Assembly (NCBI GenBank): GCA_903821695.1
Contig: CAIJLX010000067.1
Coordinates: 4,956-68,955 of the forward strand
From: an uncultured Alphaproteobacteria bacterium
GTDB taxonomy: Bacteria; Pseudomonadota; Alphaproteobacteria; Rickettsiales; CAIJLX01
Reading direction: 5' to 3'
DNA: 64,000 nt
Of this stretch, positions 1 through 64,000 are shown one piece after another. Position numbers and translations under genes: made by a program. The notes beneath the pieces were generated by a model. It was not told the DNA's origin. It was given only the letters and a program-made list of their open reading frames with translations, and searched no databases. How positions within the stretch are numbered: the first letter of the stretch is position 1; every line of letters begins with the position of its first letter.

Positions 1-563
1 TCCAGCACTGCCTGTTTATCTGCAATTTTGAGCGCGATGTGTGAAGCAACCGTATCTGCCAATTTTGAAGGATCTTTAATTTGCTGCACCGTTGTCAGAA
101 TTTCCGAAGGAATTTTCTTATTTAAACGCACATAATTTTCGAACTCGGTGACAACAGAACGGGCATAGGCCTCAACATCCGTCTCATCCGAAAGCACTTC
201 CGGTAGCAGCTCGACCTTCGCCTGGAAGTAGCTTGGATTATCAATATATTTCAATACTTTAGCGCGGGTTACACCCTCAACCAGCACTTTCACAGTGCCA
301 TCTGGCAAACGCAATAATTGTAGGATGGTTGCGACCACGCCGACGCGGAACATGTCGTCGTAAGTTGGCTCATCTTGCGTTGCATTCTTCTGGGTGGAGA
401 GGAGAATTTTTTTATCACCACGCATCACTTCTTCAAGTGCATGGATCGATTTTGCGCGGCCAACGAAGAGAGGGACAATCATTCCTGGGAAAACCACAAT
501 GTCTCGCAGCGGAAGTACCGGTACAAGAGCCAGATTTTGAATGGTTTTTTCAGGATTATCCAT
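1..563 (-). CDS. lon: Lon protease, N-terminal fragment (runs off the left edge)
   Basis: Open-ended, so it is absent from the ORF track. My reverse-complement translation from the ATG at 563-561 reads MDNPEKTIQNLALVPVLPLRDIVVFPGMIVPLFVGRAKSIHALEEVM..., a typical Lon N-terminal domain. An AGGAG RBS lies just upstream. Position downstream of clpP-clpX is the classical order. Confidence 0.85.
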   Translation of the reverse strand, partial: MDNPEKTIQNLALVPVLPLRDIVVFPGMIVPLFVGRAKSIHALEEVMRGDKKILLSTQKNATQDEPTYDDMFRVGVVATILQLLRLPDGTVKVLVEGVTRAKVLKYIDNPSYFQAKVELLPEVLSDETDVEAYARSVVTEFENYVRLNKKIPSEILTTVQQIKDPSKLADTVASHIALKIADKQAVL

Positions 564-619
564 GCACGCTCCTAATTTGATGGGTACATCAACAACTGAT
601 GCAAACCCGATAATGAATC

Positions 620-647
620 ATATAGGAGGAGTATGGACGAAATCAAG
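620..647 (-). promoter_or_regulatory. Candidate RpoH (sigma32)-type heat-shock promoter for lon
   Basis: The minus strand reads CTTG-N17-CCTATAT (CTTG at 647-644, CCTATAT at 626-620). This matches the alphaproteobacterial sigma32 consensus CTTG-N17/18-CYTATNT and lies about 55 nt upstream of the lon ATG. Confidence 0.4.
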
Positions 648-666
648 TAAGACGCGATTTAAAATA

Positions 667-813
667 TTACTTTGAATCTTCTATCGCAGCACGTTGAATT
701 TCATCGAGTTTTTGCTTGATGATCTGCAAAATGCTGGCACTGTCGTGCTTCGCGACAGAGGTCGTTTCTTTCGGATGATCTAACAAATTTTCGAGCTTTC
801 CAGGTTTGTACAT
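667..813 (-). CDS. Small hypothetical ORF (48 aa) between clpX and lon
   Basis: Hand translation gives MYKPGKLENLLDHPKETTSVAKHDSASILQIIKQKLDEIQRAAIEDSK. Its ATG starts 3 nt after the clpX stop. It is below the ORF-track size cutoff and has no recognisable family. Confidence 0.25.
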   Translation of the reverse strand: MYKPGKLENLLDHPKETTSVAKHDSASILQIIKQKLDEIQRAAIEDSK

Positions 814-816
814 AAC

Positions 817-2106
817 TTACCCTCCTTTTGCGTCGTTTTTAGTCTTTTTCTCCGGTGCAGATGCCTCTTTGATCAACAAAGGTTCCGCCGTTCCTTCGAC
901 CGATTCTTTCGTCACTTGAACTTCTTTAATATCCTTCTGACCAGGCACACTATACATCGTGCTCATCAGCATATTTTCCATAATCGCGCGAAGGCCACGT
1001 GCCCCTGTTTTACGTTCGATCGCTTTGGTTGCAATGGCTTCCAATGCTCCTTTATTAAATTTCAGGTCCACGTTCTCCATTTCAAACAATTTTTGATATT
1101 GTTTGACGAGCGCGTTTTTTGGCTCCGTCAAAATCTGAATCAGTGCTTTTTCATCCAAATCTTCAAGCGTCGCGATCACTGGTAAACGGCCTACGAACTC
1201 AGGAATCAACCCATAACGCACCAGATCTTCCGGTTCGATATGCTTCAAGAATTCACCCGTTTTCAAGCTTTCGACGTTTTGCACATCCGCACCAAAACCA
1301 ATGGTAGAGCCACGGCGACGGCCGCCAATGACCTTATCAATGCCAGAGAATGCACCACCACATATAAAAAGTATATTCGTAGTATCAACTTGCAGGAATT
1401 CCTGCTGCGGATGCTTGCGACCACCTTGTGGCGGCACCGAAGCAACAGTCCCTTCCATGATTTTCAAGAGCGCCTGCTGCACACCCTCACCCGATACGTC
1501 GCGGGTGATCGATGGATTCTCAGATTTACGCGAAATTTTATCAATCTCATCGATATAAACGATACCACGTTGCGCACGCTCAACATTATAATCCGCCGCT
1601 TGTAGCAGGCGAAGAATAATGTTCTCAACGTCTTCACCCACATAACCGGCTTCGGTCAGTGTGGTAGCATCCGCCATGGTAAATGGCACATCGAGAATGC
1701 GAGCCAAGGTTTGTGCGAGCAAGGTTTTGCCCGAACCGGTTGGGCCCATGAGCAAGATGTTAGATTTCGCGAGTTCAACATCGGATGGCTTCTCCGAATG
1801 CATGATGCGCTTATAATGGTTATGCACGGCAACCGAGAGCACGCGTTTTGCATCAAACTGGCCGATAACATAATCATCCAGCACTTTGCAAATTTCCTGC
1901 GGCTTAGGCACGACGCCATCATTACCGAGCAACAATGGCGCTTCCGCCTCTTCGCGGATAATGCCTACGCAGAGTTCGACACACTCATTGCAAATTTGCA
2001 CAGGAATTTGACGCACTTGGTCAAACCCAGCAATCATTTTGCGGACCTTATGCTGCGATTTCCCGCAGAAGGAACAATATAGTGTATCTTTGGTATCTTC
2101 AGCCAT
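817..2106 (-). CDS. clpX: ATP-dependent Clp protease ATP-binding subunit ClpX
   Basis: 429 aa. N-terminal zinc-finger cysteines (CSFCGK...ICNEC), Walker A GPTGSGKT and full-length ClpX-like sequence. Confidence 0.97.
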
Positions 2107-2114
2107 TTGTTCCT

Positions 2115-2750
2115 CTATTTTTTCTCTTTCGGCATTACTTCCGCACGGCTTTCCACCACATGGTCGATCAGCCCGAATTCTTTCGCCGCTTCAGCGCTCA
2201 TGAAATTATCGCGTTCCATATTCTTTTCAATCACGGAAAGCTTCTGACCCGTATGCTTTACATAAACTTGGTTCAGGCGTTTTTTCAGGTTCAAAATTTC
2301 CTGAGCATGAATTTCGATGTCGGTTGCCTGACCTTGGAAGCCACCAGAAGGCTGGTGAATCATCACCCGCGCATTCGGCAACGCATAACGCTGACCTGGC
2401 GCACCAGCAGTCAACAACAACGAACCCATAGAGCAAGCCTGGCCCATACAAAGCGTCGACACTTTCGGTTTGATATATTGCATCGTGTCATAAATTGACA
2501 TGCCCGCAGTTACCACACCACCCGGAGAATTGATGTACATCGAAATTTCTTTATCTGGGTTTTCTGATTCCAGGAATAGCAATTGTGCAACGATCAACGT
2601 CGCCATGCCATCATGCACGCCGCCGCTTAAAAAGATGATCCGCTCTTTCAAAAGGCGTGAATAAATATCATACGAACGCTCACCACGCCCCGTATTTTCC
2701 ACAACCATCGGAACAAGGTAGTTATTATAAGTTTCTAAAATATCAGGCAT
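2115..2750 (-). CDS. clpP: ATP-dependent Clp protease proteolytic subunit ClpP
   Basis: 211 aa. [18 protein letters not shown] and [11 protein letters not shown] (catalytic Ser region). Lies 8 nt upstream of clpX. Confidence 0.97.
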
Positions 2751-2880
2751 AATTGCTCTCTAAAAGATGTAATATCTTCACACTAGTGACGTTTTTTTGA
2801 TGGGGCAAGCAGAAATATTTCATGATGTTAAAACCTATGTAGGTAGGTTTTATTTTTTTACTAGTAGTGTGTGGCGTGAA

Positions 2881-3216
2881 TTATTTTTTCGGGAAACCAT
2901 ATTTATCAAGTTCATCCCCATGATCATCACGTAAACTTCGTAGTTCTATCTTTGCAATCGCGGCTTCGACTCGTTGCTTAATTGCTTGATCTAAAACACC
3001 CGCATTAAAAAATTCAGTGGTTAGTTCTTTGGCAGTAGGAATGTTAACTTTAAAATTAAAAGTACTTATATTGCCATCAAAGCCAGCGAAAAAACCTCTG
3101 CGGGCAATTATTCCATCGATGACCCTTACGGCAACTTCTTCGTCTGCCGTTTGAGGTCTATCATACTGAAAATAGACCATCTGCCCCTGAATTGAGAAAT
3201 CTTTAATCCCAGCCAT
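2881..3216 (-). CDS. Hypothetical protein (111 aa), AT-rich
   Basis: Clean ORF with no competing frame. No signal peptide or motif that I recognise. Visibly more AT-rich than the flanking clpP and carB. Confidence 0.5.
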   Translation of the reverse strand: MAGIKDFSIQGQMVYFQYDRPQTADEEVAVRVIDGIIARRGFFAGFDGNISTFNFKVNIPTAKELTTEFFNAGVLDQAIKQRVEAAIAKIELRSLRDDHGDELDKYGFPKK

Positions 3217-3242
3217 TTGGTTAGAATAACTTAAAATTTCTT

Positions 3243-6200
3243 TTAAGCAAAATAACTCTGAAGCGGCGCTACTTCTAAGCCGCCACCCGTCTTTAAACGC
3301 TTAATCGCCATTACCATTTCGCGAGCACCAGCTACCGTTGTCGCGTATGGAATTTTAGAAAGCAGCGCGGTGCGGCGGATGCTGAAGGAATCGGAAATTG
3401 CCTTCGAGCCTTCGGTGGTGTTGATGACTAATTGGACGCCGTTTTCTTTCATTTTATCGACGATGTGTGGGCTGCCGTCGATTACTTTGTTGATCGAGGC
3501 GACTTCGATACCGGCGGCTTCTAAATAAGAGGCAGTGCCGGAGGTGGCCACGATATCAAACTGCAATTCGCGCAGGATTTGGGAGAGGCGCACCATGGCG
3601 GGTTTGTCTTCTTCTTTTACCGAAATAAACACCGTGCCCAACATCGGCAATTTCGCGCCAGCGGCGATTTGTGCTTTGGCAAATGCGGAATCGAAATTTT
3701 TATCGAGGCCCATCACTTCGCCGGTCGATTTCATTTCTGGGCCAAGCAATACATCAACGCCCGAGAAGCGTGCAAATGGGAACACCACTTCTTTCACCGC
3801 CATGTGATTATGTTTTTTATTTTCATCGAGATTAAACGATTTCAATTTCTCACCCGCCATCACCCGTGCCGCAATTTTCGCGACCGGCACACCGGTTGCC
3901 TTCGCGACAAACGGAACAGTGCGGCTGGAACGTGGGTTTACTTCTAAAATATAAATATCGTCGCCTTGCGTTGCGAACTGCACGTTCATCAGGCCGACCA
4001 CTTTAAGCGCTTTCGCCAAGATGCGGGTTTGCTCTTTCAGGCGATCGATCATTTGTGTCGTCAGCGAATGTGGTGGCAGTGAGCATGCGGAATCACCACT
4101 ATGGATTCCCGCTTCTTCAATATGCTCCATGACGCCTGCAATATAAACATCGGTGCCATCGGCAATCGCATCGACATCAATTTCTGCAGCATGGACGAGG
4201 AATGAATCGAGCAGCAACGGACCCGCCTCAAAAAACTCGCGCACTTCGCTCAAATAATTGAGCAAGCCTTGCTCATCATGAATAATCGCCATCGCCCGGC
4301 CGCCCAACACATATGAAGGACGCACGACCACCGGAAAGCCGATTTTACCAGCGTTATCTTTTACTTCCTGCTCGGTTTTGCAGATGAAATTCACCGGTTG
4401 TTTGAGGCCATTATCTTGCAGCAATTTCTTAAACCGCTCACGATCTTCCGCCAAATCAATCGCATCATGCGAGGTGCCCAGCAATGGCACACCATTTTGC
4501 TCCAACCCGTGCGCGAGCTTCAGCGGAGTCTGTCCACCGAACTGTACATTGATGCCTTTCACTTTGCCGTTGGAGGATTCGACATGATAAATTTCCATCA
4601 CATCTTCCAACGTCAGCGGCTCGAAATAGAGCCGATCCGAGGTGTCATAATCCGTCGAAACCGTTTCCGGATTACAATTGATCATGATCGTTTCATAACC
4701 CGCCTCTTTCAGCGCATAGGCTGCATGCACACACGCATAATCAAACTCCACCCCTTGGCCGATCCGGTTTGGGCCGGAGCCCAGAATAATCGTTTTGGTT
4801 TTGTTGGTAGGCGCTGCTTCGGATTCGCTGCCCCAATAGGTCGAATACATATAAGGCGTCGAGCTTTCAAATTCCGCAGCGCAGGTATCGACACGTTTAT
4901 AGACCGGGCGGATATGTTGTTTATGCCGCAATGCCGTAATCTCGGATTCTTTTTTGCCAGTGAGCTGGGCGAGGCGTTTATCGGAAAAGCCCATTTGTTT
5001 GAGCGGCAAAAGTTGGCCGAGGCCTTCGGCTTTCACTTTGTTTTCTTGCTGAATAATTTCTTCAATCTGGCGCAGGAACCATGGGTCCCATTCGGTCACT
5101 GCTTGAATTTCTTCCACGCTCAAACCACGGCGGAATGCGTCGGCGATATAGCGCATGCGGTTCGGCGTTGGGCGTTGCATGAGCGCCAAAATATCATCGT
5201 CTTCTTTCGCTGCAGGATCAAACCCGCAAATGCCGGTTTCCATTGAGCGCAATGCTTTTTGCAAGCTCTCCTGGAACGTTCCACCAATCGCCATCACCTC
5301 GCCGACAGATTTCATCGCCGAGGTGAGCGTATTGTCGCTGCCGGGGAATTTTTCAAACGTGAAACGTGGCATTTTGATAACGACATAATCGAGCGAAGGC
5401 TCGAACGATGCCGGCATAAACGCCGCACCTTTACCACGACTTACCACATCATTTTGCAATTCATCCAGCGTATAACCTACGGCCAGTTTCGCAGCGACTT
5501 TTGCAATCGGGAAGCCCGTTGCTTTCGATGCAAGTGCGGAAGAACGAGACACACGTGGGTTCATTTCAATCACCAACATGCGCCCATCTTTTGGGTTGAT
5601 GGCGAATTGTACGTTGGAGCCACCGGTTTCGACACCAATCTCGCGCAGCACGGCAAGGCTTGCGTTGCGCATGATTTGCAATTCTTTGTCGGTCAATGTG
5701 AGTGCGGGCGCTACGGTGATCGAGTCACCGGTATGCACACCCATTGGGTCTAAATTTTCGATCGAGCAGATGATGATGCAGTTATCTTTTTTGTCGCGCA
5801 CCACTTCCATTTCGAACTCTTTCCAACCGATGATCGATTCATCGATCAACACTTCATTCGTCGGCGAAGCATCAAGCCCCGAGAGCACAATCCGCTCAAA
5901 TTCTTCCATCGTATGCGCCACACCGCCGCCCGAACCGCCCAATGTAAAGGATGGCCGAATAATCGCTGGCAGACCCGTACGCTTCACCGCTTTGAGTGCC
6001 TCTTTCAACGTATGCACCACCGCATTGCGTGGCACTTCCAAGCCAATGCGCTTCATCGCCTCATTAAACAGCTGGCGGTTCTCCGCCATCTCAATTGCTT
6101 CCGGCGAAGCACCAATTAATTTGCAGCCATATTTATCGAGCGTGCCATCTTTCGCGAGCGCCAACGCAGTATTGAGCGCTGTCTGCCCGCCCATCGTCGG

Positions 6201-6461
6201 CAGCACCGCATCAGGACGTTCTTTATCAATAATCTTCGCCACCATCTCCGGCGTAATCGGCTCAATATACGTCGCATCCGCCAATTCCGGATCAGTCATG
6301 ATGGTTGCAGGATTAGAGTTCACCAAAATAACCCGATAACCTTCTTCCTTGAGCGCCTTACAAGCCTGCGTCCCCGAATAATCAAACTCACATGCCTGGC
6401 CGATAACAATCGGTCCGGCGCCGATGATGAGGATGGATTTGATGTCTGTTCTTTTTGGCAT
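3243..6461 (-). CDS. carB: Carbamoyl-phosphate synthase large subunit
   Basis: 1072 aa with duplicated ATP-grasp halves, typical N-terminus [42 protein letters not shown], and a C-terminal MGS-like domain. Confidence 0.98.
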
Positions 6462-6463
6462 AG

Positions 6464-6970
6464 TTATATTTCTGCCACTCCTGCAGCTCTGGATATCGTA
6501 CGCTGCATTTCGGAAAGACCGCTTATCAACAGCGGCCTTGCAGGTAGCACCTCTCCCATATCTAATATCTTAAACACATCATCAAAAATCCCACGCACAC
6601 GGGCACCTTTCGGATGGGCAGGATTTATCAGATGATATAAAAACGAAAAAGCCTCAGCGGCGTCGTGCTTTTTTATGGTGGCTTTATTGTGATACATATC
6701 TTCTTCAATCTGTAGCATACGCTCTAATGTTGCCTTCAGTACATCAGGCGCTACTGCCAAAACGCGATCATTGAAATAAAATGCCTGGCCATCTACAGGT
6801 GTAAAATTAAGCGCTTCGATATTGGAATCCTTGGCGTACCAATAAGGACCAGTCGCCGCTTTAGAGGCATTATGAAACGCCAGCGCCATATTTGATTTTT
6901 CACCCGACTCACTCACAATAGTAACGGCAACAAGTTTTGTCTTTGGCTCCACAATGAATTCTTCGTTCAT
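6464..6970 (-). CDS. Hypothetical protein (168 aa) inserted between carA and carB
   Basis: Its ATG overlaps the carA stop (ATGA, 6967-6970), and its stop lies 2 nt before the carB ATG. No family recognised. Confidence 0.6.
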
Positions 6971-8160
6971 TTTGATACCTTCTTTTTCGTTTCCGATTTT
7001 TGATTTGCCGTCATCGCATCGACAAATTCTTGGAACATATAATGTGTATCATGCGGACCAGGTGATGCTTCGGGGTGGCCTTGCACCGAGAAAGCGACAT
7101 AATTCTTTGCGCGAATACCTTGGATAGTACCGTCGAATAGCGAGCGGTGGGTTACTTCGATGGTGCTTGGCAATTTTTCATCCGAGACAACGAAGCCATG
7201 GTTTTGGCTGGTGATTTCTACTTTTTTCGTACGCAAATCTTGCACCGGATGGTTTGCTCCACGATGACCTTGTTTCATTTTTTCGGTTTTAGCGCCGAGT
7301 GCGAGGCCGAGCATTTGATGACCTAAACAGATACCTAATACTGGTGTTTGTGATTCCAGAATTTCTTGAATCGTTGGAATTGCGTAAACACCCGTTGCAG
7401 CAGGATCGCCGGGGCCGTTGCTTAGGAATACGCCATCTGGTTTTAGTTTCAAAATATCTTTTGCTGAGGTTTCAGCGGGAACAACGGTGACGTTGCAGCC
7501 ATAGCTTACTAACACGCGCAGGATGTTTTGTTTGCAGCCGTAATCGAGAGCGACAACATTATATGTCGCTTTTGCCGGTTTGCTTTTGCCGCCGAGTGCC
7601 CATACTGGTTCTTTCCACTCGCTCGCTTTTTTGCCGGTCACATTTTTCGCGAGGTCTAGGCCTTTCATCGAAGGTTGCGCCTGAATTTCTTTCACCACCG
7701 CATCTGCTTTATACTCGCCGCTCACGATCGCGACATTTTGTGCGCCTTTCGTGCGGATATGGCGGGTGAGTGCTCTGGTATCGATGCCATAAATGCCGGA
7801 GATATTATTTTTCTCGCACCATTGATCGAGCGAGGTTTCGCTGCGGAAGTTCGAAGGAAGTGTTGGTTTCGCACGCACAACCAGGCCACTCGCATGCGGG
7901 GTTTTGCATTCGATATCTTCCTCATTCATGCCGACATTGCCGATATGGGGGAAGGTGAAAGTGATGATTTGGCCGGCATAGGAGGGATCGGTGAGGATTT
8001 CTTGATAGCCGGTCATCGCGGTGTTGAAGCAGATTTCGCCGAAGGTTTTTTCGGATTTTCCGAAGCTGAATCCTTCAAATACTGTTCCGTCCGCCAAGAT
8101 GAGTGCGGCTTTTTTTGGCTCAGCAAGAGCTATCCCCTGATTTTTGGGGGTGTGAATCAT
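6967..8160 (-). CDS. carA: Carbamoyl-phosphate synthase small (glutaminase) subunit
   Basis: 397 aa with the class I amidotransferase motif PVLGICLGHQMLGLALG and a CarA-type N-domain. Confidence 0.96.
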   Translation of the reverse strand: MIHTPKNQGIALAEPKKAALILADGTVFEGFSFGKSEKTFGEICFNTAMTGYQEILTDPSYAGQIITFTFPHIGNVGMNEEDIECKTPHASGLVVRAKPTLPSNFRSETSLDQWCEKNNISGIYGIDTRALTRHIRTKGAQNVAIVSGEYKADAVVKEIQAQPSMKGLDLAKNVTGKKASEWKEPVWALGGKSKPAKATYNVVALDYGCKQNILRVLVSYGCNVTVVPAETSAKDILKLKPDGVFLSNGPGDPAATGVYAIPTIQEILESQTPVLGICLGHQMLGLALGAKTEKMKQGHRGANHPVQDLRTKKVEITSQNHGFVVSDEKLPSTIEVTHRSLFDGTIQGIRAKNYVAFSVQGHPEASPGPHDTHYMFQEFVDAMTANQKSETKKKVSK

Positions 8161-8184
8161 GTTGTATCCTTCGGAATTTTGCGG

Positions 8185-8212
8185 AGTATATTCCCCTATC
8201 GCCCGCTGTCAA
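8185..8212 (-). promoter_or_regulatory. Candidate sigma70-type promoter for carA
   Basis: The minus strand reads TTGACA (8212-8207), a 16-nt spacer, then TATACT (8190-8185). This lies about 25 nt upstream of the carA ATG, with an AAGGA RBS in between. Confidence 0.45.
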
Positions 8213-8221
8213 CGTCTATCA

Positions 8222-8250
8222 TTGACAGCACACATACATCTACCTATCTT
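8222..8250 (+). promoter_or_regulatory. Candidate sigma70-type promoter for tolQ
   Basis: TTGACA (8222-8227), a 17-nt spacer, then TATCTT (8245-8250), followed by a GGAGAA RBS and the ATG at 8273. The two divergent -35 hexamers are the arms of the inverted repeat GCTGTCAA-N9-TTGACAGC (8205-8229). Confidence 0.45.
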
Positions 8251-8272
8251 CCTGAGCGACTGGAGAAAATTT

Positions 8273-9031
8273 ATGACCGTTGCAACCGCTACTCAACCAT
8301 TACAAGCTACTGAACTTGCCGGAAATATGGCCAACCACGATCTCAGCATGTTCGGGCTGTTTTTACAGGCCGATATTCTGGTGAAATTGGTGATGTTAAT
8401 GCTGTTTGCCTCATCCGTTTGGTGCTGGACGATTATTTTCAATAAATATACCCGCTTTAAAATCATGAAACACCAGACCACGAAGTTCGAAGAAAGCTTC
8501 TGGAGCGGTGATATGCTTGAAAATCTCTATGAGCGTGTGAAACAAACCGCCGATCACCCAATCGCGATGGTGTTTGTTGCCGGCATGCATGAATGGCTGA
8601 CGCACGATATGAAGCGCATCGGCGGCCACGCCCTGCAAATCGGCCTCAAAGAGCGCATTCAACAGGCAATGAGCGTCGCGAAAAACCGTGGTATTGAGAA
8701 ATTGGAGCAAGGGCTTCCGTTCCTCGCGACCGTCGGCTCGACGGCACCCTTCGTCGGTTTGTTCGGCACAGTATGGGGTATTATGAACAGCTTCCAATCA
8801 ATCGCGATGACGAAAAATACCTCACTTGCAGTGGTCGCACCTGGCATTGCGGAGGCGTTGTTTGCAACGGCGGTTGGTTTGTTCGCGGCGATTCCAGCGG
8901 TGATTTTTTATAATAAATTCTCGAATGATCTAAACCGGTTTGCCTCAAAGCTTGAAGATTTCTCGCAAGAATTTTCGGCGATTCTTTCGCGTGAGTTGGA
9001 TGCACAGGAAATGAAAAAGGGCATGCTGTAA
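8273..9031 (+). CDS. tolQ: Tol-Pal system protein TolQ (MotA/TolQ/ExbB family)
   Basis: Track ORF 8159-9031. I prefer the ATG at 8273, which has a GGAGAA RBS, because the upstream extension overlaps carA. Family evidence is three TM segments and TAPFVGLFGTVWGIMNSF. Confidence 0.9.
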   Translation: MTVATATQPLQATELAGNMANHDLSMFGLFLQADILVKLVMLMLFASSVWCWTIIFNKYTRFKIMKHQTTKFEESFWSGDMLENLYERVKQTADHPIAMVFVAGMHEWLTHDMKRIGGHALQIGLKERIQQAMSVAKNRGIEKLEQGLPFLATVGSTAPFVGLFGTVWGIMNSFQSIAMTKNTSLAVVAPGIAEALFATAVGLFAAIPAVIFYNKFSNDLNRFASKLEDFSQEFSAILSRELDAQEMKKGML

Positions 9032-9457
9032 ATGGGCGTTTCACTCAATAATGGTCGCGGCAGCAAACGTGCGGTGATGAGCGATATTAACATTACGCCG
9101 ATGGTGGATGTAATGTTGGTGCTGCTGATTATCTTTATGGTGACTGCCCCATTAATGACCTCTGGCGTTGCGGTCGATCTGCCAAAAACTTCGGCGGCGG
9201 CGGTTGCAGGCGAAGATAAACCGCTTTCGATTACGATTACGGAGAAAGGTGAGATTTTCCTGCAAAATACACCACTGAAGCTGGAAGAGCTGGCACCGAA
9301 ATTGGTGGCAGTGCTGGGCCAAAAGGCTGACACGCGCATTTTCGTGCGTGGCGATAAAAACGCGAATTATGGCATGATCATGCAGGTGGTTTCGACCATC
9401 AATCAAGCAGGCTTTACCAAAGTGGCGTTTTTGACCGAAAACCCACACGGGGGCTGA
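9032..9457 (+). CDS. tolR: Tol-Pal system protein TolR (ExbD/TolR family)
   Basis: 141 aa with DINITPMVDVMLVLLIIFMVTAPL. Starts immediately after the tolQ stop. Confidence 0.9.
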   Translation: MGVSLNNGRGSKRAVMSDINITPMVDVMLVLLIIFMVTAPLMTSGVAVDLPKTSAAAVAGEDKPLSITITEKGEIFLQNTPLKLEELAPKLVAVLGQKADTRIFVRGDKNANYGMIMQVVSTINQAGFTKVAFLTENPHGG

Positions 9458-9463
9458 TGCCGT

Positions 9464-10324
9464 ATGGAAAACCGGGGGCTTCAAGGCTCGCTCATTCTTC
9501 ATGGCCTTCTGGTGCTGTTTGCCCTTTTTGGCCTGCCGAATCTGTTTAAAAAAGACATAGAACCGGTCAATTTAGTTACCGTTGAGCTCGTCCCCATCTC
9601 GTCCCTTACCAATGTGCCCAAGGCCGAAGAGCCTGTAAAACCAAAAGACGAACCCAAAAAAGAAGAGCCTAAAATAGAGAAGAAGGCCCCTCCTCCACCT
9701 CCGCCGCCTCCACCCAAGGAAGAGCCAAAACCAGAACCCGAAAAGCCGCAACCACCAGAGCCGGAAAAAGCCGAGCCGTTGCCTGAAGCAAAAAAGGAAA
9801 AGCCAACCCCAAAGCCCAAAGCTGCGCCGCCTGTAAAGCCAATCGAGAAGCCAAAAAAGAAAGAAGAAAAACTGGATTTTGATTCGGTATTAAAAACCGT
9901 AGAAAAAATCGAAAAGAAACAAGCGAAGGAAGAACAGAAAGAAGAAAAAAAGGATAATGATTCCGCCAAAGCAAAGGCCAAAACCAGCAGCCCCTTTGAC
10001 GCCAACCAACCGTTAAGCATCAGCGAACGTGACGCCATCATCCAACAAATTTCCCAATGCTGGAGCATCCCCGCCGGCGCGAAAGATGCACAAGACTTAA
10101 GTGTATTATTGCATTTAAGCTTAGAAAAAGACGGCACCGTCCGTAATGTCAAAATTGCCGATACCGTGCGCTATGCCAGCGCCGACAGCTTCTACCAAGC
10201 CGCCGCCGATTCGGCCGTTAGAGCCGTCCGCAAATGCAGCCCCCTCAAAAACTTGCCGCAAGATAAATACGACACCTGGAAAGAAATCGAAATGAACTTC
10301 GATCCGAAGGAAATGCTGTATTAA
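9464..10324 (+). CDS. tolA: TolA-like protein (N-terminal TM anchor, Pro/Glu/Lys-rich linker, TolA/TonB-type C-domain)
   Basis: 286 aa. N-terminal TM helix, a long PPPPPPPKEEPKPEPEKP-type linker and a globular C-terminus. Its position after tolQR supports the call. Confidence 0.8.
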   Translation: MENRGLQGSLILHGLLVLFALFGLPNLFKKDIEPVNLVTVELVPISSLTNVPKAEEPVKPKDEPKKEEPKIEKKAPPPPPPPPPKEEPKPEPEKPQPPEPEKAEPLPEAKKEKPTPKPKAAPPVKPIEKPKKKEEKLDFDSVLKTVEKIEKKQAKEEQKEEKKDNDSAKAKAKTSSPFDANQPLSISERDAIIQQISQCWSIPAGAKDAQDLSVLLHLSLEKDGTVRNVKIADTVRYASADSFYQAAADSAVRAVRKCSPLKNLPQDKYDTWKEIEMNFDPKEMLY

Positions 10325-11262
10325 AGTTTTTTATCTTTGCGATCTTGCTTGTCGCGCAGCTCTCTTGCGCGGAAAAGATCCGGCAAGTTATCGGCAATAT
10401 TCGCTATTTTTTCTGCAAGGTTCGTAGAGCCCGCGCTTCCGCCATTTCCTGCTCCATTTCCTGCTGTTCCAGCCCGTCCCACTGTTCTTTTGTCCACTCC
10501 AGGTTCTGTAATTTCTGGCTGATCGCTCCAGTCTTGTTGGCGGTATCGGTCATATTTTTCTCCATCTAGTACTTCTTCTTTTACTATTGATATCACAGTC
10601 GGCGGCAATCCTTTTAACTGTATTTGGCCATCGACCATCGTTTCTTCCACATCCTTAAATGTTACCGTTGTATTTTTAAAAAGCCTTACCAATCGGTCAT
10701 GTTGTGCCGCTATCACGCGGTGTTGTTCAAGGAAGCGCTCATTGTCTGTTGCGCGTGCGATATCAGGGTTATTTTGTCTGCCTAATGTAGTATGCAAATA
10801 ACTTTGGCGTGTACATGTCATCAACACGTTATGCTCTTCATAATTGCAAGAACGCACTCTGCTACGAAGATCTAACAAGAAATCAAGATTCTCTCCATGA
10901 TCCATCAGCACTATTGATAGATTTTTTTCAACCGCAGCCTGCACAATGTCGCGCACACTTGCGTAATATGCCTGTATTAAATGTGGAAGCTTTTCAGGGT
11001 GTTGCACATCGGCATGTTTTGCAATTTCCGGAAAAAGTGTTTGCCCAGTTTGCTTATCAATGCTCAAAAACGAACGTGGCTCGATAACCACTACGTTCTT
11101 ATCTGCAATGCCAGCATCTTTTAACATGCGTAGGTATACAGGTTTGCCTGTGCCGACGCCGCCGCTGATTAATAAAAAGAAAGGATGTTCCTGCGCTAGT
11201 CGCTCGTTGACGAGTAGATCTATCAAAGCAGGTGTCCCGTTGAATGGTTCACCGTATTGCAT
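10321..11262 (-). CDS. Hypothetical P-loop NTPase-like protein (possibly zeta-toxin/AAA_33-like) with a Gly/Ala-rich, then basic, C-terminal tail
   Basis: 313 aa. Walker-A-like LLISGGVGTGKP, where P replaces the usual T/S. A hydrophobic strand plus Asp (IVLMDHGEN) looks Walker-B-like. The tail reads GRAGTAGNGAGNGGSAG...RARELRDKQDRKDKKL. The family assignment is tentative. Confidence 0.6.
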   Translation of the reverse strand: MQYGEPFNGTPALIDLLVNERLAQEHPFFLLISGGVGTGKPVYLRMLKDAGIADKNVVVIEPRSFLSIDKQTGQTLFPEIAKHADVQHPEKLPHLIQAYYASVRDIVQAAVEKNLSIVLMDHGENLDFLLDLRSRVRSCNYEEHNVLMTCTRQSYLHTTLGRQNNPDIARATDNERFLEQHRVIAAQHDRLVRLFKNTTVTFKDVEETMVDGQIQLKGLPPTVISIVKEEVLDGEKYDRYRQQDWSDQPEITEPGVDKRTVGRAGTAGNGAGNGGSAGSTNLAEKIANIADNLPDLFRARELRDKQDRKDKKL

Positions 11263-11313
11263 AGATTTGGAGCTATTTTACCTTATTAGCTAAAAGCTGT
11301 AAATAAAAAGCTT

Positions 11314-11634
11314 CTATTTATGCTTAGTTTTCCGCTTCATAACCTGCTGAGATTTAGGGATATCCGCCAATTTTAGTTCTTTTTCCCGCGGATTCTTCAA
11401 ATGTGCCTCGTGTAAGCTCAATTTCAGCATCACATAGGGCACTGTTAAACCCACAGCGATAATGGCCAGGGCAAAGAGGCCATAATTTAGATTATTATGC
11501 TCCATTAATGGCAGCAAATAGGTCAACATATACATAGCTCCGAAACCGAAGAAGCCTACGAAGGCGATGATCAGAAGGAAGCGGATATTGCTAACCATCC
11601 GATTGGGCGAATAGCTAGGGGCATTACGGCGCAT
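11314..11634 (-). CDS. Small membrane protein (106 aa, two predicted TM helices, basic C-tail)
   Basis: Hydrophobic stretches FLLIIAFVGFFGFGAMYMLTYLL and LFALAIIAVGLTVPYVML. Same strand as the flanking genes. AT-rich. Confidence 0.55.
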   Translation of the reverse strand: MRRNAPSYSPNRMVSNIRFLLIIAFVGFFGFGAMYMLTYLLPLMEHNNLNYGLFALAIIAVGLTVPYVMLKLSLHEAHLKNPREKELKLADIPKSQQVMKRKTKHK

Positions 11635-11645
11635 AGAATTCTCCT

Positions 11646-12185
11646 TTAGAAGTGATAACGAACGCCGGCTTGAATGTTGCTGGCTTGGATCTCATCCTCA
11701 TCGGTATTGAGGTAGCGATAACCCAGGGTCCAATCAACACGTGGCATTGAATCGGATACAAGGGTTACGCCTGCCATACCCTGATACGCGAAGGTATCTG
11801 TGTTATGATGGAATGTGTTTGATACACTACCGTTGCGGCCTAAATGCAGAGCTGCATCACCGATACCTGCACCAACATAAGGCACTATGCGCCAGCCGGA
11901 GTGAGTCTTGGTGAATTGGTTAAAGTCGTAGTATACATTCCCCATATAGGTGATGTAGTGCAAGTTATCAGCAGCGTGATAGCCGATTTCACCCTCTACG
12001 CGCACATCATTAAAACGGTAACCAACGGCTACGTTTCCGCCGCCGCCCATATCTGCATTGCGTGGCCAGGTGAGATCACCGCTACCACCCACATAGAAAT
12101 TTTCATTTTGTGAATAAGGTGCAGCGATTGCAGAGGTTGCTGCCATAGTAGCTAAAATTGCGAGTGCCTTAAGTGAATGCTTCAT
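11646..12185 (-). CDS. Small outer-membrane beta-barrel protein (OMP_b-brl/Opa-like)
   Basis: 179 aa. Signal peptide MKHSLKALAILATMAATSAIAAP, alternating aromatic/Gly beta-strand pattern, and a C-terminal GVRYHF with terminal Phe typical of OMPs. Confidence 0.75.
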   Translation of the reverse strand: MKHSLKALAILATMAATSAIAAPYSQNENFYVGGSGDLTWPRNADMGGGGNVAVGYRFNDVRVEGEIGYHAADNLHYITYMGNVYYDFNQFTKTHSGWRIVPYVGAGIGDAALHLGRNGSVSNTFHHNTDTFAYQGMAGVTLVSDSMPRVDWTLGYRYLNTDEDEIQASNIQAGVRYHF

Positions 12186-12337
12186 TTTAATTCTCCGTGG
12201 GTGAATACAAAGCTATTTGCGCAGAGAGGTGTTCAATTTTCGATGGGCAAAGCCGGGCCGTTTCATTAAGAAGCTGTAAATGAAGTTGCTTTTTCGGCGG
12301 GAATGGCTAGGATTTCCTCGTTTTTTAGGGGATTCAT

Positions 12338-12871
12338 ATGCCAAAAACTGCGGCAGAAAAAATACAAGCATTTGATTATAAATCTTTTATCACTGATGTA
12401 CCGGATTTCCCAAAAGCCGGAATTCTGTTCCGTGATATTTCACCATTGCTGCGCCAGCATTATACCCAAACCATCACAGGTCTTGCCGAACTCTTCAGCG
12501 ACAAAGAATGGGCCGAAATCGATTACATCGCCGGCATCGAATCCCGTGGATTTATCCTCGCTGCCGGTTTGGCGTTTTATAAACAAAAAGGCTTCGTAAA
12601 ATTACGTAAACCCGGCAAACTGCCCGGCAACACCCATAAAGTGTCCTATGGTTTGGAATATGGCAATGATGCACTCGAAATGCAGGTCGGCGAAGGCCGC
12701 ATTTTGTTAGTCGATGATGTGCTCGCTACGGGCGGCACACTGCAAGCTGCAGCGGATTTGACGCAAGCGACCGGCCATGAAGTGAAAGGTTTTGCGTTGT
12801 TAGTGAATCTCTCTCACCTCAATAATTTTGTATGGCAAGGCATCAAACCACGTTGTTTGGTGGAATATTAA
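12338..12871 (+). CDS. apt: Adenine phosphoribosyltransferase
   Basis: 177 aa with DFPKAGILFRDISPLL and the PRPP-binding loop LLVDDVLATGGT. Confidence 0.95.
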   Translation: MPKTAAEKIQAFDYKSFITDVPDFPKAGILFRDISPLLRQHYTQTITGLAELFSDKEWAEIDYIAGIESRGFILAAGLAFYKQKGFVKLRKPGKLPGNTHKVSYGLEYGNDALEMQVGEGRILLVDDVLATGGTLQAAADLTQATGHEVKGFALLVNLSHLNNFVWQGIKPRCLVEY

Positions 12872-12874
12872 GCC

Positions 12875-13450
12875 ATGAGAGACGATACACTTTTTGTAAT
12901 GGCATTGCCGCAAGAGGGCATGGGATTGCTCGAAAATCTCGGCATCGATGTGCTCTATACGGGCGTTGGCAAAGTGAATGCGACGTATACGCTGACCAAG
13001 GAATTAACACTGCGCAAACTGATGAAGCGCAGCCCAAAACGGGTGATTAATTTGGGTACAGCCGGTAGCAAAACATTCAAAACTGGCGACCTGGTTGCCT
13101 GCAATCAATTCGTACAGCGCGATATGGATGTGACGCCATTAGGCTTCGCGCCAGGCGAAACACCGTTTGAAGATGGCCCAGTCATCCTCGAAATTGCCGC
13201 ATTATTTCCGGATCTAGACCACGGCATTTGCGGCAGCGGCGATAGTTTCGTCACCGGCGAATTAAGTGTTCCGTGCGATGTCATGGAGATGGAAGGCTAT
13301 GCGCTCGCCAAAGTCTGCATCCAAGAAGGAATGCCCTTCGCCGCCATCAAATATATTACTGACGGCGCTGATGTAAATGCTGCTATGGATTGGCAAGAAC
13401 GTTTACGCCACGCAGCGGAAAGCTTCGCTGAGTTTGTAGAAAGCCTCTAA
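12875..13450 (+). CDS. Nucleoside phosphorylase-I family protein, MTA/SAH nucleosidase-like (short form)
   Basis: 191 aa with GVGKVNA and MEMEGYALAKVC motifs of the Pfs/MtnN family. Adjacency to apt fits adenine salvage. Confidence 0.75.
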   Translation: MRDDTLFVMALPQEGMGLLENLGIDVLYTGVGKVNATYTLTKELTLRKLMKRSPKRVINLGTAGSKTFKTGDLVACNQFVQRDMDVTPLGFAPGETPFEDGPVILEIAALFPDLDHGICGSGDSFVTGELSVPCDVMEMEGYALAKVCIQEGMPFAAIKYITDGADVNAAMDWQERLRHAAESFAEFVESL

Positions 13451-13750
13451 ATGACTAAAAGTGAGAAGTTTTTAAGAATTTTAACATACACTGTTGGGTT
13501 TCTGCCCCCTTGTTTAACTCTTATCTTATCTTTGTGCATATATACAGGCATTGGTCGCACAAGTATAAATTACGGCTTGGTCGAGTTAGGAATAATCGTA
13601 CCTCTCTCTATTTTTGGTTTTTTGGTGGGCCTTTTTACCGTAATTTCATCTCTGTTTTTTCAGAAAAAACTTCTAAAACTAGGCATTATTTGTACGGCAC
13701 TAAGTATCCTCTATTTGTACCTTAGTTTTATGCTGGCCCGGATGTATTGA
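13451..13750 (+). CDS. Small membrane protein (99 aa, about 3 TM helices)
   Basis: Its ATG directly follows the nucleosidase stop (TAAATG). Strongly hydrophobic and AT-rich. No family recognised. Confidence 0.5.
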   Translation: MTKSEKFLRILTYTVGFLPPCLTLILSLCIYTGIGRTSINYGLVELGIIVPLSIFGFLVGLFTVISSLFFQKKLLKLGIICTALSILYLYLSFMLARMY

Positions 13751-13755
13751 ATCGA

Positions 13756-14799
13756 TTAGCTTCTCCACTGCAACGTTTTTTCCGGCAGTGGGTTTTGGAA
13801 CGGCACGTTATTTGCTGCTGCTTCTGCCCAGGTTCTTTTTAGTTTGTGATACCACAGCGCTTGTTGATCTGCGCCGCCCAAGAGCATGAGCGATGGATGT
13901 TCACCGGCTAAACCTTCTTGCTGTTTGCGCACTATTTCTAAATCTTGGCGGATGAAGGATTTGCCGAAGGGTTTTAAAATTGGGCGCAGAAGATTGATCA
14001 ATCCAATCGTTGTGAACATGAACTGATGGAGTTCAGTGCGTTTGTCATCAATCGGCGTGAGTGCGGTGAGTAATACGATATGGTTTTCGCCGACGGTGAT
14101 GTGTTCCGTGCGCAAGGATGGCAGTTGGAACGCAATCTCCGTAATCGGTTCGCCGCCCAGTATTTTATAGGCGCGAGAATTGCTGGATGGTTTATGCGAG
14201 ACCATTTTGAAACCAAGCTCTGTTGGTGCAAATTTCTTTTGCTTTAAATGCATCGAACGCTGCGAACGCCACCACCAGGAAGCATGTACATATGGGCCAT
14301 GCGAAGGATCCATCAGGCCAATCACCGCATGATCTACATCACAAGGGAACATTACCGAATCGACATGGTAAAATGCTTTATCTTTAGGCCCTGGTAATGT
14401 TGGTAATGCCGGCAAATTTTCCGGCACTTTGGTTTTGGGTGGCATTACATAAACCCAAATCACTCCGCCTTCTTCTCGGCATGGATAGGAAGTGGCTTTG
14501 ATGCGATTGATATCGACATTATCTTCTTCGGTCAGTGACGGAATTTTTGTACAAGTTCCGGCACTATTGAAGCACCAACCATGATAGCAGCATTCAATTT
14601 CATTGCCGTCAAACTTGCCATAGCTAAGTGGTATGCCACGGTGCGGACAGAAATCACGCAGGGCGAAAATTTCGCCTTCATTGGTGCGGCCGAAGACGAT
14701 TTTTTGGCCGAGTATGGTTTTGGTTTCCAGCTTGCCGCGCTTCACTTGAGCGGAAGGGCCCGCAACGTACCAGAAGGAATAAAGGAACGTATCCGTCAT
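13756..14799 (-). CDS. Rieske [2Fe-2S] non-haem iron oxygenase, PaO/Tic55-like family
   Basis: 347 aa. Rieske motif CPHRGIPLS...CCYHGWCF, and a mononuclear iron region MDPSHGPYVH resembling the PaO-type MDPAHVPxxH. Confidence 0.85.
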   Translation of the reverse strand: MTDTFLYSFWYVAGPSAQVKRGKLETKTILGQKIVFGRTNEGEIFALRDFCPHRGIPLSYGKFDGNEIECCYHGWCFNSAGTCTKIPSLTEEDNVDINRIKATSYPCREEGGVIWVYVMPPKTKVPENLPALPTLPGPKDKAFYHVDSVMFPCDVDHAVIGLMDPSHGPYVHASWWWRSQRSMHLKQKKFAPTELGFKMVSHKPSSNSRAYKILGGEPITEIAFQLPSLRTEHITVGENHIVLLTALTPIDDKRTELHQFMFTTIGLINLLRPILKPFGKSFIRQDLEIVRKQQEGLAGEHPSLMLLGGADQQALWYHKLKRTWAEAAANNVPFQNPLPEKTLQWRS

Positions 14800-14803
14800 A
14801 GCA

Positions 14804-16768
14804 TTACGTAGCTACGCGCATCGGCAGAATCACCATCGTATGACCTGCGGCATTGAGGCGGCGCTGTAGAATATACGCGGTCTGGTTGAAGAGTAACTGG
14901 GTAATGAAACCTTCATTATCAAACACCATTTTGACGCCGAAGAACACTACACCAGGGAAATCTTCCGCCACACTATAGGCAAGCTCGCTGAGTTTTTCTA
15001 ACGTATCCGTACCATAACCCAGATACGAGGTGGCAGGTACGCCTTGTTCGGTGCAATAGGCCTCGAAGCGACGTGAGTTTTGGCGAGCGTTGCGGCGCAT
15101 GGTTTGCCAGAGTTGTTCTTCGGAGAAGTTGGTCGAATCCACCTCACCAACGCCGATTAACACGAAGTTGGTGAATACATCGGGGAAGAGTTTTTGAACT
15201 TCTTTCAGGGTATAAATGCCGCTACCGAAATGATCATTCACGATGAGCGCTGCAGTTGGCTTTTTGTAATCCAATAATTTCGCACGGCGCGATCTTCCAT
15301 CGAGGGTTACTTCCTGCGCTTCCTCAATCCGGTCAATCACCTTTTCCACGCGCTTGTAACGTCTGCGGATATAAGCGCTCATGCAAATAACACCAGAAGT
15401 GACCAGCATGGTCATCCAACCACCGGTCGCGAATTTTTCGAACACAGTGACTATCAAAATAAAGGAGCACAACACGAAGCCCTGCGCTGCGACGAATAGT
15501 TTAAACCAGCGTCTGTCCGCGCCTTTTTGTCTGAGCCAATGCCTGCATAACCCAGCCAGCGAAAGGCTGAAGGTGATAAACACGTTAATACTATAAAGTA
15601 CGACAAGCACAGAAACATCGCCGCCTGTAACCAAGATCGCGGTGATAGCCGAAAGGCCCATGAGTATAATGCCGTTTTTTACGACCAGACGGCTGGAAAG
15701 TGAGCTGAAGAAATCCGGCATCCAGCGATCCCTTGCCATGTTTGCCAGAGTGGAAGGACCCGCAAGAAAGCCCGTATTAGCCGCAACTAACAATAGCCCT
15801 GCCTCAAAGAACATCAGCAATGGCAGCATCACCGGCCCCAGCGCGAAATCGCCGATATGCCAGCGGTTCACAATTTTATGGAACACGGAAGCGTTTAACG
15901 TTTGGCCTGCTATTTTTTCTGCATCCCAGAGTAGGTACAGTAGCATGATGCCGGCTGCCATAAAGGCAAGGGAGGAAGCCACAAAAATCATGGTCAGCTT
16001 GCCGGTGCGCACTTTCGGCTCCTGCAGCGCATCCACTTTATTGGAAACGGCTTCCAACCCCGTATAGGTTCCACCGCCGAGAGAGAATGCTCTTAAGAAT
16101 AAGGCGATGACAAAAAACCACCCCATCGAATCGCTTAATTCTTTACTATCCTGAACCGCCTTAGGAATAAGCTCGGAAATACCCTCATGGTGATAGACGA
16201 TACCGTAAATAATCACCACCGCATGGGTAACCATAAAGCCAATAAAAATTGGGACGAGAAGGCGGATAGATTCCTTCATCCCCCGGAGGTTCATAAAGAT
16301 AAGCAAAAATACAACCATAACCTGCAGCCACAGCTTATAACCGCTATATTGGACAGGTAGGAGGCTAAACAACGCATCCGTACCGCTCGCGACAGAAATC
16401 GCGATGGTTAGCACATAATCGATTACCAGTGCACCGCCGGAGACAAGCCCGAAATTAGGCCCCAGCAAGTTAGAAGCAACGCGATAACCGCCGCCGCCAT
16501 TAGGAAAAAGCTCCATCACCTGCATGTAAGCCGCGGAAATCACGAATACGGTGACGGCAGATGCAATTGCCAGATAAATCGCCAATTCGCCATGGTCAGC
16601 AAGCGCCAAGAACGCCTCTTCCGGGCCGTAACAAGCTGAGGAAAGCCCATCCGCGCCAAGGCCAATCCAGGCCATTAATGCCGCAAGGGAAATGTTACGC
16701 CGCGTTGCCTTATCGAAAGGATCGCGTGGGGGACCAAGACAGAAATGCTTAATACTTTTAAGTGTCAT
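14804..16768 (-). CDS. APC-superfamily amino acid/polyamine permease with a cytosolic C-terminal domain
   Basis: 654 aa with about 12 TM helices (GLGADGLSSACYGPEE near the N-terminus) plus a soluble tail of about 180 aa. Confidence 0.8.
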   Translation of the reverse strand: MTLKSIKHFCLGPPRDPFDKATRRNISLAALMAWIGLGADGLSSACYGPEEAFLALADHGELAIYLAIASAVTVFVISAAYMQVMELFPNGGGGYRVASNLLGPNFGLVSGGALVIDYVLTIAISVASGTDALFSLLPVQYSGYKLWLQVMVVFLLIFMNLRGMKESIRLLVPIFIGFMVTHAVVIIYGIVYHHEGISELIPKAVQDSKELSDSMGWFFVIALFLRAFSLGGGTYTGLEAVSNKVDALQEPKVRTGKLTMIFVASSLAFMAAGIMLLYLLWDAEKIAGQTLNASVFHKIVNRWHIGDFALGPVMLPLLMFFEAGLLLVAANTGFLAGPSTLANMARDRWMPDFFSSLSSRLVVKNGIILMGLSAITAILVTGGDVSVLVVLYSINVFITFSLSLAGLCRHWLRQKGADRRWFKLFVAAQGFVLCSFILIVTVFEKFATGGWMTMLVTSGVICMSAYIRRRYKRVEKVIDRIEEAQEVTLDGRSRRAKLLDYKKPTAALIVNDHFGSGIYTLKEVQKLFPDVFTNFVLIGVGEVDSTNFSEEQLWQTMRRNARQNSRRFEAYCTEQGVPATSYLGYGTDTLEKLSELAYSVAEDFPGVVFFGVKMVFDNEGFITQLLFNQTAYILQRRLNAAGHTMVILPMRVAT

Positions 16769-16942
16769 AGCACCGCGTATTTAGGCCGGAAATACGCTAA
16801 AAATCCTAAAGAGGTTTCCCAAAAACACCCATGGCACGGCTCCATGACTTGTTGGGTGGACGAATACGCCCTTGAATTCAAAATTGCAAGCCTCTATTAC
16901 GTAGTAGCTCCCCAGTTGATACATTTAACCTATAGATTTGAT

Positions 16943-18262
16943 ATGAAACGGTTTTTTCTTTTTTTGATGGTTTTTTGTGCGGCGCACTCGGCGCAAGCCG
17001 AGTTACGCATTGATATTACACGCGGAAATGTCAATCCGCTGCCCATTGCACTCCCCGATTTCACCGGCGAAACCCAGCTCGGGGCCGATATTATGCGGGT
17101 TATTTCCGATGATTTAGAGCGCTCTGGCCTGTTTAAACCGATCGATCCACGCTCTTTTGTCGAAAGAATCAAAGATTCCAACCAAGTTCCACGCTTTCCG
17201 GATTGGCAAGGCATAAGCGCCCAGGCTTTAGTGACGGGCGATGTGCGGCGCGCAGCGGATGGCGGTTTGGAAGTGCAATTCCGTTTGTGGGACGTGTTGG
17301 CCGAAAAACAGGTCGCAGGGAAATCTTATACTACGCCCGAAGATAACTGGCGCCGTGTCGGCCATTTGATCGCCGACCAAATTTATAAGCGCCTGACGGG
17401 TGAAAACGGCTATTTCGACTCGCGCATTGTCTATATCGCCGAAAGTGGCAATTTCCGCAAACGTACCAAACGCCTCGCGATTATGGATCAAGATGGTGCT
17501 AACCACATGTTCCTGACCGATGGCGCAGACCTGGTGCTCACCCCACGTTTTGACCCAAACATGCAGCGCATTATCTACCTCTCCTATGAAGGCCGCAAAC
17601 CGAGCGTGCATTTATATGACCTCGAAACCGGCCGTGTTGAACTGCTCGGCAATTTCGACGGCATGAGCTTCGCTCCACGCTTCTCACCAGATGGCCGCAA
17701 AGTGGTGATGACCATCGCCAAGAACGGTAACTCTGAAATTTATGAGATGACCCTCGCTAATCGCCAGATGCGCCAGATCACGAATAACCCAGCAATCGAC
17801 ACCTCGCCCTCCTATTCGCCCGATGGCAAATACATCACCTTTAACTCCGACCGTGGCGGCAGCCAGCAGCTTTATGTGATGAACGCCGATGGCAGCAATG
17901 CCCGCCGCATCAGCTTCGGCGATGGCAAATACGGCACCCCCGTCTGGAGCCCTCGCGGTGACTTAGTCGCCTTCACCAAAATGAAAGGCGGCCGGTTCCA
18001 TATCGGCATTATGCGCCCAGATGGCAGCGGCGAACGTATTTTAACGGATAGCTTCCTAGATGAAGGCCCAACCTGGAGCCCGAACGGTCGCGTGATCATC
18101 TTCACCCGCCAAAAAGAAGGCTACACCAGATCCGACCTCTCCCGCACCTATTCGATCGATTTGACCGGCTACAACCTTCGCGAGGTTATGACTCCGCTGG
18201 ATGCCTCTGATCCAGCCTGGTCGCCATTGCTCGAAAACCCTTGTGCAGGTGGGAAGTGTTAG
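16943..18262 (+). CDS. tolB: Tol-Pal system beta-propeller protein TolB
   Basis: Track ORF 16745-18262. I prefer the ATG at 16943, which gives the signal peptide MKRFFLFLMVFCAAHSAQA. Repeated SPDG/SPxG propeller blades (PRFSPDGRKV, PSYSPDGKYI, PVWSPRGDLV, PTWSPNGRVI). Confidence 0.93.
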   Translation: MKRFFLFLMVFCAAHSAQAELRIDITRGNVNPLPIALPDFTGETQLGADIMRVISDDLERSGLFKPIDPRSFVERIKDSNQVPRFPDWQGISAQALVTGDVRRAADGGLEVQFRLWDVLAEKQVAGKSYTTPEDNWRRVGHLIADQIYKRLTGENGYFDSRIVYIAESGNFRKRTKRLAIMDQDGANHMFLTDGADLVLTPRFDPNMQRIIYLSYEGRKPSVHLYDLETGRVELLGNFDGMSFAPRFSPDGRKVVMTIAKNGNSEIYEMTLANRQMRQITNNPAIDTSPSYSPDGKYITFNSDRGGSQQLYVMNADGSNARRISFGDGKYGTPVWSPRGDLVAFTKMKGGRFHIGIMRPDGSGERILTDSFLDEGPTWSPNGRVIIFTRQKEGYTRSDLSRTYSIDLTGYNLREVMTPLDASDPAWSPLLENPCAGGKC

Positions 18263-18302
18263 TATCGATGAACGATGTTACGATGAGCGATGATGCGATT
18301 TT

Positions 18303-18376
18303 CTTACGCATCCCGACGCAAGTCGGGATCCAGCCTCTCTGCCAAAAATGGATACCGGCTTTCGCCGGTATGCGTA
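18303..18376. repeat. Inverted pair of related ~30-nt palindromic hairpin elements
   Basis: Hairpin 1 is ATCCCGAC-GCAA-GTCGGGAT (18310-18329). Hairpin 2 is ATACCGGC-TTTC-GCCGGTAT (18352-18371). The reverse complement of element 1 aligns with element 2 at 23 of 30 positions, and the stem differences are compensatory. Read through, they give the WIPxxxGM / IPAKAGI peptides typical of small alphaproteobacterial palindromic repeats. Confidence 0.7.
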
Positions 18377-18383
18377 TTATCAG

Positions 18384-19955
18384 ATGAAAATTACCACCGA
18401 ATTCGCTAAAGCCGCTGGAACCTGGCCGTTTGAGGAAGCGTTGAAGTTGGTTGAGCGTTTTAAGAAGGCGCCGCCGGCGAAGGGCTATGTGCTGTTTGAA
18501 ACGGGGTATGGGCCTTCGGGCTTGCCGCATATCGGCACGTTTGGTGAGGTGTTGCGTACTAGCATGGTGCGATATGCATTTACGCAGCTTTCGGATCTGC
18601 CGACGAAATTATTCTGTGTGTCGGATGATATGGATGGGTTCCGTAAGGTGCCCTCAAATCTGCCGCAGCCGGAGATGCTCGAAAAACATCTGCATAAACC
18701 GCTGACCCAAGTGCCGGATCCGTTTGGCACACATGCATCCTATGGTGCGCATATGAATGCACGGCTCTGTGCGTTCCTCGATCAGTTCGGGTTTGATTAT
18801 GAATTTAAAAGCGCGACCGAGCTTTATAAAACCGGCGTCTATGACAAGACCCTCAAAATCGCGCTCGAGCGTTATGAAAAAATTATGAAGCTGATGCTGC
18901 CGACATTGGGTGAAGAGCGTCAGCAAACCTATAGCCCGTTCCTGCCCGTCTCGCCGAAAACCGGCCATGTATTGCAGGTGCCAATTTTGGAAACGAAACT
19001 CGATTCCAGCACGATCGTGTTTAAAGATGAAGATGGCACCTTGACCGAAGTGCCCGTCACCGGCGGCCATGTAAAAATGCAGTGGAAGCCGGATATGGGC
19101 ATGCGTTGGGCAGCGCTTGATGTTGATTATGAAATGTATGGCAAAGACCATTTGGTGAACGGCAAACTCTATACCGAAATTTGCCGCATTCTGGGTGGCA
19201 ATCCGCCGGAGCAAATGTTCTATGAAATGTTCCTCGATGAAAAAGGCGAGAAGATTTCCAAATCCAAAGGCAACGGCATTTCGATGGAGCAATGGCTCTC
19301 TTATGCGCCCGACGAAAGCCTCGCGCTTTACATGTTCCAATCGCCACGCAAAGCGAAGAAATTGTATTTCGATGTGATCCCAAAAGCGGTCGATGAATAT
19401 TTGACCTTCCTCGAAAAATATCCGGCGATGGCCGATGCGGATAAACTAAAAAATCCGGTCTGGTATATTCACTCCGGCAACGTGCCTAACATCAAACTGC
19501 CAATCTCTTTCGCACTGCTGCTTAACCTCGCTTCGGTGTGCAACCCGGAATCACCCGCCGTACTCTGGGGCTTCATCAGTAATTATGCCCCCGATGCGAC
19601 GCCGGCTTCGATGCCACTGCTCGATAAACTCGTCACTTTCGCCGTCAAATATTATGATGATTTCGTTGCCCCCAACAAACAATTCCGCCCAGCGACAGAA
19701 GCTGAAAAAATATGCCTAAATAAACTGATCGATTTCCTAAAAACCATCCCAGCCGATGCAACCGGCGAAGTGATCCAAACCGGCATTTACGATATCGGCA
19801 TGCATAACGGCTATGAAAAAAATCTGCGCGATTGGTTTGGTGCGCTCTATGAGATTCTGCTCGGCGCCACACAGGGCCCACGTATGGGCAGTTTCATTGC
19901 GCTGTACGGACGTGATAATATGATCAAGCTGATCAACGAGAAACTCGCTTCCTAA
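18384..19955 (+). CDS. lysK: Lysyl-tRNA synthetase, class I
   Basis: Class I signature PSGLPHIGTFGE (HIGH-type) and KISKSKGNG (KMSKS-type). I prefer the ATG at 18384, because the ATG at 18348 lies inside the hairpin repeat. Confidence 0.92.
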   Translation: MKITTEFAKAAGTWPFEEALKLVERFKKAPPAKGYVLFETGYGPSGLPHIGTFGEVLRTSMVRYAFTQLSDLPTKLFCVSDDMDGFRKVPSNLPQPEMLEKHLHKPLTQVPDPFGTHASYGAHMNARLCAFLDQFGFDYEFKSATELYKTGVYDKTLKIALERYEKIMKLMLPTLGEERQQTYSPFLPVSPKTGHVLQVPILETKLDSSTIVFKDEDGTLTEVPVTGGHVKMQWKPDMGMRWAALDVDYEMYGKDHLVNGKLYTEICRILGGNPPEQMFYEMFLDEKGEKISKSKGNGISMEQWLSYAPDESLALYMFQSPRKAKKLYFDVIPKAVDEYLTFLEKYPAMADADKLKNPVWYIHSGNVPNIKLPISFALLLNLASVCNPESPAVLWGFISNYAPDATPASMPLLDKLVTFAVKYYDDFVAPNKQFRPATEAEKICLNKLIDFLKTIPADATGEVIQTGIYDIGMHNGYEKNLRDWFGALYEILLGATQGPRMGSFIALYGRDNMIKLINEKLAS

Positions 19956-20788
19956 TGCAGTCTTTCTCTTCCCTCGCCGCACTGATTGATGCTCAAAAAC
20001 CAAAAAGTCTTTTGGTTGATTTATGGGGCGTGATTCATGATGGTGAAGCACTTTATCCTGGCGTGGTCGATGGGCTTGGCTATCTCAAACAAAAAAAAGT
20101 CAGCGTCATTTTCCTTTCCAACGCACCACGTCGTGCAAGCGTCGCTGAAGCAAATTTAAAACGCCTCGGCATCGCCCGTGATTTGTATACTGGCATCATC
20201 ACCTCCGGCGAGGCAACGTTTGACTATCTTTCCGCCTCCTCACCCTGGGGCAAAAATTATATCTATATCGGCCCCGAAAAAGACCGCACGTTGCTTGATG
20301 GTTTGCCGTATACGGAAGTGACTCAAGCCAAAGAAGCCAGCTTCGCCATCTGCACCGGTTTTGATCATGATGATTCAACCTTGGCAGAAAAAATGCCCGC
20401 ACTCACCGCCGCCTATATTGCTAAACTTCCTCTCGTGTGTTCGAATCCAGATATGGAAATTGTCCGCCTCAGCGGCAAGCGTCCGCTTTGTGCTGGTGTG
20501 ATGGCGTTATGGTATGAAGAGCAAGGCGGCAATGCCTATTATTTCGGCAAGCCATATAAAAATATCTACGACCTGGCGATTAAAACTTACAACCTAGAAC
20601 CACAAACCACACTCGCGATTGGCGATAATTTGGATACCGATATTAAGGGCGCTAATAATTATGGCGTGCGTAGCGTGCTTGTTACTGGCGGTGTATTAAA
20701 CCAGGAGCTTCAAAGTGGCAAAAAGCTGGAAGATATTTGCCAAGCGAATGGCAATATCCCGAGCTTCACGATTGCCTCATTCCGCTAA
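19955..20788 (+). CDS. HAD-superfamily hydrolase, subfamily IIA
   Basis: 277 aa with the nucleophile motif LVDLWGVIHDG, LSNAPR and IGDNLDTDIKGA. The start overlaps the lysK stop. Confidence 0.8.
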   Translation: MQSFSSLAALIDAQKPKSLLVDLWGVIHDGEALYPGVVDGLGYLKQKKVSVIFLSNAPRRASVAEANLKRLGIARDLYTGIITSGEATFDYLSASSPWGKNYIYIGPEKDRTLLDGLPYTEVTQAKEASFAICTGFDHDDSTLAEKMPALTAAYIAKLPLVCSNPDMEIVRLSGKRPLCAGVMALWYEEQGGNAYYFGKPYKNIYDLAIKTYNLEPQTTLAIGDNLDTDIKGANNYGVRSVLVTGGVLNQELQSGKKLEDICQANGNIPSFTIASFR

Positions 20789-21286
20789 CGCTTTATCCAA
20801 CACCCTGCGCACATCTTTATCGTTCCAATCCACCGGCCCCATCGCACGGCTAATTTCCTGACCTTTTTTGTTGATGATGAGCGTGGTTGGCAAAGCGGAT
20901 ATCTCCAATAACCCAAAAATCTCACCCGTTGTATCTTTAGCAGGCTTTAAATGCGTCAGCTGGTGGCTCGCGTAATATTCACGGATCATTTCCATTTCAG
21001 CGCCACTATCTGCAATCGTCAGCACCACTAGGCCCTTTTTGGCATAGTCCGCTTGCAGCTTATCCAGCATCGGCTTTTCAATTTTGCAGGGCGCGCACCA
21101 GAGTGCCCAGAAATTGGCGATCACTACCTTCCCTTTCGTCTGCGCGTTCAAAAAATCGAGCGGAGGCAAAGACTTAGGGGAAGAAAGCTCAAGATTCCCC
21201 AGCTCCTGAGCAGCCGCAGTTTGCATGCTGATAGTGGTCACAATCAGAAAAATGAATGCACCCAAAATTACGCCTCTGCCTTGCAT
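20777..21286 (-). CDS. Periplasmic thiol:disulfide oxidoreductase, TlpA/ResA/CcmG-like
   Basis: 169 aa with a signal/anchor sequence and the thioredoxin motif FWALWCAPCKIE. Confidence 0.85.
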   Translation of the reverse strand: MQGRGVILGAFIFLIVTTISMQTAAAQELGNLELSSPKSLPPLDFLNAQTKGKVVIANFWALWCAPCKIEKPMLDKLQADYAKKGLVVLTIADSGAEMEMIREYYASHQLTHLKPAKDTTGEIFGLLEISALPTTLIINKKGQEISRAMGPVDWNDKDVRRVLDKALAE

Positions 21287-21333
21287 CTGGAACCTCTATA
21301 CGTTAAGGATATCAAGGATTATAAGGGTTCCCT

Positions 21334-22740
21334 ATGAAGAAAAAAGCGAAATCGGATTCCAAAGCGAACCCCATGTGGGGCGGGCATTTCGCTGCCGCGC
21401 CTTCTGCATTGATGCAAAAAATTAACGCCTCTATTTTCTTCGATAAAAAATTATACGCGCAAGATATCGCCGGCTCGAAAGCGCATGCGGCGATGCTCGC
21501 GAAAAAGAAAATTATCAGCACCGCCGAAAACGAAATTATCCAACGTGGCCTCGATAAAATTCTCCACGAAATCGAAACCGGCCATTTCACCTTCACGGCT
21601 GATCTCGAAGACATCCACATGCATGTCGAATCGCGCCTCAAAGAAATTATCGGTGATGTCAGCGGCAAACTCCACACCGCCCGCAGCCGCAACGATCAAG
21701 TCGCAACCGATTTCCGTTTATATGTGCGCGATGCGATTGATGCGACGGATAAAAGCCTAAAAAAATTGCAGTCTGAGTTGCTCAAAAAAGCCGAGAAGGA
21801 ATTCGACACTATTCTCCCCGGCTTCACCCATTTGCAATGCGCTCAACCTGTCACGTTCGGCCATCATCTTCTCGCTTATGTCGAGATGCTAGGCCGCGAT
21901 CGCTCACGCCTAGCCGACGTACGCAAACGCTTGAATGAATCACCACTAGGTGCCGCAGCACTTGCAGGAACGTCCTATCCGATTGATCGCGAGCAAACAG
22001 CATTAGCACTGGGCTTTGATAGGCCCATGAGCAATTCGCTTGATGCCGTTTCCGATCGCGATTTTGCGATTGAGTTTCTGGCAGCCGCGAGCCTGATCGC
22101 TGTCCATCTCTCGCGCCTGGCAGAAGAAATCGTCGTCTGGATGAGCCAGCCGTTTGGCTTCATCACACTATCCGATGCTTTCACTTCCGGCAGCTCCATC
22201 ATGCCACAAAAACGCAACCCCGATGCGGCAGAATTGGTGCGCGCAAAAACCGGCCGTGTGTTTGGTAGCCTGACGACATTGCTCACCGTAATGAAGGGCC
22301 TACCACTCGCTTATTCGAAAGATATGCAGGAAGATAAAGAACCGGTGTTTGATTGCGTTGAAACATTAGAGATTATTATTCCGGCGATGAGCGGTATGAT
22401 TGCCGATCTCAAAGTGAACGCTGGCGCGATGCGCAAAGCAGCAGAACTTCCATTTATTACAGCGACTGATCTTGCGGATTGGTTGGCGCAAACGTTTAAA
22501 ATTCCATTCCGTCAATGCCATCACATTACCGGCAAATTGGTGAAGAAGGCGGAAGAGAAAAAATGTGACTTGAAGGATTTGAGCTTGAAGGAAATGCAAT
22601 CGGTTGAACCTAAAATTACAGATGAAGTGTATTCTGTGCTGACATTGGAATATTCGGTGAATAGCCGCAAATCCTATGGCGGAACGGCACCTGCTAATGT
22701 TAAAAAAATGATCGCAAAAGCAAAGAGGATGTATTTATGA
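21334..22740 (+). CDS. argH: Argininosuccinate lyase
   Basis: 468 aa with WGGHF, the fumarate-lyase signature [12 protein letters not shown] and [13 protein letters not shown]. Confidence 0.97.
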
Positions 22741-22946
22741 ACCAGCAACCGGAAAGAGATATTTTCAATACGAAATGGGTCATCATCGGCGTTGTCGTGG
22801 TCTCATTAGTGATGCCGATTGTGAGTAGCTGTGGTGTAAAAGGCGACCTCAAACATCCGAAAAATTATGAGGCGACCAACCCTAAAACTGTGCAGCCCGC
22901 GCCACCAGAATCCGCACAATCAATACAGCCAGAACCTGTAAAATAA
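22737..22946 (+). CDS. lptM: Small lipoprotein, LptM/YifL-like
   Basis: 69 aa with lipobox [13 protein letters not shown], which resembles the CGxKGPLxxP motif of YifL/LptM. Its ATGA overlaps the argH stop. The location just upstream of lysA is typical. Confidence 0.6.
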
Positions 22947-22950
22947 TTCG

Positions 22951-24210
22951 ATGGAACATTTCACTTACGCGCAGGGCAATCTGCAAGCAGAAGACGTCTC
23001 TATTGCGACGATTGCAGAATCCGTTGGCACTCCGTTTTATTGCTATTCAACCGCCACTCTCGTGCGCCATTTTCGCGTATTTAAAGAGGCGTTTCAAGAT
23101 GTGCCCGCGCTCATTTGCTATGCTCTAAAAGCAAACTCCAACCAAGCCATCATCAAAACCCTCGCCAAAGAAGGTGCGGGTGCCGATGTCGTTTCCGAAG
23201 GCGAAATCCGCCGCGCACTCGCAGCAGGAATCCCTGCTAACAAAATCGTGTTCTCCGGTATGGGAAAAACCATCCAGGAAATTACTTACGCGCTTGAAGT
23301 TGGCATTTTACAATTCAACATCGAATCCGAATCCGAACTCGAAGCACTCAGCCACATCGCCCAACGCAAAAACAAAACGGCAGAAATCGCGATCCGTGTC
23401 ACGCCAGATGTCGATGGTGGCACACACGCCAAAATCACCACCGGCACGAAGATCAGCAAATTCGGTATCGATATCAGCCAAGCGCCTGCCCTTTACCAGA
23501 AAGCGGCGAGCTTACCTAACATCGCCGTCAAATCCGTCTCCTGCCATATCGGCTCACAAATCACAGCGTTGGAGCCATTCCAAAAAGCCTTCTCCCGCGT
23601 CATCGATCTGGTGAAAGATCTGCGCGCCGCTGGTCACACCATTGAGCGCTTAGATTTGGGTGGCGGCTTGGGCATTCCGTATGATGGTGATCAAACCCCA
23701 CCGACGCCGGCGGAATATGCGGCCGTGGTGAAAAACCTCACCCGCAATCTTGGCTGCACACTTATGTTCGAGCCCGGCCGCCTCATCGTCGGCAATGCGG
23801 GAATTTTGGTCTCGCGCGTCATCAGCCTTAAAAAAACACCTGCCCGCGAATTCCTCGTCGTCGATGCCGGCATGAACGATCTCGTGCGCCCTACCCTCTA
23901 TGATGCGTTCCACGAAATCGTTCCCGTAAAAATTCCAAAGGCAGATACACGTCGCACATTCGATGTCGTCGGCCCCGTCTGTGAAACCGGCGACGTCTTC
24001 GCTCGCGACCGCGTATTGCCTGTATTTGAAACCGGTGACCTCATCGCCTTCCGCAGCGCCGGTGCGTATGGCGCAAGCATGAGCAACACGTATAATTCGC
24101 GTCAGCTTGTTCCTGAAGTACTAGTAAAAGGAGGCGAATTTTCCGTCATCCGCGAACGCCAAACCTACGAGCAACTCATCGCGCAGGACAAATTACCGAA
24201 CTGGCTTTAA
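22951..24210 (+). CDS. lysA: Diaminopimelate decarboxylase
   Basis: 419 aa. PLP-binding YALKAN, GGGLGIPY and the CETGD active-site region. Confidence 0.96.
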   Translation: MEHFTYAQGNLQAEDVSIATIAESVGTPFYCYSTATLVRHFRVFKEAFQDVPALICYALKANSNQAIIKTLAKEGAGADVVSEGEIRRALAAGIPANKIVFSGMGKTIQEITYALEVGILQFNIESESELEALSHIAQRKNKTAEIAIRVTPDVDGGTHAKITTGTKISKFGIDISQAPALYQKAASLPNIAVKSVSCHIGSQITALEPFQKAFSRVIDLVKDLRAAGHTIERLDLGGGLGIPYDGDQTPPTPAEYAAVVKNLTRNLGCTLMFEPGRLIVGNAGILVSRVISLKKTPAREFLVVDAGMNDLVRPTLYDAFHEIVPVKIPKADTRRTFDVVGPVCETGDVFARDRVLPVFETGDLIAFRSAGAYGASMSNTYNSRQLVPEVLVKGGEFSVIRERQTYEQLIAQDKLPNWL

Positions 24211-27200
24211 ACCCACGATCGCCTGTTTGCCTTCGATTTCTTCTTCAACTTTGAAGTTCATATTGGCGGGTTCCGCGATGGAGCCTTGCGCGAGCGTTTG
24301 ATCCTCGATCATCTTCTGCCACTGGGTAAATGCCGCTTCCAATTCCGCATCGCCTTTAAATGACAGCGTGATGTGATCGGTAATTTCCAAGCCAGCATCT
24401 TTACGCGCCTGCTGCACCATGCGGATAATGTCGCGCGCATAACCTTCGTTGCGCAGTTCAGGTGTAAGATTCAAATCGAGAATCACTAAGCCATCTTGCG
24501 CAGGCAGTGGCTCGGTGCCTTTTTTATTTTTGGGCTCTAGCAGCGCCGTATATTCGTCGTCATAATGACGCAGCGTTTCTCCCGCGACTTCGATTTCGCC
24601 GCGACCGAGGAATTTATATTCGCCCTTTTTGATCGCCGGGATGATCTGCTTCATTTTATCTTCTTTGCCTTCGGCTTTCAGGCGCTTGCCGAGGATTGCG
24701 AAATTTGGCTGCACTTTGTGTGTCGCATGCGCTTCGACTTTTGCCTCCAAGCGCACTTCTTTCACATTCAACTCATCCGAAATCAAATCGAAATAGGGCT
24801 TCAAACTCTCTGCATCTTTATGCACGATGGTAAGCGTTTGCAGCGGCTGGCGCACACGCATCTGCTCCACATTACGGATCGAAAGCGCGGCGGTGCACAC
24901 CTCGCGCACTTTATCCATCTGGCTCACCACATCGACATGCAAACCTTGCGCATGCACTTCTGGGAACTGCGTTAAATGCACGCTTTCTTCGCCCGTCAGC
25001 CCACGGAAAATTGCTTCGGTCGTCAGTGGCAATAACGGCGCAAGCGCGCGGCACATCACAGTGAGCGCCGTATAAAGCGTGTCATAGGCCGCTTGTTTAT
25101 CCGCATCTTTCTCGCCCTTCCAGAAGCGTTCGCGCGAACGGCGGATATACCAATTATTGAGCGCATCAAAGAAGTCTCCGCCCGCTTTGCATGCAGTCGG
25201 CACATCATAATTATCCATCGCATGACCAACAGCTCCAACCGAAAGCATCGCTTTGGTGAGGATATATTGATCCATCACATTATCGGATTTCAGATTTTTG
25301 GTTTCGCTTGCCTTAATGCCATCCGCATTCGCATAGAGCGTGAAGAAGTGATACGCGTTCCAGATTGGTTTGATGATGAGGCGAGAAATTTCGCGGACAT
25401 CGGAGCCATCTTTCGCGATCAATAATTCACCGCCTTGCATGATGGGCGAGGAGACCATCCGCCAACGCAACGCATCGGCCCCATATTGGGCGAAGAGTTC
25501 CATGGGGTCGGCATAATTGTTTAAACGCTTGGAAAGTTTTTGGCCTTTTTCATCAAGCACTACACCATGGCAGATGACGTTTAAGAACGGTGGTTTATCG
25601 AAGAGCGCGGTGCTTAACACCATCAACGTATAAAACCAGCCACGGGTTTGCGCTTCATATTCGACGATGAAATCGGCTGGGAAATGATCGTGGAACCAGT
25701 CTTTGTTTTCGAACGGATAATGCACCTGCGCGAATGGCATCGAGCCGGATTCAAACCAGCAATCGAATACATCGGTCACACGTTTCCAGGTTTCACCATT
25801 CTCGGTTTTGGTCAAATTATCGATGAATGGGCGATGCAAATCTTCGACTTTTTGGCCGAAGAAATCTTCCAATTCTTTGATCGAGCCGAATACTTTGATT
25901 TTGCCGCTTTCGGTTTTCCACACAGGAATTGGGCTGCCCCAATAACGGTTGCGCGAGATCGACCAATCGCGCGCGCCTTCGAGCCATTTGCCGAAACGGC
26001 CATCTTTAATATGCGATGGAATCCAGTTGATCTGTTGATTGAGCTCGACCATGCGCTGGTTAAACTTCGTCACCTCAACATACCAACTCGGCAGTGCGCG
26101 ATAAATCAACGGCGTATCCGTGCGCCAGCAATGTGGGTAATTATGTTTTATGTCTTCTTGTTTGATCAACTGCCCATGCAATTTCAGCCAAGCAATAATC
26201 CGTAAATTGACGAGGCCGTATTTCGAAAGCTGCGAATCCGTATAAGGCTCATCCGCCGCCTTACGCACATCCGCCACGACGTTCAATCCTTTGAGCGTCA
26301 AATCCGGCAAATCAAAAATCTCCGGCGTATATTTACCCGCCGAATCAACCGGACACACAATCTCAATCCCATTCTCCGCACACACACGCTGGTCATCTTC
26401 ACCAAAGCCGGGAGCGAGATGTACAACGCCGGTGCCTGAACCGGATTCCAAAAAATCTCCAGCCAATATTTTGAAAGCATTCTTTGTTTCAGAAAAGTAT
26501 GGGAAAAGCGGCTCGTATTCCAGACCTATCAAATCTTCTGTAAATACATACTCATGATTTTCTTTCATTCCTTTTTCGTCTGCAAAGAAACTCGCATATT
26601 GCGATGTTAGAGCTTCTAAAGAAAGTATATAGCAGTCATTGCCTTTTACTTGTGCTGCATAAGCTATCTTCTTGGAGGACTCAGGTGCATCAATTGCCAA
26701 TGCTAAGTTGCTGGGTAGAGTCCACGGTGTAGTTGTCCAAGCTAGTACATAATAGTTTTGACAACCTTCCGGGGCTCTCTTAGGGCGTTGCTTAAGTTTA
26801 AACGCAACCGTAACCGCCCGGTCTTCCCGCTCCCGATACGCATTATCCATCCGTGTCTCAAAATTTGAGACTGGGGTTTCCATGGCCCAGCTGTAGGGCA
26901 TGACACGGTAGGATTCGTAGAGGAGGCCTTTGTCGTAGAGTTGTTTGAAAGCCCAGAGGACGGATTCCATGTAATCTTTGTTCATGGTTTTGTAATCGTT
27001 CTGGAAATCGACCCAGCGGGCTTGGCGGGTGACGTAGGTTTCCCACTCATGGGCGTATTTCATGACGCTGGTGCGGCAATAATCATTGAATTTGGCGATG
27101 CCGTATTGCTCGATCGCCATTTTGCCGGAGACGCCGAGTTCTTTTTCAGCGGCCATTTCAGCGGGCATGCCGTGGCAATCCCACCCAAAGCGGCGCTCAA

Positions 27201-27456
27201 CCCGGCAGCCTTTCATGGTGTGGTAACGGGCGAAAATGTCTTTTACGAAGCCCGTAAGCAGGTGGCCATAGTGCGGCAGGCCGTTGGCGAAGGGCGGGCC
27301 ATCATAAAACACATAGTCCTTGGCGCCCTCCCGGGCAGAAGGGTTCTCTTCGATGCTTTTTTTGAAAGTTGCGCTTGTTTTCCAATAGCTTAGGACATCC
27401 TGCTCCAGTTTTGGGAAATCAGGGGTGGCGGCAGTTTCAGGATAATGTTTTTTCAT
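24193..27456 (-). CDS. ileS: Isoleucyl-tRNA synthetase, type 2 (eukaryote-like)
   Basis: 1087 aa with PFANGLPHYGH (HIGH) and KLSKRLNNY (KMSKS), plus length and C-terminus of the type 2 form. Its 3' end overlaps lysA convergently by 18 nt. Confidence 0.95.
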   Translation of the reverse strand: MKKHYPETAATPDFPKLEQDVLSYWKTSATFKKSIEENPSAREGAKDYVFYDGPPFANGLPHYGHLLTGFVKDIFARYHTMKGCRVERRFGWDCHGMPAEMAAEKELGVSGKMAIEQYGIAKFNDYCRTSVMKYAHEWETYVTRQARWVDFQNDYKTMNKDYMESVLWAFKQLYDKGLLYESYRVMPYSWAMETPVSNFETRMDNAYREREDRAVTVAFKLKQRPKRAPEGCQNYYVLAWTTTPWTLPSNLALAIDAPESSKKIAYAAQVKGNDCYILSLEALTSQYASFFADEKGMKENHEYVFTEDLIGLEYEPLFPYFSETKNAFKILAGDFLESGSGTGVVHLAPGFGEDDQRVCAENGIEIVCPVDSAGKYTPEIFDLPDLTLKGLNVVADVRKAADEPYTDSQLSKYGLVNLRIIAWLKLHGQLIKQEDIKHNYPHCWRTDTPLIYRALPSWYVEVTKFNQRMVELNQQINWIPSHIKDGRFGKWLEGARDWSISRNRYWGSPIPVWKTESGKIKVFGSIKELEDFFGQKVEDLHRPFIDNLTKTENGETWKRVTDVFDCWFESGSMPFAQVHYPFENKDWFHDHFPADFIVEYEAQTRGWFYTLMVLSTALFDKPPFLNVICHGVVLDEKGQKLSKRLNNYADPMELFAQYGADALRWRMVSSPIMQGGELLIAKDGSDVREISRLIIKPIWNAYHFFTLYANADGIKASETKNLKSDNVMDQYILTKAMLSVGAVGHAMDNYDVPTACKAGGDFFDALNNWYIRRSRERFWKGEKDADKQAAYDTLYTALTVMCRALAPLLPLTTEAIFRGLTGEESVHLTQFPEVHAQGLHVDVVSQMDKVREVCTAALSIRNVEQMRVRQPLQTLTIVHKDAESLKPYFDLISDELNVKEVRLEAKVEAHATHKVQPNFAILGKRLKAEGKEDKMKQIIPAIKKGEYKFLGRGEIEVAGETLRHYDDEYTALLEPKNKKGTEPLPAQDGLVILDLNLTPELRNEGYARDIIRMVQQARKDAGLEITDHITLSFKGDAELEAAFTQWQKMIEDQTLAQGSIAEPANMNFKVEEEIEGKQAIVGLKPVR

Positions 27457-27557
27457 GATGGATCAGCATTTTATAAGGAATTAATACGGCGTCATTAAAA
27501 ATCTGTTCAAATTCTGATGTTTTTTGTGCTAGGGTTCGTTCATTCAAGAGGCATTTT

Positions 27558-27710
27558 ATGAACAATGTTATCCAAATCCCAACCCTGGTTGCCCGCTCTT
27601 CCTCTGTTCGCATTCGCGAGTTTCGGGCGTTAGAGCGCATTGCCACTTGCACTTCCTATGTGTTGGGCTGGGTGAAATCTGAAGCTGTTGCTACTTCCAA
27701 ATCTGCTTGA
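27558..27710 (+). CDS. Small hypothetical ORF (50 aa)
   Basis: Hand-translated as [50 protein letters not shown]. It has an AAGAGG RBS 7 nt upstream of the ATG. Its TGA overlaps the TTG of the next ORF (TTGA). Confidence 0.3.
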   Translation: MNNVIQIPTLVARSSSVRIREFRALERIATCTSYVLGWVKSEAVATSKSA

Positions 27711-27976
27711 AAACCACGTTCAAAAACGCCGCGTTGTTTGCCAATGATGGGGTGGATATTATCATGCTCTGCCGTGGCGAAACGGTTTCCGGCAAACCTT
27801 ATTATGCTTTCATCAAAATAAAACCCTCCCGCTTTTCCGCCTTCGAACGCGCGCAGCAAGAACCAGAATCATTTGATCTTTATGATTACGGCGATGTGCT
27901 GAATTTTGATTATGCCCACACCCCGCCGCAAGAAGTGATCGATAAAATGCGCGCGCAATATGGCGGCAATCTCTAA
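27707..27976 (+). CDS. Hypothetical protein (89 aa if TTG start)
   Basis: Track ORF. The sequence has ordinary composition ([58 protein letters not shown]). The competing minus-strand ORF 27656-27859 looks worse. Start is uncertain (TTG 27707 or ATG 27764). Confidence 0.45.
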
Positions 27977-29766
27977 GCGATTTTTTTCGCGGAGGGTTGC
28001 TCGGAAAATAATTCAGTCAATTGATCGACCATTGCATCACCCAGTTCCGACACATCCCGAATCGTCGCCGCTTTTTGGTAATAGGCTTTCACATCATGGC
28101 CGATGCCTATTGCGACTAATTCCACCGGCGAAAAATGTTCGATGCTTTTAATCACTTCGTGCAAATGCCTGTCGAGATAGGCGCCGTCATTGCTCGAAAG
28201 CGTTGCATCATCGACTGGTGCACCATCCGAAATCACCATCAAAATACGCCGCTCCTCTGGCCGCTCCAGCAAGCGGCGATGTGCCCATAACACCGCCTCG
28301 CCATCGATATTTTCTTTAAGCAATCCTTCCTTCAGCATCAACGCCAAATTTTTGCGTGCGCGGATATAAGGTTGGTCCGCCGGTTTATAAATTATATGCC
28401 GCAAATCATTCAACCGACCAGGATCGCGCGGCATACCATTTTTCATCCAAGCCTGCCTACTTTTGCCGCCCTTCCATTCAGCGGTCGTAAACCCAAGTAT
28501 CTCGGTTTTAATATGACAACGTTCCAATGCACGTGCCAAAATATCGGCGCATAATGCCGCGACCCAAATCGGCCGCCCGCGCATCGAGCCGGAATTATCA
28601 ATCAAGAACGTCACCGACGTATCGCGATAGGTCATCGGCTTTTGCTGCTTATGAATAAAACTAAATGCCGGATCCGCAATCAATTGCGGAAATTTGAGGC
28701 TATCCAACATCCCCTCTTCCAACCCATATTCCCACGCATAAAGCTGATGCGCCAACAACAAACGTTTTAACTTCGCCGCCAGCTTATGCGTAATATCTTT
28801 TTGTTCTTCCAATTTGCGATCCAGCTGCAACCGCAAGCGCACTAATTCTTCTGGCGAAGCCAATTCATCCGCCGTTTTAATTTCATCAAATTCCGTGGTG
28901 AATATTTTATAGACCGGCAGCTCTAAGGCTTTCACCGTGGGTCGATTTGCTTCGCCGGATTCAGCCTCGCTATCTCCATCACGTGGTTGCCCATGTTGGG
29001 TTTTGGGGTCTTCGGTTTGATCTGGTTCTTGATCTGTCTTTTGGCCTGATTGCGCGAGAGAGGATTCGCCGCCGCCTTCTTCTATTGGCACTTCCTCAGG
29101 CGATGATTCTTCGGTGGTTTCCTCCTCTTCTTCCTCCTGCTCTTGCGGCTTTTCTTGCTGCTTCGCATTTTTCCCCATGCGCTGAATTAGTTTGCGCACG
29201 AGCGCGATGAATGCTTCCTGATCATCCAACACTGCCAATAATTTTTCCGTTTCCGGCATCACCATCAGTCGCATAAAATCGCCATGCAATTGCATGATTG
29301 GAATCGCCGCATCTGGCAATCGCGCACCGGTTAATTCTTGCTCCAACACTAACCCAAATGTTTCGGTCAGTGGATCCAATGTTTCCTGATTGCTGACATA
29401 ACCATAACTCTGCCACGCCTGCAGATTTTCCATTACGCCTTTGCGCCCCTGCCCGCCCAATGCAGTGATGCGCGCGATCTCTGCACGCTCTAACATTGCG
29501 CGTTCTTTTGAACCATAACGACCTAATAATTTATTATGTAATGCCGCATCGTGATAACGTAAATTAAGCGCCTCGCGATCAGCCATGCCACGTATCGCCG
29601 CGAATTGTGCAGGGTTTAATTTTTCTTCTGGCAGCAGCAATTCAACACTATTTTGTTCCGTCTGAATTTCAAATACACCCGCAGCCGAGAGCAACCGCGT
29701 GACTTTTACCTCTAGCCCCGGACGTCCGGAAAGTGCCCTGAGTGTCGCCGCCAGCTCATCGTACAT
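27973..29766 (-). CDS. cobT: CobT-like protein (acidic linker plus C-terminal vWA domain)
   Basis: 597 aa. Acidic tract [16 protein letters not shown] and the vWA MIDAS-like motif FLIDNSGSM. Lies immediately downstream of cobS. Confidence 0.85.
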
Positions 29767-29769
29767 CCG

Positions 29770-30729
29770 CTATAATTCCACCCCGAAGCAGCGCTGGTAA
29801 TATTCCTTAATCGTCGAACGCTCCGATGGCTCCGATTTATTATAAAATGTCATTTTAAACGCCAAATCGAGCTCACCAAATATCAATACGTTTTCGGCCC
29901 AAGTAATCACCGTGCGTGGCGACATCACAGTTGAAAGATCACCCGCCGCCATTCCTGCCCGCGTTAAATTCGCCATCGCCACCATCTGCTGCAAATTGGC
30001 TTTAGTATATTGTTTGGTGAATGCAGGTACTTTCGCTTCGACAATCGCCACCTCTTCTTTTTCTGGCAGATAATTCAGCGTCGTTACAATATTCCAACGA
30101 TCCATCTGACCTTGGTTAATCACCTGCGTGCCATGGTAAAGTCCCGTCGGATCACCAAGCCCCACTGTGTTCGCCGTCGAGAAAATACGGAAGGCAGGAT
30201 GCGGTGTAATCACTCGGTTTTGTTCCAGCAACGTCAGGCGGCCTTCGGCTTCGAGCACACGCTGAATCACGAACATTACATCGGGTCTGCCCGCATCATA
30301 TTCATCAAACACAATCGCAATGCCATGCTCCATCGCAAACGGCACCATGCCTTCGCGGAATTCGGTCACTTGCTTGCCTTCTTTGAGCACAATCGCATCC
30401 CGCCCCAGCAAATCTGCACGGCTAATATGCCCATCCAAATTGATGCGCACGCAAGGCCAATTAAGGCGCGCGGCGACTTGTTCGATATGCGTCGATTTAC
30501 CAGTGCCGTGATAGCCCTGCACCATCACCCGGCGGTTTTGCCCAAAGCCCGCTAGAATCGCACGCGTAGTCACTTGGTCGAAGCGATAAGCAGGATCGAT
30601 TGGCGGAATATATTGCGCGAGTTCCACCTCGCCGGCATAGCCTTCCACCTCAAAATCATTCTTAAGGCCGAATAATTTCTTCGCAGAAAAAATTGGAGCT
30701 GTTTCAAGTTTTTTAGGTTTAGACGCCAT
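29770..30729 (-). CDS. cobS: CobS-like AAA+ (MoxR-type) ATPase
   Basis: 319 aa with Walker A GYHGTGKST and Walker B IVFDEYD. Typical CobS length. Confidence 0.88.
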   Translation of the reverse strand: MASKPKKLETAPIFSAKKLFGLKNDFEVEGYAGEVELAQYIPPIDPAYRFDQVTTRAILAGFGQNRRVMVQGYHGTGKSTHIEQVAARLNWPCVRINLDGHISRADLLGRDAIVLKEGKQVTEFREGMVPFAMEHGIAIVFDEYDAGRPDVMFVIQRVLEAEGRLTLLEQNRVITPHPAFRIFSTANTVGLGDPTGLYHGTQVINQGQMDRWNIVTTLNYLPEKEEVAIVEAKVPAFTKQYTKANLQQMVAMANLTRAGMAAGDLSTVMSPRTVITWAENVLIFGELDLAFKMTFYNKSEPSERSTIKEYYQRCFGVEL

Positions 30730-31831
30730 AGTTTTTAATCACCTGTTCATAAATATCAGTTAAGGCACGAATATCATCAAGCGTAGCAGATTCATTGACT
30801 TTGTGCGCCGTTTCATTAATCAACCCACATTCCACCAACTCCGTACAATAATGGCGAATAAACCGCGCATCCGAAGTGCCACCCGTCGTGCTATATTCCG
30901 GGCGCTTCCCGGTTACTTTCTCAACCGCATCCGCCACCAACGGCGCTACTTTTTTTGGCGGGCAGAAAAATGCCTCAGCAGAAATAGAAGGCTGCAAATT
31001 ATAAATCGAATGCAGATGTTTTTTCGCCAATTTCTCCACCCATTCGACAAGCTTCGCGCCCGTATGTACATCATTAAATCGAATATTAAATTTCGCTTCT
31101 GCTTTCGCCGGAATGACATTGCCCGCAGGATTGCCTACATCGACTGATGTAATTTCCAAATTCGATGGTGGAAAAAATTCGGTGCCTTTATCAAGCTCTG
31201 TCGCTTTCAATTCCTGAAGTAAATTGATTAAAGGCGTGATCGGGTTCGCTGCTTTTTCTGGATACGCGACATGGCCCTGCACGCCCGAAACCGTCAGCGA
31301 AAAACTTACACTTCCGCGTCGGCCAATTTTAATCATCTCGCCTAATTGATTCGGATTCGTCGGCTCGCCTACAATACACGCATCAATCTTCTCACCCTTT
31401 TTTTCGAGCCACTCGAGCATCATTTTCGTGCCGTGTGTTGCGACACCTTCTTCATCGCAAGTGATGAGCAAGCTGAGCGAGCCTTGGGTGGCACAGCGCG
31501 AAGCCGCAACAACCCAAGCTGCGATGGCGGTTTTCATATCGGATGCGCCGCGGCCATACAGAACATTGCCTTCAATCGTCGGCTCAAACGGATCGTGCTT
31601 CCACGCCGCGATATCGCCCGGCGGCACCACATCTACATGACCAGCGAAACAGAGATTGGGGGCAGCAGTGCCTTTACGGGCATAGAGGTTTTCGACATCG
31701 GCAAAACGCTGGCGATGGCAAGTAAAGCCGAGCGGTTTTAGTGCCGCTTCGAGCACATCCAACGCACCACCTTCTTCTGGGGTGATGCTTTTCGTACGCA
31801 TGAGGGCTTGAGAGAGGGCAATTGGATCCAT
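30719..31831 (-). CDS. dapE: Succinyl-diaminopimelate desuccinylase
   Basis: 370 aa M20 peptidase with GHVDVVP, ITCDEEG and the typical DapE N-terminus. Confidence 0.93.
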   Translation of the reverse strand: MDPIALSQALMRTKSITPEEGGALDVLEAALKPLGFTCHRQRFADVENLYARKGTAAPNLCFAGHVDVVPPGDIAAWKHDPFEPTIEGNVLYGRGASDMKTAIAAWVVAASRCATQGSLSLLITCDEEGVATHGTKMMLEWLEKKGEKIDACIVGEPTNPNQLGEMIKIGRRGSVSFSLTVSGVQGHVAYPEKAANPITPLINLLQELKATELDKGTEFFPPSNLEITSVDVGNPAGNVIPAKAEAKFNIRFNDVHTGAKLVEWVEKLAKKHLHSIYNLQPSISAEAFFCPPKKVAPLVADAVEKVTGKRPEYSTTGGTSDARFIRHYCTELVECGLINETAHKVNESATLDDIRALTDIYEQVIKNYGV

Positions 31832-31994
31832 AGGGGTAAAATCTATCTAAAACTTTGGAAAAAGGGGAAGAAATTTCTTACTTTGAGTGAAAAATATTTA
31901 TTCCGAACTGCCTTAATTAGTAGCCAAAGGGCCAAATTGCGGGTTTAGGCACGGAAATTGCTTTATTTAGGGTAGATATAACACGGAGAGCCTT

Positions 31995-32573
31995 ATGACC
32001 ATCATAAATTCGAATTATTCAAGCAACGGCTATTATCAATTAGGTTCGCAGCAAAACACGGCCGCAACGACGACCGGCCCAACCTCACTGGCAGAGGCAT
32101 TGCAGGCAATCGATAACAAATCGGGTGATTCAGCGTATGAGCTTAATTTAAGCAGCGACGCAAATGATTATTTGCAGAGCTTGTTAGAGGCCACCAATAC
32201 TCAAAGCAGCGGGACAAATAGTGCAGATTCGATTCCGGATAATTTTACGCTGACGCCAGATCAGCAAAATAAATTGATCTCGATACTGGATAAATACAAA
32301 GATGCGCCGCAAACGCAGGAGACGTTCAACCAAATTCAAGATGACCTCAAACAAGCCGGTCTTGATCCGGACACATTAGCTGCCAAAGAACAGGCAAATA
32401 ATTTTAATCCTACGGCGGTATTGATTGCGATTATGAGTGGGCAGAGCAGCACCGACACCAACCCAACCGATCCACAACAGATCCAGAGTAAATACAATAC
32501 GCTGAAATCAAATTACCTGCAGCAGGTTGCTGAGATGTGGGAGAAACGCTCGAACGTTAACGCCGCCAGTTAA
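31995..32573 (+). CDS. Orphan Ser/Thr/Asn/Gln-rich protein (192 aa), no signal peptide
   Basis: Only open frame over 579 nt, with a GGAGAG RBS. Low-complexity polar N-terminus ([24 protein letters not shown]). No family recognised. Confidence 0.6.
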
Positions 32574-33697
32574 TGGTGACGTCGCGCGAAGTCGATGCGC
32601 GGATCAACCACGGCATAAGTTAAATCTTCTATCAGGCTCAGTATTAATCCGAGCAGCGTGAAGATATAGAGTGTGCCGAACATCACCGGGTAATCGCGCT
32701 GCATTGCCGCTTCAAAGCCTAACAGCCCCAGCCCATCAAGCGAAAATACGATTTCGATAATGAACGCGCTGGTGAATAAAATGCCAAGCAACGCACGTGG
32801 GAAACCAGCAATAATCAACAACATCGCGTTACGGAAAACGTGGCCGTAAAGCACCTGCCGCTCGTTACAACCTTTGGCGCGCGCGGTAAGCACATATTGC
32901 TTGCTGATTTCTTCTAGGAAGAAGTTTTTGGTCATCATTGTAAGGCTCGCGAAGCCGCCAATCACCATCGCGGCCACCGGTAAAATCAAATGCCAGAGAT
33001 AATCGAGCGCCTTCATATACCACGGCATAAACATCCAATCATTTGATGTAAGCCCTCGCAGCGGGAAAATTTCTAGCACACTCCCGCCGGCGAAAAGTAC
33101 AATCAACAAAATCGCGAATAGTAGCGAGGGAATGGCACAACCAATAATGATCACAAACGAAGTGGTGATATCAAATCGGCTTCCATCTTGAATCGCTTTG
33201 CGGATACCAAGCGGAATGGAAATGCTATAGACGATCAATGTCGTAAATAATCCGAGCGAAATCGAGACCGGTAATTTTTCCATTACCAGATGGACGACAG
33301 TAGCGGAGCGGAAAAAACTCTCACCCAAATCGAAGGTTAAATAATGCTTCATCATTTTGAAAAAGCGCGTAACCGGCGGCTCATCCATGCCATATAGTTT
33401 TTCGATTTTAGCAATCAATTCAGGGTCCAAGCCTTGTGAGCCACGATAACGGCTTTCGCTCGCACCCTGCGCCATATTAGCTCCCGAACGTAATGTGGAT
33501 CCTGCTGCACCCATCGTGTCGCCTGCGCCTGCACCGGTGAAACGTTGGCCTGCCTCAGCACCAGTACCGGTCAGGGTCGCGATCATTTGTTCGACAGGGC
33601 CACCTGGCGCCCATTGCACGAAGATGAAATTGAGCACCATAATCCCAAACAAGGTAGGGATCATCAGCAGCACACGTCTTGAAATATAGCGATACAT
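32570..33697 (-). CDS. yejB: ABC transporter permease, YejB-like (peptide/microcin C type)
   Basis: 375 aa. DppB/OppB-type permease with the Gly/Ala-rich insertion typical of YejB. Lies directly downstream of the SBP gene. Confidence 0.85.
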
Positions 33698-33698
33698 C

Positions 33699-35624
33699 TT
33701 ATTTCCCTTTCATCCACCAGTTTTCAAGACCGATGCTGTAGATAGGCAACCGCTCTGGGCGGCCAAATTTATTCCAATAAGCGATGCGGAAATTGCGGGT
33801 ATGCCAATTCGGAATCACATAATAATTCCACAACAATGTACGATCCAGCGCACGAGCGGAAGCAATCAATGTTTCAAGATCTTTTGCTGCCACTAACTTT
33901 TCCGTGAGCACATCTACCGCCGGATTTTTGATCCCTGCCATATTCGCGCCGCCCGGAATATCCGCACGGCTCGAGTGCCAATAGGCTAGCTGTTCATTGC
34001 CTGGAAACAGCGACTGATTAAACACATGCATAATCATATCGTAGTCATAGGTTTGCAAACGTTTCTGATATTGGCTTGCATCCACTGTGCGCATGCTCGC
34101 ATTAATACCGAGGCGTTTTAGGTTTTTCAGGAATGGCGCCGCTACGCGTTCAAAGTTGGGGGCTGAAAGTAGAATTTGAAAATGGAATGGCTCACCTTTT
34201 GCATTCACTAATATACCGTCTTTAATTTTCCATCCAGCTTGTTCCAACAGCGTGCGTGCGCGCAATAAATTACGGCGGTTAAAACCTGTACCATCGGTGA
34301 TAGGATTAGTGAAGATTGTTTCAAATGCCTGCCCAGGAATTAATGAACGCAAAGGCTCCATCAATTCCAACTCTGTACCGGTAGGTTTTCCGCCCGCGGC
34401 ATAAAAACTATTGGCGAAATAGCTTTGGTTACGAGTATAGAGACCAAAGAATAATGTTTTGTTCGCCCACTCAAAATCGAACGCAAGATTCAGCGCTTCT
34501 CGCACGCGCACATCCTGAAATTGTGCTTTGCGTGTGTTAAACACAAACGATTGCATACCCGTTGGAATCGCATGTGGGATGGTTTCTTTTTTTGCTCTAC
34601 CATTGCGCATCGCGGGGAAATTATAGGCACGCGCCCAATCACGCGCGACATTTTCTAGGCGCAAATCATATGCTCCAGCTTTAAATGCTTCTAGGGCAAC
34701 CGTTGCATCGCGGTAATAATCAAAGCTCATAATATCAAAATTATTGCGACCGCGATTTACCGGCAAATCTTTCGCCCAATAATCTTTCACTCGTTGATAG
34801 CGGATCGAATGACCGGGCGCGAAATCAAGAATTTTATAAGGACCACTACCGAGGGGCATGATGGCTGTTCCGGATTTAGAAAAATCTTTGTCTTTCCAAA
34901 AATGTTTGGGGATAATCGGCAATTCACCAACCAACAATGGCAGCTCACGGTTTTCATCGGTTTTGAAACTGAACTTCACTTCGCTCGGCGAAAGAGCCTC
35001 TGCCTTTTCTACATCGCGATAGGTTTGTTGATAGAGAGGGTGGCCTTTTTCCATTAATATATTAAAACTAAATACCACATCGTCTGCCGTAATTTTTTGC
35101 CCATCATGCCAGCGTGCTTCGGGGCGCAAACGGAAGCGAACGGAGCGTTTGTCCGATGCTACCATGACTTCCTTTGCCAGCAGACCATAACGCGAAAATG
35201 GCTCATCATTCGACGATTCTAGCAACGTATCATAAATGGCACCGAGGCCGATTGCGGGGCTGCCTTTTAAGATAAAACCATTCAAGCTATCAAAGGTGCC
35301 GATATCATGTTGACGCAATGTTCCACCTTTCGGCGCATTAGGATTCACGTAATCAAAATGTTCAAAATCGGCCGGATATTTCACATCACCAAAGGGTGAA
35401 AGCGCGTGCAGCCACTCGCCGGTTTTCATGACACCGCCAGAATATTGCAGCAATTGTTGTTTCAACATTTCACCGGCAAAATTGGCGGGCAGTTCATTTT
35501 CTTCCGCCACAACAGGACCAGACAATTCGCCTAGTAATCGTTGCGCATGGGCTGTCGGCATTTTTGCTGCGAACAAAGAAGATGCAGCAAAAAGCGTCAG
35601 GATGAAGAGGACAATTCTAGCCAT
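33699..35624 (-). CDS. yejA: ABC transporter substrate-binding protein, family 5, YejA-like
   Basis: 641 aa with signal peptide [19 protein letters not shown] and SBP_bac_5-like sequence throughout. Confidence 0.85.
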
Positions 35625-36289
35625 AAAGGGGTTTTTAACTTTTTGAGGAATTCGGTGTGTGATGCCATTTCTTCCGCGCTCGCTTCATGCAGACGCGGTT
35701 CTTTGTAAGCCGTTTTTTCTTGCGCGTTTGCACCGGCCAATATTTTCTGCGCAAACTCGAGCGAGGATTGCGCGCCACCCATCAGCTCGAGATACATATC
35801 CGCCAATAATTCAGCATCTAGCAACGCACCGTGTTTGGTGCGGGTGGAAAGATCAATATTAAAACGTTTGCACAGAGCATCAAGCGAAGCTGGTGCGCCA
35901 GGGAATTTCTGGCGTGCGACCATCAGCGTATCAATCACCTCACGCCCAGGCCCAAGCGCAGGGAAGCCAATCATGCCCAATTCAAAATCCAGAAATTTGA
36001 GATCGAAGGCAGCGTTGTGAATCACTAGTGGTGAGTCATCGAGGAATGCTAGGAAATCAACAGCGACATCAGCAAATTTTGCTTTGCCTTTTAAAAAATT
36101 GGTAGAGAGGCCATGGATGCGGAACGCTTCATCCGGCATTTCTCGCGAAGGATCCAGATAGGTGTGAAACACCCTGCCCGTACGCACGCGGTTGATCATT
36201 TCAACACAACCAATCTCGACAATACGGTGACCTCCTTTTACAGGGTCAAGTCCGGTCGTCTCGGTATCTAGTGCGATCTGGCGGTTCAT
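35597..36289 (-). CDS. dnaQ: DNA polymerase III epsilon subunit (3'-5' exonuclease)
   Basis: Exo motifs IALDTETTGLDP, HNAAFDLKFL and HGALLDAELLADMY. The preferred ATG at 36289 forms an ATGA overlap with the coaE stop. Confidence 0.93.
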   Translation of the reverse strand: MNRQIALDTETTGLDPVKGGHRIVEIGCVEMINRVRTGRVFHTYLDPSREMPDEAFRIHGLSTNFLKGKAKFADVAVDFLAFLDDSPLVIHNAAFDLKFLDFELGMIGFPALGPGREVIDTLMVARQKFPGAPASLDALCKRFNIDLSTRTKHGALLDAELLADMYLELMGGAQSSLEFAQKILAGANAQEKTAYKEPRLHEASAEEMASHTEFLKKLKTPLWLELSSSS

Positions 36290-36861
36290 AAGAGGAGGCC
36301 AACAATCTCGCACAATGTGACGCGTTTGCCAAGGCCGGTATGCACAATAATATCCGCGCGGCGACGTTTCTCAGCATCAGGTATTTGCAAGCGCAAAATA
36401 TCGTGGAATTTTTGCTCTGTCATGCCCGTGCGTTTCAACACACGGTGGCGCTGCACCATCGCAGGCGCAGTTACTACTATCACTTCATCACAGCGTTCAT
36501 TTGCTGCGGTTTCAAACAATAGTGGAATATCAAGCACCACCACATGTTTACGTTGTTGGCGCATGCGCTTGAGGAAATGATTTTCTGCTTCTCGCACTAG
36601 CGGATGCATAATTGCCTCTAGCTGCTTTTTTAATGTTGGATCCGCAAAAATTTTTCTGCCTAACGCTTGGCGATCTACCGCGCTTTTTTCAACGCAATCA
36701 GGAAAATGTTTTTCAATGTAGGGAACAGCCGCACCATTTTTTGCTAGCAGTTTGTGAACGGCAGCATCCGCTTCAAATACGGGGATGCGTAAGTTTTTAA
36801 ACATCCGCGCGGTTTCGCTTTTGCCCATGCCGATCGAGCCGGTAAGGCCCAGGATTTTCAT
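36286..36861 (-). CDS. coaE: Dephospho-CoA kinase
   Basis: MKILGLTGSIGMGKS P-loop at the preferred start (36861), which forms an ATGA overlap with the aroE stop. Confidence 0.92.
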   Translation of the reverse strand: MKILGLTGSIGMGKSETARMFKNLRIPVFEADAAVHKLLAKNGAAVPYIEKHFPDCVEKSAVDRQALGRKIFADPTLKKQLEAIMHPLVREAENHFLKRMRQQRKHVVVLDIPLLFETAANERCDEVIVVTAPAMVQRHRVLKRTGMTEQKFHDILRLQIPDAEKRRRADIIVHTGLGKRVTLCEIVGLLL

Positions 36862-37685
36862 CCTCCCAGCACGCATTTGCGCAAACCTGGGGTTACTTGT
36901 GGCTTTACACCGAACCATTCCTCAAAACCGGGCGCGGCTTGATGCAGCAACATGCCCAATCCATCGACAACAGGATTACCACGAGCAGCCGCATTTTTGA
37001 GTAGCTCAGTTTGCAGTGGCGTATAGACAATATCGGTCACGATCGCCGATTTTGGCAGCTCATCCAAACTCATTTCGAGCGGTTGCCCGCCTTTCATGCC
37101 AAGCGAAGTAGCGTTAATCAGCAGATCAGCATTCGCCAATGATTCTGCCGGTTTTTTCCAATCCCCCACCGTAGTGTTAGGAAATATTTTAGAGAGTTGT
37201 AATGCTTTTTCCTTAGTGCGGTTTAATAGGCGAATGGAGGTCACTCCGGCTTCCAATAACGCAACGATGATGCCGCGTGCCGCGCCGCCTGCACCTAATA
37301 ACACTACGTTTGTCTTTTCTGGATTCCAGTTTGGCGCACCAGCCTTGAGGTTTTGGATAAAACCATAGCCATCGGTGTTAAACGCTTTCACGATACGGCC
37401 GCTATCAAACACTAGAGTATTTACCGCACCGATTTTTAACACATCCGGATCAATGACACCTAACTCGGTACAAATGCGGAAGGCGGTTTCTTTGTGTGGG
37501 ATTGTAAGGTTGAGGCCCGCAAAGCCTATTTTCGGCAATAGATGCAATGCATCTGGCAGATGATCTGGCGAAATTGGCAACGGCACATATGCACCTTCGA
37601 TTTTATATTCTTTTAGCCAATATCCATGTAGCGCTGGTGAACGTGAATGTTCGACCGGCCAACCGGCTACGCCCGCCAGTTTCAT
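36858..37685 (-). CDS. aroE: Shikimate 5-dehydrogenase
   Basis: 275 aa with SRSPALHGYW, LNLTIPHK and NADP-binding LLGAGGAARG. Confidence 0.94.
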   Translation of the reverse strand: MKLAGVAGWPVEHSRSPALHGYWLKEYKIEGAYVPLPISPDHLPDALHLLPKIGFAGLNLTIPHKETAFRICTELGVIDPDVLKIGAVNTLVFDSGRIVKAFNTDGYGFIQNLKAGAPNWNPEKTNVVLLGAGGAARGIIVALLEAGVTSIRLLNRTKEKALQLSKIFPNTTVGDWKKPAESLANADLLINATSLGMKGGQPLEMSLDELPKSAIVTDIVYTPLQTELLKNAAARGNPVVDGLGMLLHQAAPGFEEWFGVKPQVTPGLRKCVLGG

Positions 37686-38992
37686 ACTTTATCCTGAATG
37701 TTGGTCGCCGCTTGCGCAGGCGCTTTGTATTTCAAGAACGGCAGATATTTGGTGAGCGGTGCGAAGATGCTATGCTCATTCATATAAAGCCCATATTGGA
37801 CATATTCCGGATAATGCGAGAGGTGGTTCTCTTCCGTTTTAGCGCGCAAATAATAAATGAGATTTACACCTGCCAGCAACACACTATGACGAATTGCATC
37901 GTCGATGCCAGCGCTCGAAATAAACGGAACGGAGATCAGCCACCAGCTAAAATTTTTAGTCACATAGGCCGGATGTTTAGTGAAACGATATGGCCCATTT
38001 GCAACCAACCCACGATAAGTTAAATTTGAGAAACGATACCCAAGGCACACCGTCGCCAATGCATAAATTACTTCGAGGGAAAGAATTATCATGCCCCAGA
38101 AGAAATAGATCGCCGGGGTTTGTTCAAACAAGTTCCCCCAATAAATATTATCATCATAGGCAAAATAATGGCCGTAAAACAGCGTTTGCCAAAGCGGCGC
38201 ATAACACATGATGGCAACCACCCAACCGCGGAAAGTCGGCTCTGAAGAACGGATGTGCGAATCGAGGAAGCGGAACGTCATTGCATAACCAACGCCGGCA
38301 AAAATAAGATCGGCGAAGAAAATTAAATTGTTCGAATATTCAAAAAATCTTCTGAAATCGGTCATATTATTGAAGTCATAATTCACAATCATCTGTGCGT
38401 TGCCACCGAGATAGGTGAACATCAGCGGCAAGAAGAATGCCTTTACCAACCAATTGCGCAAATGGCGGCCGATCAGATTAATATCCACCTCGCTCCATTG
38501 CAGCATGACGAGCAAACCCATCTGCCAATAGGCATCTTCAGGCTCCTTCATGCGGCCATCCATCCACCAGAAATAGGGGATCGAAAACAGCACGAGTAAC
38601 GGAATGGTATAATTCAGCACGTCCCAATAACGCCCGAAGTTATTGATGCTATATTCCGGAATTACCCAATATAAAAACGCCAGGAACGCGAGCGTGCCGA
38701 TAAGGCCAACGATTTTTACCGCCACGCGCTCCGGATTAGCATCATCTGCTTTTTGTTTAAGGCCTGTGCTTGGGCGATCTTGCACTTTGAACACAAATAA
38801 TTCGACGATAAAGATCGGCAGTGATGCAGCAAACATTGCGACTACAGAAAGCGTCAATATATCCGTTCCCGGAAAATAAAACCGCACCACCATTAATGAG
38901 AGCATGCAGCAAGCAAACCCAAACAGGTTTAAGCCAAGATGCGAAACGGATGGTGGCAACGCGAGCGGCTTCTTATTGAAGAATTTTGCCAT
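37682..38992 (-). CDS. Polytopic membrane protein with a C-terminal ICMT/PEMT-like methyltransferase domain
   Basis: 436 aa with about 10 TM helices. The C-terminal GPYRFTKHPAYVTKNFSWW...RAKTEENHL resembles the isoprenylcysteine carboxyl methyltransferase motif GxYxxxRHPxY...EE. The stop overlaps the aroE start. Confidence 0.65.
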   Translation of the reverse strand: MAKFFNKKPLALPPSVSHLGLNLFGFACCMLSLMVVRFYFPGTDILTLSVVAMFAASLPIFIVELFVFKVQDRPSTGLKQKADDANPERVAVKIVGLIGTLAFLAFLYWVIPEYSINNFGRYWDVLNYTIPLLVLFSIPYFWWMDGRMKEPEDAYWQMGLLVMLQWSEVDINLIGRHLRNWLVKAFFLPLMFTYLGGNAQMIVNYDFNNMTDFRRFFEYSNNLIFFADLIFAGVGYAMTFRFLDSHIRSSEPTFRGWVVAIMCYAPLWQTLFYGHYFAYDDNIYWGNLFEQTPAIYFFWGMIILSLEVIYALATVCLGYRFSNLTYRGLVANGPYRFTKHPAYVTKNFSWWLISVPFISSAGIDDAIRHSVLLAGVNLIYYLRAKTEENHLSHYPEYVQYGLYMNEHSIFAPLTKYLPFLKYKAPAQAATNIQDKV

Positions 38993-38995
38993 GGT

Positions 38996-39199
38996 TTATT
39001 GCTGCTGTTGCACAGGTTGCGCACGATAATCAGCTAATGTTTTTGGGTGTACTGCAATTTTACCCTTCGCTGGTGTTGGCGCAGGTGGCGTATTTTTTTG
39101 TGCGATGAAGTTAGATTGACCTTGCTGAATGGTTGCTGCTGCTTGCGCCAGGGCTCCGGTGGCAAACAATAAAACGAAAAGAACAGAAAGCAAACGCAT
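38996..39199 (-). CDS. Small secreted protein (67 aa)
   Basis: Signal peptide MRLLSVLFVLLFATGALAQA and a Gln/Pro-rich mature part. Packed between two same-strand genes. A competing 65-aa frame (39034-39231) lacks any such signal. Confidence 0.5.
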   Translation of the reverse strand: MRLLSVLFVLLFATGALAQAAATIQQGQSNFIAQKNTPPAPTPAKGKIAVHPKTLADYRAQPVQQQQ

Positions 39200-39209
39200 G
39201 GCAACTCCT

Positions 39210-40472
39210 TCAAGGTTTTAGTTTTGCCCACACACTGTCATAGCTAGGCATGAGAGAGACATTACCAACAGCCGCGAGGGTTGGCAAAGAAGAAATGATC
39301 TCCGTTGTCAGACGCCTAATATCCGCAGCAGAAACCTTATCAATTTTCTTCACCATCTCCGAAGTGGGCACCGGTTTTTGATAACACAACACCTGCCGCC
39401 CCAACTCTTCCGCCTGCGCCGCACAGCTTTCGCGCTCCATAAACAATCCGCTTTTGAGCTGCGCCTTCGCCCGCGATAATTCTTCCGGCGTTACATTATG
39501 TGTCAAATCATGCAGCTGCTCCGCCACAACGGTGAGCAGCTCATCGGCTTTATCTGCTGCAGTGCCGGAATAAATGCTAAAAATACCCGTCTCCGCATAG
39601 CAAGAAAGATAAGGTTGAATCGCGTAACACAGACCACGCTTCTCGCGCACTTCCTGGAACAAACGCGAAGACATGCCGCCGCCCAATATCGTCGAGAGCA
39701 CTTGCAACACATAATAATCTTCATGGCGGAAGCCAATCGCTTTGAAGGTTAACACGAGATGCAATTGCTCAAGATCACGCTTAATAATATTTTCACCACC
39801 CTCATATTCGCCAGCAAGATGCACCGATGAGCCAAGCTTCTGATCGCCTTTAAAATATTTCTCAGCCAGTTTTAACACTTGCGCATGATCAATATTACCC
39901 GCAACCGCGAGCACCATATTTTCGGGATAATAATGTTGCTTGAGGTAATCGAGCATATCCTGGCGAGTGAAGCGTTTGATGTTTTCAACACTTCCCAAAA
40001 TCCGTCGCCCTAATGGGTGCCCCGGGAAAGCTTTATCCTGTGCGAAATCAAATACCAGATCATCCGGATCATCTTCCGCCTGCGCAATTTCTTGCAACAC
40101 AACACCACGTTCGCGCTCTAATTCACTTGGCTCAATGGTTGCGTGGAACGCGATGTCAGCAATAATATCCATGCCGATTTCTAAATGCTCTTTGAGCACC
40201 TTCGCGTGATACACTGTATGCTCGCGGCTGGTGAATGCGTTTAAGTGGCCGCCAACGGCATCGAACTCTTCCGCGATTTGCAAGGCGGTGCGTTTTTCGG
40301 TGCCTTTAAACATCATATGTTCGACAAAATGCGCCAAGCCATTTTGCTCAGCCGTTTCATAGCGCGAGCCGACATCCACCCAAAGTGCGACGGCGGCGGT
40401 TTCGACACTCGGCATCGAAAGCGTGGTAACGCGCAGGCCGTTGGGTAAAGTTGTTAATGTTGCTTCTGTCAT
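39210..40472 (-). CDS. M16 family zinc peptidase (pitrilysin/MPP-like)
   Basis: 420 aa with the inverted zinc motif HFVEHMMFKGT (HxxEH). Confidence 0.92.
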   Translation of the reverse strand: MTEATLTTLPNGLRVTTLSMPSVETAAVALWVDVGSRYETAEQNGLAHFVEHMMFKGTEKRTALQIAEEFDAVGGHLNAFTSREHTVYHAKVLKEHLEIGMDIIADIAFHATIEPSELERERGVVLQEIAQAEDDPDDLVFDFAQDKAFPGHPLGRRILGSVENIKRFTRQDMLDYLKQHYYPENMVLAVAGNIDHAQVLKLAEKYFKGDQKLGSSVHLAGEYEGGENIIKRDLEQLHLVLTFKAIGFRHEDYYVLQVLSTILGGGMSSRLFQEVREKRGLCYAIQPYLSCYAETGIFSIYSGTAADKADELLTVVAEQLHDLTHNVTPEELSRAKAQLKSGLFMERESCAAQAEELGRQVLCYQKPVPTSEMVKKIDKVSAADIRRLTTEIISSLPTLAAVGNVSLMPSYDSVWAKLKP

Positions 40473-40488
40473 AAAACCTCTTTATATG

Positions 40489-40509
40489 CTGGTTTATCTA
40501 ATAAACCAG
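40489..40509. promoter_or_regulatory. 21-bp perfect palindrome CTGGTTTAT-CTA-ATAAACCAG (operator or 5'-UTR hairpin candidate)
   Basis: Read directly from the sequence. It sits in the 48-bp divergent region between the M16 peptidase and the lipoprotein gene, abutting the GAGGGA RBS. Confidence 0.4.
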
Positions 40510-40520
40510 TGAGGGATTTT

Positions 40521-41084
40521 ATGAAACTGTTTTCCTTAGTGTTAAGCGCAATGTTGGTGTTAAGCGGCTGTGCCCGCCAGATGGGAGCCAATACCTATAC
40601 CAGCGGCTCTGCCGGCGGCGTAGTGCTCGAAGGAACCATTGTTTCGGCCCGCGCTGTGACCATAAAAGATGCTGATAAACTGCAAGATAATGCCCTGGGT
40701 GGCCTTGCTGGCGGCGCTTTAGGTGGCGTTGGCGCAAGCGGCATCGGCAAAGGTAGCGGCAGTGCTGCTGCAACCGTTGGTGGAGCAATCGTCGGCGCGG
40801 TTGCTGGCGCATTGATTCAAGATGAACTCGGCACCAGCCAGGGCATGGAATATATTGTAAAACTGGCCAAAGGCAGCGAAGCACCTGCTGAAAAAACCAG
40901 CTCGGTTCGTTACACCCGCGAAACCACGGTGCAGGACAAAATGCGCAACTCCATCAAAACCCAGAATACGAGTTCTAATTTAATCTCGGTGATCCAGGGC
41001 AAAGATGTAATTTATACTCCCGGTCAGCACGTCTATATCGTCTATTCGGATGATCGACCCCGCATTACCGCTGCCACAAATTAG
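40521..41084 (+). CDS. Glycine-zipper outer-membrane lipoprotein (SlyB/17-kDa antigen-like)
   Basis: Preferred ATG at 40521 with a GAGGGA RBS. Lipobox LVLSGCARQ. Glycine zipper GGLAGGALGGVGASGIGKGSGSAAATVGGAIVGAVAGA. Confidence 0.8.
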   Translation: MKLFSLVLSAMLVLSGCARQMGANTYTSGSAGGVVLEGTIVSARAVTIKDADKLQDNALGGLAGGALGGVGASGIGKGSGSAAATVGGAIVGAVAGALIQDELGTSQGMEYIVKLAKGSEAPAEKTSSVRYTRETTVQDKMRNSIKTQNTSSNLISVIQGKDVIYTPGQHVYIVYSDDRPRITAATN

Positions 41085-42057
41085 GCAGCGTCAACCACAC
41101 TAAAATAGTGTGTTGCAACGGGTTAAAATTATCATCTGAAATTAGGAAAAGATCGCGGGTGCCGTCGCTATTGCGTCGAACATCCATGCCCTCCATATTA
41201 TCGATATCACTACGATGTGTAAAACGCGCCAGCTCTATGGTTTCAAGCACCGCGCCCGGGCGAATATCTTGCCGTTTTATCAACGAAATACGCACTTTTA
41301 TGCCCTCTAACGGCTTGTAACTACGCTCCAATAATGCCACATATTCATTATCCAATATTGCCAATTCCGTAGGCCTAAAACTATCTGTCTTTTTGAGTGC
41401 AATCCGCTCCCATGTTTCCTTTTTGAGATCGACGATATAACCGATGGCATTGCCTTCCGAATCTTTCGCCGTCTCGGTAAGCGTAAACAACGTATCGCGC
41501 GAAAGTTTTGTGATCGCCTCAATGCCGCCATTGGGCTTTACCAGCTGGTCTAACTCTGCCGGTGCAGATAATGTTTTTTCTAGGTTGATCCGCTCTCCTA
41601 ATTCATAAAAACCAAGCCTATGCTTCTGCTCAAACCCAACCACGAAATGATCGCCCTTAAGATGCACCATCCCCTCCGCATCATATTCCTTTTTGGCTGG
41701 CGCTTTTTCTTCCGACCAAAGATTGTCAAAACTCGCCTCCGACAAGGAAATAATTTTATCATCCTTTAAATCCAGCTTCGCCCTGAGTAACCGCCCATCA
41801 TCGCTCAGCGCATAGAGTTTTCCCTTCACCAAATTGAGCGCCGAAAATCCGCCGAAGCGATAGCTCTCACTTTTGAGTTCAACCGCATCTCGATAAATGA
41901 GTTTGCCAACTTTCTGACCAGGATAGAGCGGCTCACCATCTTTTTTTAGCGGATAGGGAAACAGATGCACCTGAAACGGCGTCGGTTCCGGCACCAGCGC
42001 ATCAATCGCCAATGCCGTGAGAGGGAAAAATAAGATAAGAATCAATAGGATACGCAC
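41065..42057 (-). CDS. Secreted protein, phytase-like esterase (PF13449-type) beta-propeller candidate
   Basis: 330 aa with signal peptide MRILLILILFFPLTALA and motifs FGGFSAL...LSDDG, EGM and FLISDDNFNPLQ. Family assignment is from memory. Confidence 0.6.
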   Translation of the reverse strand: MRILLILILFFPLTALAIDALVPEPTPFQVHLFPYPLKKDGEPLYPGQKVGKLIYRDAVELKSESYRFGGFSALNLVKGKLYALSDDGRLLRAKLDLKDDKIISLSEASFDNLWSEEKAPAKKEYDAEGMVHLKGDHFVVGFEQKHRLGFYELGERINLEKTLSAPAELDQLVKPNGGIEAITKLSRDTLFTLTETAKDSEGNAIGYIVDLKKETWERIALKKTDSFRPTELAILDNEYVALLERSYKPLEGIKVRISLIKRQDIRPGAVLETIELARFTHRSDIDNMEGMDVRRNSDGTRDLFLISDDNFNPLQHTILVWLTLPNLWQR

Positions 42058-42142
42058 TGTCTGGAAAAATAACGTGATTTTATCTCCGAGTCTAGTCGAG
42101 AAAGCTTTATTTTATACCAGATTTTGCTATTGTGCTTCCGTC

Positions 42143-43156
42143 ATGACACAACATACTGCGGATATTGTAATAATTGGGGCCGGACCTGTGGGGCTTTTTG
42201 GTATTTTCGAGGCGGGGATGCTGAAAATGCGCTGCCACGTCGTCGATGCGCTTGAATATAGCGGCGGCCAGTGCACAGCCCTTTACCCCGAAAAACCCAT
42301 CTACGACATTGCCGGTTTCCCGAGCATTCAGGCGGCAGATTTGATCTCTAACCTAGAGCAACAAGCCGAGCCTTTTTCGCCGGTTTATCACTTTAATCAA
42401 CGTGTAGACAAACTTGCCAAAACTGCCGATGGCTGGAGTGTCACCACATCTACCGGCACAAAAATTGATGCAAAAGCCATCGTCATCGCGGCTGGTTGTG
42501 GCGCATTTGGCCCAAACCGTCCGCCGCTTGCAGGGCTTGAGCAATATGAAGGCAAAAGCGTCTTTTATCTCGTCAAACGTCGCGAAGATTTCCGTGGCAA
42601 AAAAGTAGTGATCGCTGGTGGTGGTGACTCCGCTGTCGATTGGGCGATCTCGCTTTCGGAAGTGGCAGAGCGAGTGAGCGTTGTGCATCGCCGCCCTAAA
42701 TTCCGTGCCGCCCCAGAAAGCGAAGCACGCCTAAAAACACTCGCTGATTCCGGTAAAATCGATTTGGTGATTCCGTATCAATTGCATGGCCTCGAAGGCA
42801 ATAACGGCCAGCTCTCTAATGTGATTGTGTCGGATCTTGATAACACAACAAAATCTATGCCAGCCGATATTTTGCTGCCATTCTTTGGCCTTGCGATGGA
42901 GTTAGGGCCGATTGCAGATTGGGGTTTAAACCTCACACAAAATCATATCACCGTGAATCCTGCCACGATGGAAACCAGCGCAGAAGGCATTTATGCGATT
43001 GGTGATATCGCGACTTATGAAGGTAAATTAAAACTCATCGTGTGTGGATTTGCCGAAGGTGCGATGGCGATGCATGCGGCGTATAATCGGGTGCATCCGG
43101 ATAAGGCGCTGCATTTTGAATATTCGACTTCAAAGGGAGTGCCAAACGCCGCATGA
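42143..43156 (+). CDS. fnr: Ferredoxin-NADP+ reductase, thioredoxin-reductase-like type
   Basis: Preferred start MTQHTADIVIIGAGPVGLF. YSGGQCTALYPEKPIYDIAGFP is characteristic of TrxR-like FNR. Second dinucleotide motif VVIAGGGDSAVDWA. Confidence 0.9.
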   Translation: MTQHTADIVIIGAGPVGLFGIFEAGMLKMRCHVVDALEYSGGQCTALYPEKPIYDIAGFPSIQAADLISNLEQQAEPFSPVYHFNQRVDKLAKTADGWSVTTSTGTKIDAKAIVIAAGCGAFGPNRPPLAGLEQYEGKSVFYLVKRREDFRGKKVVIAGGGDSAVDWAISLSEVAERVSVVHRRPKFRAAPESEARLKTLADSGKIDLVIPYQLHGLEGNNGQLSNVIVSDLDNTTKSMPADILLPFFGLAMELGPIADWGLNLTQNHITVNPATMETSAEGIYAIGDIATYEGKLKLIVCGFAEGAMAMHAAYNRVHPDKALHFEYSTSKGVPNAA

Positions 43157-45087
43157 GACGTTTCCTTTTCATCGCACTTTGTTTGACTTTGCCTTTCGCA
43201 GCTTCCGCGCAGATGAAAAGTACGTTTGGTAACGCGTTAGTCGATTCGGCCGATCAAGGTATCGAAGCCCTCGTCACCGCCCAAATCCGCAATGGCAATA
43301 GCGTGAATGTGAAAGGCAACTTCGGAGTGTCGCCACTCATGCGGGCTTCCTATCACGGTTATACTAATGTGATGGATCAATTAATTAGCTTAGGCGCCGA
43401 TGTAAACATGGCAGATGAAGGTGGCGCCACAGCGCTGCATCTCGCCGCGCGGCAGGGCAAAGTTGAGGCCGTTAAATTACTACTTAAATATGATGCCGTG
43501 GTCGATGTCGCCGATGCTGAAGGCTGGACACCGCTGATGCGCGCCGTCGCTGGACAGAAACAGGAGGTGGCGGAAATCTTGTTAAAAGCTGGCTCTAATG
43601 CCCAAACAAAAAATGAATGGGGCGATACGGCGCAGAAATTTGCTGAAAAAATCCCTAATAATGCACCGCTGCTCGAGTTGATGAAACAAACCGTTCCGCA
43701 AGAAAAGAAATTAACCGCAGCGGAAGCAACCCAACGCAATGTGAGCGTGCAAGCGGAAGAAGTATTGCCCAATGACCTTCCACAAGGCGAAAGCATCGCG
43801 ATGCCATTACCCAAAGCAGCCGAAGTGGCCGCTGTTGATTCCGAGCAGCTACAAAAAGAAGAAGCCGATCGTCAAGCATTGTCACAACGCTTAGAAGCTG
43901 AAAAAATCGCACGTGCACGGGCAGATGCCGATCTGCAAGTAGCACTTGCAGCCCGGGAGCAACGTGAAGCAGCAATTCAGGCAGCGGCACGGGTAGAAGA
44001 TAATAGAACGTTAGAAGAAAAACAGATGGCCGAAACGCAAGCCCGGATTGATCTCGAAAAAAAGGCCGTTGCTGTGCTTGAGAAAAAAGCGGCACAACTC
44101 GCACAAGAAAATGCAAAACGTGAAGTAGAACTCGCACAAGCACAAGAAAATGCACGCATCCAAGCTGAACAACAAGCCGCCGCCGAAGCAGCAAAAAAAG
44201 CAGAGCTACTGGCCCAGGCAGAAGTAGAAGCGCGTATCCAAGGCGAAAAACTCGCCGCCGCAGAAGCAGATCAAAAAGCGAAGTTGATAGCGCAGGAAAA
44301 TGCAAAACATCTTGCTGAGCTCGCACAGGCACAGATGGAAGCGCGCATTCAGGCAGAAAAACAAGTAGCCGCGCAAATCGAAAGAAAAACCATGTTACTT
44401 GCACAGGAAAAAACACAGCGTGAGGCGGAGCTAGCGGCACAAGAGGCACGCAAAGCAGCCTTAATTGCACAAGAAAACGAACGCCTTATTGCCCTGCAAA
44501 AAGAAGGTGAGCGTCGCCTGCAAGTCGCTGCAGAAAAACGCAACATGGAGCTGGCATTACAGCAAGAGCAACTCGCCCGCCAAGCCACGGAAGAAAAACT
44601 ACACGCCGAACTGGCACGCCAAAAAAATATTGCCGAGCAGCAGAAGCAGTTTGAGGTGGCCGCTGTCGAGCCACCTAAAGCAGCCGTCACTCCCTTACCG
44701 GCCAGTGATAATATCTTGATCGGCGAAGCGATTGCGGTGCCGGTATCGTCCAATCCACTCATAGTTGCAGCGGCGAACCCTCAGCCTTCCCTGCTCAAAA
44801 TGAACAAAGGGGTCTGGTTACAAGTAGGGCCCTTTATCGAGGAACAGGAGGCCGTGGCCTATTATAACGGGGCGGTTGAGAGCATGACAGACCTGTTGCC
44901 CGCCCGGATGAAAGTGATCACCGCTAACTTTTTGACCGAGAACGCCCCCCAGAATTTCTTGCGGATGGGACCCTATACCACTCAAAAGGTGGCAGAATTA
45001 GCCTGCGGCTCGTTCCGACAGAGCGAACTTTTCTGCGAATATGTGCGGGAAGAAGCGGCTGAAAGATATAACCGCAGACGCCTGTAA
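43153..45087 (+). CDS. Secreted ankyrin-repeat / long coiled-coil / C-terminal SPOR-like domain protein
   Basis: 644 aa. Signal peptide MRRFLFIALCLTLPFAASAQ. ANK repeats (GATALHLAARQGKVEAVKLLLKYDAVVDVADAEGWTPLMRAV). About 330 aa of AQ/E/K-rich heptad-like repeats. The C-terminus VWLQVGPF...FLRMGPYTTQKVAELAC resembles SPOR. Its ATGA overlaps the fnr stop. Confidence 0.85.
   Translation: MRRFLFIALCLTLPFAASAQMKSTFGNALVDSADQGIEALVTAQIRNGNSVNVKGNFGVSPLMRASYHGYTNVMDQLISLGADVNMADEGGATALHLAARQGKVEAVKLLLKYDAVVDVADAEGWTPLMRAVAGQKQEVAEILLKAGSNAQTKNEWGDTAQKFAEKIPNNAPLLELMKQTVPQEKKLTAAEATQRNVSVQAEEVLPNDLPQGESIAMPLPKAAEVAAVDSEQLQKEEADRQALSQRLEAEKIARARADADLQVALAAREQREAAIQAAARVEDNRTLEEKQMAETQARIDLEKKAVAVLEKKAAQLAQENAKREVELAQAQENARIQAEQQAAAEAAKKAELLAQAEVEARIQGEKLAAAEADQKAKLIAQENAKHLAELAQAQMEARIQAEKQVAAQIERKTMLLAQEKTQREAELAAQEARKAALIAQENERLIALQKEGERRLQVAAEKRNMELALQQEQLARQATEEKLHAELARQKNIAEQQKQFEVAAVEPPKAAVTPLPASDNILIGEAIAVPVSSNPLIVAAANPQPSLLKMNKGVWLQVGPFIEEQEAVAYYNGAVESMTDLLPARMKVITANFLTENAPQNFLRMGPYTTQKVAELACGSFRQSELFCEYVREEAAERYNRRRL
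44101..44520 (+). repeat. Diverged in-frame tandem repeats (about 174-189 nt period) inside the ankyrin/coiled-coil gene
   Basis: Units beginning GCACAAGAAAATGCAAAACG (44101), GCGCAGGAAAATGCAAAACA (44290) and GCACAAGAAAACGAACGCC (about 44467) encode the recurring (L/I)AQEN(A/E)(K/R)...AQAQ..ARIQAE blocks. This region generates many spurious ORFs on both strands. Confidence 0.55.
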
Positions 45088-45152
45088 AGAGATTGTAAAG
45101 AAAGAATGAATTTGTTATAATTATTCAATAAATTGTATCGGAAAACAGCCGC

Positions 45153-46232
45153 ATGAAAAAAACCTGCCTTTTATTACTCACCTCAGCGTTGATTGCCCTT
45201 CCCTCATTGGCAAATGCTGAGTTGTATGCTGGGGTTGGCGGCGGCGTTTTGATTCCACGTGAAGAAACCATCAAAACCACTGCTCAAAGGCAGGACGTAA
45301 GCTTGGGCAAAGGCTGGGGCGCATTGGGCGCCATTGGTTATAAATTTGACAATGGTTTCCGTACTGAACTTGAATTTGGGTTTCGCGATGCAGATATCGA
45401 CCATGTTGCTTCTTCCGCGATTGATGATGGCGGCGAACGCGCTTACAGCGCCATGGTAAACGGCTTATATGATTTTAAAACCGGCACGCTCTTCACGCCT
45501 TATCTCGGCGCAGGCTTGGGCGTTGGCAAAGTGAATTATGATTCTGTGCGCACCATTTCTGGCGGTCAGTTGGATGATAATGCGACCGGCCTTGCAGTTC
45601 AGGGCATTGCAGGGGTGAGCTTGGCGATTAATGAAAGCCTCTCTTTCTTCACCCAATATCAATATCAAAGCATCTTGGATCTCAAAACCTCGACCAGTAA
45701 TGGCCTGAGCGCCAAAAGTGAATATGGTACCAGTTTAATCAGCGCTGGTCTGCGCTGGGAGTTCGCTTTGCCAAAACCAGCGCGCCAGGAACAACTGACA
45801 CCGATTCCACTCTCACCAACAGCAGCTGCACCAGCCGAACTTCCCGAAACGAAAGAAGTAGTGGCTGAGCCGGTAGAAGTGATTGCCGCACCAGCCGTTG
45901 AGAAATATATGGTGTTCTTCGATTTTGATCGCAGCGATTTGACGATCGAAGCGGCAGATATCCTGAAAAAGGTGGTCGATAATGCCAAAGCGGGCAAAGT
46001 GACCTCGATTGAACTGACTGGCCATGCAGACCGTGCAGGTTCAGATGCATATAACATAAAACTTTCAGAGCGCCGGGCAAATGCGGTTAAGAAACAGCTG
46101 ATTCGTTTGGGTCTGCCGGCTGCTGAAATTGATACCGTTGCTAAAGGTGAGCGTCCACCGCTGCTGGTGCAAACGGGCGATGGCGTACGTGAGCCACAAA
46201 ATCGCCGGGTTGAAATCGTTTACGGGAAATAA
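45153..46232 (+). CDS. OmpA-family outer membrane protein (N-terminal beta-barrel plus C-terminal OmpA peptidoglycan-binding domain)
   Basis: 359 aa with signal peptide MKKTCLLLLTSALIALPSLANA, barrel strands and a Pro/Ala linker. The C-terminal LTGHADRAGSDAYNIKLSERRANAVKKQL is the OmpA_C motif. Confidence 0.9.
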   Translation: MKKTCLLLLTSALIALPSLANAELYAGVGGGVLIPREETIKTTAQRQDVSLGKGWGALGAIGYKFDNGFRTELEFGFRDADIDHVASSAIDDGGERAYSAMVNGLYDFKTGTLFTPYLGAGLGVGKVNYDSVRTISGGQLDDNATGLAVQGIAGVSLAINESLSFFTQYQYQSILDLKTSTSNGLSAKSEYGTSLISAGLRWEFALPKPARQEQLTPIPLSPTAAAPAELPETKEVVAEPVEVIAAPAVEKYMVFFDFDRSDLTIEAADILKKVVDNAKAGKVTSIELTGHADRAGSDAYNIKLSERRANAVKKQLIRLGLPAAEIDTVAKGERPPLLVQTGDGVREPQNRRVEIVYGK

Positions 46233-46235
46233 CGC

Positions 46236-46667
46236 CTAACGGCACTGCCGAATTTCGCCGTGATAGGCGAAAGAAATATCATGCAGTTTTTTGTTTTTCT
46301 TCTCCACCCCATCAAACCATAATCGCGCATTATTACAAAAAATCTTGGCGCCTTTTCTGAGAGAACGCGTCATGGATTCATTCGCTAGTTGCGTGATAAA
46401 TTGATTCATTTCCAATTCTGCCGTTGGCCCATAAGACCGCATAAAATAACCACGCATGGTATCTGCATATTGTTTTAGCTGCGGCTGATAATTGGCGATG
46501 AAATAATTATAATGTTCCTGCCCATTACAGCTTAAACCAGCAATCATCAGCTCCGTTTGCAAGGCGCGGACGCGGATGGCTTGCATTTCTGGCGGTTTGG
46601 CGCAGGGTACGGCGAATGCGGACGAGACTTGGAATAATACCACGAAAAACAGGCCGCATTTTCTCAT
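46236..46667 (-). CDS. Secreted hypothetical protein (143 aa, 5 Cys in the mature part by hand count)
   Basis: Signal peptide MRKCGLFFVVLFQVSSAFA. It sits where frr normally follows pyrH. No family recognised. Confidence 0.6.
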   Translation of the reverse strand: MRKCGLFFVVLFQVSSAFAVPCAKPPEMQAIRVRALQTELMIAGLSCNGQEHYNYFIANYQPQLKQYADTMRGYFMRSYGPTAELEMNQFITQLANESMTRSLRKGAKIFCNNARLWFDGVEKKNKKLHDISFAYHGEIRQCR

Positions 46668-46673
46668 GCCAGC

Positions 46674-47390
46674 CTATTTTTCTTCAATAATCGTAAACGT
46701 CCCTTTGCCTTGCAGCACTTGTGCAAATGCGCCTGGCGTGTGAATCGAGAAGACTAAAATCGGAATATTATTTTCACGCGAAAGCGAAATCGCCGCTGCA
46801 TCCATCACCTGTAAATCTTGGGTGAGGACATCTTTATAAGTCAGGCGATCATAACGCGTCGCCGATTTATCTTTCTTAGGATCCGCCGAATATACACCAT
46901 CCACTTGCGTTGCTTTAAGCAGCGCATCACAGCCCATTTCAACCGCGCGCAAGGCAGCAGCCGTATCGGTCGTGAAGAATGGATTGCCTGTTCCTGCAGC
47001 AAAAATGACCACACGGCCTTTTTCCATATGCCGATGTGCACGGCGACGGATATAGGGCTCGCACACGGTCATCATCGGAATCGCGGAAAGTACACGGGTC
47101 GAAACGCCAATCCGCTCCAGCGCATTTTGCATCGCGAGCGCATTCATCACAGTCGCGAGCATGCCCATATAATCCGCGCTCGCACGCTCCATACCGGCTG
47201 CAGCAGCCGAAATACCGCGGAAAATGTTCCCGCCGCCGACAACGACAGAGACTTGTGCGCCTAATGCATGAACGGCTTTGATTTCGGAGGCAATGCGATC
47301 AATGGTCGCTAAATCCTGCCCATATTGTTGATTCCCCATGAGGGCTTCGCCAGAGACTTTGAGCAGGACACGCTTGAATTTGAGAGACAT
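46674..47390 (-). CDS. pyrH: UMP kinase
   Basis: 238 aa with [12 protein letters not shown] and [10 protein letters not shown]. Confidence 0.96.
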
Positions 47391-47457
47391 AACAACGTTA
47401 TAGGCAAGTGTGCGGCGGGTGACAAGTCACAACTTGCCACCCAACCAACAATCCAAT

Positions 47458-48381
47458 TTAGCCGCGAGCAGCTGCTGCTACTTCTTCAGCGAAATTGCTT
47501 TCTTTTTTCTCAACGCCTTCACCCAATACGAAGCGGGAGAAGCCGGTGATGGCAACTGGTGCGCCGATTTCTTTTGCAGAATTTGCAACGAAATCAGAGA
47601 TTTTGGTTTTGCCATCGATTACGAACACTTGCTCCAGCAATACGACTTCTTCGTAGTATTTGCGGATGCGGCCTTCGACCATTTTCTCGATGATATCAGC
47701 CGGTTTGCCGGAAGCTTTAGCTTGGTCGCGGAAGATATTTCTTTCGCGTTCCAATGCATCGCCGCTCACTTCTTTCGTGGTCAACGCATCAGGACGTGCA
47801 GCCGCGATATGCATCGCGATTTGCTTGCCGAGTGCTTCCAGTTTCGCTTGATCGCCAGTGGATTCAACAGCCACCAAAATACCGATTTTACCGAGACCTG
47901 GAGCAACTGCTGCATGCACATAGCTTGCAACAATGCCGTTATTCACGGTGAGTTTCGCAGAGCGACGCAAGGTCATGTTTTCGCCGATTGCAGCAATCAG
48001 GTTAGTTACATCATCAGCAACGGTTGCACCGCTTGCACCTTTAGACGCTTTGAGCGCTTCCACATCGCCATTTACTTTGAGCGCTTGGGTTGCAATTTGG
48101 CGAGCAGCCGCTTGGAACTTCTCGTTACGCGATACGAAATCGGTTTCCGAGTTCAGCTCAATCACTGCGCCGGTTTTGCCTTCAACAGCAACCGCGACCA
48201 AACCTTCAGCCGCAATACGGCCGGATTTTTTCGCTGCGGCCGAGAGGCCTTTTTTGCGCAACCAATCGGTCGCTTCGTCGAAATTACCATTCGCTTCGAC
48301 GAGTGCTTTTTTGCAATCCATCATGCCAGCGCCGCTGGTTTCGCGCAGTTTCTTTACTAATTCTGGGGTGACATCAGCCAT
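47458..48381 (-). CDS. tsf: Translation elongation factor Ts
   Basis: 307 aa. N-terminal UBA-like [38 protein letters not shown]. Confidence 0.97.
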
Positions 48382-48418
48382 ATATATTCTCCTGTTTTTC
48401 TATAGATAGTGCGGTTAA

Positions 48419-48452
48419 GCGGAATTTAAAGCCGTGAGACTTTAAATTCCGC
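48419..48452 (-). terminator. Strong intercistronic hairpin between rpsB and tsf (attenuator or processing site candidate)
   Basis: Perfect 13-bp stem GCGGAATTTAAAG / CTTTAAATTCCGC with an 8-nt loop. No U-tract follows on the minus strand, so it is not a classical intrinsic terminator. Confidence 0.4.
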
Positions 48453-48458
48453 CAATCA

Positions 48459-49421
48459 CTATTCTTTTGTGGTCGCTTTGCGTGATGGTTTTTTCTCAAC
48501 CACAACGTCTGCTACTTTTTTCGTAGCTGCTGCTTTGGTGCGTGCTTTTTTGTCAGTCGCAGCAAGTTCAGCTTCGGAAGCCGCAGCGTTTTTCGTCACA
48601 CGGTTTTTGCCATGGGCGATTTTCTTATCCTGCGGTGAGCTATCATTGGCTGCTGCTGGCAGATTTGCCGCAGCACCCAAATCAACGCCCGATGCATTGA
48701 GCGATTCGGAAATGCCCGAAAGCACCGCATCCGAAATCAGCTGGCAATACAGCGCGATCGCACGGGTAGCGTCATCGTTACCTGGAACTGGATAAGCGAT
48801 ACCATCTGGGTTCGAATTGCTATCCACAATTGCAACAACTGGAATGCCCAGTTTTGCAGCTTCTTGCAGAGCCAATTCTTCTTTCACGGTGTCGATGATG
48901 AAGATCAAATCAGGCTGTTTTGGCATGTCTTTAATGCCTCCCAATGAACGCTCCAATTTGTCGCGTTCGCGGGTCATTTGCAGCAATTCTTTCTTCGTAT
49001 AAACGCTGTTTTCTTCAATGCCTTCCTCGTTTACTTTCGTCGTGCTCAATTGCTCGTCGAGTTGTTTGAGGGTTTTGATCGACGCGGAAACGGTGTTCCA
49101 GTTGGTGAGCATTCCGCCCAACCAACGGTGGTTTACATAATATTGACCCGAGCGTTTTGCAGCTTCTGCGATCAAATCCGAAGCCTGGCGCTTTGTTCCA
49201 ACGAACAAAATACGGCCATTGCGTGCGGTTACATCTTGAACGGCTTTGAGGGCGCGATAGAGCATTGGAACGGTCTGTTGCAGATCGATTACATGGATCC
49301 CGTTGCGGATACCGAACAGGTATGGCGCCATTTTAGGGTTCCAGCGCATGGTTTTATGGCCGAAATGCACGCCGGCATCCAGCAATTCGCGGATATTGAA
49401 CATGGGTAGTGGTTGTGACAT
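48459..49421 (-). CDS. rpsB: 30S ribosomal protein S2 with a ~65-aa Ala/Lys-rich C-terminal extension
   Basis: 320 aa with a canonical S2 core ([21 protein letters not shown]). The tail ...[18 protein letters not shown]...[30 protein letters not shown] lies beyond the usual ~250-260 aa. Confidence 0.95.
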
Positions 49422-49607
49422 CGTAGTTTTCCTTTATCGGTTAGACCTCCGCAAAGCTGAAAATCTCATCTCTGAGACACCGAAACGTGTTGCCACTCTC
49501 ATGGAAAAACGCTTACCTTGCGTGAGAAATTAGTTAAATTACCCCCAATTGGGGAAGTGCGTTATAGCCGATACCTGCCCGTTTGCAAGCGTTTTGAGGA
49601 GAAAAAC

Positions 49608-49793
49608 ATGACTTTGATACTACTATTATGCATGGGAATCACCCTGCTGATCCTCATCACCGGCCTCATCGTTATGATAAAGGGCGGAAAAGCAAACGAA
49701 AAATGGAGCAATAAGCTAATGACCCTGCGGGTTGCAGCCCAGGCAGTTTGCATCGGTTTAGTTGCGCTTATTTTCTTGTTTGGTAGACACTAA
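49608..49793 (+). CDS. Twin-TM small protein, HIG1-domain-like
   Basis: Preferred ATG at 49608 with a GAGGAG RBS. 61 aa with two TM helices and the motif IKGGKANEKWSNKLMTLRVAAQAV, resembling HIG_1_N family proteins of alphaproteobacteria and mitochondria. Confidence 0.65.
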   Translation: MTLILLLCMGITLLILITGLIVMIKGGKANEKWSNKLMTLRVAAQAVCIGLVALIFLFGRH

Positions 49794-49827
49794 ATCACTC
49801 TCACGTCGGTGAACGCTGGCATTGCCT

Positions 49828-50103
49828 TTATTTCCCCTTATTCTTGCATTCATCAGCATCTATATAGTCGTCAAGTTGATGAGCTTTTTTAAGTTTTATT
49901 AGATTCATATAATCACAATGCCCGATATGAATCCCCGCCTCTTTCCCATTGATATAGCCCTTCAAGTACAACAAACCAGCTAGTATCAAAACTAATATTA
50001 TTTCTGGAATTAATTTGCGCACAAATCCTTCTTTATTAGCTTCATCAATATGACGAAGACGGTTAACCAACGATTTTCGCGCCGGTTTTAGCAACCACTT
50101 CAT
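49828..50103 (-). CDS. Hypothetical single-TM protein (start uncertain)
   Basis: AT-rich ORF (track 49828-50199) whose 5' part overlaps the scoB 3' end. Possible starts are the ATG at 50103 or the TTG at 50070. TM segment [16 protein letters not shown]. Confidence 0.3.
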
Positions 50104-50692
50104 CCTTAGTGATACCATCAGCAATCGTATGAATTTTGAGGCCACCCGGAACAACATCAAAAATACCCAATTCTGTATAAATTCGATCCACGACCGCAAT
50201 ACCAGTTAGTGGTAGTGTGCACTTAGGGGCGAGTTTGGAGGTGCCGTCTTTGCTGGTGTGCTCCATTAATACGATGATGCGTTTGACACCGGCAACTAAA
50301 TCCATCGCACCGCCCATGCCTTTGACCATTTTACCAGGCACCATCCAATTGGCGAGATCGCCGGTTTCGGATACTTCAAGCGCACCCAAAATGGTCAAAT
50401 CAATATGCCCGCCACGAATCATCGCGAAGCTGGTTGCATGGTCAAAGAAGCTGCCACCTGGCTCAACCGTCACCGTTTGTTTGCCAGCATTGATTAAGTC
50501 AGCGTCAACATCCGCATCTTTTGGGAATGGACCCATGCCGAGTAAGCCGTTTTCGCTGTGGAAAGTAATGTCCATGCCTTTGGGAATATAGTTGGCCACC
50601 AATGTCGGCATACCGATGCCGAGATTGACATAATAACCATCCTGAAGCTCATTTTTTGCGGCTAATTCGCAGATTTGTTCGCGGGTCCACAT
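50063..50692 (-). CDS. scoB: Succinyl-CoA:3-ketoacid CoA-transferase subunit B
   Basis: 209 aa with [10 protein letters not shown] (catalytic Glu region). Confidence 0.93.
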
Positions 50693-50693
50693 A

Positions 50694-51392
50694 TTATGCG
50701 CTCACCGTTCTGCGCTCGATGCGCTTTTCGAATTGGGTGCCTTTGAAGATGCGTTGGACGAAAATGCCGGGGGTGTGGATGTGATCAGGATCTAGATATT
50801 TCCCTTCGGGGAGCAATTCTTCCACTTCCGCTAAGGTAATTTTACCAGCCATCGCCATAATCGGATTAAAATTTTGAGCCGTTTTGCGATAAAGCAAATT
50901 GCCTTTGGTATCGCCTTTCCAGGCTTTGACGATGGAAATATCGGCTTTGAGCGCACGCTCCATCACATAGGTTTCGCCGTCAAATACTTTGGTTTCTTTG
51001 CCTTCGGTAACGACAGTGCCTACGCCAGTTTTGGTATAAAATGCAGGAATTCCTGCGCCGCCAGCGCGGATACGCTCAGCTAAAGTTCCCTGCGGATTAA
51101 ATTCTAATTCCAATTCTTTGTTTAAGAACTGGCGTTCGAATTCTTTGTTTTCGCCGACATAGGACGATAACATTTTTTTAATTTGGCGGGTTTGAAGCAA
51201 GATGCCTAAACCAAAATCATCCACACCGCAGTTATTGCTGATGAAGGTGAGGTTTTTTACTTTCGAATCGCGGATTGCCAAGATCGAATGTTCAGGAATA
51301 CCGCACAGACCGAAGCCACCAGCCATGATGGTGATGCCATCTTTCAAGATGCCTTCTAATGCTTTCTGCGCGTTGGGGTAGATTTTTTTCAT
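50694..51392 (-). CDS. scoA: Succinyl-CoA:3-ketoacid CoA-transferase subunit A
   Basis: 232 aa with [10 protein letters not shown] and typical subunit A sequence. Lies 1 nt upstream of scoB. Confidence 0.93.
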
Positions 51393-51481
51393 TGTTTGCT
51401 ATATATATCAGTCGTTTAAGGGAATTGCACGCGCAAATAATTGTGGCATTAATGCAACTCACTTAAAAAGAGTTTTTGAGG

Positions 51482-51496
51482 TTAACGATTTTTTAA
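51482..51496 (+). promoter_or_regulatory. CtrA-box-like site TTAA-N7-TTAA
   Basis: TTAACGATTTTTTAA read directly from the sequence, in the scoA/helical-repeat-gene intergenic region. Confidence 0.4.
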
Positions 51497-51578
51497 GAGG
51501 TACTACGCTTAAATGAAAAATGTCGGCAGGAATGTCGCAGAATTGGTAGAGAAAATTTAGCTAAAACCCAATCATTAG

Positions 51579-51610
51579 TTAACTTTTCATTAACATCTCT
51601 GTGTTATGAT
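51579..51610 (+). promoter_or_regulatory. Perfect CtrA box TTAA-N7-TTAAC overlapping a -35 position, with a TATGAT -10
   Basis: TTAACTTTTCATTAAC (51579-51594) matches the full CtrA consensus. TATGAT lies at 51605-51610. This geometry suggests a transcription start near 51617, which favours the ATG at 51647 as the start codon. Confidence 0.55.
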
Positions 51611-51646
51611 CGCTAAATGGAAACTGTTTTACAGAAGAGAACTTAT

Positions 51647-52765
51647 ATGGCTGAATTGTCGTTAGTGGATGTGATTAATCTAAAGAATAATCCCTCACGC
51701 GAATCGCGATTATTAGTAGCCGAAAAAGTCTGTGATCAATTTAATTCCCGCAATTTTACTGAAGAAGAAACGATTGTAGTCGCGGAAGTTTTCCGCCTGC
51801 TCGCCAAAGATGCCGAGGCGGTGATTCGCCAGGCGATGGCAGAAAAATTGAAACATAATTCCCGTTTGCCAGAAGATATCGCGTTTATGCTTGCCAATGA
51901 TGTGATGCAAGTGGCGCTGCCGATTCTACAATTCTCCCCTGCACTTTCCGAAAATGACCTAATAACGATCGTGCGTGGCACAAAGGAACTGGCCAAATTA
52001 TTGGCAATTACGCATCGCGATGTATTGACACCAGCGGTTTCGAAAGAGCTGCTCAATAAAAGACAAAGTATGATTGCTGAATCTTTATTACGCAATAAAG
52101 GTGCATTGATTGCAGAAGAAGATCTACAGCAAATTATACTGGATTATAGCCGCAATGAACCAATGCTTTCCGTATTGGTTGCACGTGACGATCTGCCTGC
52201 TTCGATCGCTGAAAAAATGTTGTCCATCGTAACCGGCGCACTCAAAGAAGAATTGATGAAAAAACATACGCAGGATGCGCATGTCATTAATGAAGCCGCT
52301 GACGAAGCACGCGAACAGGTTACCTTAAAATATGTGGCAATGCCTTCGGGTGCTGACCAAAAAAAGGAATTGGTGGATCATTTATACCGCTCGCAAAAAT
52401 TAAATTCCTCGATGGTGATTCGTTCGATTTGCCTTGGCGATTTGGATTTCTTCATTGCCAGCATGGCAAAATTAACCAACTGGAAAAAAGCACGTATCGA
52501 ACAGGCGATTAAAGATACTAACATGGAAGCGTTGCGCTTGCTCTATCGCACCGCCGGCTTCCCCGAAAGCATTCAAGATGCCACCTTGGCCGTGTTAATC
52601 CTGGTGTTGGATGAATTAAATAAGGGCCAAAAATCTGGCTCACCGGTATTAGCTGGGCGCATTATTGAGCGGGTCGTAGCTGCTGGTTATGACCGTTCCG
52701 TCAACAACATGTCCTATTTATTGACATTAGTTGGCAAGAAAACCTCAGTCGCCACCCTGCACTAG
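51647..52765 (+). CDS. Helical-repeat protein, DUF2336-like (paralog 1)
   Basis: Track ORF 51617-52765. About 372 aa, all-helical-looking. VAEVFRLLAKDAEAVIRQAMAEKLKHNSRLPEDIAFMLANDVMQVALPILQFSPALSENDL resembles alphaproteobacterial DUF2336 proteins (from memory). Confidence 0.85.
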   Translation: MAELSLVDVINLKNNPSRESRLLVAEKVCDQFNSRNFTEEETIVVAEVFRLLAKDAEAVIRQAMAEKLKHNSRLPEDIAFMLANDVMQVALPILQFSPALSENDLITIVRGTKELAKLLAITHRDVLTPAVSKELLNKRQSMIAESLLRNKGALIAEEDLQQIILDYSRNEPMLSVLVARDDLPASIAEKMLSIVTGALKEELMKKHTQDAHVINEAADEAREQVTLKYVAMPSGADQKKELVDHLYRSQKLNSSMVIRSICLGDLDFFIASMAKLTNWKKARIEQAIKDTNMEALRLLYRTAGFPESIQDATLAVLILVLDELNKGQKSGSPVLAGRIIERVVAAGYDRSVNNMSYLLTLVGKKTSVATLH

Positions 52766-52772
52766 ATTTGAT

Positions 52773-53903
52773 ATGATGAAAGCTATGAAATTAGATCATA
52801 ACGACGTTTCAAGCCTGCTGGCAGACAACACTCCGGCCAATCAAATTGGCGTGGTGGAAAAAATGTCTCATCAATATACCGACCAAAGCGGTGAGCCTTT
52901 TAATAGCGAACAATCCGTATTAGCCGAAGATATTTTCCGCCTGCTAATGAAAAACGCTGAAACACACGTGCGTGCCGCATTGGCGCAGAACCTAAAAACT
53001 GCCGGCAACGTACCGCGCGATATTATTCTGAGCATGGCGAAAGACGTGGAAGAAGTGAGTATGCCTGTGCTTACATTCTCGGATGTATTAACTGAAGCTG
53101 ATTTGCTCGAAATTATTCAAACCAGCACCGATGAAACCAAACATTTAGCAATTGCTGGCCGCCAAGTGGTCTCCGAAAAAATATCCGATGCGTTGGTGGA
53201 AACGGGCCGCGAAAATGTTGTGGCAAAACTGGTGAAAAACGAAGGTGCGGCGATTGCAGAAACCACCTTTAACAAAATCGTCGATCGCCACGCACAGAAT
53301 GAAGCGATCGTACAATCCATGATCGAGCGTGGTTCATTACCTATCGCGGTTGCGGAAAAGATGATGGAAAAAGTTTCCGGTGTGATCCGCGATAAACTGA
53401 AAGAAAAATACGAAGGCCAGCTGGATAGCTCCAAACTCAATAAAGTGGTGGAGCAAAGCTTAGAAGTTGCAACGCTCAAATTGATGGGCTTGAAAACGAC
53501 CGACAAGCAATTGGTTGGCCTCTTAAAATATCTCGGCGAAACCGGCAAACTTTCACCATTTACTGCGCTTTGTATGGGCGACTGGCATTTGTTTGAAGTG
53601 AGTATGTCGCGCTTAGCACGGGTGCCACTCAAAAACGTAAAACTCCTGCTTTCCGATAAAAGTGGCGAGGGTTTTCAATTACTTTACCTTAAGTCTGACC
53701 TACCAGAAAGCATGATGGAGGCAGTTGGACTTGCGGTCAAAGCGATGCTTGCTCTGGAGATGGCACAAAGTAACAATACGATCAAAATTATGCAGTTCAG
53801 CCCAGTAGAAGTGATGGAAAAAATGTCCGAACTTTCCGGCAAACAGGATGTTCCGAACGTGCATTATTTAATGACTATGATGCAGCACCATTTACGCGCA
53901 TAA
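52773..53903 (+). CDS. Helical-repeat protein, DUF2336-like (paralog 2)
   Basis: 376 aa. Collinear with paralog 1 (AEDIFRLLMKNAETHVRAALAQNLKTAGNVPRDIILSMAKDVEEVSMPVLTFSDVLTEADL). Starts 7 nt after paralog 1 ends. Confidence 0.85.
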   Translation: MMKAMKLDHNDVSSLLADNTPANQIGVVEKMSHQYTDQSGEPFNSEQSVLAEDIFRLLMKNAETHVRAALAQNLKTAGNVPRDIILSMAKDVEEVSMPVLTFSDVLTEADLLEIIQTSTDETKHLAIAGRQVVSEKISDALVETGRENVVAKLVKNEGAAIAETTFNKIVDRHAQNEAIVQSMIERGSLPIAVAEKMMEKVSGVIRDKLKEKYEGQLDSSKLNKVVEQSLEVATLKLMGLKTTDKQLVGLLKYLGETGKLSPFTALCMGDWHLFEVSMSRLARVPLKNVKLLLSDKSGEGFQLLYLKSDLPESMMEAVGLAVKAMLALEMAQSNNTIKIMQFSPVEVMEKMSELSGKQDVPNVHYLMTMMQHHLRA

Positions 53904-55155
53904 ATTTTCGCTTCACCAGCTTCGTCACCGGCAATGCTTCCACCTGCAACACCGCATCTTCCTTAAGCGGCGGCAAATTCACCGGATGTTCCATCAACTC
54001 TTCATATACATCCAATGTTGCTTCCGTCATCTTGGTAATCGGGAATTGCTCTTTCGCATGAGCAATGCACTCTTCCGCCATTTCCAAGCGCGCGGCTGGG
54101 CGCTTCAGCGCCGCTAATGCAATATCTAGCGTTTCGGTGAGCGCTTCTACATCCCCCGGCGTGACCAACCAGCCGGTGCGGCCAGGCAGAATGGTTTCCA
54201 AAAACCCACCATGGTTCGTTGCGATTACGGGTTTACCCATCGCTTGCGCTTCGATCGCCACTCGGCCAAAGGCCTCAGGTTCTAACGACATACAAGCCAC
54301 AAAACTCGCCACATGATAAGTGGCTGCCATGTCATAGGTATGTTTTACAATCCGCACGTTACCAACCAGGTCATATTCACGAATCATCTCTTCTAATTCT
54401 TCGCGGTAACTGGAGTGATTTTTATCATCGCCAATAATCAGGCAGAAGAAATTCCGGTGCGGTAATTTCTTTAAGCCTTCGAGCAAGAAGCTGTGACCTT
54501 TCCAGCGTGTCAGGCGTGCTGGCATCAAAATTACCGGCAGTTCGGATGGAATTTTCAAATAATGGAAGAGGCGCATCAGCCGTGCTTCCGTCATGTGGTT
54601 TACATCGAATGTTTCTAAGTCTACCCCACGCGGAATCATCACCAAGCGTTCGGGGTCGATCGAGTAATGATCCTTAATATGGCGTTCGATAAATTCCGAA
54701 ATCGCGATCACCCGTTCGCCTTTGGTCATAATCGCGTTGTAATGTTTTTTGAAGCGCCCTTCGAGGTTATAGGTGCCATGGAAAGTCGTTACCAAATGGC
54801 AGCCGGCATTTTTTGCGGCATAATATGCACTCCAGGCCGGCGCACGTGAGCGCACATGGATAATATCAACATTATGCTCCTGCACGATGCGCTCAATATG
54901 GCGAATATTGGTATAGATATTCCACGGGGTCTTGCGATTAAGCGGCAACGTAATATGTGTAATTCCCGCCTGCTCCAACTGCCGCACCAGCGAGCCGCCG
55001 GAGGAAGCAACCAGCGGGATCATCCCCCGCTCTTTCATCGCAATCGCCATCTCTACGGTTCCGCGCTCTACCCCGCCAGATTGCAAGGATGGGAGCAACT
55101 GTAAAACAGTCACTTTTTTTGTATTAGCAGTCGAATTTTTGCGGCGAATTGCCAT
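53875..55155 (-). CDS. Glycosyltransferase family 1 (GT-B, GT4-like)
   Basis: 426 aa. N-terminal VLQLLPSLQSGGVERG. The C-terminal EAFGRVAIEAQAMGKPVIATNHGGFLETI is the GT1 EX7E region. Confidence 0.88.
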   Translation of the reverse strand: MAIRRKNSTANTKKVTVLQLLPSLQSGGVERGTVEMAIAMKERGMIPLVASSGGSLVRQLEQAGITHITLPLNRKTPWNIYTNIRHIERIVQEHNVDIIHVRSRAPAWSAYYAAKNAGCHLVTTFHGTYNLEGRFKKHYNAIMTKGERVIAISEFIERHIKDHYSIDPERLVMIPRGVDLETFDVNHMTEARLMRLFHYLKIPSELPVILMPARLTRWKGHSFLLEGLKKLPHRNFFCLIIGDDKNHSSYREELEEMIREYDLVGNVRIVKHTYDMAATYHVASFVACMSLEPEAFGRVAIEAQAMGKPVIATNHGGFLETILPGRTGWLVTPGDVEALTETLDIALAALKRPAARLEMAEECIAHAKEQFPITKMTEATLDVYEELMEHPVNLPPLKEDAVLQVEALPVTKLVKRKFMRVNGAAS

Positions 55156-55283
55156 AAAGTTTTGAAGGTTAATCTGTTGAATCGTTTGCTTTTTCTACTC
55201 CCCTCCTATCCGAAATGCAAACGCAATTCGCGCAAATCGAATTGCTGCTTGAAGAAGGGGGTGGCCTATGGCACTCTCTTGGC

Positions 55284-56816
55284 ATGAAACTCTTGTGGAT
55301 TCTATGCCTTGCTCTCTTTTTGTCCCTGCCTTTAACCCTGGCAGCGCAAAATGCACCGCCACCCGGAGGTGCATATATCTCTATCGTTCCCCAAAACAAA
55401 TATCCTAACGGACAGAATGACCCCAATGTGGCCGGCGAATGCTTGCCGATTAAAAATGGCTGGGTGCCACCTGTTTTTGGCAAAGCCTGCCGGATTTATG
55501 CTCCGGGCAATTTATCCAATGGCAGCAGCGCTAGTAGTAGTGGCAGCAACACGAGTACCAGCGCCAGCACAAGTGCCGGCAGCGGCGCAGGCGCGAGTGG
55601 AAGTGGTAGCAGTAGTGGTGGCGTTGTTTGGAGAAATAGCGCTGCTGTCACGTTTGGTGCTAGCAGCGGCGGGCGGTGGGAACCAAACCCCAATGACAAT
55701 GGTGGTAGTAGCAGTAGTAGCAGCGGAGCAGATACGAGCAGCAGCGGCAGCACCAATAACCCCAATTGCCCAGTTCCCGGCACAGAAGATCCGATCCCTT
55801 GCGATGACAATGAAGAGTGCGCGAAAGATTGCGTGAATGGCACACCAATCTGCCTTGAATATGATGAGAATTGCGGATGCACTAAATGGGAAACGCCGCA
55901 AGATTGCCATTGTAAACCTAAATGCGATATTCCCGATCCGAATTATCCTTTCTGCTGTAAGGTCGCCGATAAATCTGGTTATCCTTGCCTAAAAGTGTGC
56001 ACGCTTCCGAGCGGTGATACAGTCGATATCGAACAAAACCCGCCTATCTGCAGAAAATTTTCTGAATGCTGCTATGGCAAACGTGAGGATGATGGCAGTA
56101 CTCCAAATTGCAGTAACAGTAGCATTCCTAGAAGCCCTAATTGCGATCCGGTCGAAACCGAACCCGGCGATCCGCGGGATTATTGTAAGATGAAGTGTGT
56201 AGATGTGTGCGAAGATAAGCAAGCAGTGCAGCGCACGAAAACTTCAAGCGATATTTTCCCTGAATGCTGTACACCGCCGATTCCTATCTCCATTGCCTGT
56301 GCTTGTTGTCGTGATGGAACCGCCAATAAACCTGCTTCGGATTATTGCGAATATTTCTTCCGTTTCTTTAGTTGTGATGATGCGACTCTTGCGTGCCCGA
56401 GTGATCCATCGCTCAACCAATGTGTGATGACAGTTGATAAAAAGAAGAATTGGGTAGAAGGTGACACCAGCCTGCCAGAATATGACCCGAACCATGATCC
56501 GTATTTGACCTTTGACCCGCGATTTAGCTTTTGCCAGGGTCAATGGAACAACCGTAATTGCCGCTATATCTGTCGTGGCCAAGGTATTTTGACCGGTAAA
56601 AATGCACCAACCATGGGCATCTGGGTGAAGGATTATATTGATAATAGCGGCAAACCGATTGAAAATAATTATGCCCTCGAAGTAGAAGGTAATTGTACAG
56701 ACGATCAAGGCCAGGCAAAGCCTATCCCTTGGCCACCGGGGAATCAGCACCAAGAAAAATGTGGTGACCCGATTAGCAGCAGTGGCAGCAGTGCTAGTAG
56801 CAGTAGCGGCCAATAG
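55284..56816 (+). CDS. Secreted cysteine-rich protein with Ser/Gly-rich tracts, no recognisable family
   Basis: Track ORF 55215-56816. I prefer the ATG at 55284, which gives the signal peptide MKLLWILCLALFLSLPLTLAAQN. There are 38 Cys after the signal peptide (hand count), 36 of them in a ~330-aa core, including the CC doublets FCC, SECC, PECC and ACC. It also has poly-Ser/Gly/Thr linkers and a Ser-rich C-terminus. Confidence 0.8.
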   Translation: MKLLWILCLALFLSLPLTLAAQNAPPPGGAYISIVPQNKYPNGQNDPNVAGECLPIKNGWVPPVFGKACRIYAPGNLSNGSSASSSGSNTSTSASTSAGSGAGASGSGSSSGGVVWRNSAAVTFGASSGGRWEPNPNDNGGSSSSSSGADTSSSGSTNNPNCPVPGTEDPIPCDDNEECAKDCVNGTPICLEYDENCGCTKWETPQDCHCKPKCDIPDPNYPFCCKVADKSGYPCLKVCTLPSGDTVDIEQNPPICRKFSECCYGKREDDGSTPNCSNSSIPRSPNCDPVETEPGDPRDYCKMKCVDVCEDKQAVQRTKTSSDIFPECCTPPIPISIACACCRDGTANKPASDYCEYFFRFFSCDDATLACPSDPSLNQCVMTVDKKKNWVEGDTSLPEYDPNHDPYLTFDPRFSFCQGQWNNRNCRYICRGQGILTGKNAPTMGIWVKDYIDNSGKPIENNYALEVEGNCTDDQGQAKPIPWPPGNQHQEKCGDPISSSGSSASSSSGQ

Positions 56817-56859
56817 CCTGCTTGTATTTTTACATGATTCTGTCTAAATCTGTCGGCCT

Positions 56860-57147
56860 ATGACCATTACACCTGAAATTGTTAAGAAAGTTGCCCGCCT
56901 CTCGCGCCTCTATTTGAGCGAGGCAGATGTCGCGCATTATACCCAAGAATTAAACGGGATTATGAACTGGATTGAGCAATTGCAGGAAGTAAATACCGAT
57001 GGTGTGGAACCAATGGCCGCCGTCGGCAATATGACCCTGCGTTATCGCGATGATGTGGTCAATGATGGCAACCAACAACAAGCCGTGCTCGCCAATGCGC
57101 CATCGTCTGATTATGGCTGTTTTGTTGTGCCGAAAGTGTTGGAATAA
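56860..57147 (+). CDS. gatC: Asp/Glu-tRNA amidotransferase subunit C
   Basis: 95 aa with VKKVARLSRLYLSEADVAHYTQELNGIMNWIEQL. Confidence 0.93.
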   Translation: MTITPEIVKKVARLSRLYLSEADVAHYTQELNGIMNWIEQLQEVNTDGVEPMAAVGNMTLRYRDDVVNDGNQQQAVLANAPSSDYGCFVVPKVLE

Positions 57148-58614
57148 ATGACCGCCCTCACCTCTCTCTCCATTAAAGAAGCCAGCGAAGGCTTAAAGAA
57201 AAAACAATTCTCGGCGAAGGAATTGGTAAACGCCTCGCTGACTGCTGTCGAAAATGCGAAGCATTTAAACGCCTTCATCGTCACCACCCCCGAAATCGCA
57301 CTCAAACAAGCCGCCGAAGCCGATGCCCGCATCGCCAAAGGCGAAGCCCGTTTGCTGGATGGCATTCCAATCGGCGTGAAAGATTTATTCTGCACCAAGG
57401 GCGTACTCAGCAGCTCTTGTTCAAAAATTTTAAAAGACTTCAAACCGCAATACGAATCCACCGTCACCACTAATTTATTTAACACTGGTGGCATCATGAT
57501 CGGCAAAACCAACATGGATGAATTCGCCATGGGTTCCGCCAACATCACCAGTTCTTATGGCAATGTGATCAACCCGTGGAAAAGCAAAAATTCGACCAAA
57601 GATTTAGTACCCGGCGGCTCGAGCGGAGGTTCCTCCGCCGCCGTCGCCGCACGTTTGGTGCAAGCTGCGCTTGGCTCCGACACTGGCGGCTCCATCCGCC
57701 AACCGGCTGCCTTCACCGGCACCACCGGTATTAAACCAAGCTATGGCAGATGCTCACGCTATGGCATGATCGCCTTCGCAAGTTCGCTTGATCAAGCCGG
57801 CCCACTCGCCCGCACAGTGGAAGATTGCGCATTAGTGTTAGAAGCTATCGCCGGCTTTGATGCGAAAGATTCTACCTCGCTCAACGCACCCGTGCCACAA
57901 TGGGCAAAAAATATAAATCCAAATTTAAAGGGCAAGAAAATCGGCATACCAAAAGAATATATGCCCGATGGTTTGAGTGCGGAATTGAAAGCATTGTGGG
58001 ACAAAGGCACCGAATGGCTGAAAGCTGCCGGCGCAGAAATTGTTCCCGTGTCACTGCCCCACACAAAATATGCACTCGCGACTTATTATATCGTAGCGCC
58101 CGCAGAAGCCTCCTCCAACCTCGCCCGCTTTGATGGCATGCGTTATGGTTTGCGCGTTACCGACGGCGTGAAATCGCTTGATGACATGTATGCAAAAACA
58201 CGGGCCGAAGGTTTTGGCGCGGAAGTGAAACGCCGGATTTTGATGGGAACCTATGTGCTTTCAGCTGGCTATTACGACGCCTATTACAAAAAAGCACAGC
58301 GTGTACGCGCCTTAATTTCGCGTGATTTCGAACAGGCATTTGAAAAAGTGGATGCACTACTCACACCAACCGCACCAACACCTGCTTTCGCCATCGGCGA
58401 AAAAATGGAAGATCCGTTGACGATGTATTTGAACGACGTGTTCACCGTTCCTGCAAGCCTAGCGGGCGTACCCGCAATGGCAGTTCCGGCTGGTTTATCG
58501 AGCGATGGTCTGCCACTTGGTTTGCAAATTATCGGCAAACTTTATGATGAGCAAACGGTGTTTGATGTATCACGTGCGATCGAGCTTGCAGCGAACTTCA
58601 CCGCCAAACCTTAA
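57148..58614 (+). CDS. gatA: Asp/Glu-tRNA amidotransferase subunit A
   Basis: 488 aa with the amidase signature [13 protein letters not shown] and [12 protein letters not shown]. Confidence 0.96.
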
Positions 58615-59306
58615 TTCACTTCTCGCGCAATCCAGACCACTCGGCCGATGATATTGATATCAGTAAGAGGGCGAGTATGCGGTGCATAATTTAAATTGTC
58701 GGAAAGAATTTGCACTGTGCCATCGGGCTGCAATTCCAACCGTTTCACAATTAAACCAAACCCATCGAACAACACAAAGATACCAGCCGGGCTTGGTGTA
58801 GTTTCTTTGAGATTAATTAAAACAGTATCACCTTCCGAAAGCGTAGGCGCCATGCTATCGCCTTTGACATCGACTACACGCAACTCATTTGGATTGGCGT
58901 TTAGTTTTTGTTTCACCCAGTTGCGATTGAAGAAGAATGGTTTGTCATCTCGCTCTTGCGTTACCATGCTGGCACCCGCTGCTGAAGTTTCAACGGCGAG
59001 TGATGCAATCGATAAAATTTCATTCGATTTCTGTTCTGTTTTGGGATGTTTGCCACCGCCCCATGATTCTTCGCCATAGAGCAAATACGACATGCTGACA
59101 CCGAGCGAATTCGCGACGGCGGATAATTTATGTGTGGTTGGATTGAGTGATTTTCCGCTCAACACATCATAGACAAAAGAACGCCCAACCTCTGCGTTTT
59201 CCGCCAGTTCGCGCGCATTCACTTGCGCACGTTCCATGGCAATGCGCAGGCGTTCGATCAAGGCCTGGTTCATTTCGTAGGATTCTTTTTTCTTCTTTTC
59301 TTCCAC
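58611..59306 (-). CDS. XRE-type HTH / S24 peptidase repressor (phage cI/LexA-like, autocleavable type)
   Basis: 231 aa. N-terminal HTH ([20 protein letters not shown]...[15 protein letters not shown]) and C-terminal S24 with [10 protein letters not shown] (Ser) and IVKRL (Lys). Alternative ATG at 59273. Confidence 0.85.
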
Positions 59307-59347
59307 CTTTACATCCTAACGCAAATTTGTGACAATTCGACCAAAAT

Positions 59348-59950
59348 ATGAATACGCTAACACTCACATCGCTGTTGATCACGAAATTCTGCCATGATTT
59401 GGCGGGGCCTTTGGGCGGGTTGCAAAATGGGATTGAGTTCCTCGCGGAATCCGAAAGTTCGGATGCGGCGGAGCTACTCGGCCTTAGCAGCTCTGAGGCT
59501 TCCGCACGGTTGCAAATTTTCCGCAATGCCTATGGCACGTTTGCGTTGCAGAGCCCTGCGAATGCGGCAGAAATCGAGCAAATGGTGCATGGGTTTTTAA
59601 AACAAACCAAACTTGCGGCGAATATAAATTTGACCGGTTCGCTTACCCAACAAACTCGCAGTGCATTGTTGCAGCAAGTGCTCATCGCACATCAATTATT
59701 GATTTATGGCGGGCGGTTGGAGATTAGTTGTAATGGCAAACAGCTCACCGTAAATGGTTCGGCCGAAAAAATGCATGATGATGCAGAGATCAAAGACTTG
59801 CTCATGGGCTCTGGTGCGCTCAAAATTTCGGAGAGTGCTACCCCGAAATTAATTCATGCATTATATTGGCGCGAATATGCCAATGTGAACAATCTCAAAT
59901 TTAATTCCCGTTTTGAGGCAAATCAGTTCCATTTTACGACAGTTTGGTAG
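59348..59950 (+). CDS. chpT: Histidine phosphotransferase ChpT-like
   Basis: 200 aa. LLITKFCHDLAGPLGGLQNGIEFL aligns with the Caulobacter ChpT motif LAARLCHDFISPASAIVSGLDLL (recalled), including the phospho-His. The second conserved block is SSSEASARLQIFRNAYG. Confidence 0.75.
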   Translation: MNTLTLTSLLITKFCHDLAGPLGGLQNGIEFLAESESSDAAELLGLSSSEASARLQIFRNAYGTFALQSPANAAEIEQMVHGFLKQTKLAANINLTGSLTQQTRSALLQQVLIAHQLLIYGGRLEISCNGKQLTVNGSAEKMHDDAEIKDLLMGSGALKISESATPKLIHALYWREYANVNNLKFNSRFEANQFHFTTVW

Positions 59951-60033
59951 CTCCTAAGCCATTGATACTACAATCGAATTCGCTATAATTTCGGCATAGC
60001 AACGATTGGCATTTCAAAGGTTTCGGCAGCGTT

Positions 60034-62700
60034 ATGGATGACCTGATTGGCGAGTTTCTAACGGAGACCAATGAGAGCCTCGGCTTGCTAGATATCGAGC
60101 TCGTGAAGCTCGAAAAAAATCCAGAAGACCAACAAATACTCGGCCTCATTTTCCGTGTGATGCACACAATCAAAGGTACGTGCGGATTTTTAGGTCTGCC
60201 ACGCTTAGAACATGTCGCGCACGCCTCCGAAAACGTGATGGGCAAAATCCGCGATGGAGCAATGACGGCAACACCGGAAGTGATCTCACTGGTGCTCACT
60301 TCGATTGATCGGATTAAAGAATTGATCCAGAAACTGGAGGAATTGGGCAAAGAACCCGAGGGTGATGATACTGAAATTATCAATCTGCTCAATGCGTGTG
60401 CGGAAAGTTGCGGTGGATCGCTTTCTGGTAGTGCGCCACCACCGCCAACGCCAGTGGAAGCGATGCCGATGGATGATGTGGAAACGGATGCGGGTGGGAA
60501 TGTGTCGCTTGAGGAATTGGAGCGGATTTTCCAGAATACGCCGGTGGATGCGGCGATTGCGGCGAATGTAATTGTGCCGGTAAAACCAACACCTAAAAAA
60601 GCACAGCAAGATGCGGTGGCGGAGGGGTTGAAGGCGGTTGAGCAGCATGGTGAGGGCGGCAATGTTTCCGGGCAGAGTATTCGGGTGAATATCGATGTAC
60701 TGGAAAATTTAATGCAGATGGTGAGCGAGTTGGTGCTGACGCGCAATCAGTTGATTCAAATCGCACGCAACCGCAATGACCCGGAATTTATTACGCCGAT
60801 GCAGCGTTTGAGCCACATCACAACTGATCTGCAAGAAGGCGTAATGAAAACACGGATGCAGCCGATTGGTAATGCCTGGGCGAAATTTCCACGGCTGATT
60901 CGTGATCTCGCATTGGAGCTGAAGAAAAAAATTGAGCTGAAAATGTTGGGGGCGGAAACAGAGCTTGATCGGCAAATGCTTGAGATGATTAAAGATCCGC
61001 TGACGCATATGGTGCGTAACTCGGCCGATCATGGCTTAGAAGGGCCGGATGAGCGGCGGGCGGCGGGGAAGAATGAAGTCGGTACGGTGACGCTGAGCGC
61101 CTATCATGAAGGCGGGCATATTCTGATTAAGATTATTGATGATGGCCGTGGGATTAATATTGAGCGGGTGAAGCAGAAGGCACTCGCCAATGGCATCGCA
61201 ACGCAGAGCGAAATTGATCAGATGAGTGAACAGCAAATTTGCCAGTTCATTTTTAAAGCTGGGTTTTCGACGGCGGAAAAAGTGACTTCGGTTTCTGGGC
61301 GTGGTGTTGGGATGGATGTAGTGATTACCAACATCCAAAAAATTGGCGGTTCGGTGGAATTATTTTCGGTGCAGGGCAAGGGCTCCACATTCGTTATTAA
61401 GTTGCCACTCACGCTCGCGATTATGCCGGCGTTGGTGGTGGAATGCTCTAAGCAGCGATTTGCGATTCCACAGATTGGTGTGAGTGAGATTGTTTCGATT
61501 TTTACGGAGGAACCGAAAGATTATGTGATTGAGGAAATCAATGGCTCGAAAGTGCTGCGGCTGCGCGAACATTTATTGCCACTCTTTTCGTTGCAACAAT
61601 TATTGCAATTGCCGGAACAGAGTGCACAGGCAGAAGAATTATTCGTCGTGGTTTGCCATGTCGCTTCTTATGAATTCGGGCTGATTGTCGATCGCGTGTT
61701 TGATACGGAAGAGATTGTGGTGAAGCCGGTCGCGCCGGTGTTGAAGGCGATCGAGGTTTATTCTGGTGCCACGATTTTGGGTGATGGCAGTGTCATCATG
61801 ATTTTGGATCCGAATGGAATTGTAAAAACGGCGGGAATGGCGAATCCTAACGGTACGAAAGATGATGCAGCGAATGAGAAAAAAGGATTTATCGAAGATC
61901 AACTTGTTACATTTCTGGTGTTTAAAGCGGGCGGCAAAACCACAAAATGTGTACCGCTAGAATTGGTTTCGCGGTTGGAGGAAATTAAGGCCGATACGAT
62001 TGAGTGGTCGGGCCATTCGCAAGTGGTGCAATATCGTGGTGATTTGATGCATTTGATTACGCTCGATAGCAATTATACCATTCCTGAAACGGGCATTGTG
62101 CAGGTTGTTGTGTTCTCCGATGAAGGCCGCATTTTAGGGGTGGTGGTAGAGGAAATTCTTGATATCGCCGAAGCCTATATGGAGGTGAAGGGGACGAATG
62201 TGAACACGGGTTCATTGGGCAGCTTGATTATTAATGAGAAGAGCACCGATTTGCTAGATATCGGCCATTTCTTCGCGCAGCATTTTAAAGATTGGCACAA
62301 AGCGGAAGCGGAAAAAGAATCCGACCAATCTGCAACACATGTGTTGTTAATTGATGACAGCCCGTTCTTCCGCAAATTTATGAAGCCGATTTTAACTGCT
62401 GCGAAATATCGGGTGACAACGGCGGAAAGTGCCATTCAGGCGGTGGAATGGATTGAAGGCGGATTTACCTGCAACGCCATTATCACCGATATCGATATGC
62501 CGGAAATGGATGGCATCGAGTTCCTGCAAAAATTCCGTAGCATGGGCAAACAGACGCCGGTGGTGGCACTTAGCTCATTTTCGAATGATGAAATTTTGAT
62601 GAAAACGGATGATGTGAAATTTGACGGCTATGTGTCGAAAGCCAATCGCGATGCGTTGGTTGCGACGTTGGGTAAAATATTACAGGCGGAGACGGTATGA
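60034..62700 (+). CDS. cheA: Chemotaxis histidine kinase CheA, hybrid form (Hpt, dimerisation/HATPase, two CheW-like domains, C-terminal receiver)
   Basis: 888 aa. Hpt motif FRVMHTIKGTCGFLGL, HATPase G-boxes (DDGRGI, GRGVGMD), two CheW-like segments, and a receiver VLLIDDSPFFR...IITDIDMPEMDG...S..K. Confidence 0.93.
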   Translation: MDDLIGEFLTETNESLGLLDIELVKLEKNPEDQQILGLIFRVMHTIKGTCGFLGLPRLEHVAHASENVMGKIRDGAMTATPEVISLVLTSIDRIKELIQKLEELGKEPEGDDTEIINLLNACAESCGGSLSGSAPPPPTPVEAMPMDDVETDAGGNVSLEELERIFQNTPVDAAIAANVIVPVKPTPKKAQQDAVAEGLKAVEQHGEGGNVSGQSIRVNIDVLENLMQMVSELVLTRNQLIQIARNRNDPEFITPMQRLSHITTDLQEGVMKTRMQPIGNAWAKFPRLIRDLALELKKKIELKMLGAETELDRQMLEMIKDPLTHMVRNSADHGLEGPDERRAAGKNEVGTVTLSAYHEGGHILIKIIDDGRGINIERVKQKALANGIATQSEIDQMSEQQICQFIFKAGFSTAEKVTSVSGRGVGMDVVITNIQKIGGSVELFSVQGKGSTFVIKLPLTLAIMPALVVECSKQRFAIPQIGVSEIVSIFTEEPKDYVIEEINGSKVLRLREHLLPLFSLQQLLQLPEQSAQAEELFVVVCHVASYEFGLIVDRVFDTEEIVVKPVAPVLKAIEVYSGATILGDGSVIMILDPNGIVKTAGMANPNGTKDDAANEKKGFIEDQLVTFLVFKAGGKTTKCVPLELVSRLEEIKADTIEWSGHSQVVQYRGDLMHLITLDSNYTIPETGIVQVVVFSDEGRILGVVVEEILDIAEAYMEVKGTNVNTGSLGSLIINEKSTDLLDIGHFFAQHFKDWHKAEAEKESDQSATHVLLIDDSPFFRKFMKPILTAAKYRVTTAESAIQAVEWIEGGFTCNAIITDIDMPEMDGIEFLQKFRSMGKQTPVVALSSFSNDEILMKTDDVKFDGYVSKANRDALVATLGKILQAETV

Positions 62701-63182
62701 ATAATCTCGTAGTCGCCAACAAAACGAAATTACGGGCGGCAGATAGCATCAAAGATTTTGTGACGATGAGGGTGGCGGGGCAGCTTTTTGGTATTCCGGT
62801 GATGCTGGTGCAAGATGTGTTGCGGCCACAAAAAATAACGCCGATTCCGTTGGCGCCGAAAGAAGTGGCGGGCTCGCTCAATTTACGTGGGCGAATTGTG
62901 ACGGCGATTGATGTACGCAAACGGTTGGGGCTTGAGGCACGGGCGGAGAAGGAAAAATATATGCTGGTCGCCGTCGAGCATAAAAACGATATTTATAGTT
63001 TAGTGGTGGACAGTGTGGGTGAGGTGTTGAGCCTTTCTATTAAAGATTTTCAGGCAAACCCAACTAACCTGAATCCTAATTGGCAACAGGTTTCGCTGGG
63101 AATTTACAGGCTTAAAGAGGAACTCCTTATTGTACTCGATGCTGAAAATCTGTTATCATTTGATGTGAGTGGGAAAAGGTAG
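62697..63182 (+). CDS. cheW: Chemotaxis coupling protein CheW
   Basis: 161 aa with a CheW-like fold sequence (FVTMRVAGQLFGIPVMLVQDVL, NLRGRIVTAID). The start overlaps the cheA stop. Confidence 0.9.
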   Translation: MNNLVVANKTKLRAADSIKDFVTMRVAGQLFGIPVMLVQDVLRPQKITPIPLAPKEVAGSLNLRGRIVTAIDVRKRLGLEARAEKEKYMLVAVEHKNDIYSLVVDSVGEVLSLSIKDFQANPTNLNPNWQQVSLGIYRLKEELLIVLDAENLLSFDVSGKR

Positions 63183-63187
63183 GCGAT

Positions 63188-63559
63188 ATGGCAAAAACAG
63201 CATTAGTCGTTGATGATTCGAAAGTAGTGCGGTTATTTGCACGGCGAATTCTGGAGGAACTTGGGTTTAGAGTGCAAGAAGCAGAAGATGGCCAAGCCGC
63301 CCTCACCAACTGCAAAGCCGAATTGCCTGGCTTCATATTGCTCGATTGGAACATGCCGGTGATGAATGGTTTGGAATTTATTCAAGCCTTCCGCAAATTG
63401 CCGAAAGCGGATACGGTTCCGGTTATTTTCTGCACCACCGAAAATGAAATGGCCAAAATCATGACTGCGCTCGAAAATGGTGCGAATGAATATATTATGA
63501 AGCCGTTTGATAAGGAAATTCTCTCCGGCAAATTGTCGCAATTAAATATCACTCCCTAA
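63188..63559 (+). CDS. cheY: Chemotaxis response regulator CheY
   Basis: 123 aa single receiver domain with VVDDS, LLDWNMPVMNG and YIMKPF. Confidence 0.92.
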   Translation: MAKTALVVDDSKVVRLFARRILEELGFRVQEAEDGQAALTNCKAELPGFILLDWNMPVMNGLEFIQAFRKLPKADTVPVIFCTTENEMAKIMTALENGANEYIMKPFDKEILSGKLSQLNITP

Positions 63560-64000
63560 ATGTCTATTCCTACCAAGCCCCGTATTCGTGTGATGATGGT
63601 TGATGATTCCTCTGTCATCCGCGGAATGGTGACACGTGTGCTTGAAGCCGCAAACATTGAAGTGGTCGCCACCGCCGCCAGCCCCGCCGCCGCACTCACC
63701 ATTTTAAAACGCCCAGCGCCACATAAAACCGAAGTCGATATTTTGATTCTCGATGTGCAGCTTTCCGGCAAAGGCGATGCCTCAATCATCAAAGAATTCC
63801 GCAAAATCGATCCGGCGATTCACATCATCATCGCCGCCACGCTCAATGAAACCAACGTGCTAAATAGTATTGATGCGCTCGAACAAGGGGCCGATGAACT
63901 GGTCGCCAAACCAAGCTCACGTAAGGCTCCCGGCGAAACGGAAAGTTTTGTGCGCGAACTGCTCACCAAAGTAAAAAAACTGGCGGGCATTGCGGAAGAA
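63560..64000 (+). CDS. cheB: Response regulator, CheB-like methylesterase N-terminal receiver domain (runs off the right edge)
   Basis: Open-ended, so it is not in the track. Translation from the ATG at 63560 (TAAATG junction with cheY) gives MSIPTKPRIRVMMVDDSSVIRGMVTRVLE...ILDVQLSG...VAKPSS. Only the REC part is visible, so the methylesterase identity is inferred from context. Confidence 0.7.
   Translation, partial: MSIPTKPRIRVMMVDDSSVIRGMVTRVLEAANIEVVATAASPAAALTILKRPAPHKTEVDILILDVQLSGKGDASIIKEFRKIDPAIHIIIAATLNETNVLNSIDALEQGADELVAKPSSRKAPGETESFVRELLTKVKKLAGIAEE

Follow-up and report, generated by a model that had tools for sequence, protein, structure and literature searches.

Ankyrin proteins of bacteria, above all those of Rickettsiales, tend to be taken for host effectors, and such effectors are known in many Rickettsiales, in Legionella and in Coxiella. 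SPOR domains, for their part, are the main known route by which proteins are sent to amidase-processed septal peptidoglycan, and the modules that SPOR proteins carry define events at the closing septum. The DNA analysed here (the window, 64,000 nucleotides from an uncultured alphaproteobacterium) encodes a protein that seems to join both modules, and it raises the question of what an ankyrin domain could do on the cell wall of its own producer. We propose that the product is a predicted peptidoglycan-tethered periplasmic adaptor, which would hold a protein partner at denuded glycan; we place this reading slightly above even odds (probability roughly 0.55). The gene, its parts and the two flanking genes are the following:

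42143..43156, + strand: upstream gene, thioredoxin-reductase-type ferredoxin-NADP reductase, fnr (PDB 5ygq_A, E 7e-107; Pfam Pyr_redox_2)
43153..45087, + strand: ANK-SPOR gene (exact ORF, 644 aa)
43153..43209, + strand: predicted Sec-type signal peptide, aa 1-19, MRRFLFIALCLTLPFAASA followed by Q (inspection, hydropathy, conservation)
43225..43686, + strand: ankyrin-repeat domain, aa 25-178, comprising an N-cap, three canonical repeats and a C-cap (Pfam, AlphaFold, Foldseek)
43687..43842, + strand: low-confidence linker, aa 179-230, with a clade-conserved VLPxDLP motif at aa 204-210 (pLDDT < 50)
43843..44652, + strand: predicted Ala/Glu/Gln-rich alpha-helical spacer, aa 231-500 (AlphaFold helices, pLDDT 70-84)
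44707..44751, + strand: conserved linear motif, aa 519-533, DNILIGEAIAVPVSS (invariant columns in relatives)
44803..45057, + strand: predicted divergent SPOR domain, aa 551-635, with VWLQVGPF as beta1 and NFLRMGPY as beta3 (profile-profile comparison, fold, relatives)
45153..46232, + strand: downstream gene, outer-membrane beta-barrel with a C-terminal OmpA-type peptidoglycan-binding domain (Pfam OMP_b-brl 7e-15, OmpA 2e-18)

Gene and neighbourhood

The ORF at 43153-45087 is a genuine and conserved gene. The protein had no record in an exact sequence look-up, and a strain whose DNA is 96 % identical has the gene in truncated form. Its start and the stop of fnr share four nucleotides, ATGA (GCATGAGA), and the identical overlap is found at the three closest loci (L001-L003) and is absent from the wider family. 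The overlap behind the earlier claim of translational coupling to fnr is real, but it is confined to the closest clade, and we rejected a functional tie between the two genes given this restriction and the cytoplasmic location of FNR. The OmpA-like barrel gene likewise adjoins the ANK-SPOR gene at L001-L003, that is, in the close clade only, and is not kept in the loci of the wider family. Together with fnr and the barrel gene, a phytase-like protein completes the neighbours in the window. Neighbourhood clustering across 34 related loci revealed no conserved partner gene, and the recurring neighbour "clusters" at these loci proved to be antisense ORF artefacts of Ala/Pro-rich linkers. An Rfam scan of the window gave no match.

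Export and the ankyrin domain

By inspection and hydropathy, residues 1-19 show the n-, h- and c-region pattern (MRR, FLFIALCLTLPFAA, and SA before Q) of a signal peptidase I substrate, with a positive n-region, a hydrophobic core of 14 residues, which falls within the usual 10-15, and A-S-A at -3 to -1, hence small residues at -3 and -1. The signal peptide is conserved in 6/6 close homologs, and an equivalent segment lies immediately N-terminal of the ankyrin N-cap in 41 of 46 relatives, in agreement with the Sec signal of the original prediction. Periplasmic targeting is a sensible reading of this predicted signal peptide, and the two Cys invariant in the C-terminal domain of 18 relatives fit an oxidising compartment. 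Two other candidates were discarded: a lipoprotein, as the Cys at position 10 follows I-A-L and inspection of the sequence revealed no lipobox, and a second transmembrane segment at aa 521-540 (hydropathy 1.65), which includes Glu, two Pro, Ser-Ser and Asn.

The assignment of a five-repeat ankyrin domain is solid. Pfam identified Ank_2 (2e-36, 124.8 bits at a threshold of 27.3), Ank (5e-19, 67.7 bits) and Ank_5 (63.3 bits). The AlphaFold model contains five helix pairs over aa 28-178 (pLDDT 82-93), which stack as helix-turn-helix repeats into an L-shaped solenoid and overlay N3C DARPins in Foldseek with a TM of 0.91-0.95 and an rmsd of about 2 A. Ankyrin repeats had been proposed before, with a count of three to four that now becomes three canonical repeats plus two caps. 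This domain is also the best-conserved part of the family, being 36-77 % identical to the window copy in 22 relatives and having 17 invariant columns over 23 members.

Linker and predicted helical spacer

Within the linker that follows the ankyrin domain, E202, V204, L205, P206, D208, L209 and P210 are invariant in six close homologs. Beyond it, AlphaFold predicts two long uninterrupted alpha-helices (231-368 and 376-500) separated by a break at 369-375; the middle region is composed of A 25, E 16, Q 13, L 10, K 8 and R 8 %, with only two Pro and two Gly across aa 236-510. The a/d score of the best heptad register was no better than that of composition-matched shuffles, Fourier power in the spacer showed no signal at period 3.5 (p = 0.71), and hydrophobic autocorrelation gave z = -0.3 to -1.4 at lag 7 and -2.6 to -3.3 at lag 3. 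Opposite-charge pairs at i/i+4, on the other hand, numbered 29 vs 16.1 +/- 3.4 in shuffles. Because of this salt-bridge excess and the lack of heptad periodicity, the middle region (aa 231-500) looks like a helical spacer; the repetitive coiled coil of ~330 aa initially proposed gives way to a predicted helical region of about 270 aa. Protein-level periodicity of the region is weak (63 aa), Tandem Repeats Finder detected no DNA tandem repeats in the gene, and the linker matched no PDB chain or Pfam family.

In keeping with what is generally known of TolA domain II, the spacer shares with it and with single-alpha-helix (ER/K-type) spacers a long Ala-/charge-rich helix, an i/i+4 excess and the lack of a heptad core, but unlike these it is Gln-rich and formed by two predicted helices of about 130 residues. 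Fully extended at 1.5 A per residue, the helical region would measure ~40 nm. A typical periplasm is narrower, so the geometry may instead be that of a hairpin, an oligomer or a helix running along the wall. From LPxDLP to EA[IV]xVP the linker spans 196-314 aa in the close clade; its length and composition vary among relatives, and in distant family members the helix is replaced by Pro/Lys/Glu-rich linkers of 200-560 aa, which are probably disordered. Conservation of the ankyrin domain and the SPOR core together with a variable linker is what one would expect of two functional modules with a spacer between them.

Conserved motif and C-terminal domain

The linear motif at aa 519-533 has the family consensus G-x-V-x-V-A-E-A-I-R-V-P-L-S, in which an alignment of 18 relatives shows no change at E, A, V and P. 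Searched as EA[IV]xVP, its core occurs in 131/150 of the best cluster representatives, and these carriers also strongly conserve the flanking V at -4 and at -2 and the L at +6; AlphaFold assigned the motif a pLDDT < 50. As in the family, where 23-59 aa separate EA[IV]xVP from a downstream SPOR domain with two invariant Cys, the window protein has GEAIAVP at aa 524-530 and the Cys pair C618 and C628, both invariant across 18 relatives.

The resemblance of the C-terminal block to SPOR, noted in the original prediction, was upheld by profiles and relatives, but not by the protein's own Pfam score. A Pfam scan of the whole protein returned no SPOR match, and the domain itself scored 15.4-15.5 bits (E 0.02) against the gathering score of 21 for PF05036, with a sub-threshold alignment covering only beta3 and alpha2. 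The homologous domain nevertheless matches Pfam SPOR in 15 of 18 relatives (best 3.2e-8), and hhalign of the window-clade profile (A5) against canonical SPOR copies yielded 97.85 % and E 6.5e-13 over 78 columns; the canonical set consisted of 24 copies from relatives, 23 of them matching Pfam SPOR (best 2.8e-15). AlphaFold predicts a beta-alpha-beta-beta-alpha-beta fold with a core pLDDT of 75-89 (E31-38, H41-54, E62-68, E77-85, H88-99 and E104-108, where fragment residue 1 is aa 524). Foldseek matched this model to the SPOR domain of RlpA (6i09_A) with prob 1.00, TM 0.67 and rmsd 3.2 A, at an E of only 0.015; its target-normalised TM was the highest among the 50 Foldseek matches listed, the remainder being generic ferredoxin-like folds with similar scores. 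Searched against PDB sequences, the C-terminal profile recovered only the SPOR domain of CwlC (E 0.099), amid antibody noise. Collectively, these data argue strongly, if indirectly, for homology of the C-terminal 90 aa to SPOR.

Family and distribution

An exhaustive representative search with the C-terminal profile retrieved 2512 proteins at E<=1e-3, of which 191 reached E<=1e-30. In most of the best 150 cluster representatives three SPOR stretches are present; 107/150 begin with a signal peptide and then SPOR, and 43/150 carry the homologous ankyrin domain. A word-indexed homolog search with the same profile gave a single match, and a scan of GTDB genomes with the single protein as query found no relative; scanned with the ankyrin family profile, these genomes contained ANK+SPOR proteins in at least 30 species genomes, mostly MAGs labelled Rickettsiales. 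The ANK+SPOR proteins form a side branch of a larger three-SPOR family, whose plan is a signal peptide, ANK or SPOR, a linker, "VxVAEAIRVPLS", SPOR and a further SPOR. The window protein and P0001-P0005, which together with P0121 constitute the window clade, possess a single SPOR as their C-terminal end and no N-terminal SPOR, and the window protein represents a reduced version that has kept only the motif-associated middle SPOR.

Among more distant members, the window protein resembles P0007, P0016 and P0086 ("hypothetical protein EB060_04610"), an uncharacterised family of alphaproteobacterial MAGs, with which it has in common a homologous ankyrin domain, the "EAIxVP" motif, the motif-associated SPOR and the same Cys pair. 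The ankyrin identity to distant three-SPOR/ANK-SPOR members amounts to 36-57 %. Most family relatives carry one or two extra canonical SPOR domains and Pro/Lys/Glu-rich linkers, whereas the window clade has its single SPOR and an Ala/Glu/Gln-rich helical linker. The combination had been called unusual: a literature search found neither a characterised family member nor a description of a SPOR protein with ankyrin cargo, but dozens of related uncultured lineages have the same design, which is thus only moderately unusual.

Proposed function and alternatives

According to the adaptor model, the protein would be exported by Sec into the periplasm of the uncultured alphaproteobacterium and anchored to peptidoglycan by its C-terminal SPOR domain, whose target, we infer, would probably be glycan strands from which amidases have removed the peptides and which are enriched at the division septum. 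The five-repeat ankyrin domain at the N-terminus would bind a conserved partner in the periplasm, the most plausible candidates being proteins, for example a cell-wall hydrolase or a component of the envelope or the divisome, and the helical spacer of 270 residues, rich in Ala, Glu and Gln, may set the distance between anchor and binding module. A putative role as a division-site scaffold is plausible; the surface display device that had also been suggested finds no support. Counting against the adaptor model are the domain's own Pfam SPOR score, the weak Foldseek E of 0.015 and the Phe at F602, as well as the lack of a family-wide gene neighbour pointing to a partner.

An inhibitor or immunity factor for peptidoglycan hydrolases would be a specific sub-case of the adaptor model, in which the ankyrin domain sequesters a self-made hydrolase while SPOR places the protection on the producer's own wall. 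The strong conservation of the ankyrin domain implies a fixed partner, and a precedent exists in Bd3460, a periplasmic ankyrin protein that is reported to form complexes with DD-endopeptidases and to shield the producer's wall (PMC4686830, cited in the RARP-1 preprint). We nonetheless consider this possibility unlikely, as a hydrolase gene is adjacent neither in the window nor at the 34 related loci and the sequence is not related to Bd3460 past the generic ankyrin consensus.

Quite unlikely, too, is an envelope tether, where SPOR would grip peptidoglycan, the ankyrin domain an outer-membrane protein (e.g. the OmpA-like barrel), and the helix would act as a ruler of periplasmic width. Lpp and TolA domain II are such rulers, and both the long helical spacer with its many i/i+4 salt bridges and the barrel gene directly downstream in the window and at L001-L003 would suit this function. 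However, the barrel neighbour is not conserved beyond the close clade, and the probably disordered linkers of distant members imply that a fixed ruler is not a feature of the family.

Alternatively, the SPOR fold might be degenerate, no longer binding glycan and serving as a protein-protein or dimerisation module of a soluble periplasmic ankyrin factor, which we regard as very unlikely even though its Pfam score is under threshold, Phe stands in place of the canonical beta3 Arg, and the relatives' two canonical SPOR copies have been lost from the window clade. In chained alignments, Q557 (beta1) aligns with FtsN Q251 and RlpA Q270, and F602 occupies the position of FtsN R285 and RlpA R309; R604 follows two positions further on, facing the same side of the strand. 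Speaking against degeneration, every member of the window clade keeps the beta1 Gln and a beta3 Arg; the SPOR core is 60-79 % identical within the close clade. The beta1 Gln is one of the few critical glycan-binding residues of SPOR domains, and since their glycan contacts are made mostly via the backbone, weak sequence conservation is normal for SPOR (PMC6895207).

Finally, delivery of the ankyrin domain into a eukaryotic host cell, with the remainder as carrier, is highly improbable: although the relatives stem mostly from MAGs labelled Rickettsiales and the nearest NCBIfam ankyrin models are Dot/Icm effectors (with scores far under their cutoffs), a classical Sec signal, a predicted domain for binding peptidoglycan and a conserved Cys pair all speak against it, the genes for CheA, CarB, CobT and an oligopeptide-binding protein in the window do not suggest a strongly reduced endosymbiont genome, and RARP-1, formerly thought to be secreted, turned out to be periplasmic (RARP-1 preprint).

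Returning to the adaptor model, a bolder version appears quite unlikely to us, in which ANK-SPOR would be a lineage-specific septal regulator of Rickettsiales-like Alphaproteobacteria: SPOR would read amidase-processed glycan, the ankyrin domain would capture or inhibit a hydrolase or a Tol-Pal/divisome component, and the invariant, strand-like peptide "VxVAEAIRVPLS" would dock to an energised envelope machine. The docking proposed for this motif is by strand augmentation, as in the TonB box or the TolB N-terminus. If true, a eukaryote-like repeat would here have given rise to a septal adaptor of a new type.

Comparison with known systems

Bd3460 is a small stand-alone ankyrin protein that is not known to carry a wall anchor, and its gene presumably adjoins that of its endopeptidase target, unlike the window locus, where an endopeptidase neighbour is absent. 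Like the window protein, it is an exported ankyrin protein, and it is reported to act in the periplasm of Bdellovibrio bacteriovorus on cell-wall biology, as a self-protection protein binding peptidoglycan endopeptidases (PMC4686830, cited in the RARP-1 preprint). RARP-1 of Rickettsia parkeri, a member of the Rickettsiales, combines a Sec signal and ankyrin repeats with a long middle region that is non-globular, much like the window protein, but it is arranged as signal, disordered region and C-terminal ankyrin domain and lacks a SPOR domain; it is periplasmic and co-purifies with Pal and T4SS components (RARP-1 preprint). AnkB of P. aeruginosa is periplasmic as well, as cited in the same preprint. 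The ANK-SPOR family joins AnkB, Bd3460 and RARP-1 as evidence that some bacterial ankyrin proteins act on the producer's own envelope, and cautions against scoring such proteins as effectors in genome surveys, even if its practical value will be modest until the ankyrin partner is identified.

With regard to SPOR proteins, E. coli FtsN, DamX, DedD and RlpA and S. meliloti RgsS share with the window protein, as predicted for it, a C-terminal RNP-like SPOR fold with an aligned beta1 Gln, preceded by a long periplasmic linker of low complexity or helical character, and, under the adaptor model, the principle that a glycan-binding anchor positions another module. In FtsN this other module is a membrane anchor with a divisome-activating peptide and in RlpA a lytic transglycosylase, whereas in the window protein it is ankyrin. 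Moreover, the window protein is predicted to be soluble and exported by a signal peptide, unlike bitopic or lipoprotein SPOR proteins, and its SPOR sequence falls under the Pfam threshold. The Cys pair also differs in position, being located at alpha2 and beta4 in the window protein and at C252 and C312 in FtsN (PMC6895207).

Domain architecture of the ANK-SPOR protein

The ANK-SPOR protein is encoded by one uninterrupted ORF:

43153..45087, + strand: ANK-SPOR gene, 644 aa

The original prediction of a SPOR-like C-terminus stood at the level of the family, but not by the protein's own Pfam score. Scanning the whole protein against Pfam returned no SPOR match, and the last 94-141 aa alone reached 14.7-15.5 bits versus a gathering score of 21, so that the window protein fails the strict Pfam test. 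When the homologous domain was aligned with 17 relatives, however, 15 of the 18 sequences matched SPOR (best 3.2e-8). Furthermore, a profile restricted to the window clade (the window protein, its five closest homologs P0001-P0005, and P0121) matched, in a profile-profile comparison, 24 canonical SPOR copies of the wider family (23 of which match Pfam SPOR) over the whole domain, with 97.85 % probability and an E-value of 6.5e-13. AlphaFold, run on the 18-sequence alignment, predicted a beta-alpha-beta-beta-alpha-beta fold (core pLDDT 75-89), and among the 50 Foldseek matches listed the RlpA SPOR domain with denuded glycan (6i09_A) gave the highest target-normalised TM (0.67, probability 1.00), though E-values for this small, ferredoxin-like fold are weak. 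Together, the relatives' Pfam matches, the profile-profile comparison, the predicted fold and the structural matches point to a divergent SPOR domain.

One rival explanation is that this domain is degenerate and no longer binds glycan. The beta1 glutamine Q557 (in VWLQVGPF) aligns to FtsN Q251 and RlpA Q270, a residue counted among the very few critical SPOR side chains (PMC6895207); the position equivalent to FtsN R285 is occupied by Phe (F602), and an Arg (R604) is found two residues on, on the same face. Since contacts between SPOR domains and glycan come mostly from the backbone (PMC6895207), divergence in sequence argues only weakly against function, and we regard a non-binding domain as less supported than a divergent, glycan-binding one. 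C618 and C628 are conserved without exception in the 18 relatives, a pair that would be consistent with a disulfide in the oxidising periplasm.

At the opposite end of the protein, the ankyrin domain is unambiguous at the sequence level (Pfam Ank_2, 2e-36) and represents the best-conserved part of the ANK-SPOR family. AlphaFold predicts five helix pairs across aa 28-178 (pLDDT 82-93), and Foldseek superposes this segment on five-repeat (N3C) DARPins with TM 0.91-0.95; therefore, what had been counted as 3-4 repeats corresponds to three canonical repeats plus two caps.

The Sec signal peptide that had been proposed to precede it was supported by inspection of the sequence. Residues 1-19 (MRR-FLFIALCLTLPFAA-SA, followed by Q20) show the n-, h- and c-regions of a classical signal peptide, A-x-A preceding Q20, from which we infer cleavage. 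The same layout recurs in 6/6 close homologs, and an equivalent hydrophobic segment lies directly ahead of the ANK N-cap in 41 of 46 ANK-bearing relatives, the remaining five of which look like truncated gene calls.

Two short motifs bracket the middle region:

43762-43782, + strand, aa 204-210: VLPxDLP motif, invariant in six close homologs, in a low-confidence linker between ANK and helix
44707-44751, + strand, aa 519-533: G-x-V-x-V-A-E-A-I-R-V-P-L-S peptide, strand-like, in a region that AlphaFold leaves disordered

The EA[IV]xVP core of the second (window form DNILIGEAIAVPVSS) occurs in 131/150 family representatives, the peptide bearing it and the SPOR domain downstream being separated by a median of 40 aa. 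This VxVAEAIRVPLS-type peptide could serve as a docking motif.

The region in between had been read as a repetitive coiled coil of ~330 aa. Its composition is strongly biased (aa 236-510: A 25, E 16, Q 13, L 10, K 8 and R 8 %, with two Pro and two Gly), and AlphaFold models the region as two long helices (231-368 and 376-500, pLDDT 70-84). For aa 231-500 the coiled-coil reading was not supported, as the defining heptad feature is absent: a/d occupancy in the best register did not exceed that of composition-matched shuffles, Fourier power at period 3.5 was unremarkable (p = 0.71), and hydrophobic residues showed no lag-7 correlation, with lag 3 depleted (z down to -3.3). Opposite-charge i/i+4 pairs, in turn, numbered 29 against 16.1 +/- 3.4 in shuffles, with 0/1000 shuffles reaching 29; such an excess marks a single helix or spacer stabilised by salt bridges. 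As to repetitiveness, a weak 63-aa autocorrelation at the protein level barely exceeds the shuffled maximum, and no DNA tandem repeat was found in the gene. Because the stretch from LPxDLP to EA[IV]xVP varies from 196 to 314 aa among close homologs and is replaced by Pro/Lys/Glu-rich sequence in distant relatives, the middle region behaves as a spacer.

Family and distribution

The combination of ankyrin and SPOR domains, which had been thought unusual, turned out not to be unique. P0001-P0005, all metagenome-derived, share the full architecture at 44-59 % identity (BLASTP), and Pfam detects one to three SPOR domains in remoter ANK-bearing homologs. When the C-terminal module was used as a profile in an exhaustive search, 2512 proteins were retrieved at E<=1e-3 (191 at E<=1e-30), most of them with three SPOR stretches. 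Among the best 150 of these 2512, 43 carry an N-terminal ANK domain homologous to that of the window protein, and in the other 107 the signal peptide is followed directly by SPOR. Judging from these sequences, the picture is that of a large three-SPOR family with an ANK-bearing subfamily inside, of which the window clade, retaining ANK, the helical linker and the middle SPOR domain only, is a reduced form.

With each GTDB species represented by one genome, a search with the ANK profile yielded 80 loci, and ANK+SPOR proteins were encoded in 30 of the best 32 of them, labelled by record title as follows:

22 loci: Rickettsiales, Rickettsiaceae or Midichloriaceae MAGs
6 loci: Alphaproteobacteria
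1 locus: Proteobacteria
1 locus: Hyphomicrobiales

The window's EF-Ts is identical (100 %) to a protein of a 76-kb metagenomic contig, while the closest sequences with a name, from a Rickettsiales MAG and from Azospirillum, reach no more than 66-68 % identity, which argues that the source is a deep-branching uncultured alphaproteobacterium.

Proposed function

The best-supported reading is that the ANK-SPOR protein is a Sec-exported, peptidoglycan-tethered adaptor. Sec export would deliver it to the periplasm, where the SPOR domain would bind denuded glycan and thereby tether it to peptidoglycan; the ANK domain, given its conservation, would bind a fixed periplasmic partner, and the linker would determine the reach. 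Ankyrin proteins inside the periplasm have precedents. For instance, Bd3460 is described as binding the producer's own peptidoglycan endopeptidases (PMC4686830, as related in the RARP-1 preprint), which brings to mind a role in hydrolase immunity, less supported here than the adaptor role. A ruler between outer membrane and peptidoglycan, to which a long helical spacer might lend itself, is likewise less supported. RARP-1, from Rickettsia parkeri, resides in the periplasm, and Pal and T4SS parts co-purify with it (RARP-1 preprint), and AnkB of P. aeruginosa is periplasmic according to the citation in the same preprint; a host effector, for a protein with a predicted peptidoglycan-binding domain, is also less supported.

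A tethered adaptor would work like the SPOR-anchored envelope proteins FtsN, DamX, DedD, RlpA and RgsS, but differs from them in its ankyrin cargo, a module undescribed for that class. Full-text literature searches found no paper on the combination of SPOR and ankyrin. The family to which the ANK-SPOR protein belongs is sizeable and wholly uncharacterised; we consider the observation sound and the family worth noting.

Genomic context

The genes surrounding the ANK-SPOR gene are:

41065-42057, - strand: phytase-like esterase (PF13449, 1.5e-37), divergent from fnr; N-terminus hydrophobic and signal-like
from an internal ATG at 42143, + strand: fnr, thioredoxin-reductase-type ferredoxin-NADP reductase (PDB 5ygq_A, E 7e-107; Pfam Pyr_redox_2)
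45153..46232, + strand: outer-membrane beta-barrel fused to an OmpA-type peptidoglycan-binding domain

The proposed translational coupling to fnr is genuine, yet offers no functional lead. The ATG of the ANK-SPOR gene and the upstream stop codon share 4 nt (GCATGAGA), and this overlap is retained in the three closest loci along with the order phytase-like (-), fnr (+), ANK-SPOR (+), ompA-like (+), the esterase keeping its position beside fnr. In a distant relative, however, the gene is flanked by PHB-metabolism genes, and clustering of all ORFs in 34 loci found no neighbour conserved family-wide; hence the lack of a lead.

A number of long ORFs, the largest of 271 aa, overlie the helical-linker coding region on the - strand and in other frames (43377-44762). 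They coincide with an extreme A-over-T skew of up to 0.53, for example:

43655..44470, - strand: long antisense ORF inside the ANK-SPOR gene

We take these ORFs to be artefacts of the Ala/Glu/Gln codon bias. Antisense ORFs of this kind also gave spurious "conserved clusters" among related loci in the neighbourhood clustering.

Judging by gene content (carB, ileS, class I lysS, cheA, tolB, gatA, cobT and an oligopeptide-binding protein), the window looks like an ordinary chromosomal region. The TolB homolog (16745-18262, +) is a candidate envelope partner, either of the ANK domain or of the conserved motif. The chemotaxis kinase is of CheA type with a fused receiver domain (60034-62700, +), and a 533-aa ORF (55215-56816, +) has no Pfam match at E<=1e-10. 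Positions 46236-46667 (-) encode a 143-aa protein that starts with a hydrophobic, signal-like stretch and matches nothing in Pfam or NCBIfam; an equally sized gene occupies the same spot next to pyrH in the related loci L001 and L002 and in L086, a metagenomic scaffold 94-96 % identical in DNA to the window. Relative to the window, L086 carries two insertions (5243-5774 and 6492-7745 against window 47391-47458 and 46669-46675): the first, of ~0.5 kb between tsf and pyrH, contains a 141-aa ORF, and the second, which separates pyrH from the 143-aa gene by ~1.25 kb, contains a 390-aa ORF for which Pfam gave no match. The two insertions represent strain-level variation, with mobile DNA as a possible source.

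Follow-up and report, generated by a model that had tools for sequence, protein, structure and literature searches.

It is uncommon for a bacterial protein to carry more than a few disulfides. In chlamydiae, OmcB and OmcA (Chlam_OMP6) are encoded by cysteine-rich core genes of a restricted lineage, are exported by the Sec pathway and need extracytoplasmic disulfides. The YTV-type wall proteins of planctomycetes are also exported, rich in cysteine and proline and lineage-restricted, and form a multigene family. Another relevant architecture is that of secreted polysaccharide-degrading enzymes joined by poly-serine linkers, in which a carbohydrate-binding module (CBM), a linker and a catalytic domain follow one another, as in aquatic proteobacteria. 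Finally, dense cysteines with CC and CxC motifs are found in eukaryotic disulfide-rich modules of the EGF-like, granulin, knottin, hydrophobin, nsLTP and Ole e 6 types.

Here we describe a gene from an uncultured alphaproteobacterium that resembles each of these systems in part. It lies in a 64 kb stretch of DNA (the window, by which we mean the whole stretch analysed), and its product is annotated as 'hypothetical protein' and nothing further. The product has five parts: a signal peptide, an N-terminal module (54 aa), a Ser/Gly spacer (84 aa), the core (335 aa) and a short Ser tail (Table 1). The mechanically called reading frame in the window is longer (55215-56816, +), and the start codon adopted here, at 55284, is its Met24. 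Two observations support this choice: the orthologues all open with the signal peptide, and the bases of the L001 orthologue that match window positions 55215-55283 are conserved but lie in another reading frame.

Table 1. Coordinates of the cysteine-rich gene, its parts and its neighbours in the window.
Feature	Position	Strand	Remarks
GT4-family glycosyltransferase (Pfam Glyco_transf_4 + Glycos_transf_1)	53875-55155	-	divergent neighbour; no specific equivalog
Intergenic region, GT4 gene / Cys-rich gene	55156-55283	+	presumed promoter/operator or 5' leader, non-coding
Cys-rich gene	55284-56816	+	510-aa product
Sec-type signal peptide (by rule)	55284-55346	+	residues 1-21, MKLLWILCLALFLSLPLTLAA
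N-terminal module	55347-55508	+	residues 22-75; one conserved Cys pair, C53 and C69
Ser/Gly/Thr/Ala spacer, low complexity	55509-55760	+	residues 76-159; no Cys
Cys-rich core	55761-56765	+	residues 160-494; 36 Cys, 38 Pro, net charge about -20
C-terminal tail and stop codon	56766-56816	+	GDPISSSGSSASSSSGQ; alignment A1
gatC	56860-57147	+	starts 43 bp past the Cys-rich stop codon
gatA	57148-58614	+	after gatC

The product contains 39 cysteines: C8 lies in the signal peptide, C53 and C69 in the N-terminal module, and the other 36 fall within residues 162-493. The hand count of the original prediction, 38 mature cysteines with 36 in the core, is confirmed once C8 is subtracted, and the CC doublets (224/225, 262/263, 328/329, 341/342), the CxC pairs (197/199, 208/210, 339/341) and both Ser/Gly tracts that it described are all present. 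Cysteine makes up 7.6% of the protein, compared with a mean of 0.87% across the window's other 50 genes, of which the next richest reaches 2.2%. The binomial probability of at least 36 cysteines in 335 residues is ~1e-27. The lone CxxC (339-342) lies within CACC, and the haem motif CxxCH is absent from the protein. Within the core, residues 160-265 hold 17 cysteines, with strands weakly predicted, and a variable loop has the window-specific pair C276/C287. The helix-prone stretch 289-364 holds 10 cysteines in the arrangement C-x3-C-x3-C ... CC ... CxCC ... C-x8-C, and residues 365-494 hold seven. Many invariant positions of polar or aromatic type also fall in this last stretch, among them D405, D411, R413, N423, Y428, W447, E460, N462 and W483-P-P. 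Internal duplication of a cysteine module was considered and rejected, as hhalign comparisons of the core segments with each other and of the core with itself gave no repeat (best probability ~5%).

The original prediction could name no family, and profile and sequence searches, which extended to characterised bacterial families, likewise gave no confident match. The window protein has no match in Pfam, NCBIfam, PADLOC or PHROGs. When the window protein and all 11 family members were run against Pfam with hmmscan at E<=10, the members produced only three unrelated sub-threshold matches, one member each. Searches of solved structures (PDB) by sequence gave no match, whether with the single sequence or with profile A2. 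A word-indexed search of 5.8 billion clusters matched 7-8 clusters, and an exhaustive HMM search with the core profile recovered seven of 1.84 billion representatives, all of them evident family members and none a more distant homologue, eukaryotic ones included. Pattern scans returned nothing from GTDB species genomes or IMG/VR and one fragment (L089) from JGI metagenomes; a tblastn search of plasmids returned nothing. The family thus amounts to ~11 sequence clusters among ~15 billion proteins and, as judged from these searches, is confined to a small uncultured alphaproteobacterial group. Sequencing runs that carry it are SRR22388192, SRR26192776/801/803 and SRR30952588, together with the GROS21 assemblies ERZ19026241, ERZ19025922, ERZ19033739 and ERZ19398948. 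We found no paper on such a cysteine-rich family, or on the samples of origin, in the literature.

The same searches bear on the suggestion that the protein is a eukaryote-like knot, which did not hold. Despite the dense cysteines and the CC and CxC motifs, no EGF-like, granulin, knottin, hydrophobin or nsLTP profile in Pfam matched the window protein or the 11 members at E<=10, the cysteines form no periodic module, and the 1.84 billion representatives contain no eukaryotic relative. The Ole e 6 pollen allergen domain (PF09253) was rejected as a candidate, having scored 15 bits, well below the cut-off of 27.7 (E = 0.025), in one of 11 members. By eye, spacings like those of an 8-Cys motif can be picked out at 305-364 (C..CC..CxC..C..C) and at 214-263 (C-x9-CC...C-x5-CC), a resemblance expected by chance because the sequence is so dense in cysteine.

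Frame disruption in relatives was looked for, and the reading frame is intact in every one. Each related contig recovered (L001-L008, L090) carries an orthologue at this locus, immediately 5' of gatC-gatA, and intact copies come from at least nine independent assemblies from several sources. An apparent split of the gene in P0003 (379 aa plus a 65-aa ORF) was rejected, since all 509 codons can be read through in frame; the break is an artefact of gene calling within the (SG)n repeat. The orthologue cores are 40-72% identical, with 33-34 of the 36 core cysteines invariant and 34 conserved in position. Invariance is concentrated in the cysteines (33/36, as against 69/305 or 23% of other residues; Fisher P = 2.5e-16).

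Relative to the L001 and L008 orthologues, core dN is 0.19-0.21, far below dS, with omega ~0.1, although synonymous sites are saturated beyond the closest pairs and omega values are for this reason only rough. On these estimates, the gene is under overall purifying selection. Identity to the L001 orthologue is 64% over the whole protein and 72% over the core, compared with 91-98% for gatC, gatA, rpsB and tsf. Such rapid divergence is not unique to the cysteine-rich gene, because two neighbours, a LexA-like regulator and DUF2336a, change at almost the same pace (dN 0.15-0.18). Away from the cysteines, the rate of divergence roughly equals or exceeds that of the fastest genes nearby.

These comparative data effectively refute the reading in which the gene is non-functional, whether as a frame that arose by chance or is decaying, or as a product of misassembly. 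This reading could draw on the bare annotation and on the fact that no Shine-Dalgarno sequence is recognisable upstream of 55284. It is contradicted by the intact orthologues in independent assemblies, by the excess of synonymous change, by the invariant cysteines and by the conservation of the intergenic region 55156-55283 among the nearest relatives. This region is regarded as non-coding because its L001 counterpart does not share the reading frame of the ORF. In an alignment of the window, L001 and L008, it looks by eye less diverged than synonymous positions in the genes on either side. At 55223-55245 lies a perfect palindrome, GCAATTCGCGCAAATCGAATTGC, and 17 nt 5' of the start codon there is a conserved TGGCAC. 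A sigma-54 promoter reading of TGGCAC was rejected by eye, given that the -12 element is not conserved and that the motif abuts the start codon.

The even number of cysteines had been taken as a sign of a fully disulfide-bonded module, and this argument gains strength from the orthologues. The mature cysteine counts of all the full-length orthologues, eight in number, are 38, 38, 38, 36, 36, 36, 44 and 34, hence even in all eight despite a range of 34-44. Gains and losses are also compensated. The loop cysteine C276 is partnered by C287 in the window, while in P0002, P0003 and P0008 a single loop cysteine is balanced by one in the C-terminal tail; P0010 is without both C162 and C197, and its C225 is replaced by a new cysteine at position 242. 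The chance of this parity pattern is ~3-6%, as perhaps 4-5 independent events underlie it. Taken together, even counts and compensated changes point to complete intramolecular disulfide bonding rather than free thiols, and the mature protein would contain ~19 disulfide bonds.

Parity also weighs on the idea that the cysteines are reduced ligands in a periplasmic protein that binds or stores metal as thiolates, in the manner of metallothionein or of copper-storage proteins. The very high cysteine density and the CC and CxC motifs would suit such a protein. Nevertheless, we consider it highly improbable: even parity and compensated cysteine changes are not expected of metal clusters, histidine (3) and methionine (4) are almost absent with no histidine invariant across orthologues, Sec export leads into an oxidising compartment, and no profile matched. 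A helical-bundle storage protein seems unlikely because the low-confidence AlphaFold2 models predict little helix outside ~75 residues.

Export is supported by the N-terminus, where residues 1-20 form the sole strongly hydrophobic segment (15-aa Kyte-Doolittle mean peaking at 2.58, versus 1.55 elsewhere). A small-x-small cleavage motif (A-x-A), common to all orthologues, precedes the conserved mature N-terminus, and signal peptidase I is predicted to cleave after residue 20 or 21. The signal peptide, which is not of the Tat type, was assigned by rule (hydrophobicity plus the small-x-small motif); so assigned, it agrees with the clear Sec signal of the original prediction. A lipoprotein signal was rejected: the sequence does not match the lipobox [LVI][ASTVI][GAS]C, which would lie about 15-25 residues in and supply a conserved +1 Cys, C8 is only seven residues from the N-terminus, and A-x-A is shared instead. 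C8 itself, which follows WIL, is not conserved, being absent in L001, P0006 and P0007. With its cleavable signal peptide (by rule) and paired cysteines, the protein fits the functional class of Sec-exported, DsbA-type oxidised proteins. The window encodes a TlpA/ResA-like thiol:disulfide oxidoreductase at 20777-21286 and no DsbA among its genes. We consider it very probable that the gene encodes a real, exported and fully disulfide-bonded orphan protein.

One possible function of an exported protein with this much cysteine and proline (10%) is to stiffen the envelope, as part of a disulfide cross-linked layer in the periplasm or at the outer-membrane face. Such a layer can be likened to the cysteine-rich outer membrane complex of chlamydiae and to the wall proteins of planctomycetes, which are rich in Cys and Pro. 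With OmcB and OmcA the protein shares its bacterial origin, Sec export, unusual cysteine content, a probable reliance on disulfides made beyond the cytoplasm and status as a core gene of a restricted lineage, and with the planctomycete YTV-type proteins it shares export, a Cys/Pro-rich composition and lineage restriction; that it is a single-copy core gene of the clade at a housekeeping locus would also fit a structural part of the envelope. However, the strictly even cysteine counts and compensated changes point to intramolecular pairs, unlike in OmcB/OmcA, and the protein has about twice the cysteine density of the chlamydial proteins, no lipoprotein partner or repeat domains, and no sequence similarity to them in Pfam or in the exhaustive profile search. 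The Pfam profiles Chlam_OMP6, DUF11 and YTV are unmatched, as follows from the lack of a Pfam match of any kind; there is no YTV motif, and the gene is single-copy where the planctomycete proteins form a multigene family. The protein has neither lipobox nor beta-barrel. In addition, the window carries genes for TolB and for an OmpA that has a peptidoglycan-binding domain, ordinary envelope genes that, unlike the chlamydial case, indicate a normal envelope. On balance an envelope-stiffening role is unlikely.

The regions outside the core suggest a modular arrangement. The N-terminal module has the consensus [YF]PVxPPGSYxNDPxxxGECLPxYxWPxFGxACR, in which Y, N, P, E, C, P, P, F, G and C are invariant (alignments A1, A5); used by itself as a profile query, the module retrieved no sequence at all, not even those of its own family. 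Serine, glycine or threonine occupies 52 of the 84 spacer positions. Across orthologues the spacer varies from ~15 to ~100 residues; in P0010 it is not Ser/Gly-rich, and in L001 it holds an in-frame (GGAAGY)9 hexanucleotide repeat. P0007 carries an additional 6-Cys module and a second spacer. The tail GDPISSSGSSASSSSGQ is lineage-specific, and several orthologues stop 1-3 residues past the last core cysteine.

This layout is like that of linker-joined secreted proteins, in that the signal peptide is followed by a small aromatic-rich disulfide module, a Ser-rich linker of variable length and a large C-terminal domain, with two small modules and two linkers in P0007. The module-linker-module order is consistent with an extracytoplasmic enzyme in which the C-terminal third (~365-494) would be catalytic, the cysteine-rich part its scaffold and the N-terminal module the part that binds substrate. 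D405, D411, R413, N423, Y428, E460, N462 and N470, which are unchanged across 11 members, would then be candidates for its active site. These residues are equally explicable as structural or ligand-binding, and profiles from Pfam, NCBIfam and PDB revealed no catalytic or carbohydrate-binding family. Unlike the CBM-linker enzymes, the protein has no detectable carbohydrate-binding or glycoside-hydrolase family, and its large domain would carry 17-18 disulfides. We regard an enzyme as decidedly improbable.

The genomic neighbourhood is stable. The neighbours throughout are GT4, (hydrolase), gatC and gatA, and adjacency to gatC-gatA is kept in every locus for which context is available, including lineages in which GatC is down to 60% identical. 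No convincing terminator separates the cysteine-rich gene from gatC in the window, and L005 has a clean hairpin terminator at this position. The synteny with the glycosyltransferase that the original prediction pointed to is real, and a functional link between the two was rejected: the divergent pair of GT4 and alpha-beta-hydrolase genes is widespread among the retrieved alphaproteobacterial genomes that lack the cysteine-rich gene, so that this ancient pair explains the adjacency, which is historical and not functional. A horizontal origin was likewise rejected, as GC and GC3 lie inside the genome's range (GC3 0.458 versus 0.505 +/- 0.043 in other genes; z = -1.1). The gene has no paralogue in the window and no match among phage, plasmid, viral-contig or defence-system sequences (PADLOC, PHROGs, IMG/VR; plasmids by tblastn). 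On these comparisons it is a native gene that has been passed on vertically and has kept its place upstream of gatCA.

This context is relevant to the reading in which the protein acts on other cells, as a secreted toxin, antimicrobial, protease inhibitor or effector toward a host or prey, with knotting for stability outside the cell. Its composition is like that of eukaryotic secreted cysteine-rich effectors, its non-cysteine positions diverge fast, the closest publicly available genomes are MAGs with the label Rickettsiales or UBA998, and the window encodes an ankyrin-repeat protein. The ankyrin gene, which had been offered as supporting context, does not serve as such; it lies 10 kb away (43153-45087) and is unrelated in context. 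The surface adhesin or host-interaction factor of the original prediction found no direct support, as the protein carries no recognisable outer-membrane or peptidoglycan anchor and no autotransporter, sortase or secretion-system signal. Moreover, no secretion system or effector-like gene context is linked to the locus, and at the loci with context there is no adjacent immunity gene, variable locus or mobile-element context of the kind associated with polymorphic toxins or effectors. A fixed, vertical locus beside gatCA even where GatC has diverged this far and overall purifying selection also speak against such a role. So does the rest of the window, which encodes chemotaxis and motility genes together with genes for amino-acid, cofactor and pyrimidine biosynthesis; the host genome looks motile and biosynthetically competent, with a gene set typical of a free-living or facultative bacterium, and UBA998-type basal Rickettsiales are described as free-living flagellated heterotrophs. 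A secreted bioactive protein is, in our estimate, a poor prospect.

Structure prediction gave no usable model. AlphaFold2 reached a pLDDT of 39 for the core with seven sequences and of 37 for the central and C-terminal 209 aa with 11 sequences, and a Foldseek search of PDB with the first of these models gave a meaningless best match (E 2.6, TM 0.07).

The reading we favour, by a modest degree of belief, is that of a Sec-exported extracytoplasmic module, specific to this lineage, stapled by disulfides and carried on a flexible tether; it probably serves in binding or as a structural protein. Its more specific placement, as a binding or structural module in the cell envelope or extracellular space on a Ser/Gly tether, is tentative and somewhat short of an even bet. 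In this model the precursor would be exported unfolded via its Sec/signal-peptidase-I type signal, and periplasmic oxidative-folding machinery would then join the 38 mature cysteines as 19 intramolecular disulfides, with C53-C69, C162-C197 and C276-C287 as probable pairs. The product would be a compact scaffold that withstands proteases and denaturation, and its functional surface would be made up of the polar and aromatic residues conserved in the C-terminal third of the core. The small N-terminal module could be a second module for anchoring or targeting, in an architecture analogous to that of secreted modular proteins with poly-serine linkers.

With 17-19 predicted disulfides in ~335 residues, the core may, to our knowledge, rank among the most densely cross-linked bacterial proteins. 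As a natural substrate the protein would tax periplasmic oxidative folding heavily, because ~19 correct pairings have to be reached among an astronomical number of possibilities. The family is a clean case of protein 'dark matter', in which a strongly conserved and clearly functional gene, known from ~11 clusters, has a fold beyond AlphaFold2; at present it is a well-defined target for structure determination and not a mechanistic discovery. If the fold is new, it would point to a larger repertoire of disulfide-stabilised scaffolds, which are of use in protein engineering. A bolder and rather unlikely proposal is that the core is a hitherto unseen disulfide-rich fold that arose inside a deep, uncultured Rickettsiales-like alphaproteobacterial clade and by which that clade recognises, at its surface, a partner cell such as a protist host, prey or a neighbour. 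A surface recognition module of this kind would bear on the ecology of basal Rickettsiales-like bacteria and, were the partner-cell proposal true, would give a molecular way into the question of how early-branching relatives of obligate intracellular bacteria came to engage eukaryotic cells in the first place.

The secreted open reading frame (ORF) with an unusual wealth of cysteines described in the original prediction is confirmed by the composition of its 510-aa product. Of the 39 cysteines in the precursor, 36 fall between residues 162 and 493, two (C53 and C69) belong to a short N-terminal module and one lies within the signal peptide. Every motif previously pointed out is present: the CC doublets (four), the CxC spacings (three), the pair of Ser/Gly tracts and the Ser tract at the end of the protein. 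Cysteine makes up 7.6% of the protein, whereas the other 50 genes of the window average 0.87% and reach 2.2% at most; the binomial P for the cysteine content of the core (residues 160–494) is about 1e-27. The mature protein is acidic (59 D+E versus 39 K+R) and rich in proline (51 Pro), and a scan of the whole sequence reveals no hydrophobic segment beyond the signal peptide. The base composition of the gene is native (GC3 of 0.458 compared to 0.505 ± 0.043 for other genes), and no paralogue is found within the 64-kb window.

The true start is the ATG at 55284, because the hydrophobic signal peptide found there opens every orthologue. The bases upstream of it within the mechanical ORF are conserved at L001, a related locus carrying an orthologue, but in another reading frame, and are therefore a conserved leader that does not code for protein.

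Coordinates of the cysteine-rich gene, its neighbours and other features discussed
Feature	Sequence	Position	Strand	Remark
Cys-rich gene	window	55284-56816	+	510 aa
Mechanical ORF	window	55215-56816	+	
Conserved leader	window	55215-55283		other frame in L001
GT4/Cys-rich intergenic region	window	55156-55283		128 bp
Palindrome, 8-bp arms	window	55223-55245		GCAATTCG-N7-CGAATTGC
TGGCAC	window	about 55268-55273		conserved; shortly upstream of start codon
GT4 glycosyltransferase	window	53875-55155	-	
gatC-gatA	window	56860-58614	+	
HTH + S24 peptidase (LexA/CI-like) regulator	window	58611-59306	-	between gatA and chpT
DUF2336, first copy	window	51617-52765	+	
DUF2336, second copy	window	52731-53903	+	
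Ankyrin protein	window	43153-45087	+	644 aa
TlpA/ResA-like oxidoreductase	window	20777-21286	-	
Zeta-toxin-like kinase domain protein	window	10321-11262	-	
ORF convergent to it	window	9464-10324	+	286 aa
ORF without Pfam family	window	37682-38992	-	436 aa
ORF without Pfam family	window	31995-32573	+	192 aa
ORF without Pfam family	window	6464-6970	-	168 aa
chpT-cheA junction	window	59951-60033		no insertion
Unbroken orthologue frame	L001	9611-11137		509 aa
Public call	L001	9828-10025		65 aa
Public call, truncated	L001	10001-11140		379 aa
chpT-cheA insertion	L001	14325-14871		85 aa + 99-aa ParE-like toxin
Alpha/beta hydrolase	L004	4234-4932		
Alpha/beta hydrolase	L005	2251-3033		
Terminator hairpin	L005	4352-4423		AAGCCCCGATG...CATCGGGGCTT, then T-run

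Four lines of evidence establish this ORF as a real gene. Among 5.8 billion protein clusters, an identical protein was recovered on a 76-kb JGI contig together with six relatives at 39–70% identity; four further relatives came from an exhaustive profile search across 1.84 billion representatives. The gene is intact at all retrievable loci (L001–L003, L004, L005–L007, L008 and L090). At L001, and also at L002 and L003, public annotation calls a 65-aa ORF and a truncated protein; translation of the L001 DNA yields one intact frame, which rules out a split gene for this orthologue (P0003) and renders the 65-aa ORF spurious. The miscall arose because an in-frame (GGAAGY)9 Ser-Gly repeat in the spacer misled the gene caller. 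In a seven-sequence core alignment, invariance holds for 33 of the 36 cysteines and for 69 of the 305 remaining positions (Fisher P = 2.5e-16); a 34th cysteine is conserved too, though shifted in the alignment. Compared with its two nearest relatives, the window gene has a core dN of ~0.20 and an omega of ~0.1, the latter approximate only since synonymous sites are near saturation.

We divided the protein into five regions. The signal peptide (~21 residues) ends in a small-x-small motif, with an A-x-A type site immediately ahead of the conserved mature N-terminus in each orthologue; it has no twin-arginine motif, and its cysteine is not conserved and lies too near the N-terminus to be a lipobox cysteine. 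It is followed by a 54-aa module with one cysteine pair (consensus [YF]PVxPPGSYxNDPxxxGECLPxYxWPxFGxACR) and a cysteine-free Ser/Gly/Thr spacer, 84 aa long in the window and ~15 to ~100 aa in relatives, which in P0010, the most divergent member, shows no Ser/Gly enrichment. Within the 335-aa core no internal repeats were found; low-confidence models suggest short strands in about the first 100 residues and three helices at residues 298–361 (C-x3-C-x3-C ... CC ... CxCC ... C-x8-C). The Ser-rich C-terminal tail is particular to the window genome. One orthologue, P0007, carries an extra N-terminal six-cysteine module and a second spacer, which underlines a beads-on-a-string design. The last 130 core residues hold only seven cysteines and many of the invariant polar or aromatic residues (D405, D411, R413, N423, Y428, W447, E460, N462, N470 and W483-P-P). 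In the third of our rival explanations, an enzyme on a disulfide scaffold, such residues would be catalytic; our best guess is that the protein has a binding or structural role, whether within the envelope or extracellularly, and that the conserved residues of the C-terminal third of the core would form its working surface.

Mature cysteine counts in eight full-length orthologues are all even (38, 38, 38, 36, 36, 36, 44 and 34), and gains and losses are compensated. An inserted loop of the window protein carries the pair C276/C287; in its closest relatives (P0002, P0003 and P0008), only the C276 counterpart is kept, accompanied by one cysteine in the C-terminal tail. Members without loop cysteines lack that tail cysteine. 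P0010 lacks both C162 and C197, and has His in place of C225 and a new cysteine at position 242. On a conservative reading, four or five independent changes have all left parity intact. CxxCH is absent, CxxC occurs once, within CACC, and the protein has hardly any His or Met. Because of these features, together with Sec export, the sequences support full intramolecular disulfide bonding, as originally proposed from the even count, over a metal-thiolate protein, which we rank fourth among the rivals. Full bonding would mean 19 disulfides in the window protein and 17 in the conserved core, with C53–C69, C162–C197 and C276–C287 as tentative pairs. The first-ranked rival is a cross-linked protein that stiffens the envelope; the even counts and compensated changes speak against it.

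No family in Pfam, NCBIfam, PADLOC or PHROGs matches the protein, nor does any PDB entry by sequence or profile, and we found nothing in the literature on any such family. A single Ole e 6 hit is under threshold and limited to one member. Spacings like those of the hydrophobin and nsLTP eight-cysteine motifs are visible by eye; no profile supports them, and so high a cysteine density would be expected to produce such patterns by chance. Two AlphaFold2 models are of low confidence (pLDDT 39 and 37), and a Foldseek search with the better one returned noise only. The fold is possibly new.

The gene lies 40–75 bp upstream of gatC–gatA at every locus, with a divergent GT4 glycosyltransferase gene upstream. 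In the more distant members (L004–L007), an alpha/beta hydrolase gene stands between the two, abutting or overlapping the Cys-rich gene. This ~250-aa hydrolase, divergent to GT4 at L004, L005 and ~45 of the GT4-match loci L009–L088 (where it sits just upstream of the GT4 match), is absent from that position in the window, L001 and L008, and from the rest of the 64-kb window. The GT4/hydrolase pair occurs across many alphaproteobacterial lineages (Geminicoccaceae, Acetobacteraceae, Pelagibacterales, UBA998) and is kept in dozens of genomes without nearby gatC or Cys-rich relative; the Cys-rich gene therefore joined an old pair in the ancestor of a small clade. We accordingly reject GT4 adjacency as a sign of a shared pathway and regard it as historical. 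The window, L001 and L008 share a strongly conserved intergenic region, whose perfect palindrome may act as an operator or form a hairpin in the leader; Rfam detects no known RNA family anywhere in the window. L005 has a clean intrinsic terminator before gatC. The 43-bp gap of the window group has no convincing counterpart, and read-through into gatCA is therefore possible there. Further downstream, chpT and cheA are separated in L001 and L002 by a small insertion of two genes that the window lacks.

Identity between the window and L001 is 98% for RpsB, 97% for EF-Ts, 93% for GatA, 91% for GatC, 85–87% for GT4, 73% for the LexA-like regulator and 64% for the Cys-rich protein (72% in its core). 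Of the eleven genes compared, the Cys-rich core has the highest dN (0.19–0.21), with the regulator (0.18) and one DUF2336 paralogue (0.15) not far behind. The tandem DUF2336 paralogues are only ~30% identical to each other and kept as a pair in L001–L004; the first, at 76% identity to L001, changes at roughly the pace of the Cys-rich protein. The regulator diverges fast from L001 (72–73%) yet is 89–90% identical to L008. In the Cys-rich protein, a rigid framework of Cys, Pro and Asp thus stands against surface positions that change freely, a pattern compatible with extracellular exposure, though no proof of it. Such fast divergence would also suit a secreted toxin, inhibitor or effector, the original view and second among the rivals; an adhesin or host-factor role is possible, with no finding here specifically for it.

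The family's reach is very small: its two most conserved peptide patterns match no GTDB species-representative genome, a pattern scan of JGI metagenomes gave one fragment, and IMG/VR, plasmids and phage families gave no match. The public genomes closest by GT4 protein, at just ~50% identity, are MAGs that carry the labels Rickettsiales, UBA998 or Alphaproteobacteria; UBA998 is described as a basal, free-living, flagellated Rickettsiales family (preprint, 10.1101/2023.01.31.526412). The regulator best matches the Ehrlichia ECH_1013 family (166 bits, under the 300-bit cut-off), which hints at Rickettsiales affinity. The window is ordinary chromosome (ClpXP, CarAB, MotA, TolB, class I LysRS, ArgH, LysA, IleRS, CobT/CobS, a peptide ABC importer, AroE, CoaE, OmpA, pyrH-tsf-rpsB and a Che operon), and its gene content fits a bacterium that is motile and biosynthetically competent and has an ordinary Gram-negative envelope. 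The sole redox-folding gene visible in the window encodes a TlpA/ResA-like thiol:disulfide oxidoreductase. This enzyme is from the branch that acts reductively, in cytochrome maturation, whereas oxidation of the Cys-rich protein calls for a DsbA-type enzyme. Elsewhere, the ankyrin protein has detected repeats in roughly its first 165 residues, no family for the remaining ~480, and a weak NCBIfam likeness, far under cut-offs, to ankyrin parts of Legionella Dot/Icm effectors. The zeta-toxin-like gene and its convergent neighbour, which has no family match, may be a toxin-antitoxin-like or orphan pair, and three ORFs without Pfam family lie amid housekeeping genes.

Given the export signal, modular layout, conserved paired cysteines, vertical inheritance and purifying selection established here, we infer that Sec would carry the unfolded chain over the inner membrane, where the signal peptide would be cut off and periplasmic thiol oxidases and isomerases would form the disulfides. 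The product would be a compact, very stable acidic module on a flexible, possibly glycosylated Ser/Gly tether to the small N-terminal module. The gene is real and founds an orphan family, and its product is of a known sort, a Sec-exported, disulfide-stabilised modular protein. It is a good target for structural biology, of moderate general interest.

Follow-up and report, generated by a model that had tools for sequence, protein, structure and literature searches.

Where a gene for a ChpT-like phosphotransferase lies directly ahead of a chemosensory operon, the question arises whether its product serves the chemosensory pathway, the CtrA pathway or both. ChpT is a dimeric histidine phosphotransferase that is phosphorylated by the receiver of CckA, a hybrid kinase, and hands the phosphate on to CtrA. 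In the window, as the whole 64-kb stretch of DNA analysed here is termed, a chpT-like gene of 200 amino acids, recognised from the ORF list and domain searches, occupies positions 59348-59950 of the + strand and is separated by an 83-bp spacer (59951-60033, + strand, by reading of the sequence) from a cheA whose product ends in a receiver (REC) domain. The preliminary description of this locus raised the possibility that the CheA receiver feeds ChpT and so connects a chemosensory array with the CtrA circuit. A literature search found no paper proposing a CheA(REC)-ChpT route.

The gene layout given in that description, with co-oriented chpT-like, cheA(REC), cheW and cheY genes and the spacer of 83 bp, was confirmed. 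The cheA gene (60034-62700, + strand) encodes 888 amino acids with Pfam Hpt, H-kinase_dim, HATPase_c, two CheW and Response_reg domains, and NCBIfam CheA models match the core of the protein. According to the ORF coordinates, cheW (62697-63182, + strand; 161 amino acids, scoring 111 bits with Pfam CheW) begins before cheA has ended, and the two genes share 4 bp. It is followed by cheY (63188-63559, + strand), which encodes a single-domain response regulator of 123 amino acids (Pfam Response_reg at 99.9 bits; best NCBIfam match CheY PRK10610). A cheB-like receiver begins just beyond 63559, and this 5' part of cheB (63560-64000, + strand; best NCBIfam match the CheB subfamily PRK00742) runs off the end of the window. 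In a close relative, L085, the operon goes on to a full CheB (375 amino acids) and CheR (279 amino acids), after which comes an AAA ATPase gene, not ctrA. A local REC HMM run over six frames found three receiver domains in the window, those of CheA, CheY and CheB, and a ChpT HMM, also in six frames, found a single ChpT. With these REC and ChpT models, cckA, ctrA and cpdR are absent from all six frames of the 64 kb, and the scan with the REC model agrees with the earlier remark that no cckA is visible there.

The assignment of the 200-residue protein to the ChpT family, on which the proposal depends, is borne out by domain, profile and structural searches. The protein passes Pfam PF10090 (HPTransfase) with 41.8 bits over residues 74-186, against a gathering score of 22.9. 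PDB matches of its profile are ChpT chains only, covering profile positions 3-205, with E values of 3.5e-34 for 4QPJ/4QPK, 2.3e-26 for 4FMT and about 2e-26 for 4FMT/4FPP; 4QPJ is Brucella abortus ChpT in complex with the CtrA receiver. An AF2 model (pLDDT 93.2, pTM 0.89) predicts a DHp-like helical hairpin carrying the catalytic His16 and a CA-like alpha/beta domain. In Foldseek the top seven matches of this model are ChpT structures with TM scores of 0.80-0.83 (about 0.82 to 4QPJ/4FMT), whereas ordinary histidine kinases reach only 0.4-0.6. The H-box residues C15-H16-D17 are invariant among 21 relatives, and in the alignment they coincide with CHD in the ChpT proteins of Brucella and Caulobacter. 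Positions 59348-59950 of the window encode a true ChpT-family protein.

Identity to the solved ChpT proteins is about 17-23%, and both NCBIfam ChpT equivalogs align over their full length with scores far under their cutoffs (NF046018, 64.4 against 240 bits; NF046025, 56.2 against 225 bits). In addition, sequences of the ChpT family change very rapidly: their mean pairwise distance is 1.46, compared with 0.26 for the CheA core. Such divergence could be taken to mean that the gene is a ChpT-like duplicate acting inside the chemosensory pathway only, for example by relaying CheA-REC phosphate to either CheY or CheB, or by aiding their dephosphorylation, with a canonical ChpT encoded elsewhere in the genome for CckA and CtrA. 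However, the two equivalog models are lineage-specific, NF046018 to Brucella/Rhizobiales and NF046025 to Caulobacter. A scan by one peptide pattern found 0 genomes with two loci, and among the best 120 of 274 PF10090 matches one protein is named for M. molischianum. The authors of a study of R. rubrum give one chpT, the che-adjacent one (PMC12363192). Moreover, ctrA-adjacent and cheA-adjacent copies interleave in the ChpT tree described below, and a che-dedicated paralogue is regarded as improbable.

Conservation of the chpT-cheA adjacency was examined in 87 loci, 77 of which had enough downstream sequence to be judged, and the outcome was strongly positive. A chpT directly upstream of a co-oriented, REC-bearing cheA (type A) was found in 39 of the 87 loci, in many genera including Magnetospirillum, Novispirillum, Terasakiella, Caenispirillum, Rhodospira and Roseospira and in Sneathiellaceae, and every complete cheA among these 39 carries the REC domain. 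The Rhodospirillum sp. loci L081 and L084 have the chpT-cheA(REC) layout that R. rubrum, by our reading, probably shares. The flanks vary by lineage (gatCA and an S24 regulator in the window, FTHFS in Sneathiellaceae), which might by itself be read as a neighbourhood brought together by chance and devoid of biological meaning. Nevertheless, order and orientation are alike in the 39 loci despite these differing flanks, and since the arrangement recurs co-oriented in so many genera the adjacency is far beyond chance; coincidence is effectively refuted and regarded as extremely improbable. Judged from gene order, chpT-cheA(REC) is an ancient arrangement kept in many lineages, and its conservation in relatives favours some functional connection of chpT with the che genes. 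Synteny of such depth, with both genes invariably on one strand and the CheA invariably REC-bearing, is usually a sign of more than common descent.

A second arrangement (type B), in which cheA is deleted and the order is chpT-cheY-cheR, was present in 22 of the 87 loci. The cheY of these loci is orthologous to the operon CheY, which in the window is 57-60% identical to that of other chpT-cheA loci. In ten of the 22, chpT overlaps cheY by 4 bp, an arrangement that suggests translational coupling in some lineages and points to a real functional tie between ChpT and the che genes. This overlap, with a CheY orthologous to that of the operon, and the adjacency of chpT to cheA(REC) kept across many genera both speak for a cross-wired relay, in which ChpT would keep its role with CckA and CtrA but would also exchange phosphate with CheA-REC or with a Spo0F-like operon CheY. 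On the other hand, ChpT with an intact H-box persists after the loss of CheA, being kept where both cheA and cheW are gone (L001, L005 and the 22 type-B loci).

Linkage to ctrA bears on both readings. The ctrA gene lies within 10 kb of chpT in 28 of the 87 loci, with a CtrA match of 401 bits against an NCBIfam equivalog cutoff of 350; it immediately adjoins chpT in L028 and L023, whereas in L046 and L061 about 4 kb separate the two genes. The full chpT-cheA operon and ctrA occur together in Caenispirillum (L025) and Thalassospiraceae (L058), and in these two loci and in R. rubrum the che operon has chpT on one side and ctrA on the other, a position that also fits a cross-wired relay. In a neighbour-joining tree of ChpT, che-linked and ctrA-linked copies are intermixed and form no separate che-linked clade, and the H-box helix is identical across all context types. 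By this phylogeny, the ChpT of the window belongs to the same orthologous group as the ctrA-adjacent ChpTs, and because the tree has no split between che-linked and ctrA-linked copies the gene is most likely an ordinary CckA-ChpT-CtrA shuttle.

Further evidence for the cross-wired relay comes from the CheA receiver itself. The C-terminal Response_reg domain (residues 770-877 by Pfam) has as its best NCBIfam matches not CheY models but the receivers of BarA, TorS, RcsC and CckA, hybrid kinases whose receivers pass phosphate on to Hpt proteins. As read from the translation, its acid pocket, phospho-Asp, Ser/Thr and Lys appear to be present, and phospho-acceptor residues appear intact in CheA-REC and CheY (from the translations) and in ChpT (His16). 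Distances of ChpT and CheA-REC were correlated with the CheA core controlled for (partial Mantel r 0.37, permutation p about 0.001, 21 usable loci), and in these 21 loci the residual mirror-tree correlation with ChpT was highest for CheA-REC and lacking for CheY, CheB-REC and P1. However, CheA-REC is also residually correlated with CheY and CheR, so the co-evolution signal is weak. An architecture of two CheW domains and a C-terminal receiver has been reported for F5-class CheAs (PMC10542144). Receivers of this type exist without an adjacent chpT and have other documented roles, which argues against the relay. The gene spacing, considered below, points the same way. Phosphotransfer profiling of Caulobacter ChpT by Biondi et al. 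in 2006 reportedly gave CtrA and CpdR as the only targets. Were the relay to operate, array activity would modulate CtrA~P and, through it, flagellar or cell-cycle gene expression; because ChpT can transfer phosphate in either direction, the Che pathway could instead be drained by CckA when the latter acts as a phosphatase. Taking both sides together, this cross-wiring is viewed as a tentative and rather unlikely explanation.

The spacer between chpT and cheA contains a near-consensus sigma-70-like promoter site at 59962-59989 (TTGATA-16-TATAAT, 11/12 matches in a promoter scan), and no terminator-like hairpin was found between the two genes on the + strand. In homologous loci a median of 185 bp (37 loci) separates chpT from cheA and the genes never overlap; in one close relative a toxin-antitoxin pair sits inside the spacer. 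The promoter-like site, the spacer without overlap and the tolerated insertion are evidence against an obligatory coupling of chpT and cheA, and in the window chpT is a neighbour of the che operon, each probably being transcribed from its own promoter. With regard to regulation by CtrA, a pair of TTAA-N7-TTAA boxes is conserved ahead of tandem DUF2336 genes in the window and L085 and also in the distantly related L001, for which chance predicts 0.05 matches. From these paired boxes, a CtrA-type regulator probably acts in the lineage of the window. The conserved box pair is also an indirect hint bearing on the presence of cckA and ctrA in the genome, and we infer that both are encoded elsewhere in it and are served by this ChpT. 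Neither chpT nor cheA was found to have a full CtrA box nearby by which shared regulation could account for the clustering.

The reading preferred here, with a rough probability of 0.55, is that the gene encodes an ordinary ChpT serving CckA and CtrA, and that its place before the che operon was inherited from an ancestral motility-regulation cluster. The ancestral alphaproteobacterial cluster may have had the order chpT, cheA-REC (cheW), cheY, cheB, cheR, ctrA, fliI, fliJ, which lineages would variously have kept whole, trimmed or scattered, and the chpT before cheA(REC)-cheW-cheY-cheB-(cheR) of the window would be a remnant of it. CheA receivers have been reported to act as a phosphate sink or in the control of P1 dephosphorylation (PMC10542144), and by analogy the receiver of the present CheA would most likely have one of these functions. 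Counting for an inherited cluster are the identity of ChpT, the synteny, the ctrA linkage, the orthology, the independence from CheA and the separate units; counting against it are the depth of the synteny, the chpT/cheY overlap, the partial r of 0.37 and the lack of a full CtrA box.

Among known systems, the CckA-ChpT-CtrA/CpdR phosphorelay of Caulobacter crescentus (4FMT/4FPP) and Brucella abortus (4QPK) resembles the present case in the fold of ChpT, in the full-length profile match, in the Cys-His-Asp motif and in that relatives of the window chpT adjoin ctrA. It differs in that the window chpT heads a che operon and in the low sequence identity and sub-cutoff equivalog scores of its product. 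The order cheA-cheW-cheY-cheB-cheR is typical of F5 clusters; the window follows it as far as the truncated cheB, and L085 completes it with CheB and CheR. A REC-bearing CheA with two CheW domains is common to the window and the F5 systems (Azospirillum brasilense Che1, Azorhizobium caulinodans CheA and the major che cluster of Caulobacter), a likeness of architecture and gene order, and no chpT partner is mentioned for F5 systems in the literature examined. In the Bacillus relay KinA-Spo0F-Spo0B-Spo0A, Spo0B is a dimeric phosphotransferase with a DHp-like and a pseudo-CA part that conveys phosphate from a receiver to a transcription factor. Spo0B is like ChpT in build and role but has no sequence relationship with it, and it could serve as a logical model for a route from CheA through REC or CheY and ChpT to CtrA.

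On the other side of chpT, a divergent HTH(XRE)/peptidase-S24 (CI/LexA-like) regulator of 231 amino acids is encoded at 58611-59306 on the - strand. It matches Pfam Peptidase_S24, Phage_CI_repr and HTH_3, and scores 165.6 bits against the NCBIfam 'ECH_1013 family', below the cutoff of 300. A divergent neighbour of this type also accompanies chpT in L001, L085 and L010, and it is a possible local regulator. In Cereibacter sphaeroides, XrpA is an XRE-family repressor of ctrA and chpT (PMC11999139). The two are likened by HTH type, although the regulator of the window, unlike XrpA, carries the peptidase-S24 domain.

A parallel in gene order is the cluster of R. rubrum S1, where RRU_RS02725-02760 are consecutively chpT, a 942-residue 'cheW', a 123-residue response regulator, cheB, cheR, ctrA, fliI and fliJ (PMC12363192, Table S2C). 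By our reading the 942-residue product is a putative REC-bearing CheA, so that chpT would precede CheA, a CheY-like regulator, cheB and cheR as in the window, which differs in having a separate cheW. The R. rubrum study associated the phosphorelay genes with flagellar genes only and did not propose transfer from CheA to ChpT (PMC12363192); the chpT-che-ctrA layout is already visible in its published gene table.

The ORF coordinates of the window bear out exactly the gene layout given in the preliminary description. On the forward strand, chpT (59348-59950, 200 aa) is followed, after a spacer of 83 bp between 59950 and 60034, by cheA (60034-62700, 888 aa), cheW (62697-63182, 161 aa, Pfam CheW), cheY (63188-63559, 123 aa, a single receiver by Pfam) and the 5' part of cheB, which starts at 63560, runs past the window end and encodes a receiver whose top NCBIfam match is a CheB subfamily. 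Pfam domains of the CheA protein are Hpt, H-kinase_dim, HATPase_c, two CheW stretches and a C-terminal Response_reg (residues 770-877), referred to here as CheA-REC. GC skew is +0.23 and +0.13 across the cheA-cheB region (60001-64000), and mostly slightly negative elsewhere. A receiver-domain HMM and a ChpT HMM, both made from related loci, were searched against all six frames of the window and gave only three receivers (those of CheA, CheY and CheB) and one ChpT; cckA, the absence of which had been remarked upon from the sequence, is therefore missing from the window, as are ctrA and cpdR.

The 200-aa protein, initially described as ChpT-like, is ChpT at family level. It matches PF10090 (HPTransfase) with 41.8 bits (gathering score 22.9), and across the whole PDB a profile built from the window protein and 20 relatives found only three distinct sequences, each of them ChpT, in full-length alignments (Brucella 4QPJ/4QPK, E 3.5e-34; Caulobacter 4FMT/4FPP, about 2e-26), at an identity of the window protein to the solved ChpT proteins of about 17-23%. 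In the AlphaFold2 model, which is confident (pLDDT 93.2, pTM 0.89), a long helical hairpin precedes an alpha/beta domain. The seven top Foldseek matches to this model in the PDB were ChpT chains (TM 0.80-0.83), with ordinary histidine kinases next (TM 0.4-0.6). In addition, the H-box Cys15-His16-Asp17 is invariant among the relatives and aligns to the CHD motif in ChpTs of solved structure. ChpT identity failed a single test: with two NCBIfam equivalog models, specific to Brucella/Rhizobiales and to Caulobacter, the protein scored 64 bits (cutoff 240) and 56 bits (cutoff 225).

Divergent from chpT lies a gene (58611-59306, reverse strand) for a CI/LexA-like regulator with HTH(XRE) and peptidase-S24 domains, which matches the NCBIfam 'ECH_1013 family' with a score under cutoff. 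This divergent pairing is kept in three of the compared chpT loci, namely L085, from a close relative, L001, from a distant one, and L010. In Cereibacter sphaeroides the XRE-family protein XrpA represses chpT and ctrA (PMC11999139). Ten further large or regulator-sized ORFs of the window are of housekeeping or host-interaction type and include CarB, IleRS, CobT, a permease and an ankyrin-repeat protein. The ankyrin-repeat protein (43153-45087, forward strand, 644 aa) and a 533-aa protein that has numerous cysteines and extended Ser/Gly-rich tracts (55215-56816, forward strand) suggest a host-associated lifestyle, which agrees with the labelling of the nearest MAGs as Rickettsiales and with the Ehrlichia-named regulator family. 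For the L001 gene in the position matching 55215-56816, no Pfam match is recorded.

The pattern is present already among the closest database relatives (33-41% identity). Three Sneathiellaceae MAG contigs carry the order HPTransfase, CheA(REC), CheW, CheY, CheB, CheR among flanking genes quite unlike those of the window. A one-genome-per-species scan with the peptide pattern CHD[LM]AGP[LV]G provided 80 further loci, and 87 in all were examined by local tblastn and ORF analysis. The adjacency of chpT and cheA, the conservation of which the preliminary description had left to be checked, recurs in 39 of these 87, where cheA lies directly 3' of chpT on the same strand (type A), among others in Magnetospirillum, Novispirillum, Terasakiella, Caenispirillum, Roseospirillum, Rhodospira, Roseospira, Haematospirillum and Rhodospirillum, an Azospirillum-labelled MAG, Acetobacteraceae MAGs, Thalassospiraceae and Rickettsiales-labelled MAGs. 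Every complete cheA of the type-A loci has a C-terminal receiver. This conserved synteny excludes a chance adjacency. In a further 22 loci (type B), chpT is followed by a CheY-like gene and cheR, and cheA is absent; the remainder comprise other contexts (16/87) and contigs cut too near chpT to judge (10/87). The type-B CheY shares 47-58% identity with the operon CheY found in type-A loci and in the window, but only about 22-31% with other receivers; type B is therefore type A minus cheA, cheW and cheB. A number of MAG loci carry taxonomic labels that look wrong for their contigs, including six labelled Candidatus Marinimicrobia (L034, L042, L055, L061, L062 and L077), L060 (Solirubrobacterales) and L011 (a Rickettsia typhi MAG). 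Each has an alphaproteobacterial chpT locus, mostly with ctrA; L060 has cheA instead, and L011 has neither.

Part of the 87 loci also contain ctrA. Response regulators of 237-262 aa by chpT in four loci scored 384-402 bits against the NCBIfam CtrA equivalog cutoff of 350. The ctrA gene directly adjoins chpT in L028 (Parvibaculaceae) and L023 (a Rickettsiales-labelled MAG). In the type-B loci among the four, L046 and L061, about 4 kb separates ctrA from chpT, and in L046 ctrA has fliI as a neighbour. When the CtrA sequences of these four loci were used in tblastn searches, ctrA was found in 28 of the 87 loci, and it occurs together with the full chpT-cheA operon in Caenispirillum (L025) and Thalassospiraceae (L058). 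In Rhodospirillum rubrum S1, consecutive locus tags are listed for chpT (224 aa), a 942-aa 'cheW', a 123-aa response regulator, cheB, cheR, ctrA, fliI and fliJ (PMC12363192 Table S2C), and cckA is listed beside flhB in a second flagellar cluster. From its length and position, the 942-aa 'cheW' is read here as a CheA-type gene. The main text of that paper notes only the association of the three phosphorelay genes with flagellar genes in R. rubrum. A neighbourhood of chpT, a receiver-bearing che operon and ctrA is conserved across many early-branching alphaproteobacterial lineages. The simplest history would be an ancestral cluster, chpT / cheA-REC (cheW) cheY cheB cheR / ctrA / fliIJ, that was trimmed or scattered lineage by lineage. 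Among relatives of the window, this is illustrated by L085 (ChpT 83% identical to that of the window), which has the whole operon through cheR followed by an AAA ATPase gene rather than ctrA, and by L001 (ChpT 41% identical) and L005, in which chpT, cheY, a cheB-like gene and cheR are kept and cheA and cheW have been lost.

A different origin for the pairing would be a ChpT paralogue dedicated to the che operon. No genome contributed two loci to the scan, which used one peptide pattern, and no second PF10090 paralogue of M. molischianum appeared among the named matches, within the best 120 of 274 listed, most of which are unnamed; the latter search is merely consistent with a single ChpT copy. 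When 83 ChpT sequences were placed in a neighbour-joining tree and marked by gene context, no che-specific clade was found, and type-A ChpTs were dispersed across all deep branches. Moreover, type-B ChpTs with ctrA nearby form a clade whose sister group is the type-A ChpTs of Caenispirillum and Rhodospirillum, and the ctrA-adjacent L023 branches beside the clade of the window itself. A type-specific recognition surface was sought on the H-box helix of cheA-linked and ctrA-linked ChpTs and none was visible, the phospho-His helix looking alike in all context types. A che-dedicated paralogue is considered unlikely.

Within the window the che operon is tightly packed, with a 4-bp overlap of cheA and cheW, 5 bp between cheW and cheY, and abutting cheY and cheB. 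In 37 loci chpT, by contrast, never overlaps cheA; the spacer between them spans 21-672 bp (median 185 bp), and that of the window contains a near-consensus sigma-70-like promoter (59962-59989, TTGATA-16-TATAAT, 11/12 matches), and no terminator-like hairpin was found in its 83 bp. In L085 the spacer accommodates a two-gene toxin-antitoxin module (10657-11203; 85 aa and a ParE-like 99 aa). The spacer length, the promoter-like site and the toxin-antitoxin insertion suggest that chpT and the che operon have separate promoters, with read-through possible. In type B, the chpT stop and cheY start overlap by 4 bp in 10 of 22 loci (L061, 9965-11855; L024, L027, L034, L042, L053, L054, L062, L077 and L078), and cheY in turn overlaps cheR, an arrangement that is the signature of a translationally coupled operon. 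ChpT is a candidate phosphodonor for the type-B CheY. These ten loci belong to a MAG clade mostly labelled Rhodospirillaceae, some of the labels being doubtful; cheA, cheW and cheB are absent from them, and ctrA is about 4 kb off in most.

Co-regulation through full CtrA boxes was also considered as a cause of the clustering. No full box occurs near chpT or cheA in the window, and a search of 75 loci for full boxes upstream of chpT or in the chpT-cheA spacer gave a single match (L015); full-box co-regulation fails to explain the clustering. Two full TTAA-N7-TTAA boxes (51482-51496 and 51579-51593) do occur elsewhere in the window, just upstream of tandem DUF2336 (PF10098) genes (51617-52765 and 52731-53903). 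The pair, about 90-100 bp apart, is conserved in position in L085 (2136-2150, 2235-2249) and likewise in the distant L001 (19842-19856, 19929-19943), where 0.05 matches would be expected by chance. Conservation of the pair points to an active CtrA-type regulator in the lineage and hints at a CtrA-controlled role for the DUF2336 proteins.

Overall, the window gene is best read as the canonical ChpT of the organism, retained in an inherited motility-regulation neighbourhood beside a probably separately promoted F5-type-CheA operon, a reading to which we assign a probability of roughly 0.55. A less probable but still live proposal extends the relay suggested in the preliminary description, in that CheA-REC (or the operon CheY) would exchange phosphate with ChpT and so tie the F5-type Che pathway to the CtrA phosphorelay in Rhodospirillales-grade and Rickettsiales-like alphaproteobacteria with F5-type CheA. 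Activity of the chemoreceptor array would in that case adjust CtrA~P and, through it, flagellar biogenesis, cell length or differentiation; alternatively, CckA in phosphatase mode might drain the Che pathway. The deep and strict chpT-che synteny and the chpT/cheY coupling of type-B loci speak for such exchange, and the CheA receiver scores highest against receivers of Hpt-feeding hybrid kinases (BarA, TorS, RcsC, CckA), above CheY models. In a mirror-tree analysis of 21 complete loci, distances of ChpT and CheA-REC gave a partial correlation of 0.37 with the CheA core controlled (permutation p about 0.001), compared with 0.13 for CheB-REC, 0.03 for CheY and -0.06 for P1, the Hpt of CheA. However, CheA-REC shows a residual correlation with CheY and CheR too, so that control for phylogeny and rate is imperfect. 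The preference for CheA-REC in the mirror-tree and partial Mantel analysis is steady but weak, and is not taken as evidence of physical interaction because several Che proteins correlate residually with CheA-REC and only 21 loci were complete. Moreover, ChpT has evolved far faster than the Che proteins (over 21 type-A loci, the mean corrected pairwise distance is 1.46 for ChpT, 0.26 for the CheA core and 0.32 for CheY), it is kept where CheA is gone, and F5-type CheA receivers occur without an adjacent chpT. Known ChpT partners are not obviously alike at the alpha-1 'specificity' residues. Phosphotransfer profiling of Caulobacter ChpT by Biondi et al. in 2006 reportedly gave CtrA and CpdR as sole targets. 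The documented roles of F5-type CheA receivers are to act as a phosphate sink or to regulate P1 dephosphorylation (PMC10542144), and no paper proposing or testing a Che-to-ChpT route was found in the searchable literature.

The comparative result is more useful than the content of the window itself; it makes the relay idea more interesting than a single window could and points to good experimental systems, with R. rubrum and Magnetospirillum as tractable organisms in which synteny makes the question of exchange concrete. The Che-like systems of Azospirillum and Rhodospirillum centenum have non-chemotactic outputs that have long been unexplained, and a relay, if true, would offer a mechanism for these and give the receiver domain of F5-type CheA a function. 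Exchange between CheA-REC or CheY and ChpT would also couple chemosensing with the master regulator that governs motility and the cell cycle; if there is no exchange, the neighbourhood would be a clear case of regulatory genes held together by ancestry and shared motility function. Published surveys often missed ChpT in Rhodospirillales (27-36% of genomes, PMC8116508) and in Rickettsiales (PMC2877005, PMC4426382), probably owing to its fast evolution, and the che-linked ChpT may be the copy that those surveys missed. The gene pair of the window is an ordinary ChpT gene beside an ordinary F5-type chemotaxis operon, both of known kinds and in an order already visible in the published R. rubrum table; what appears to be new relative to the searchable literature is the breadth of chpT-che-ctrA conservation, together with the phosphotransfer hypothesis.
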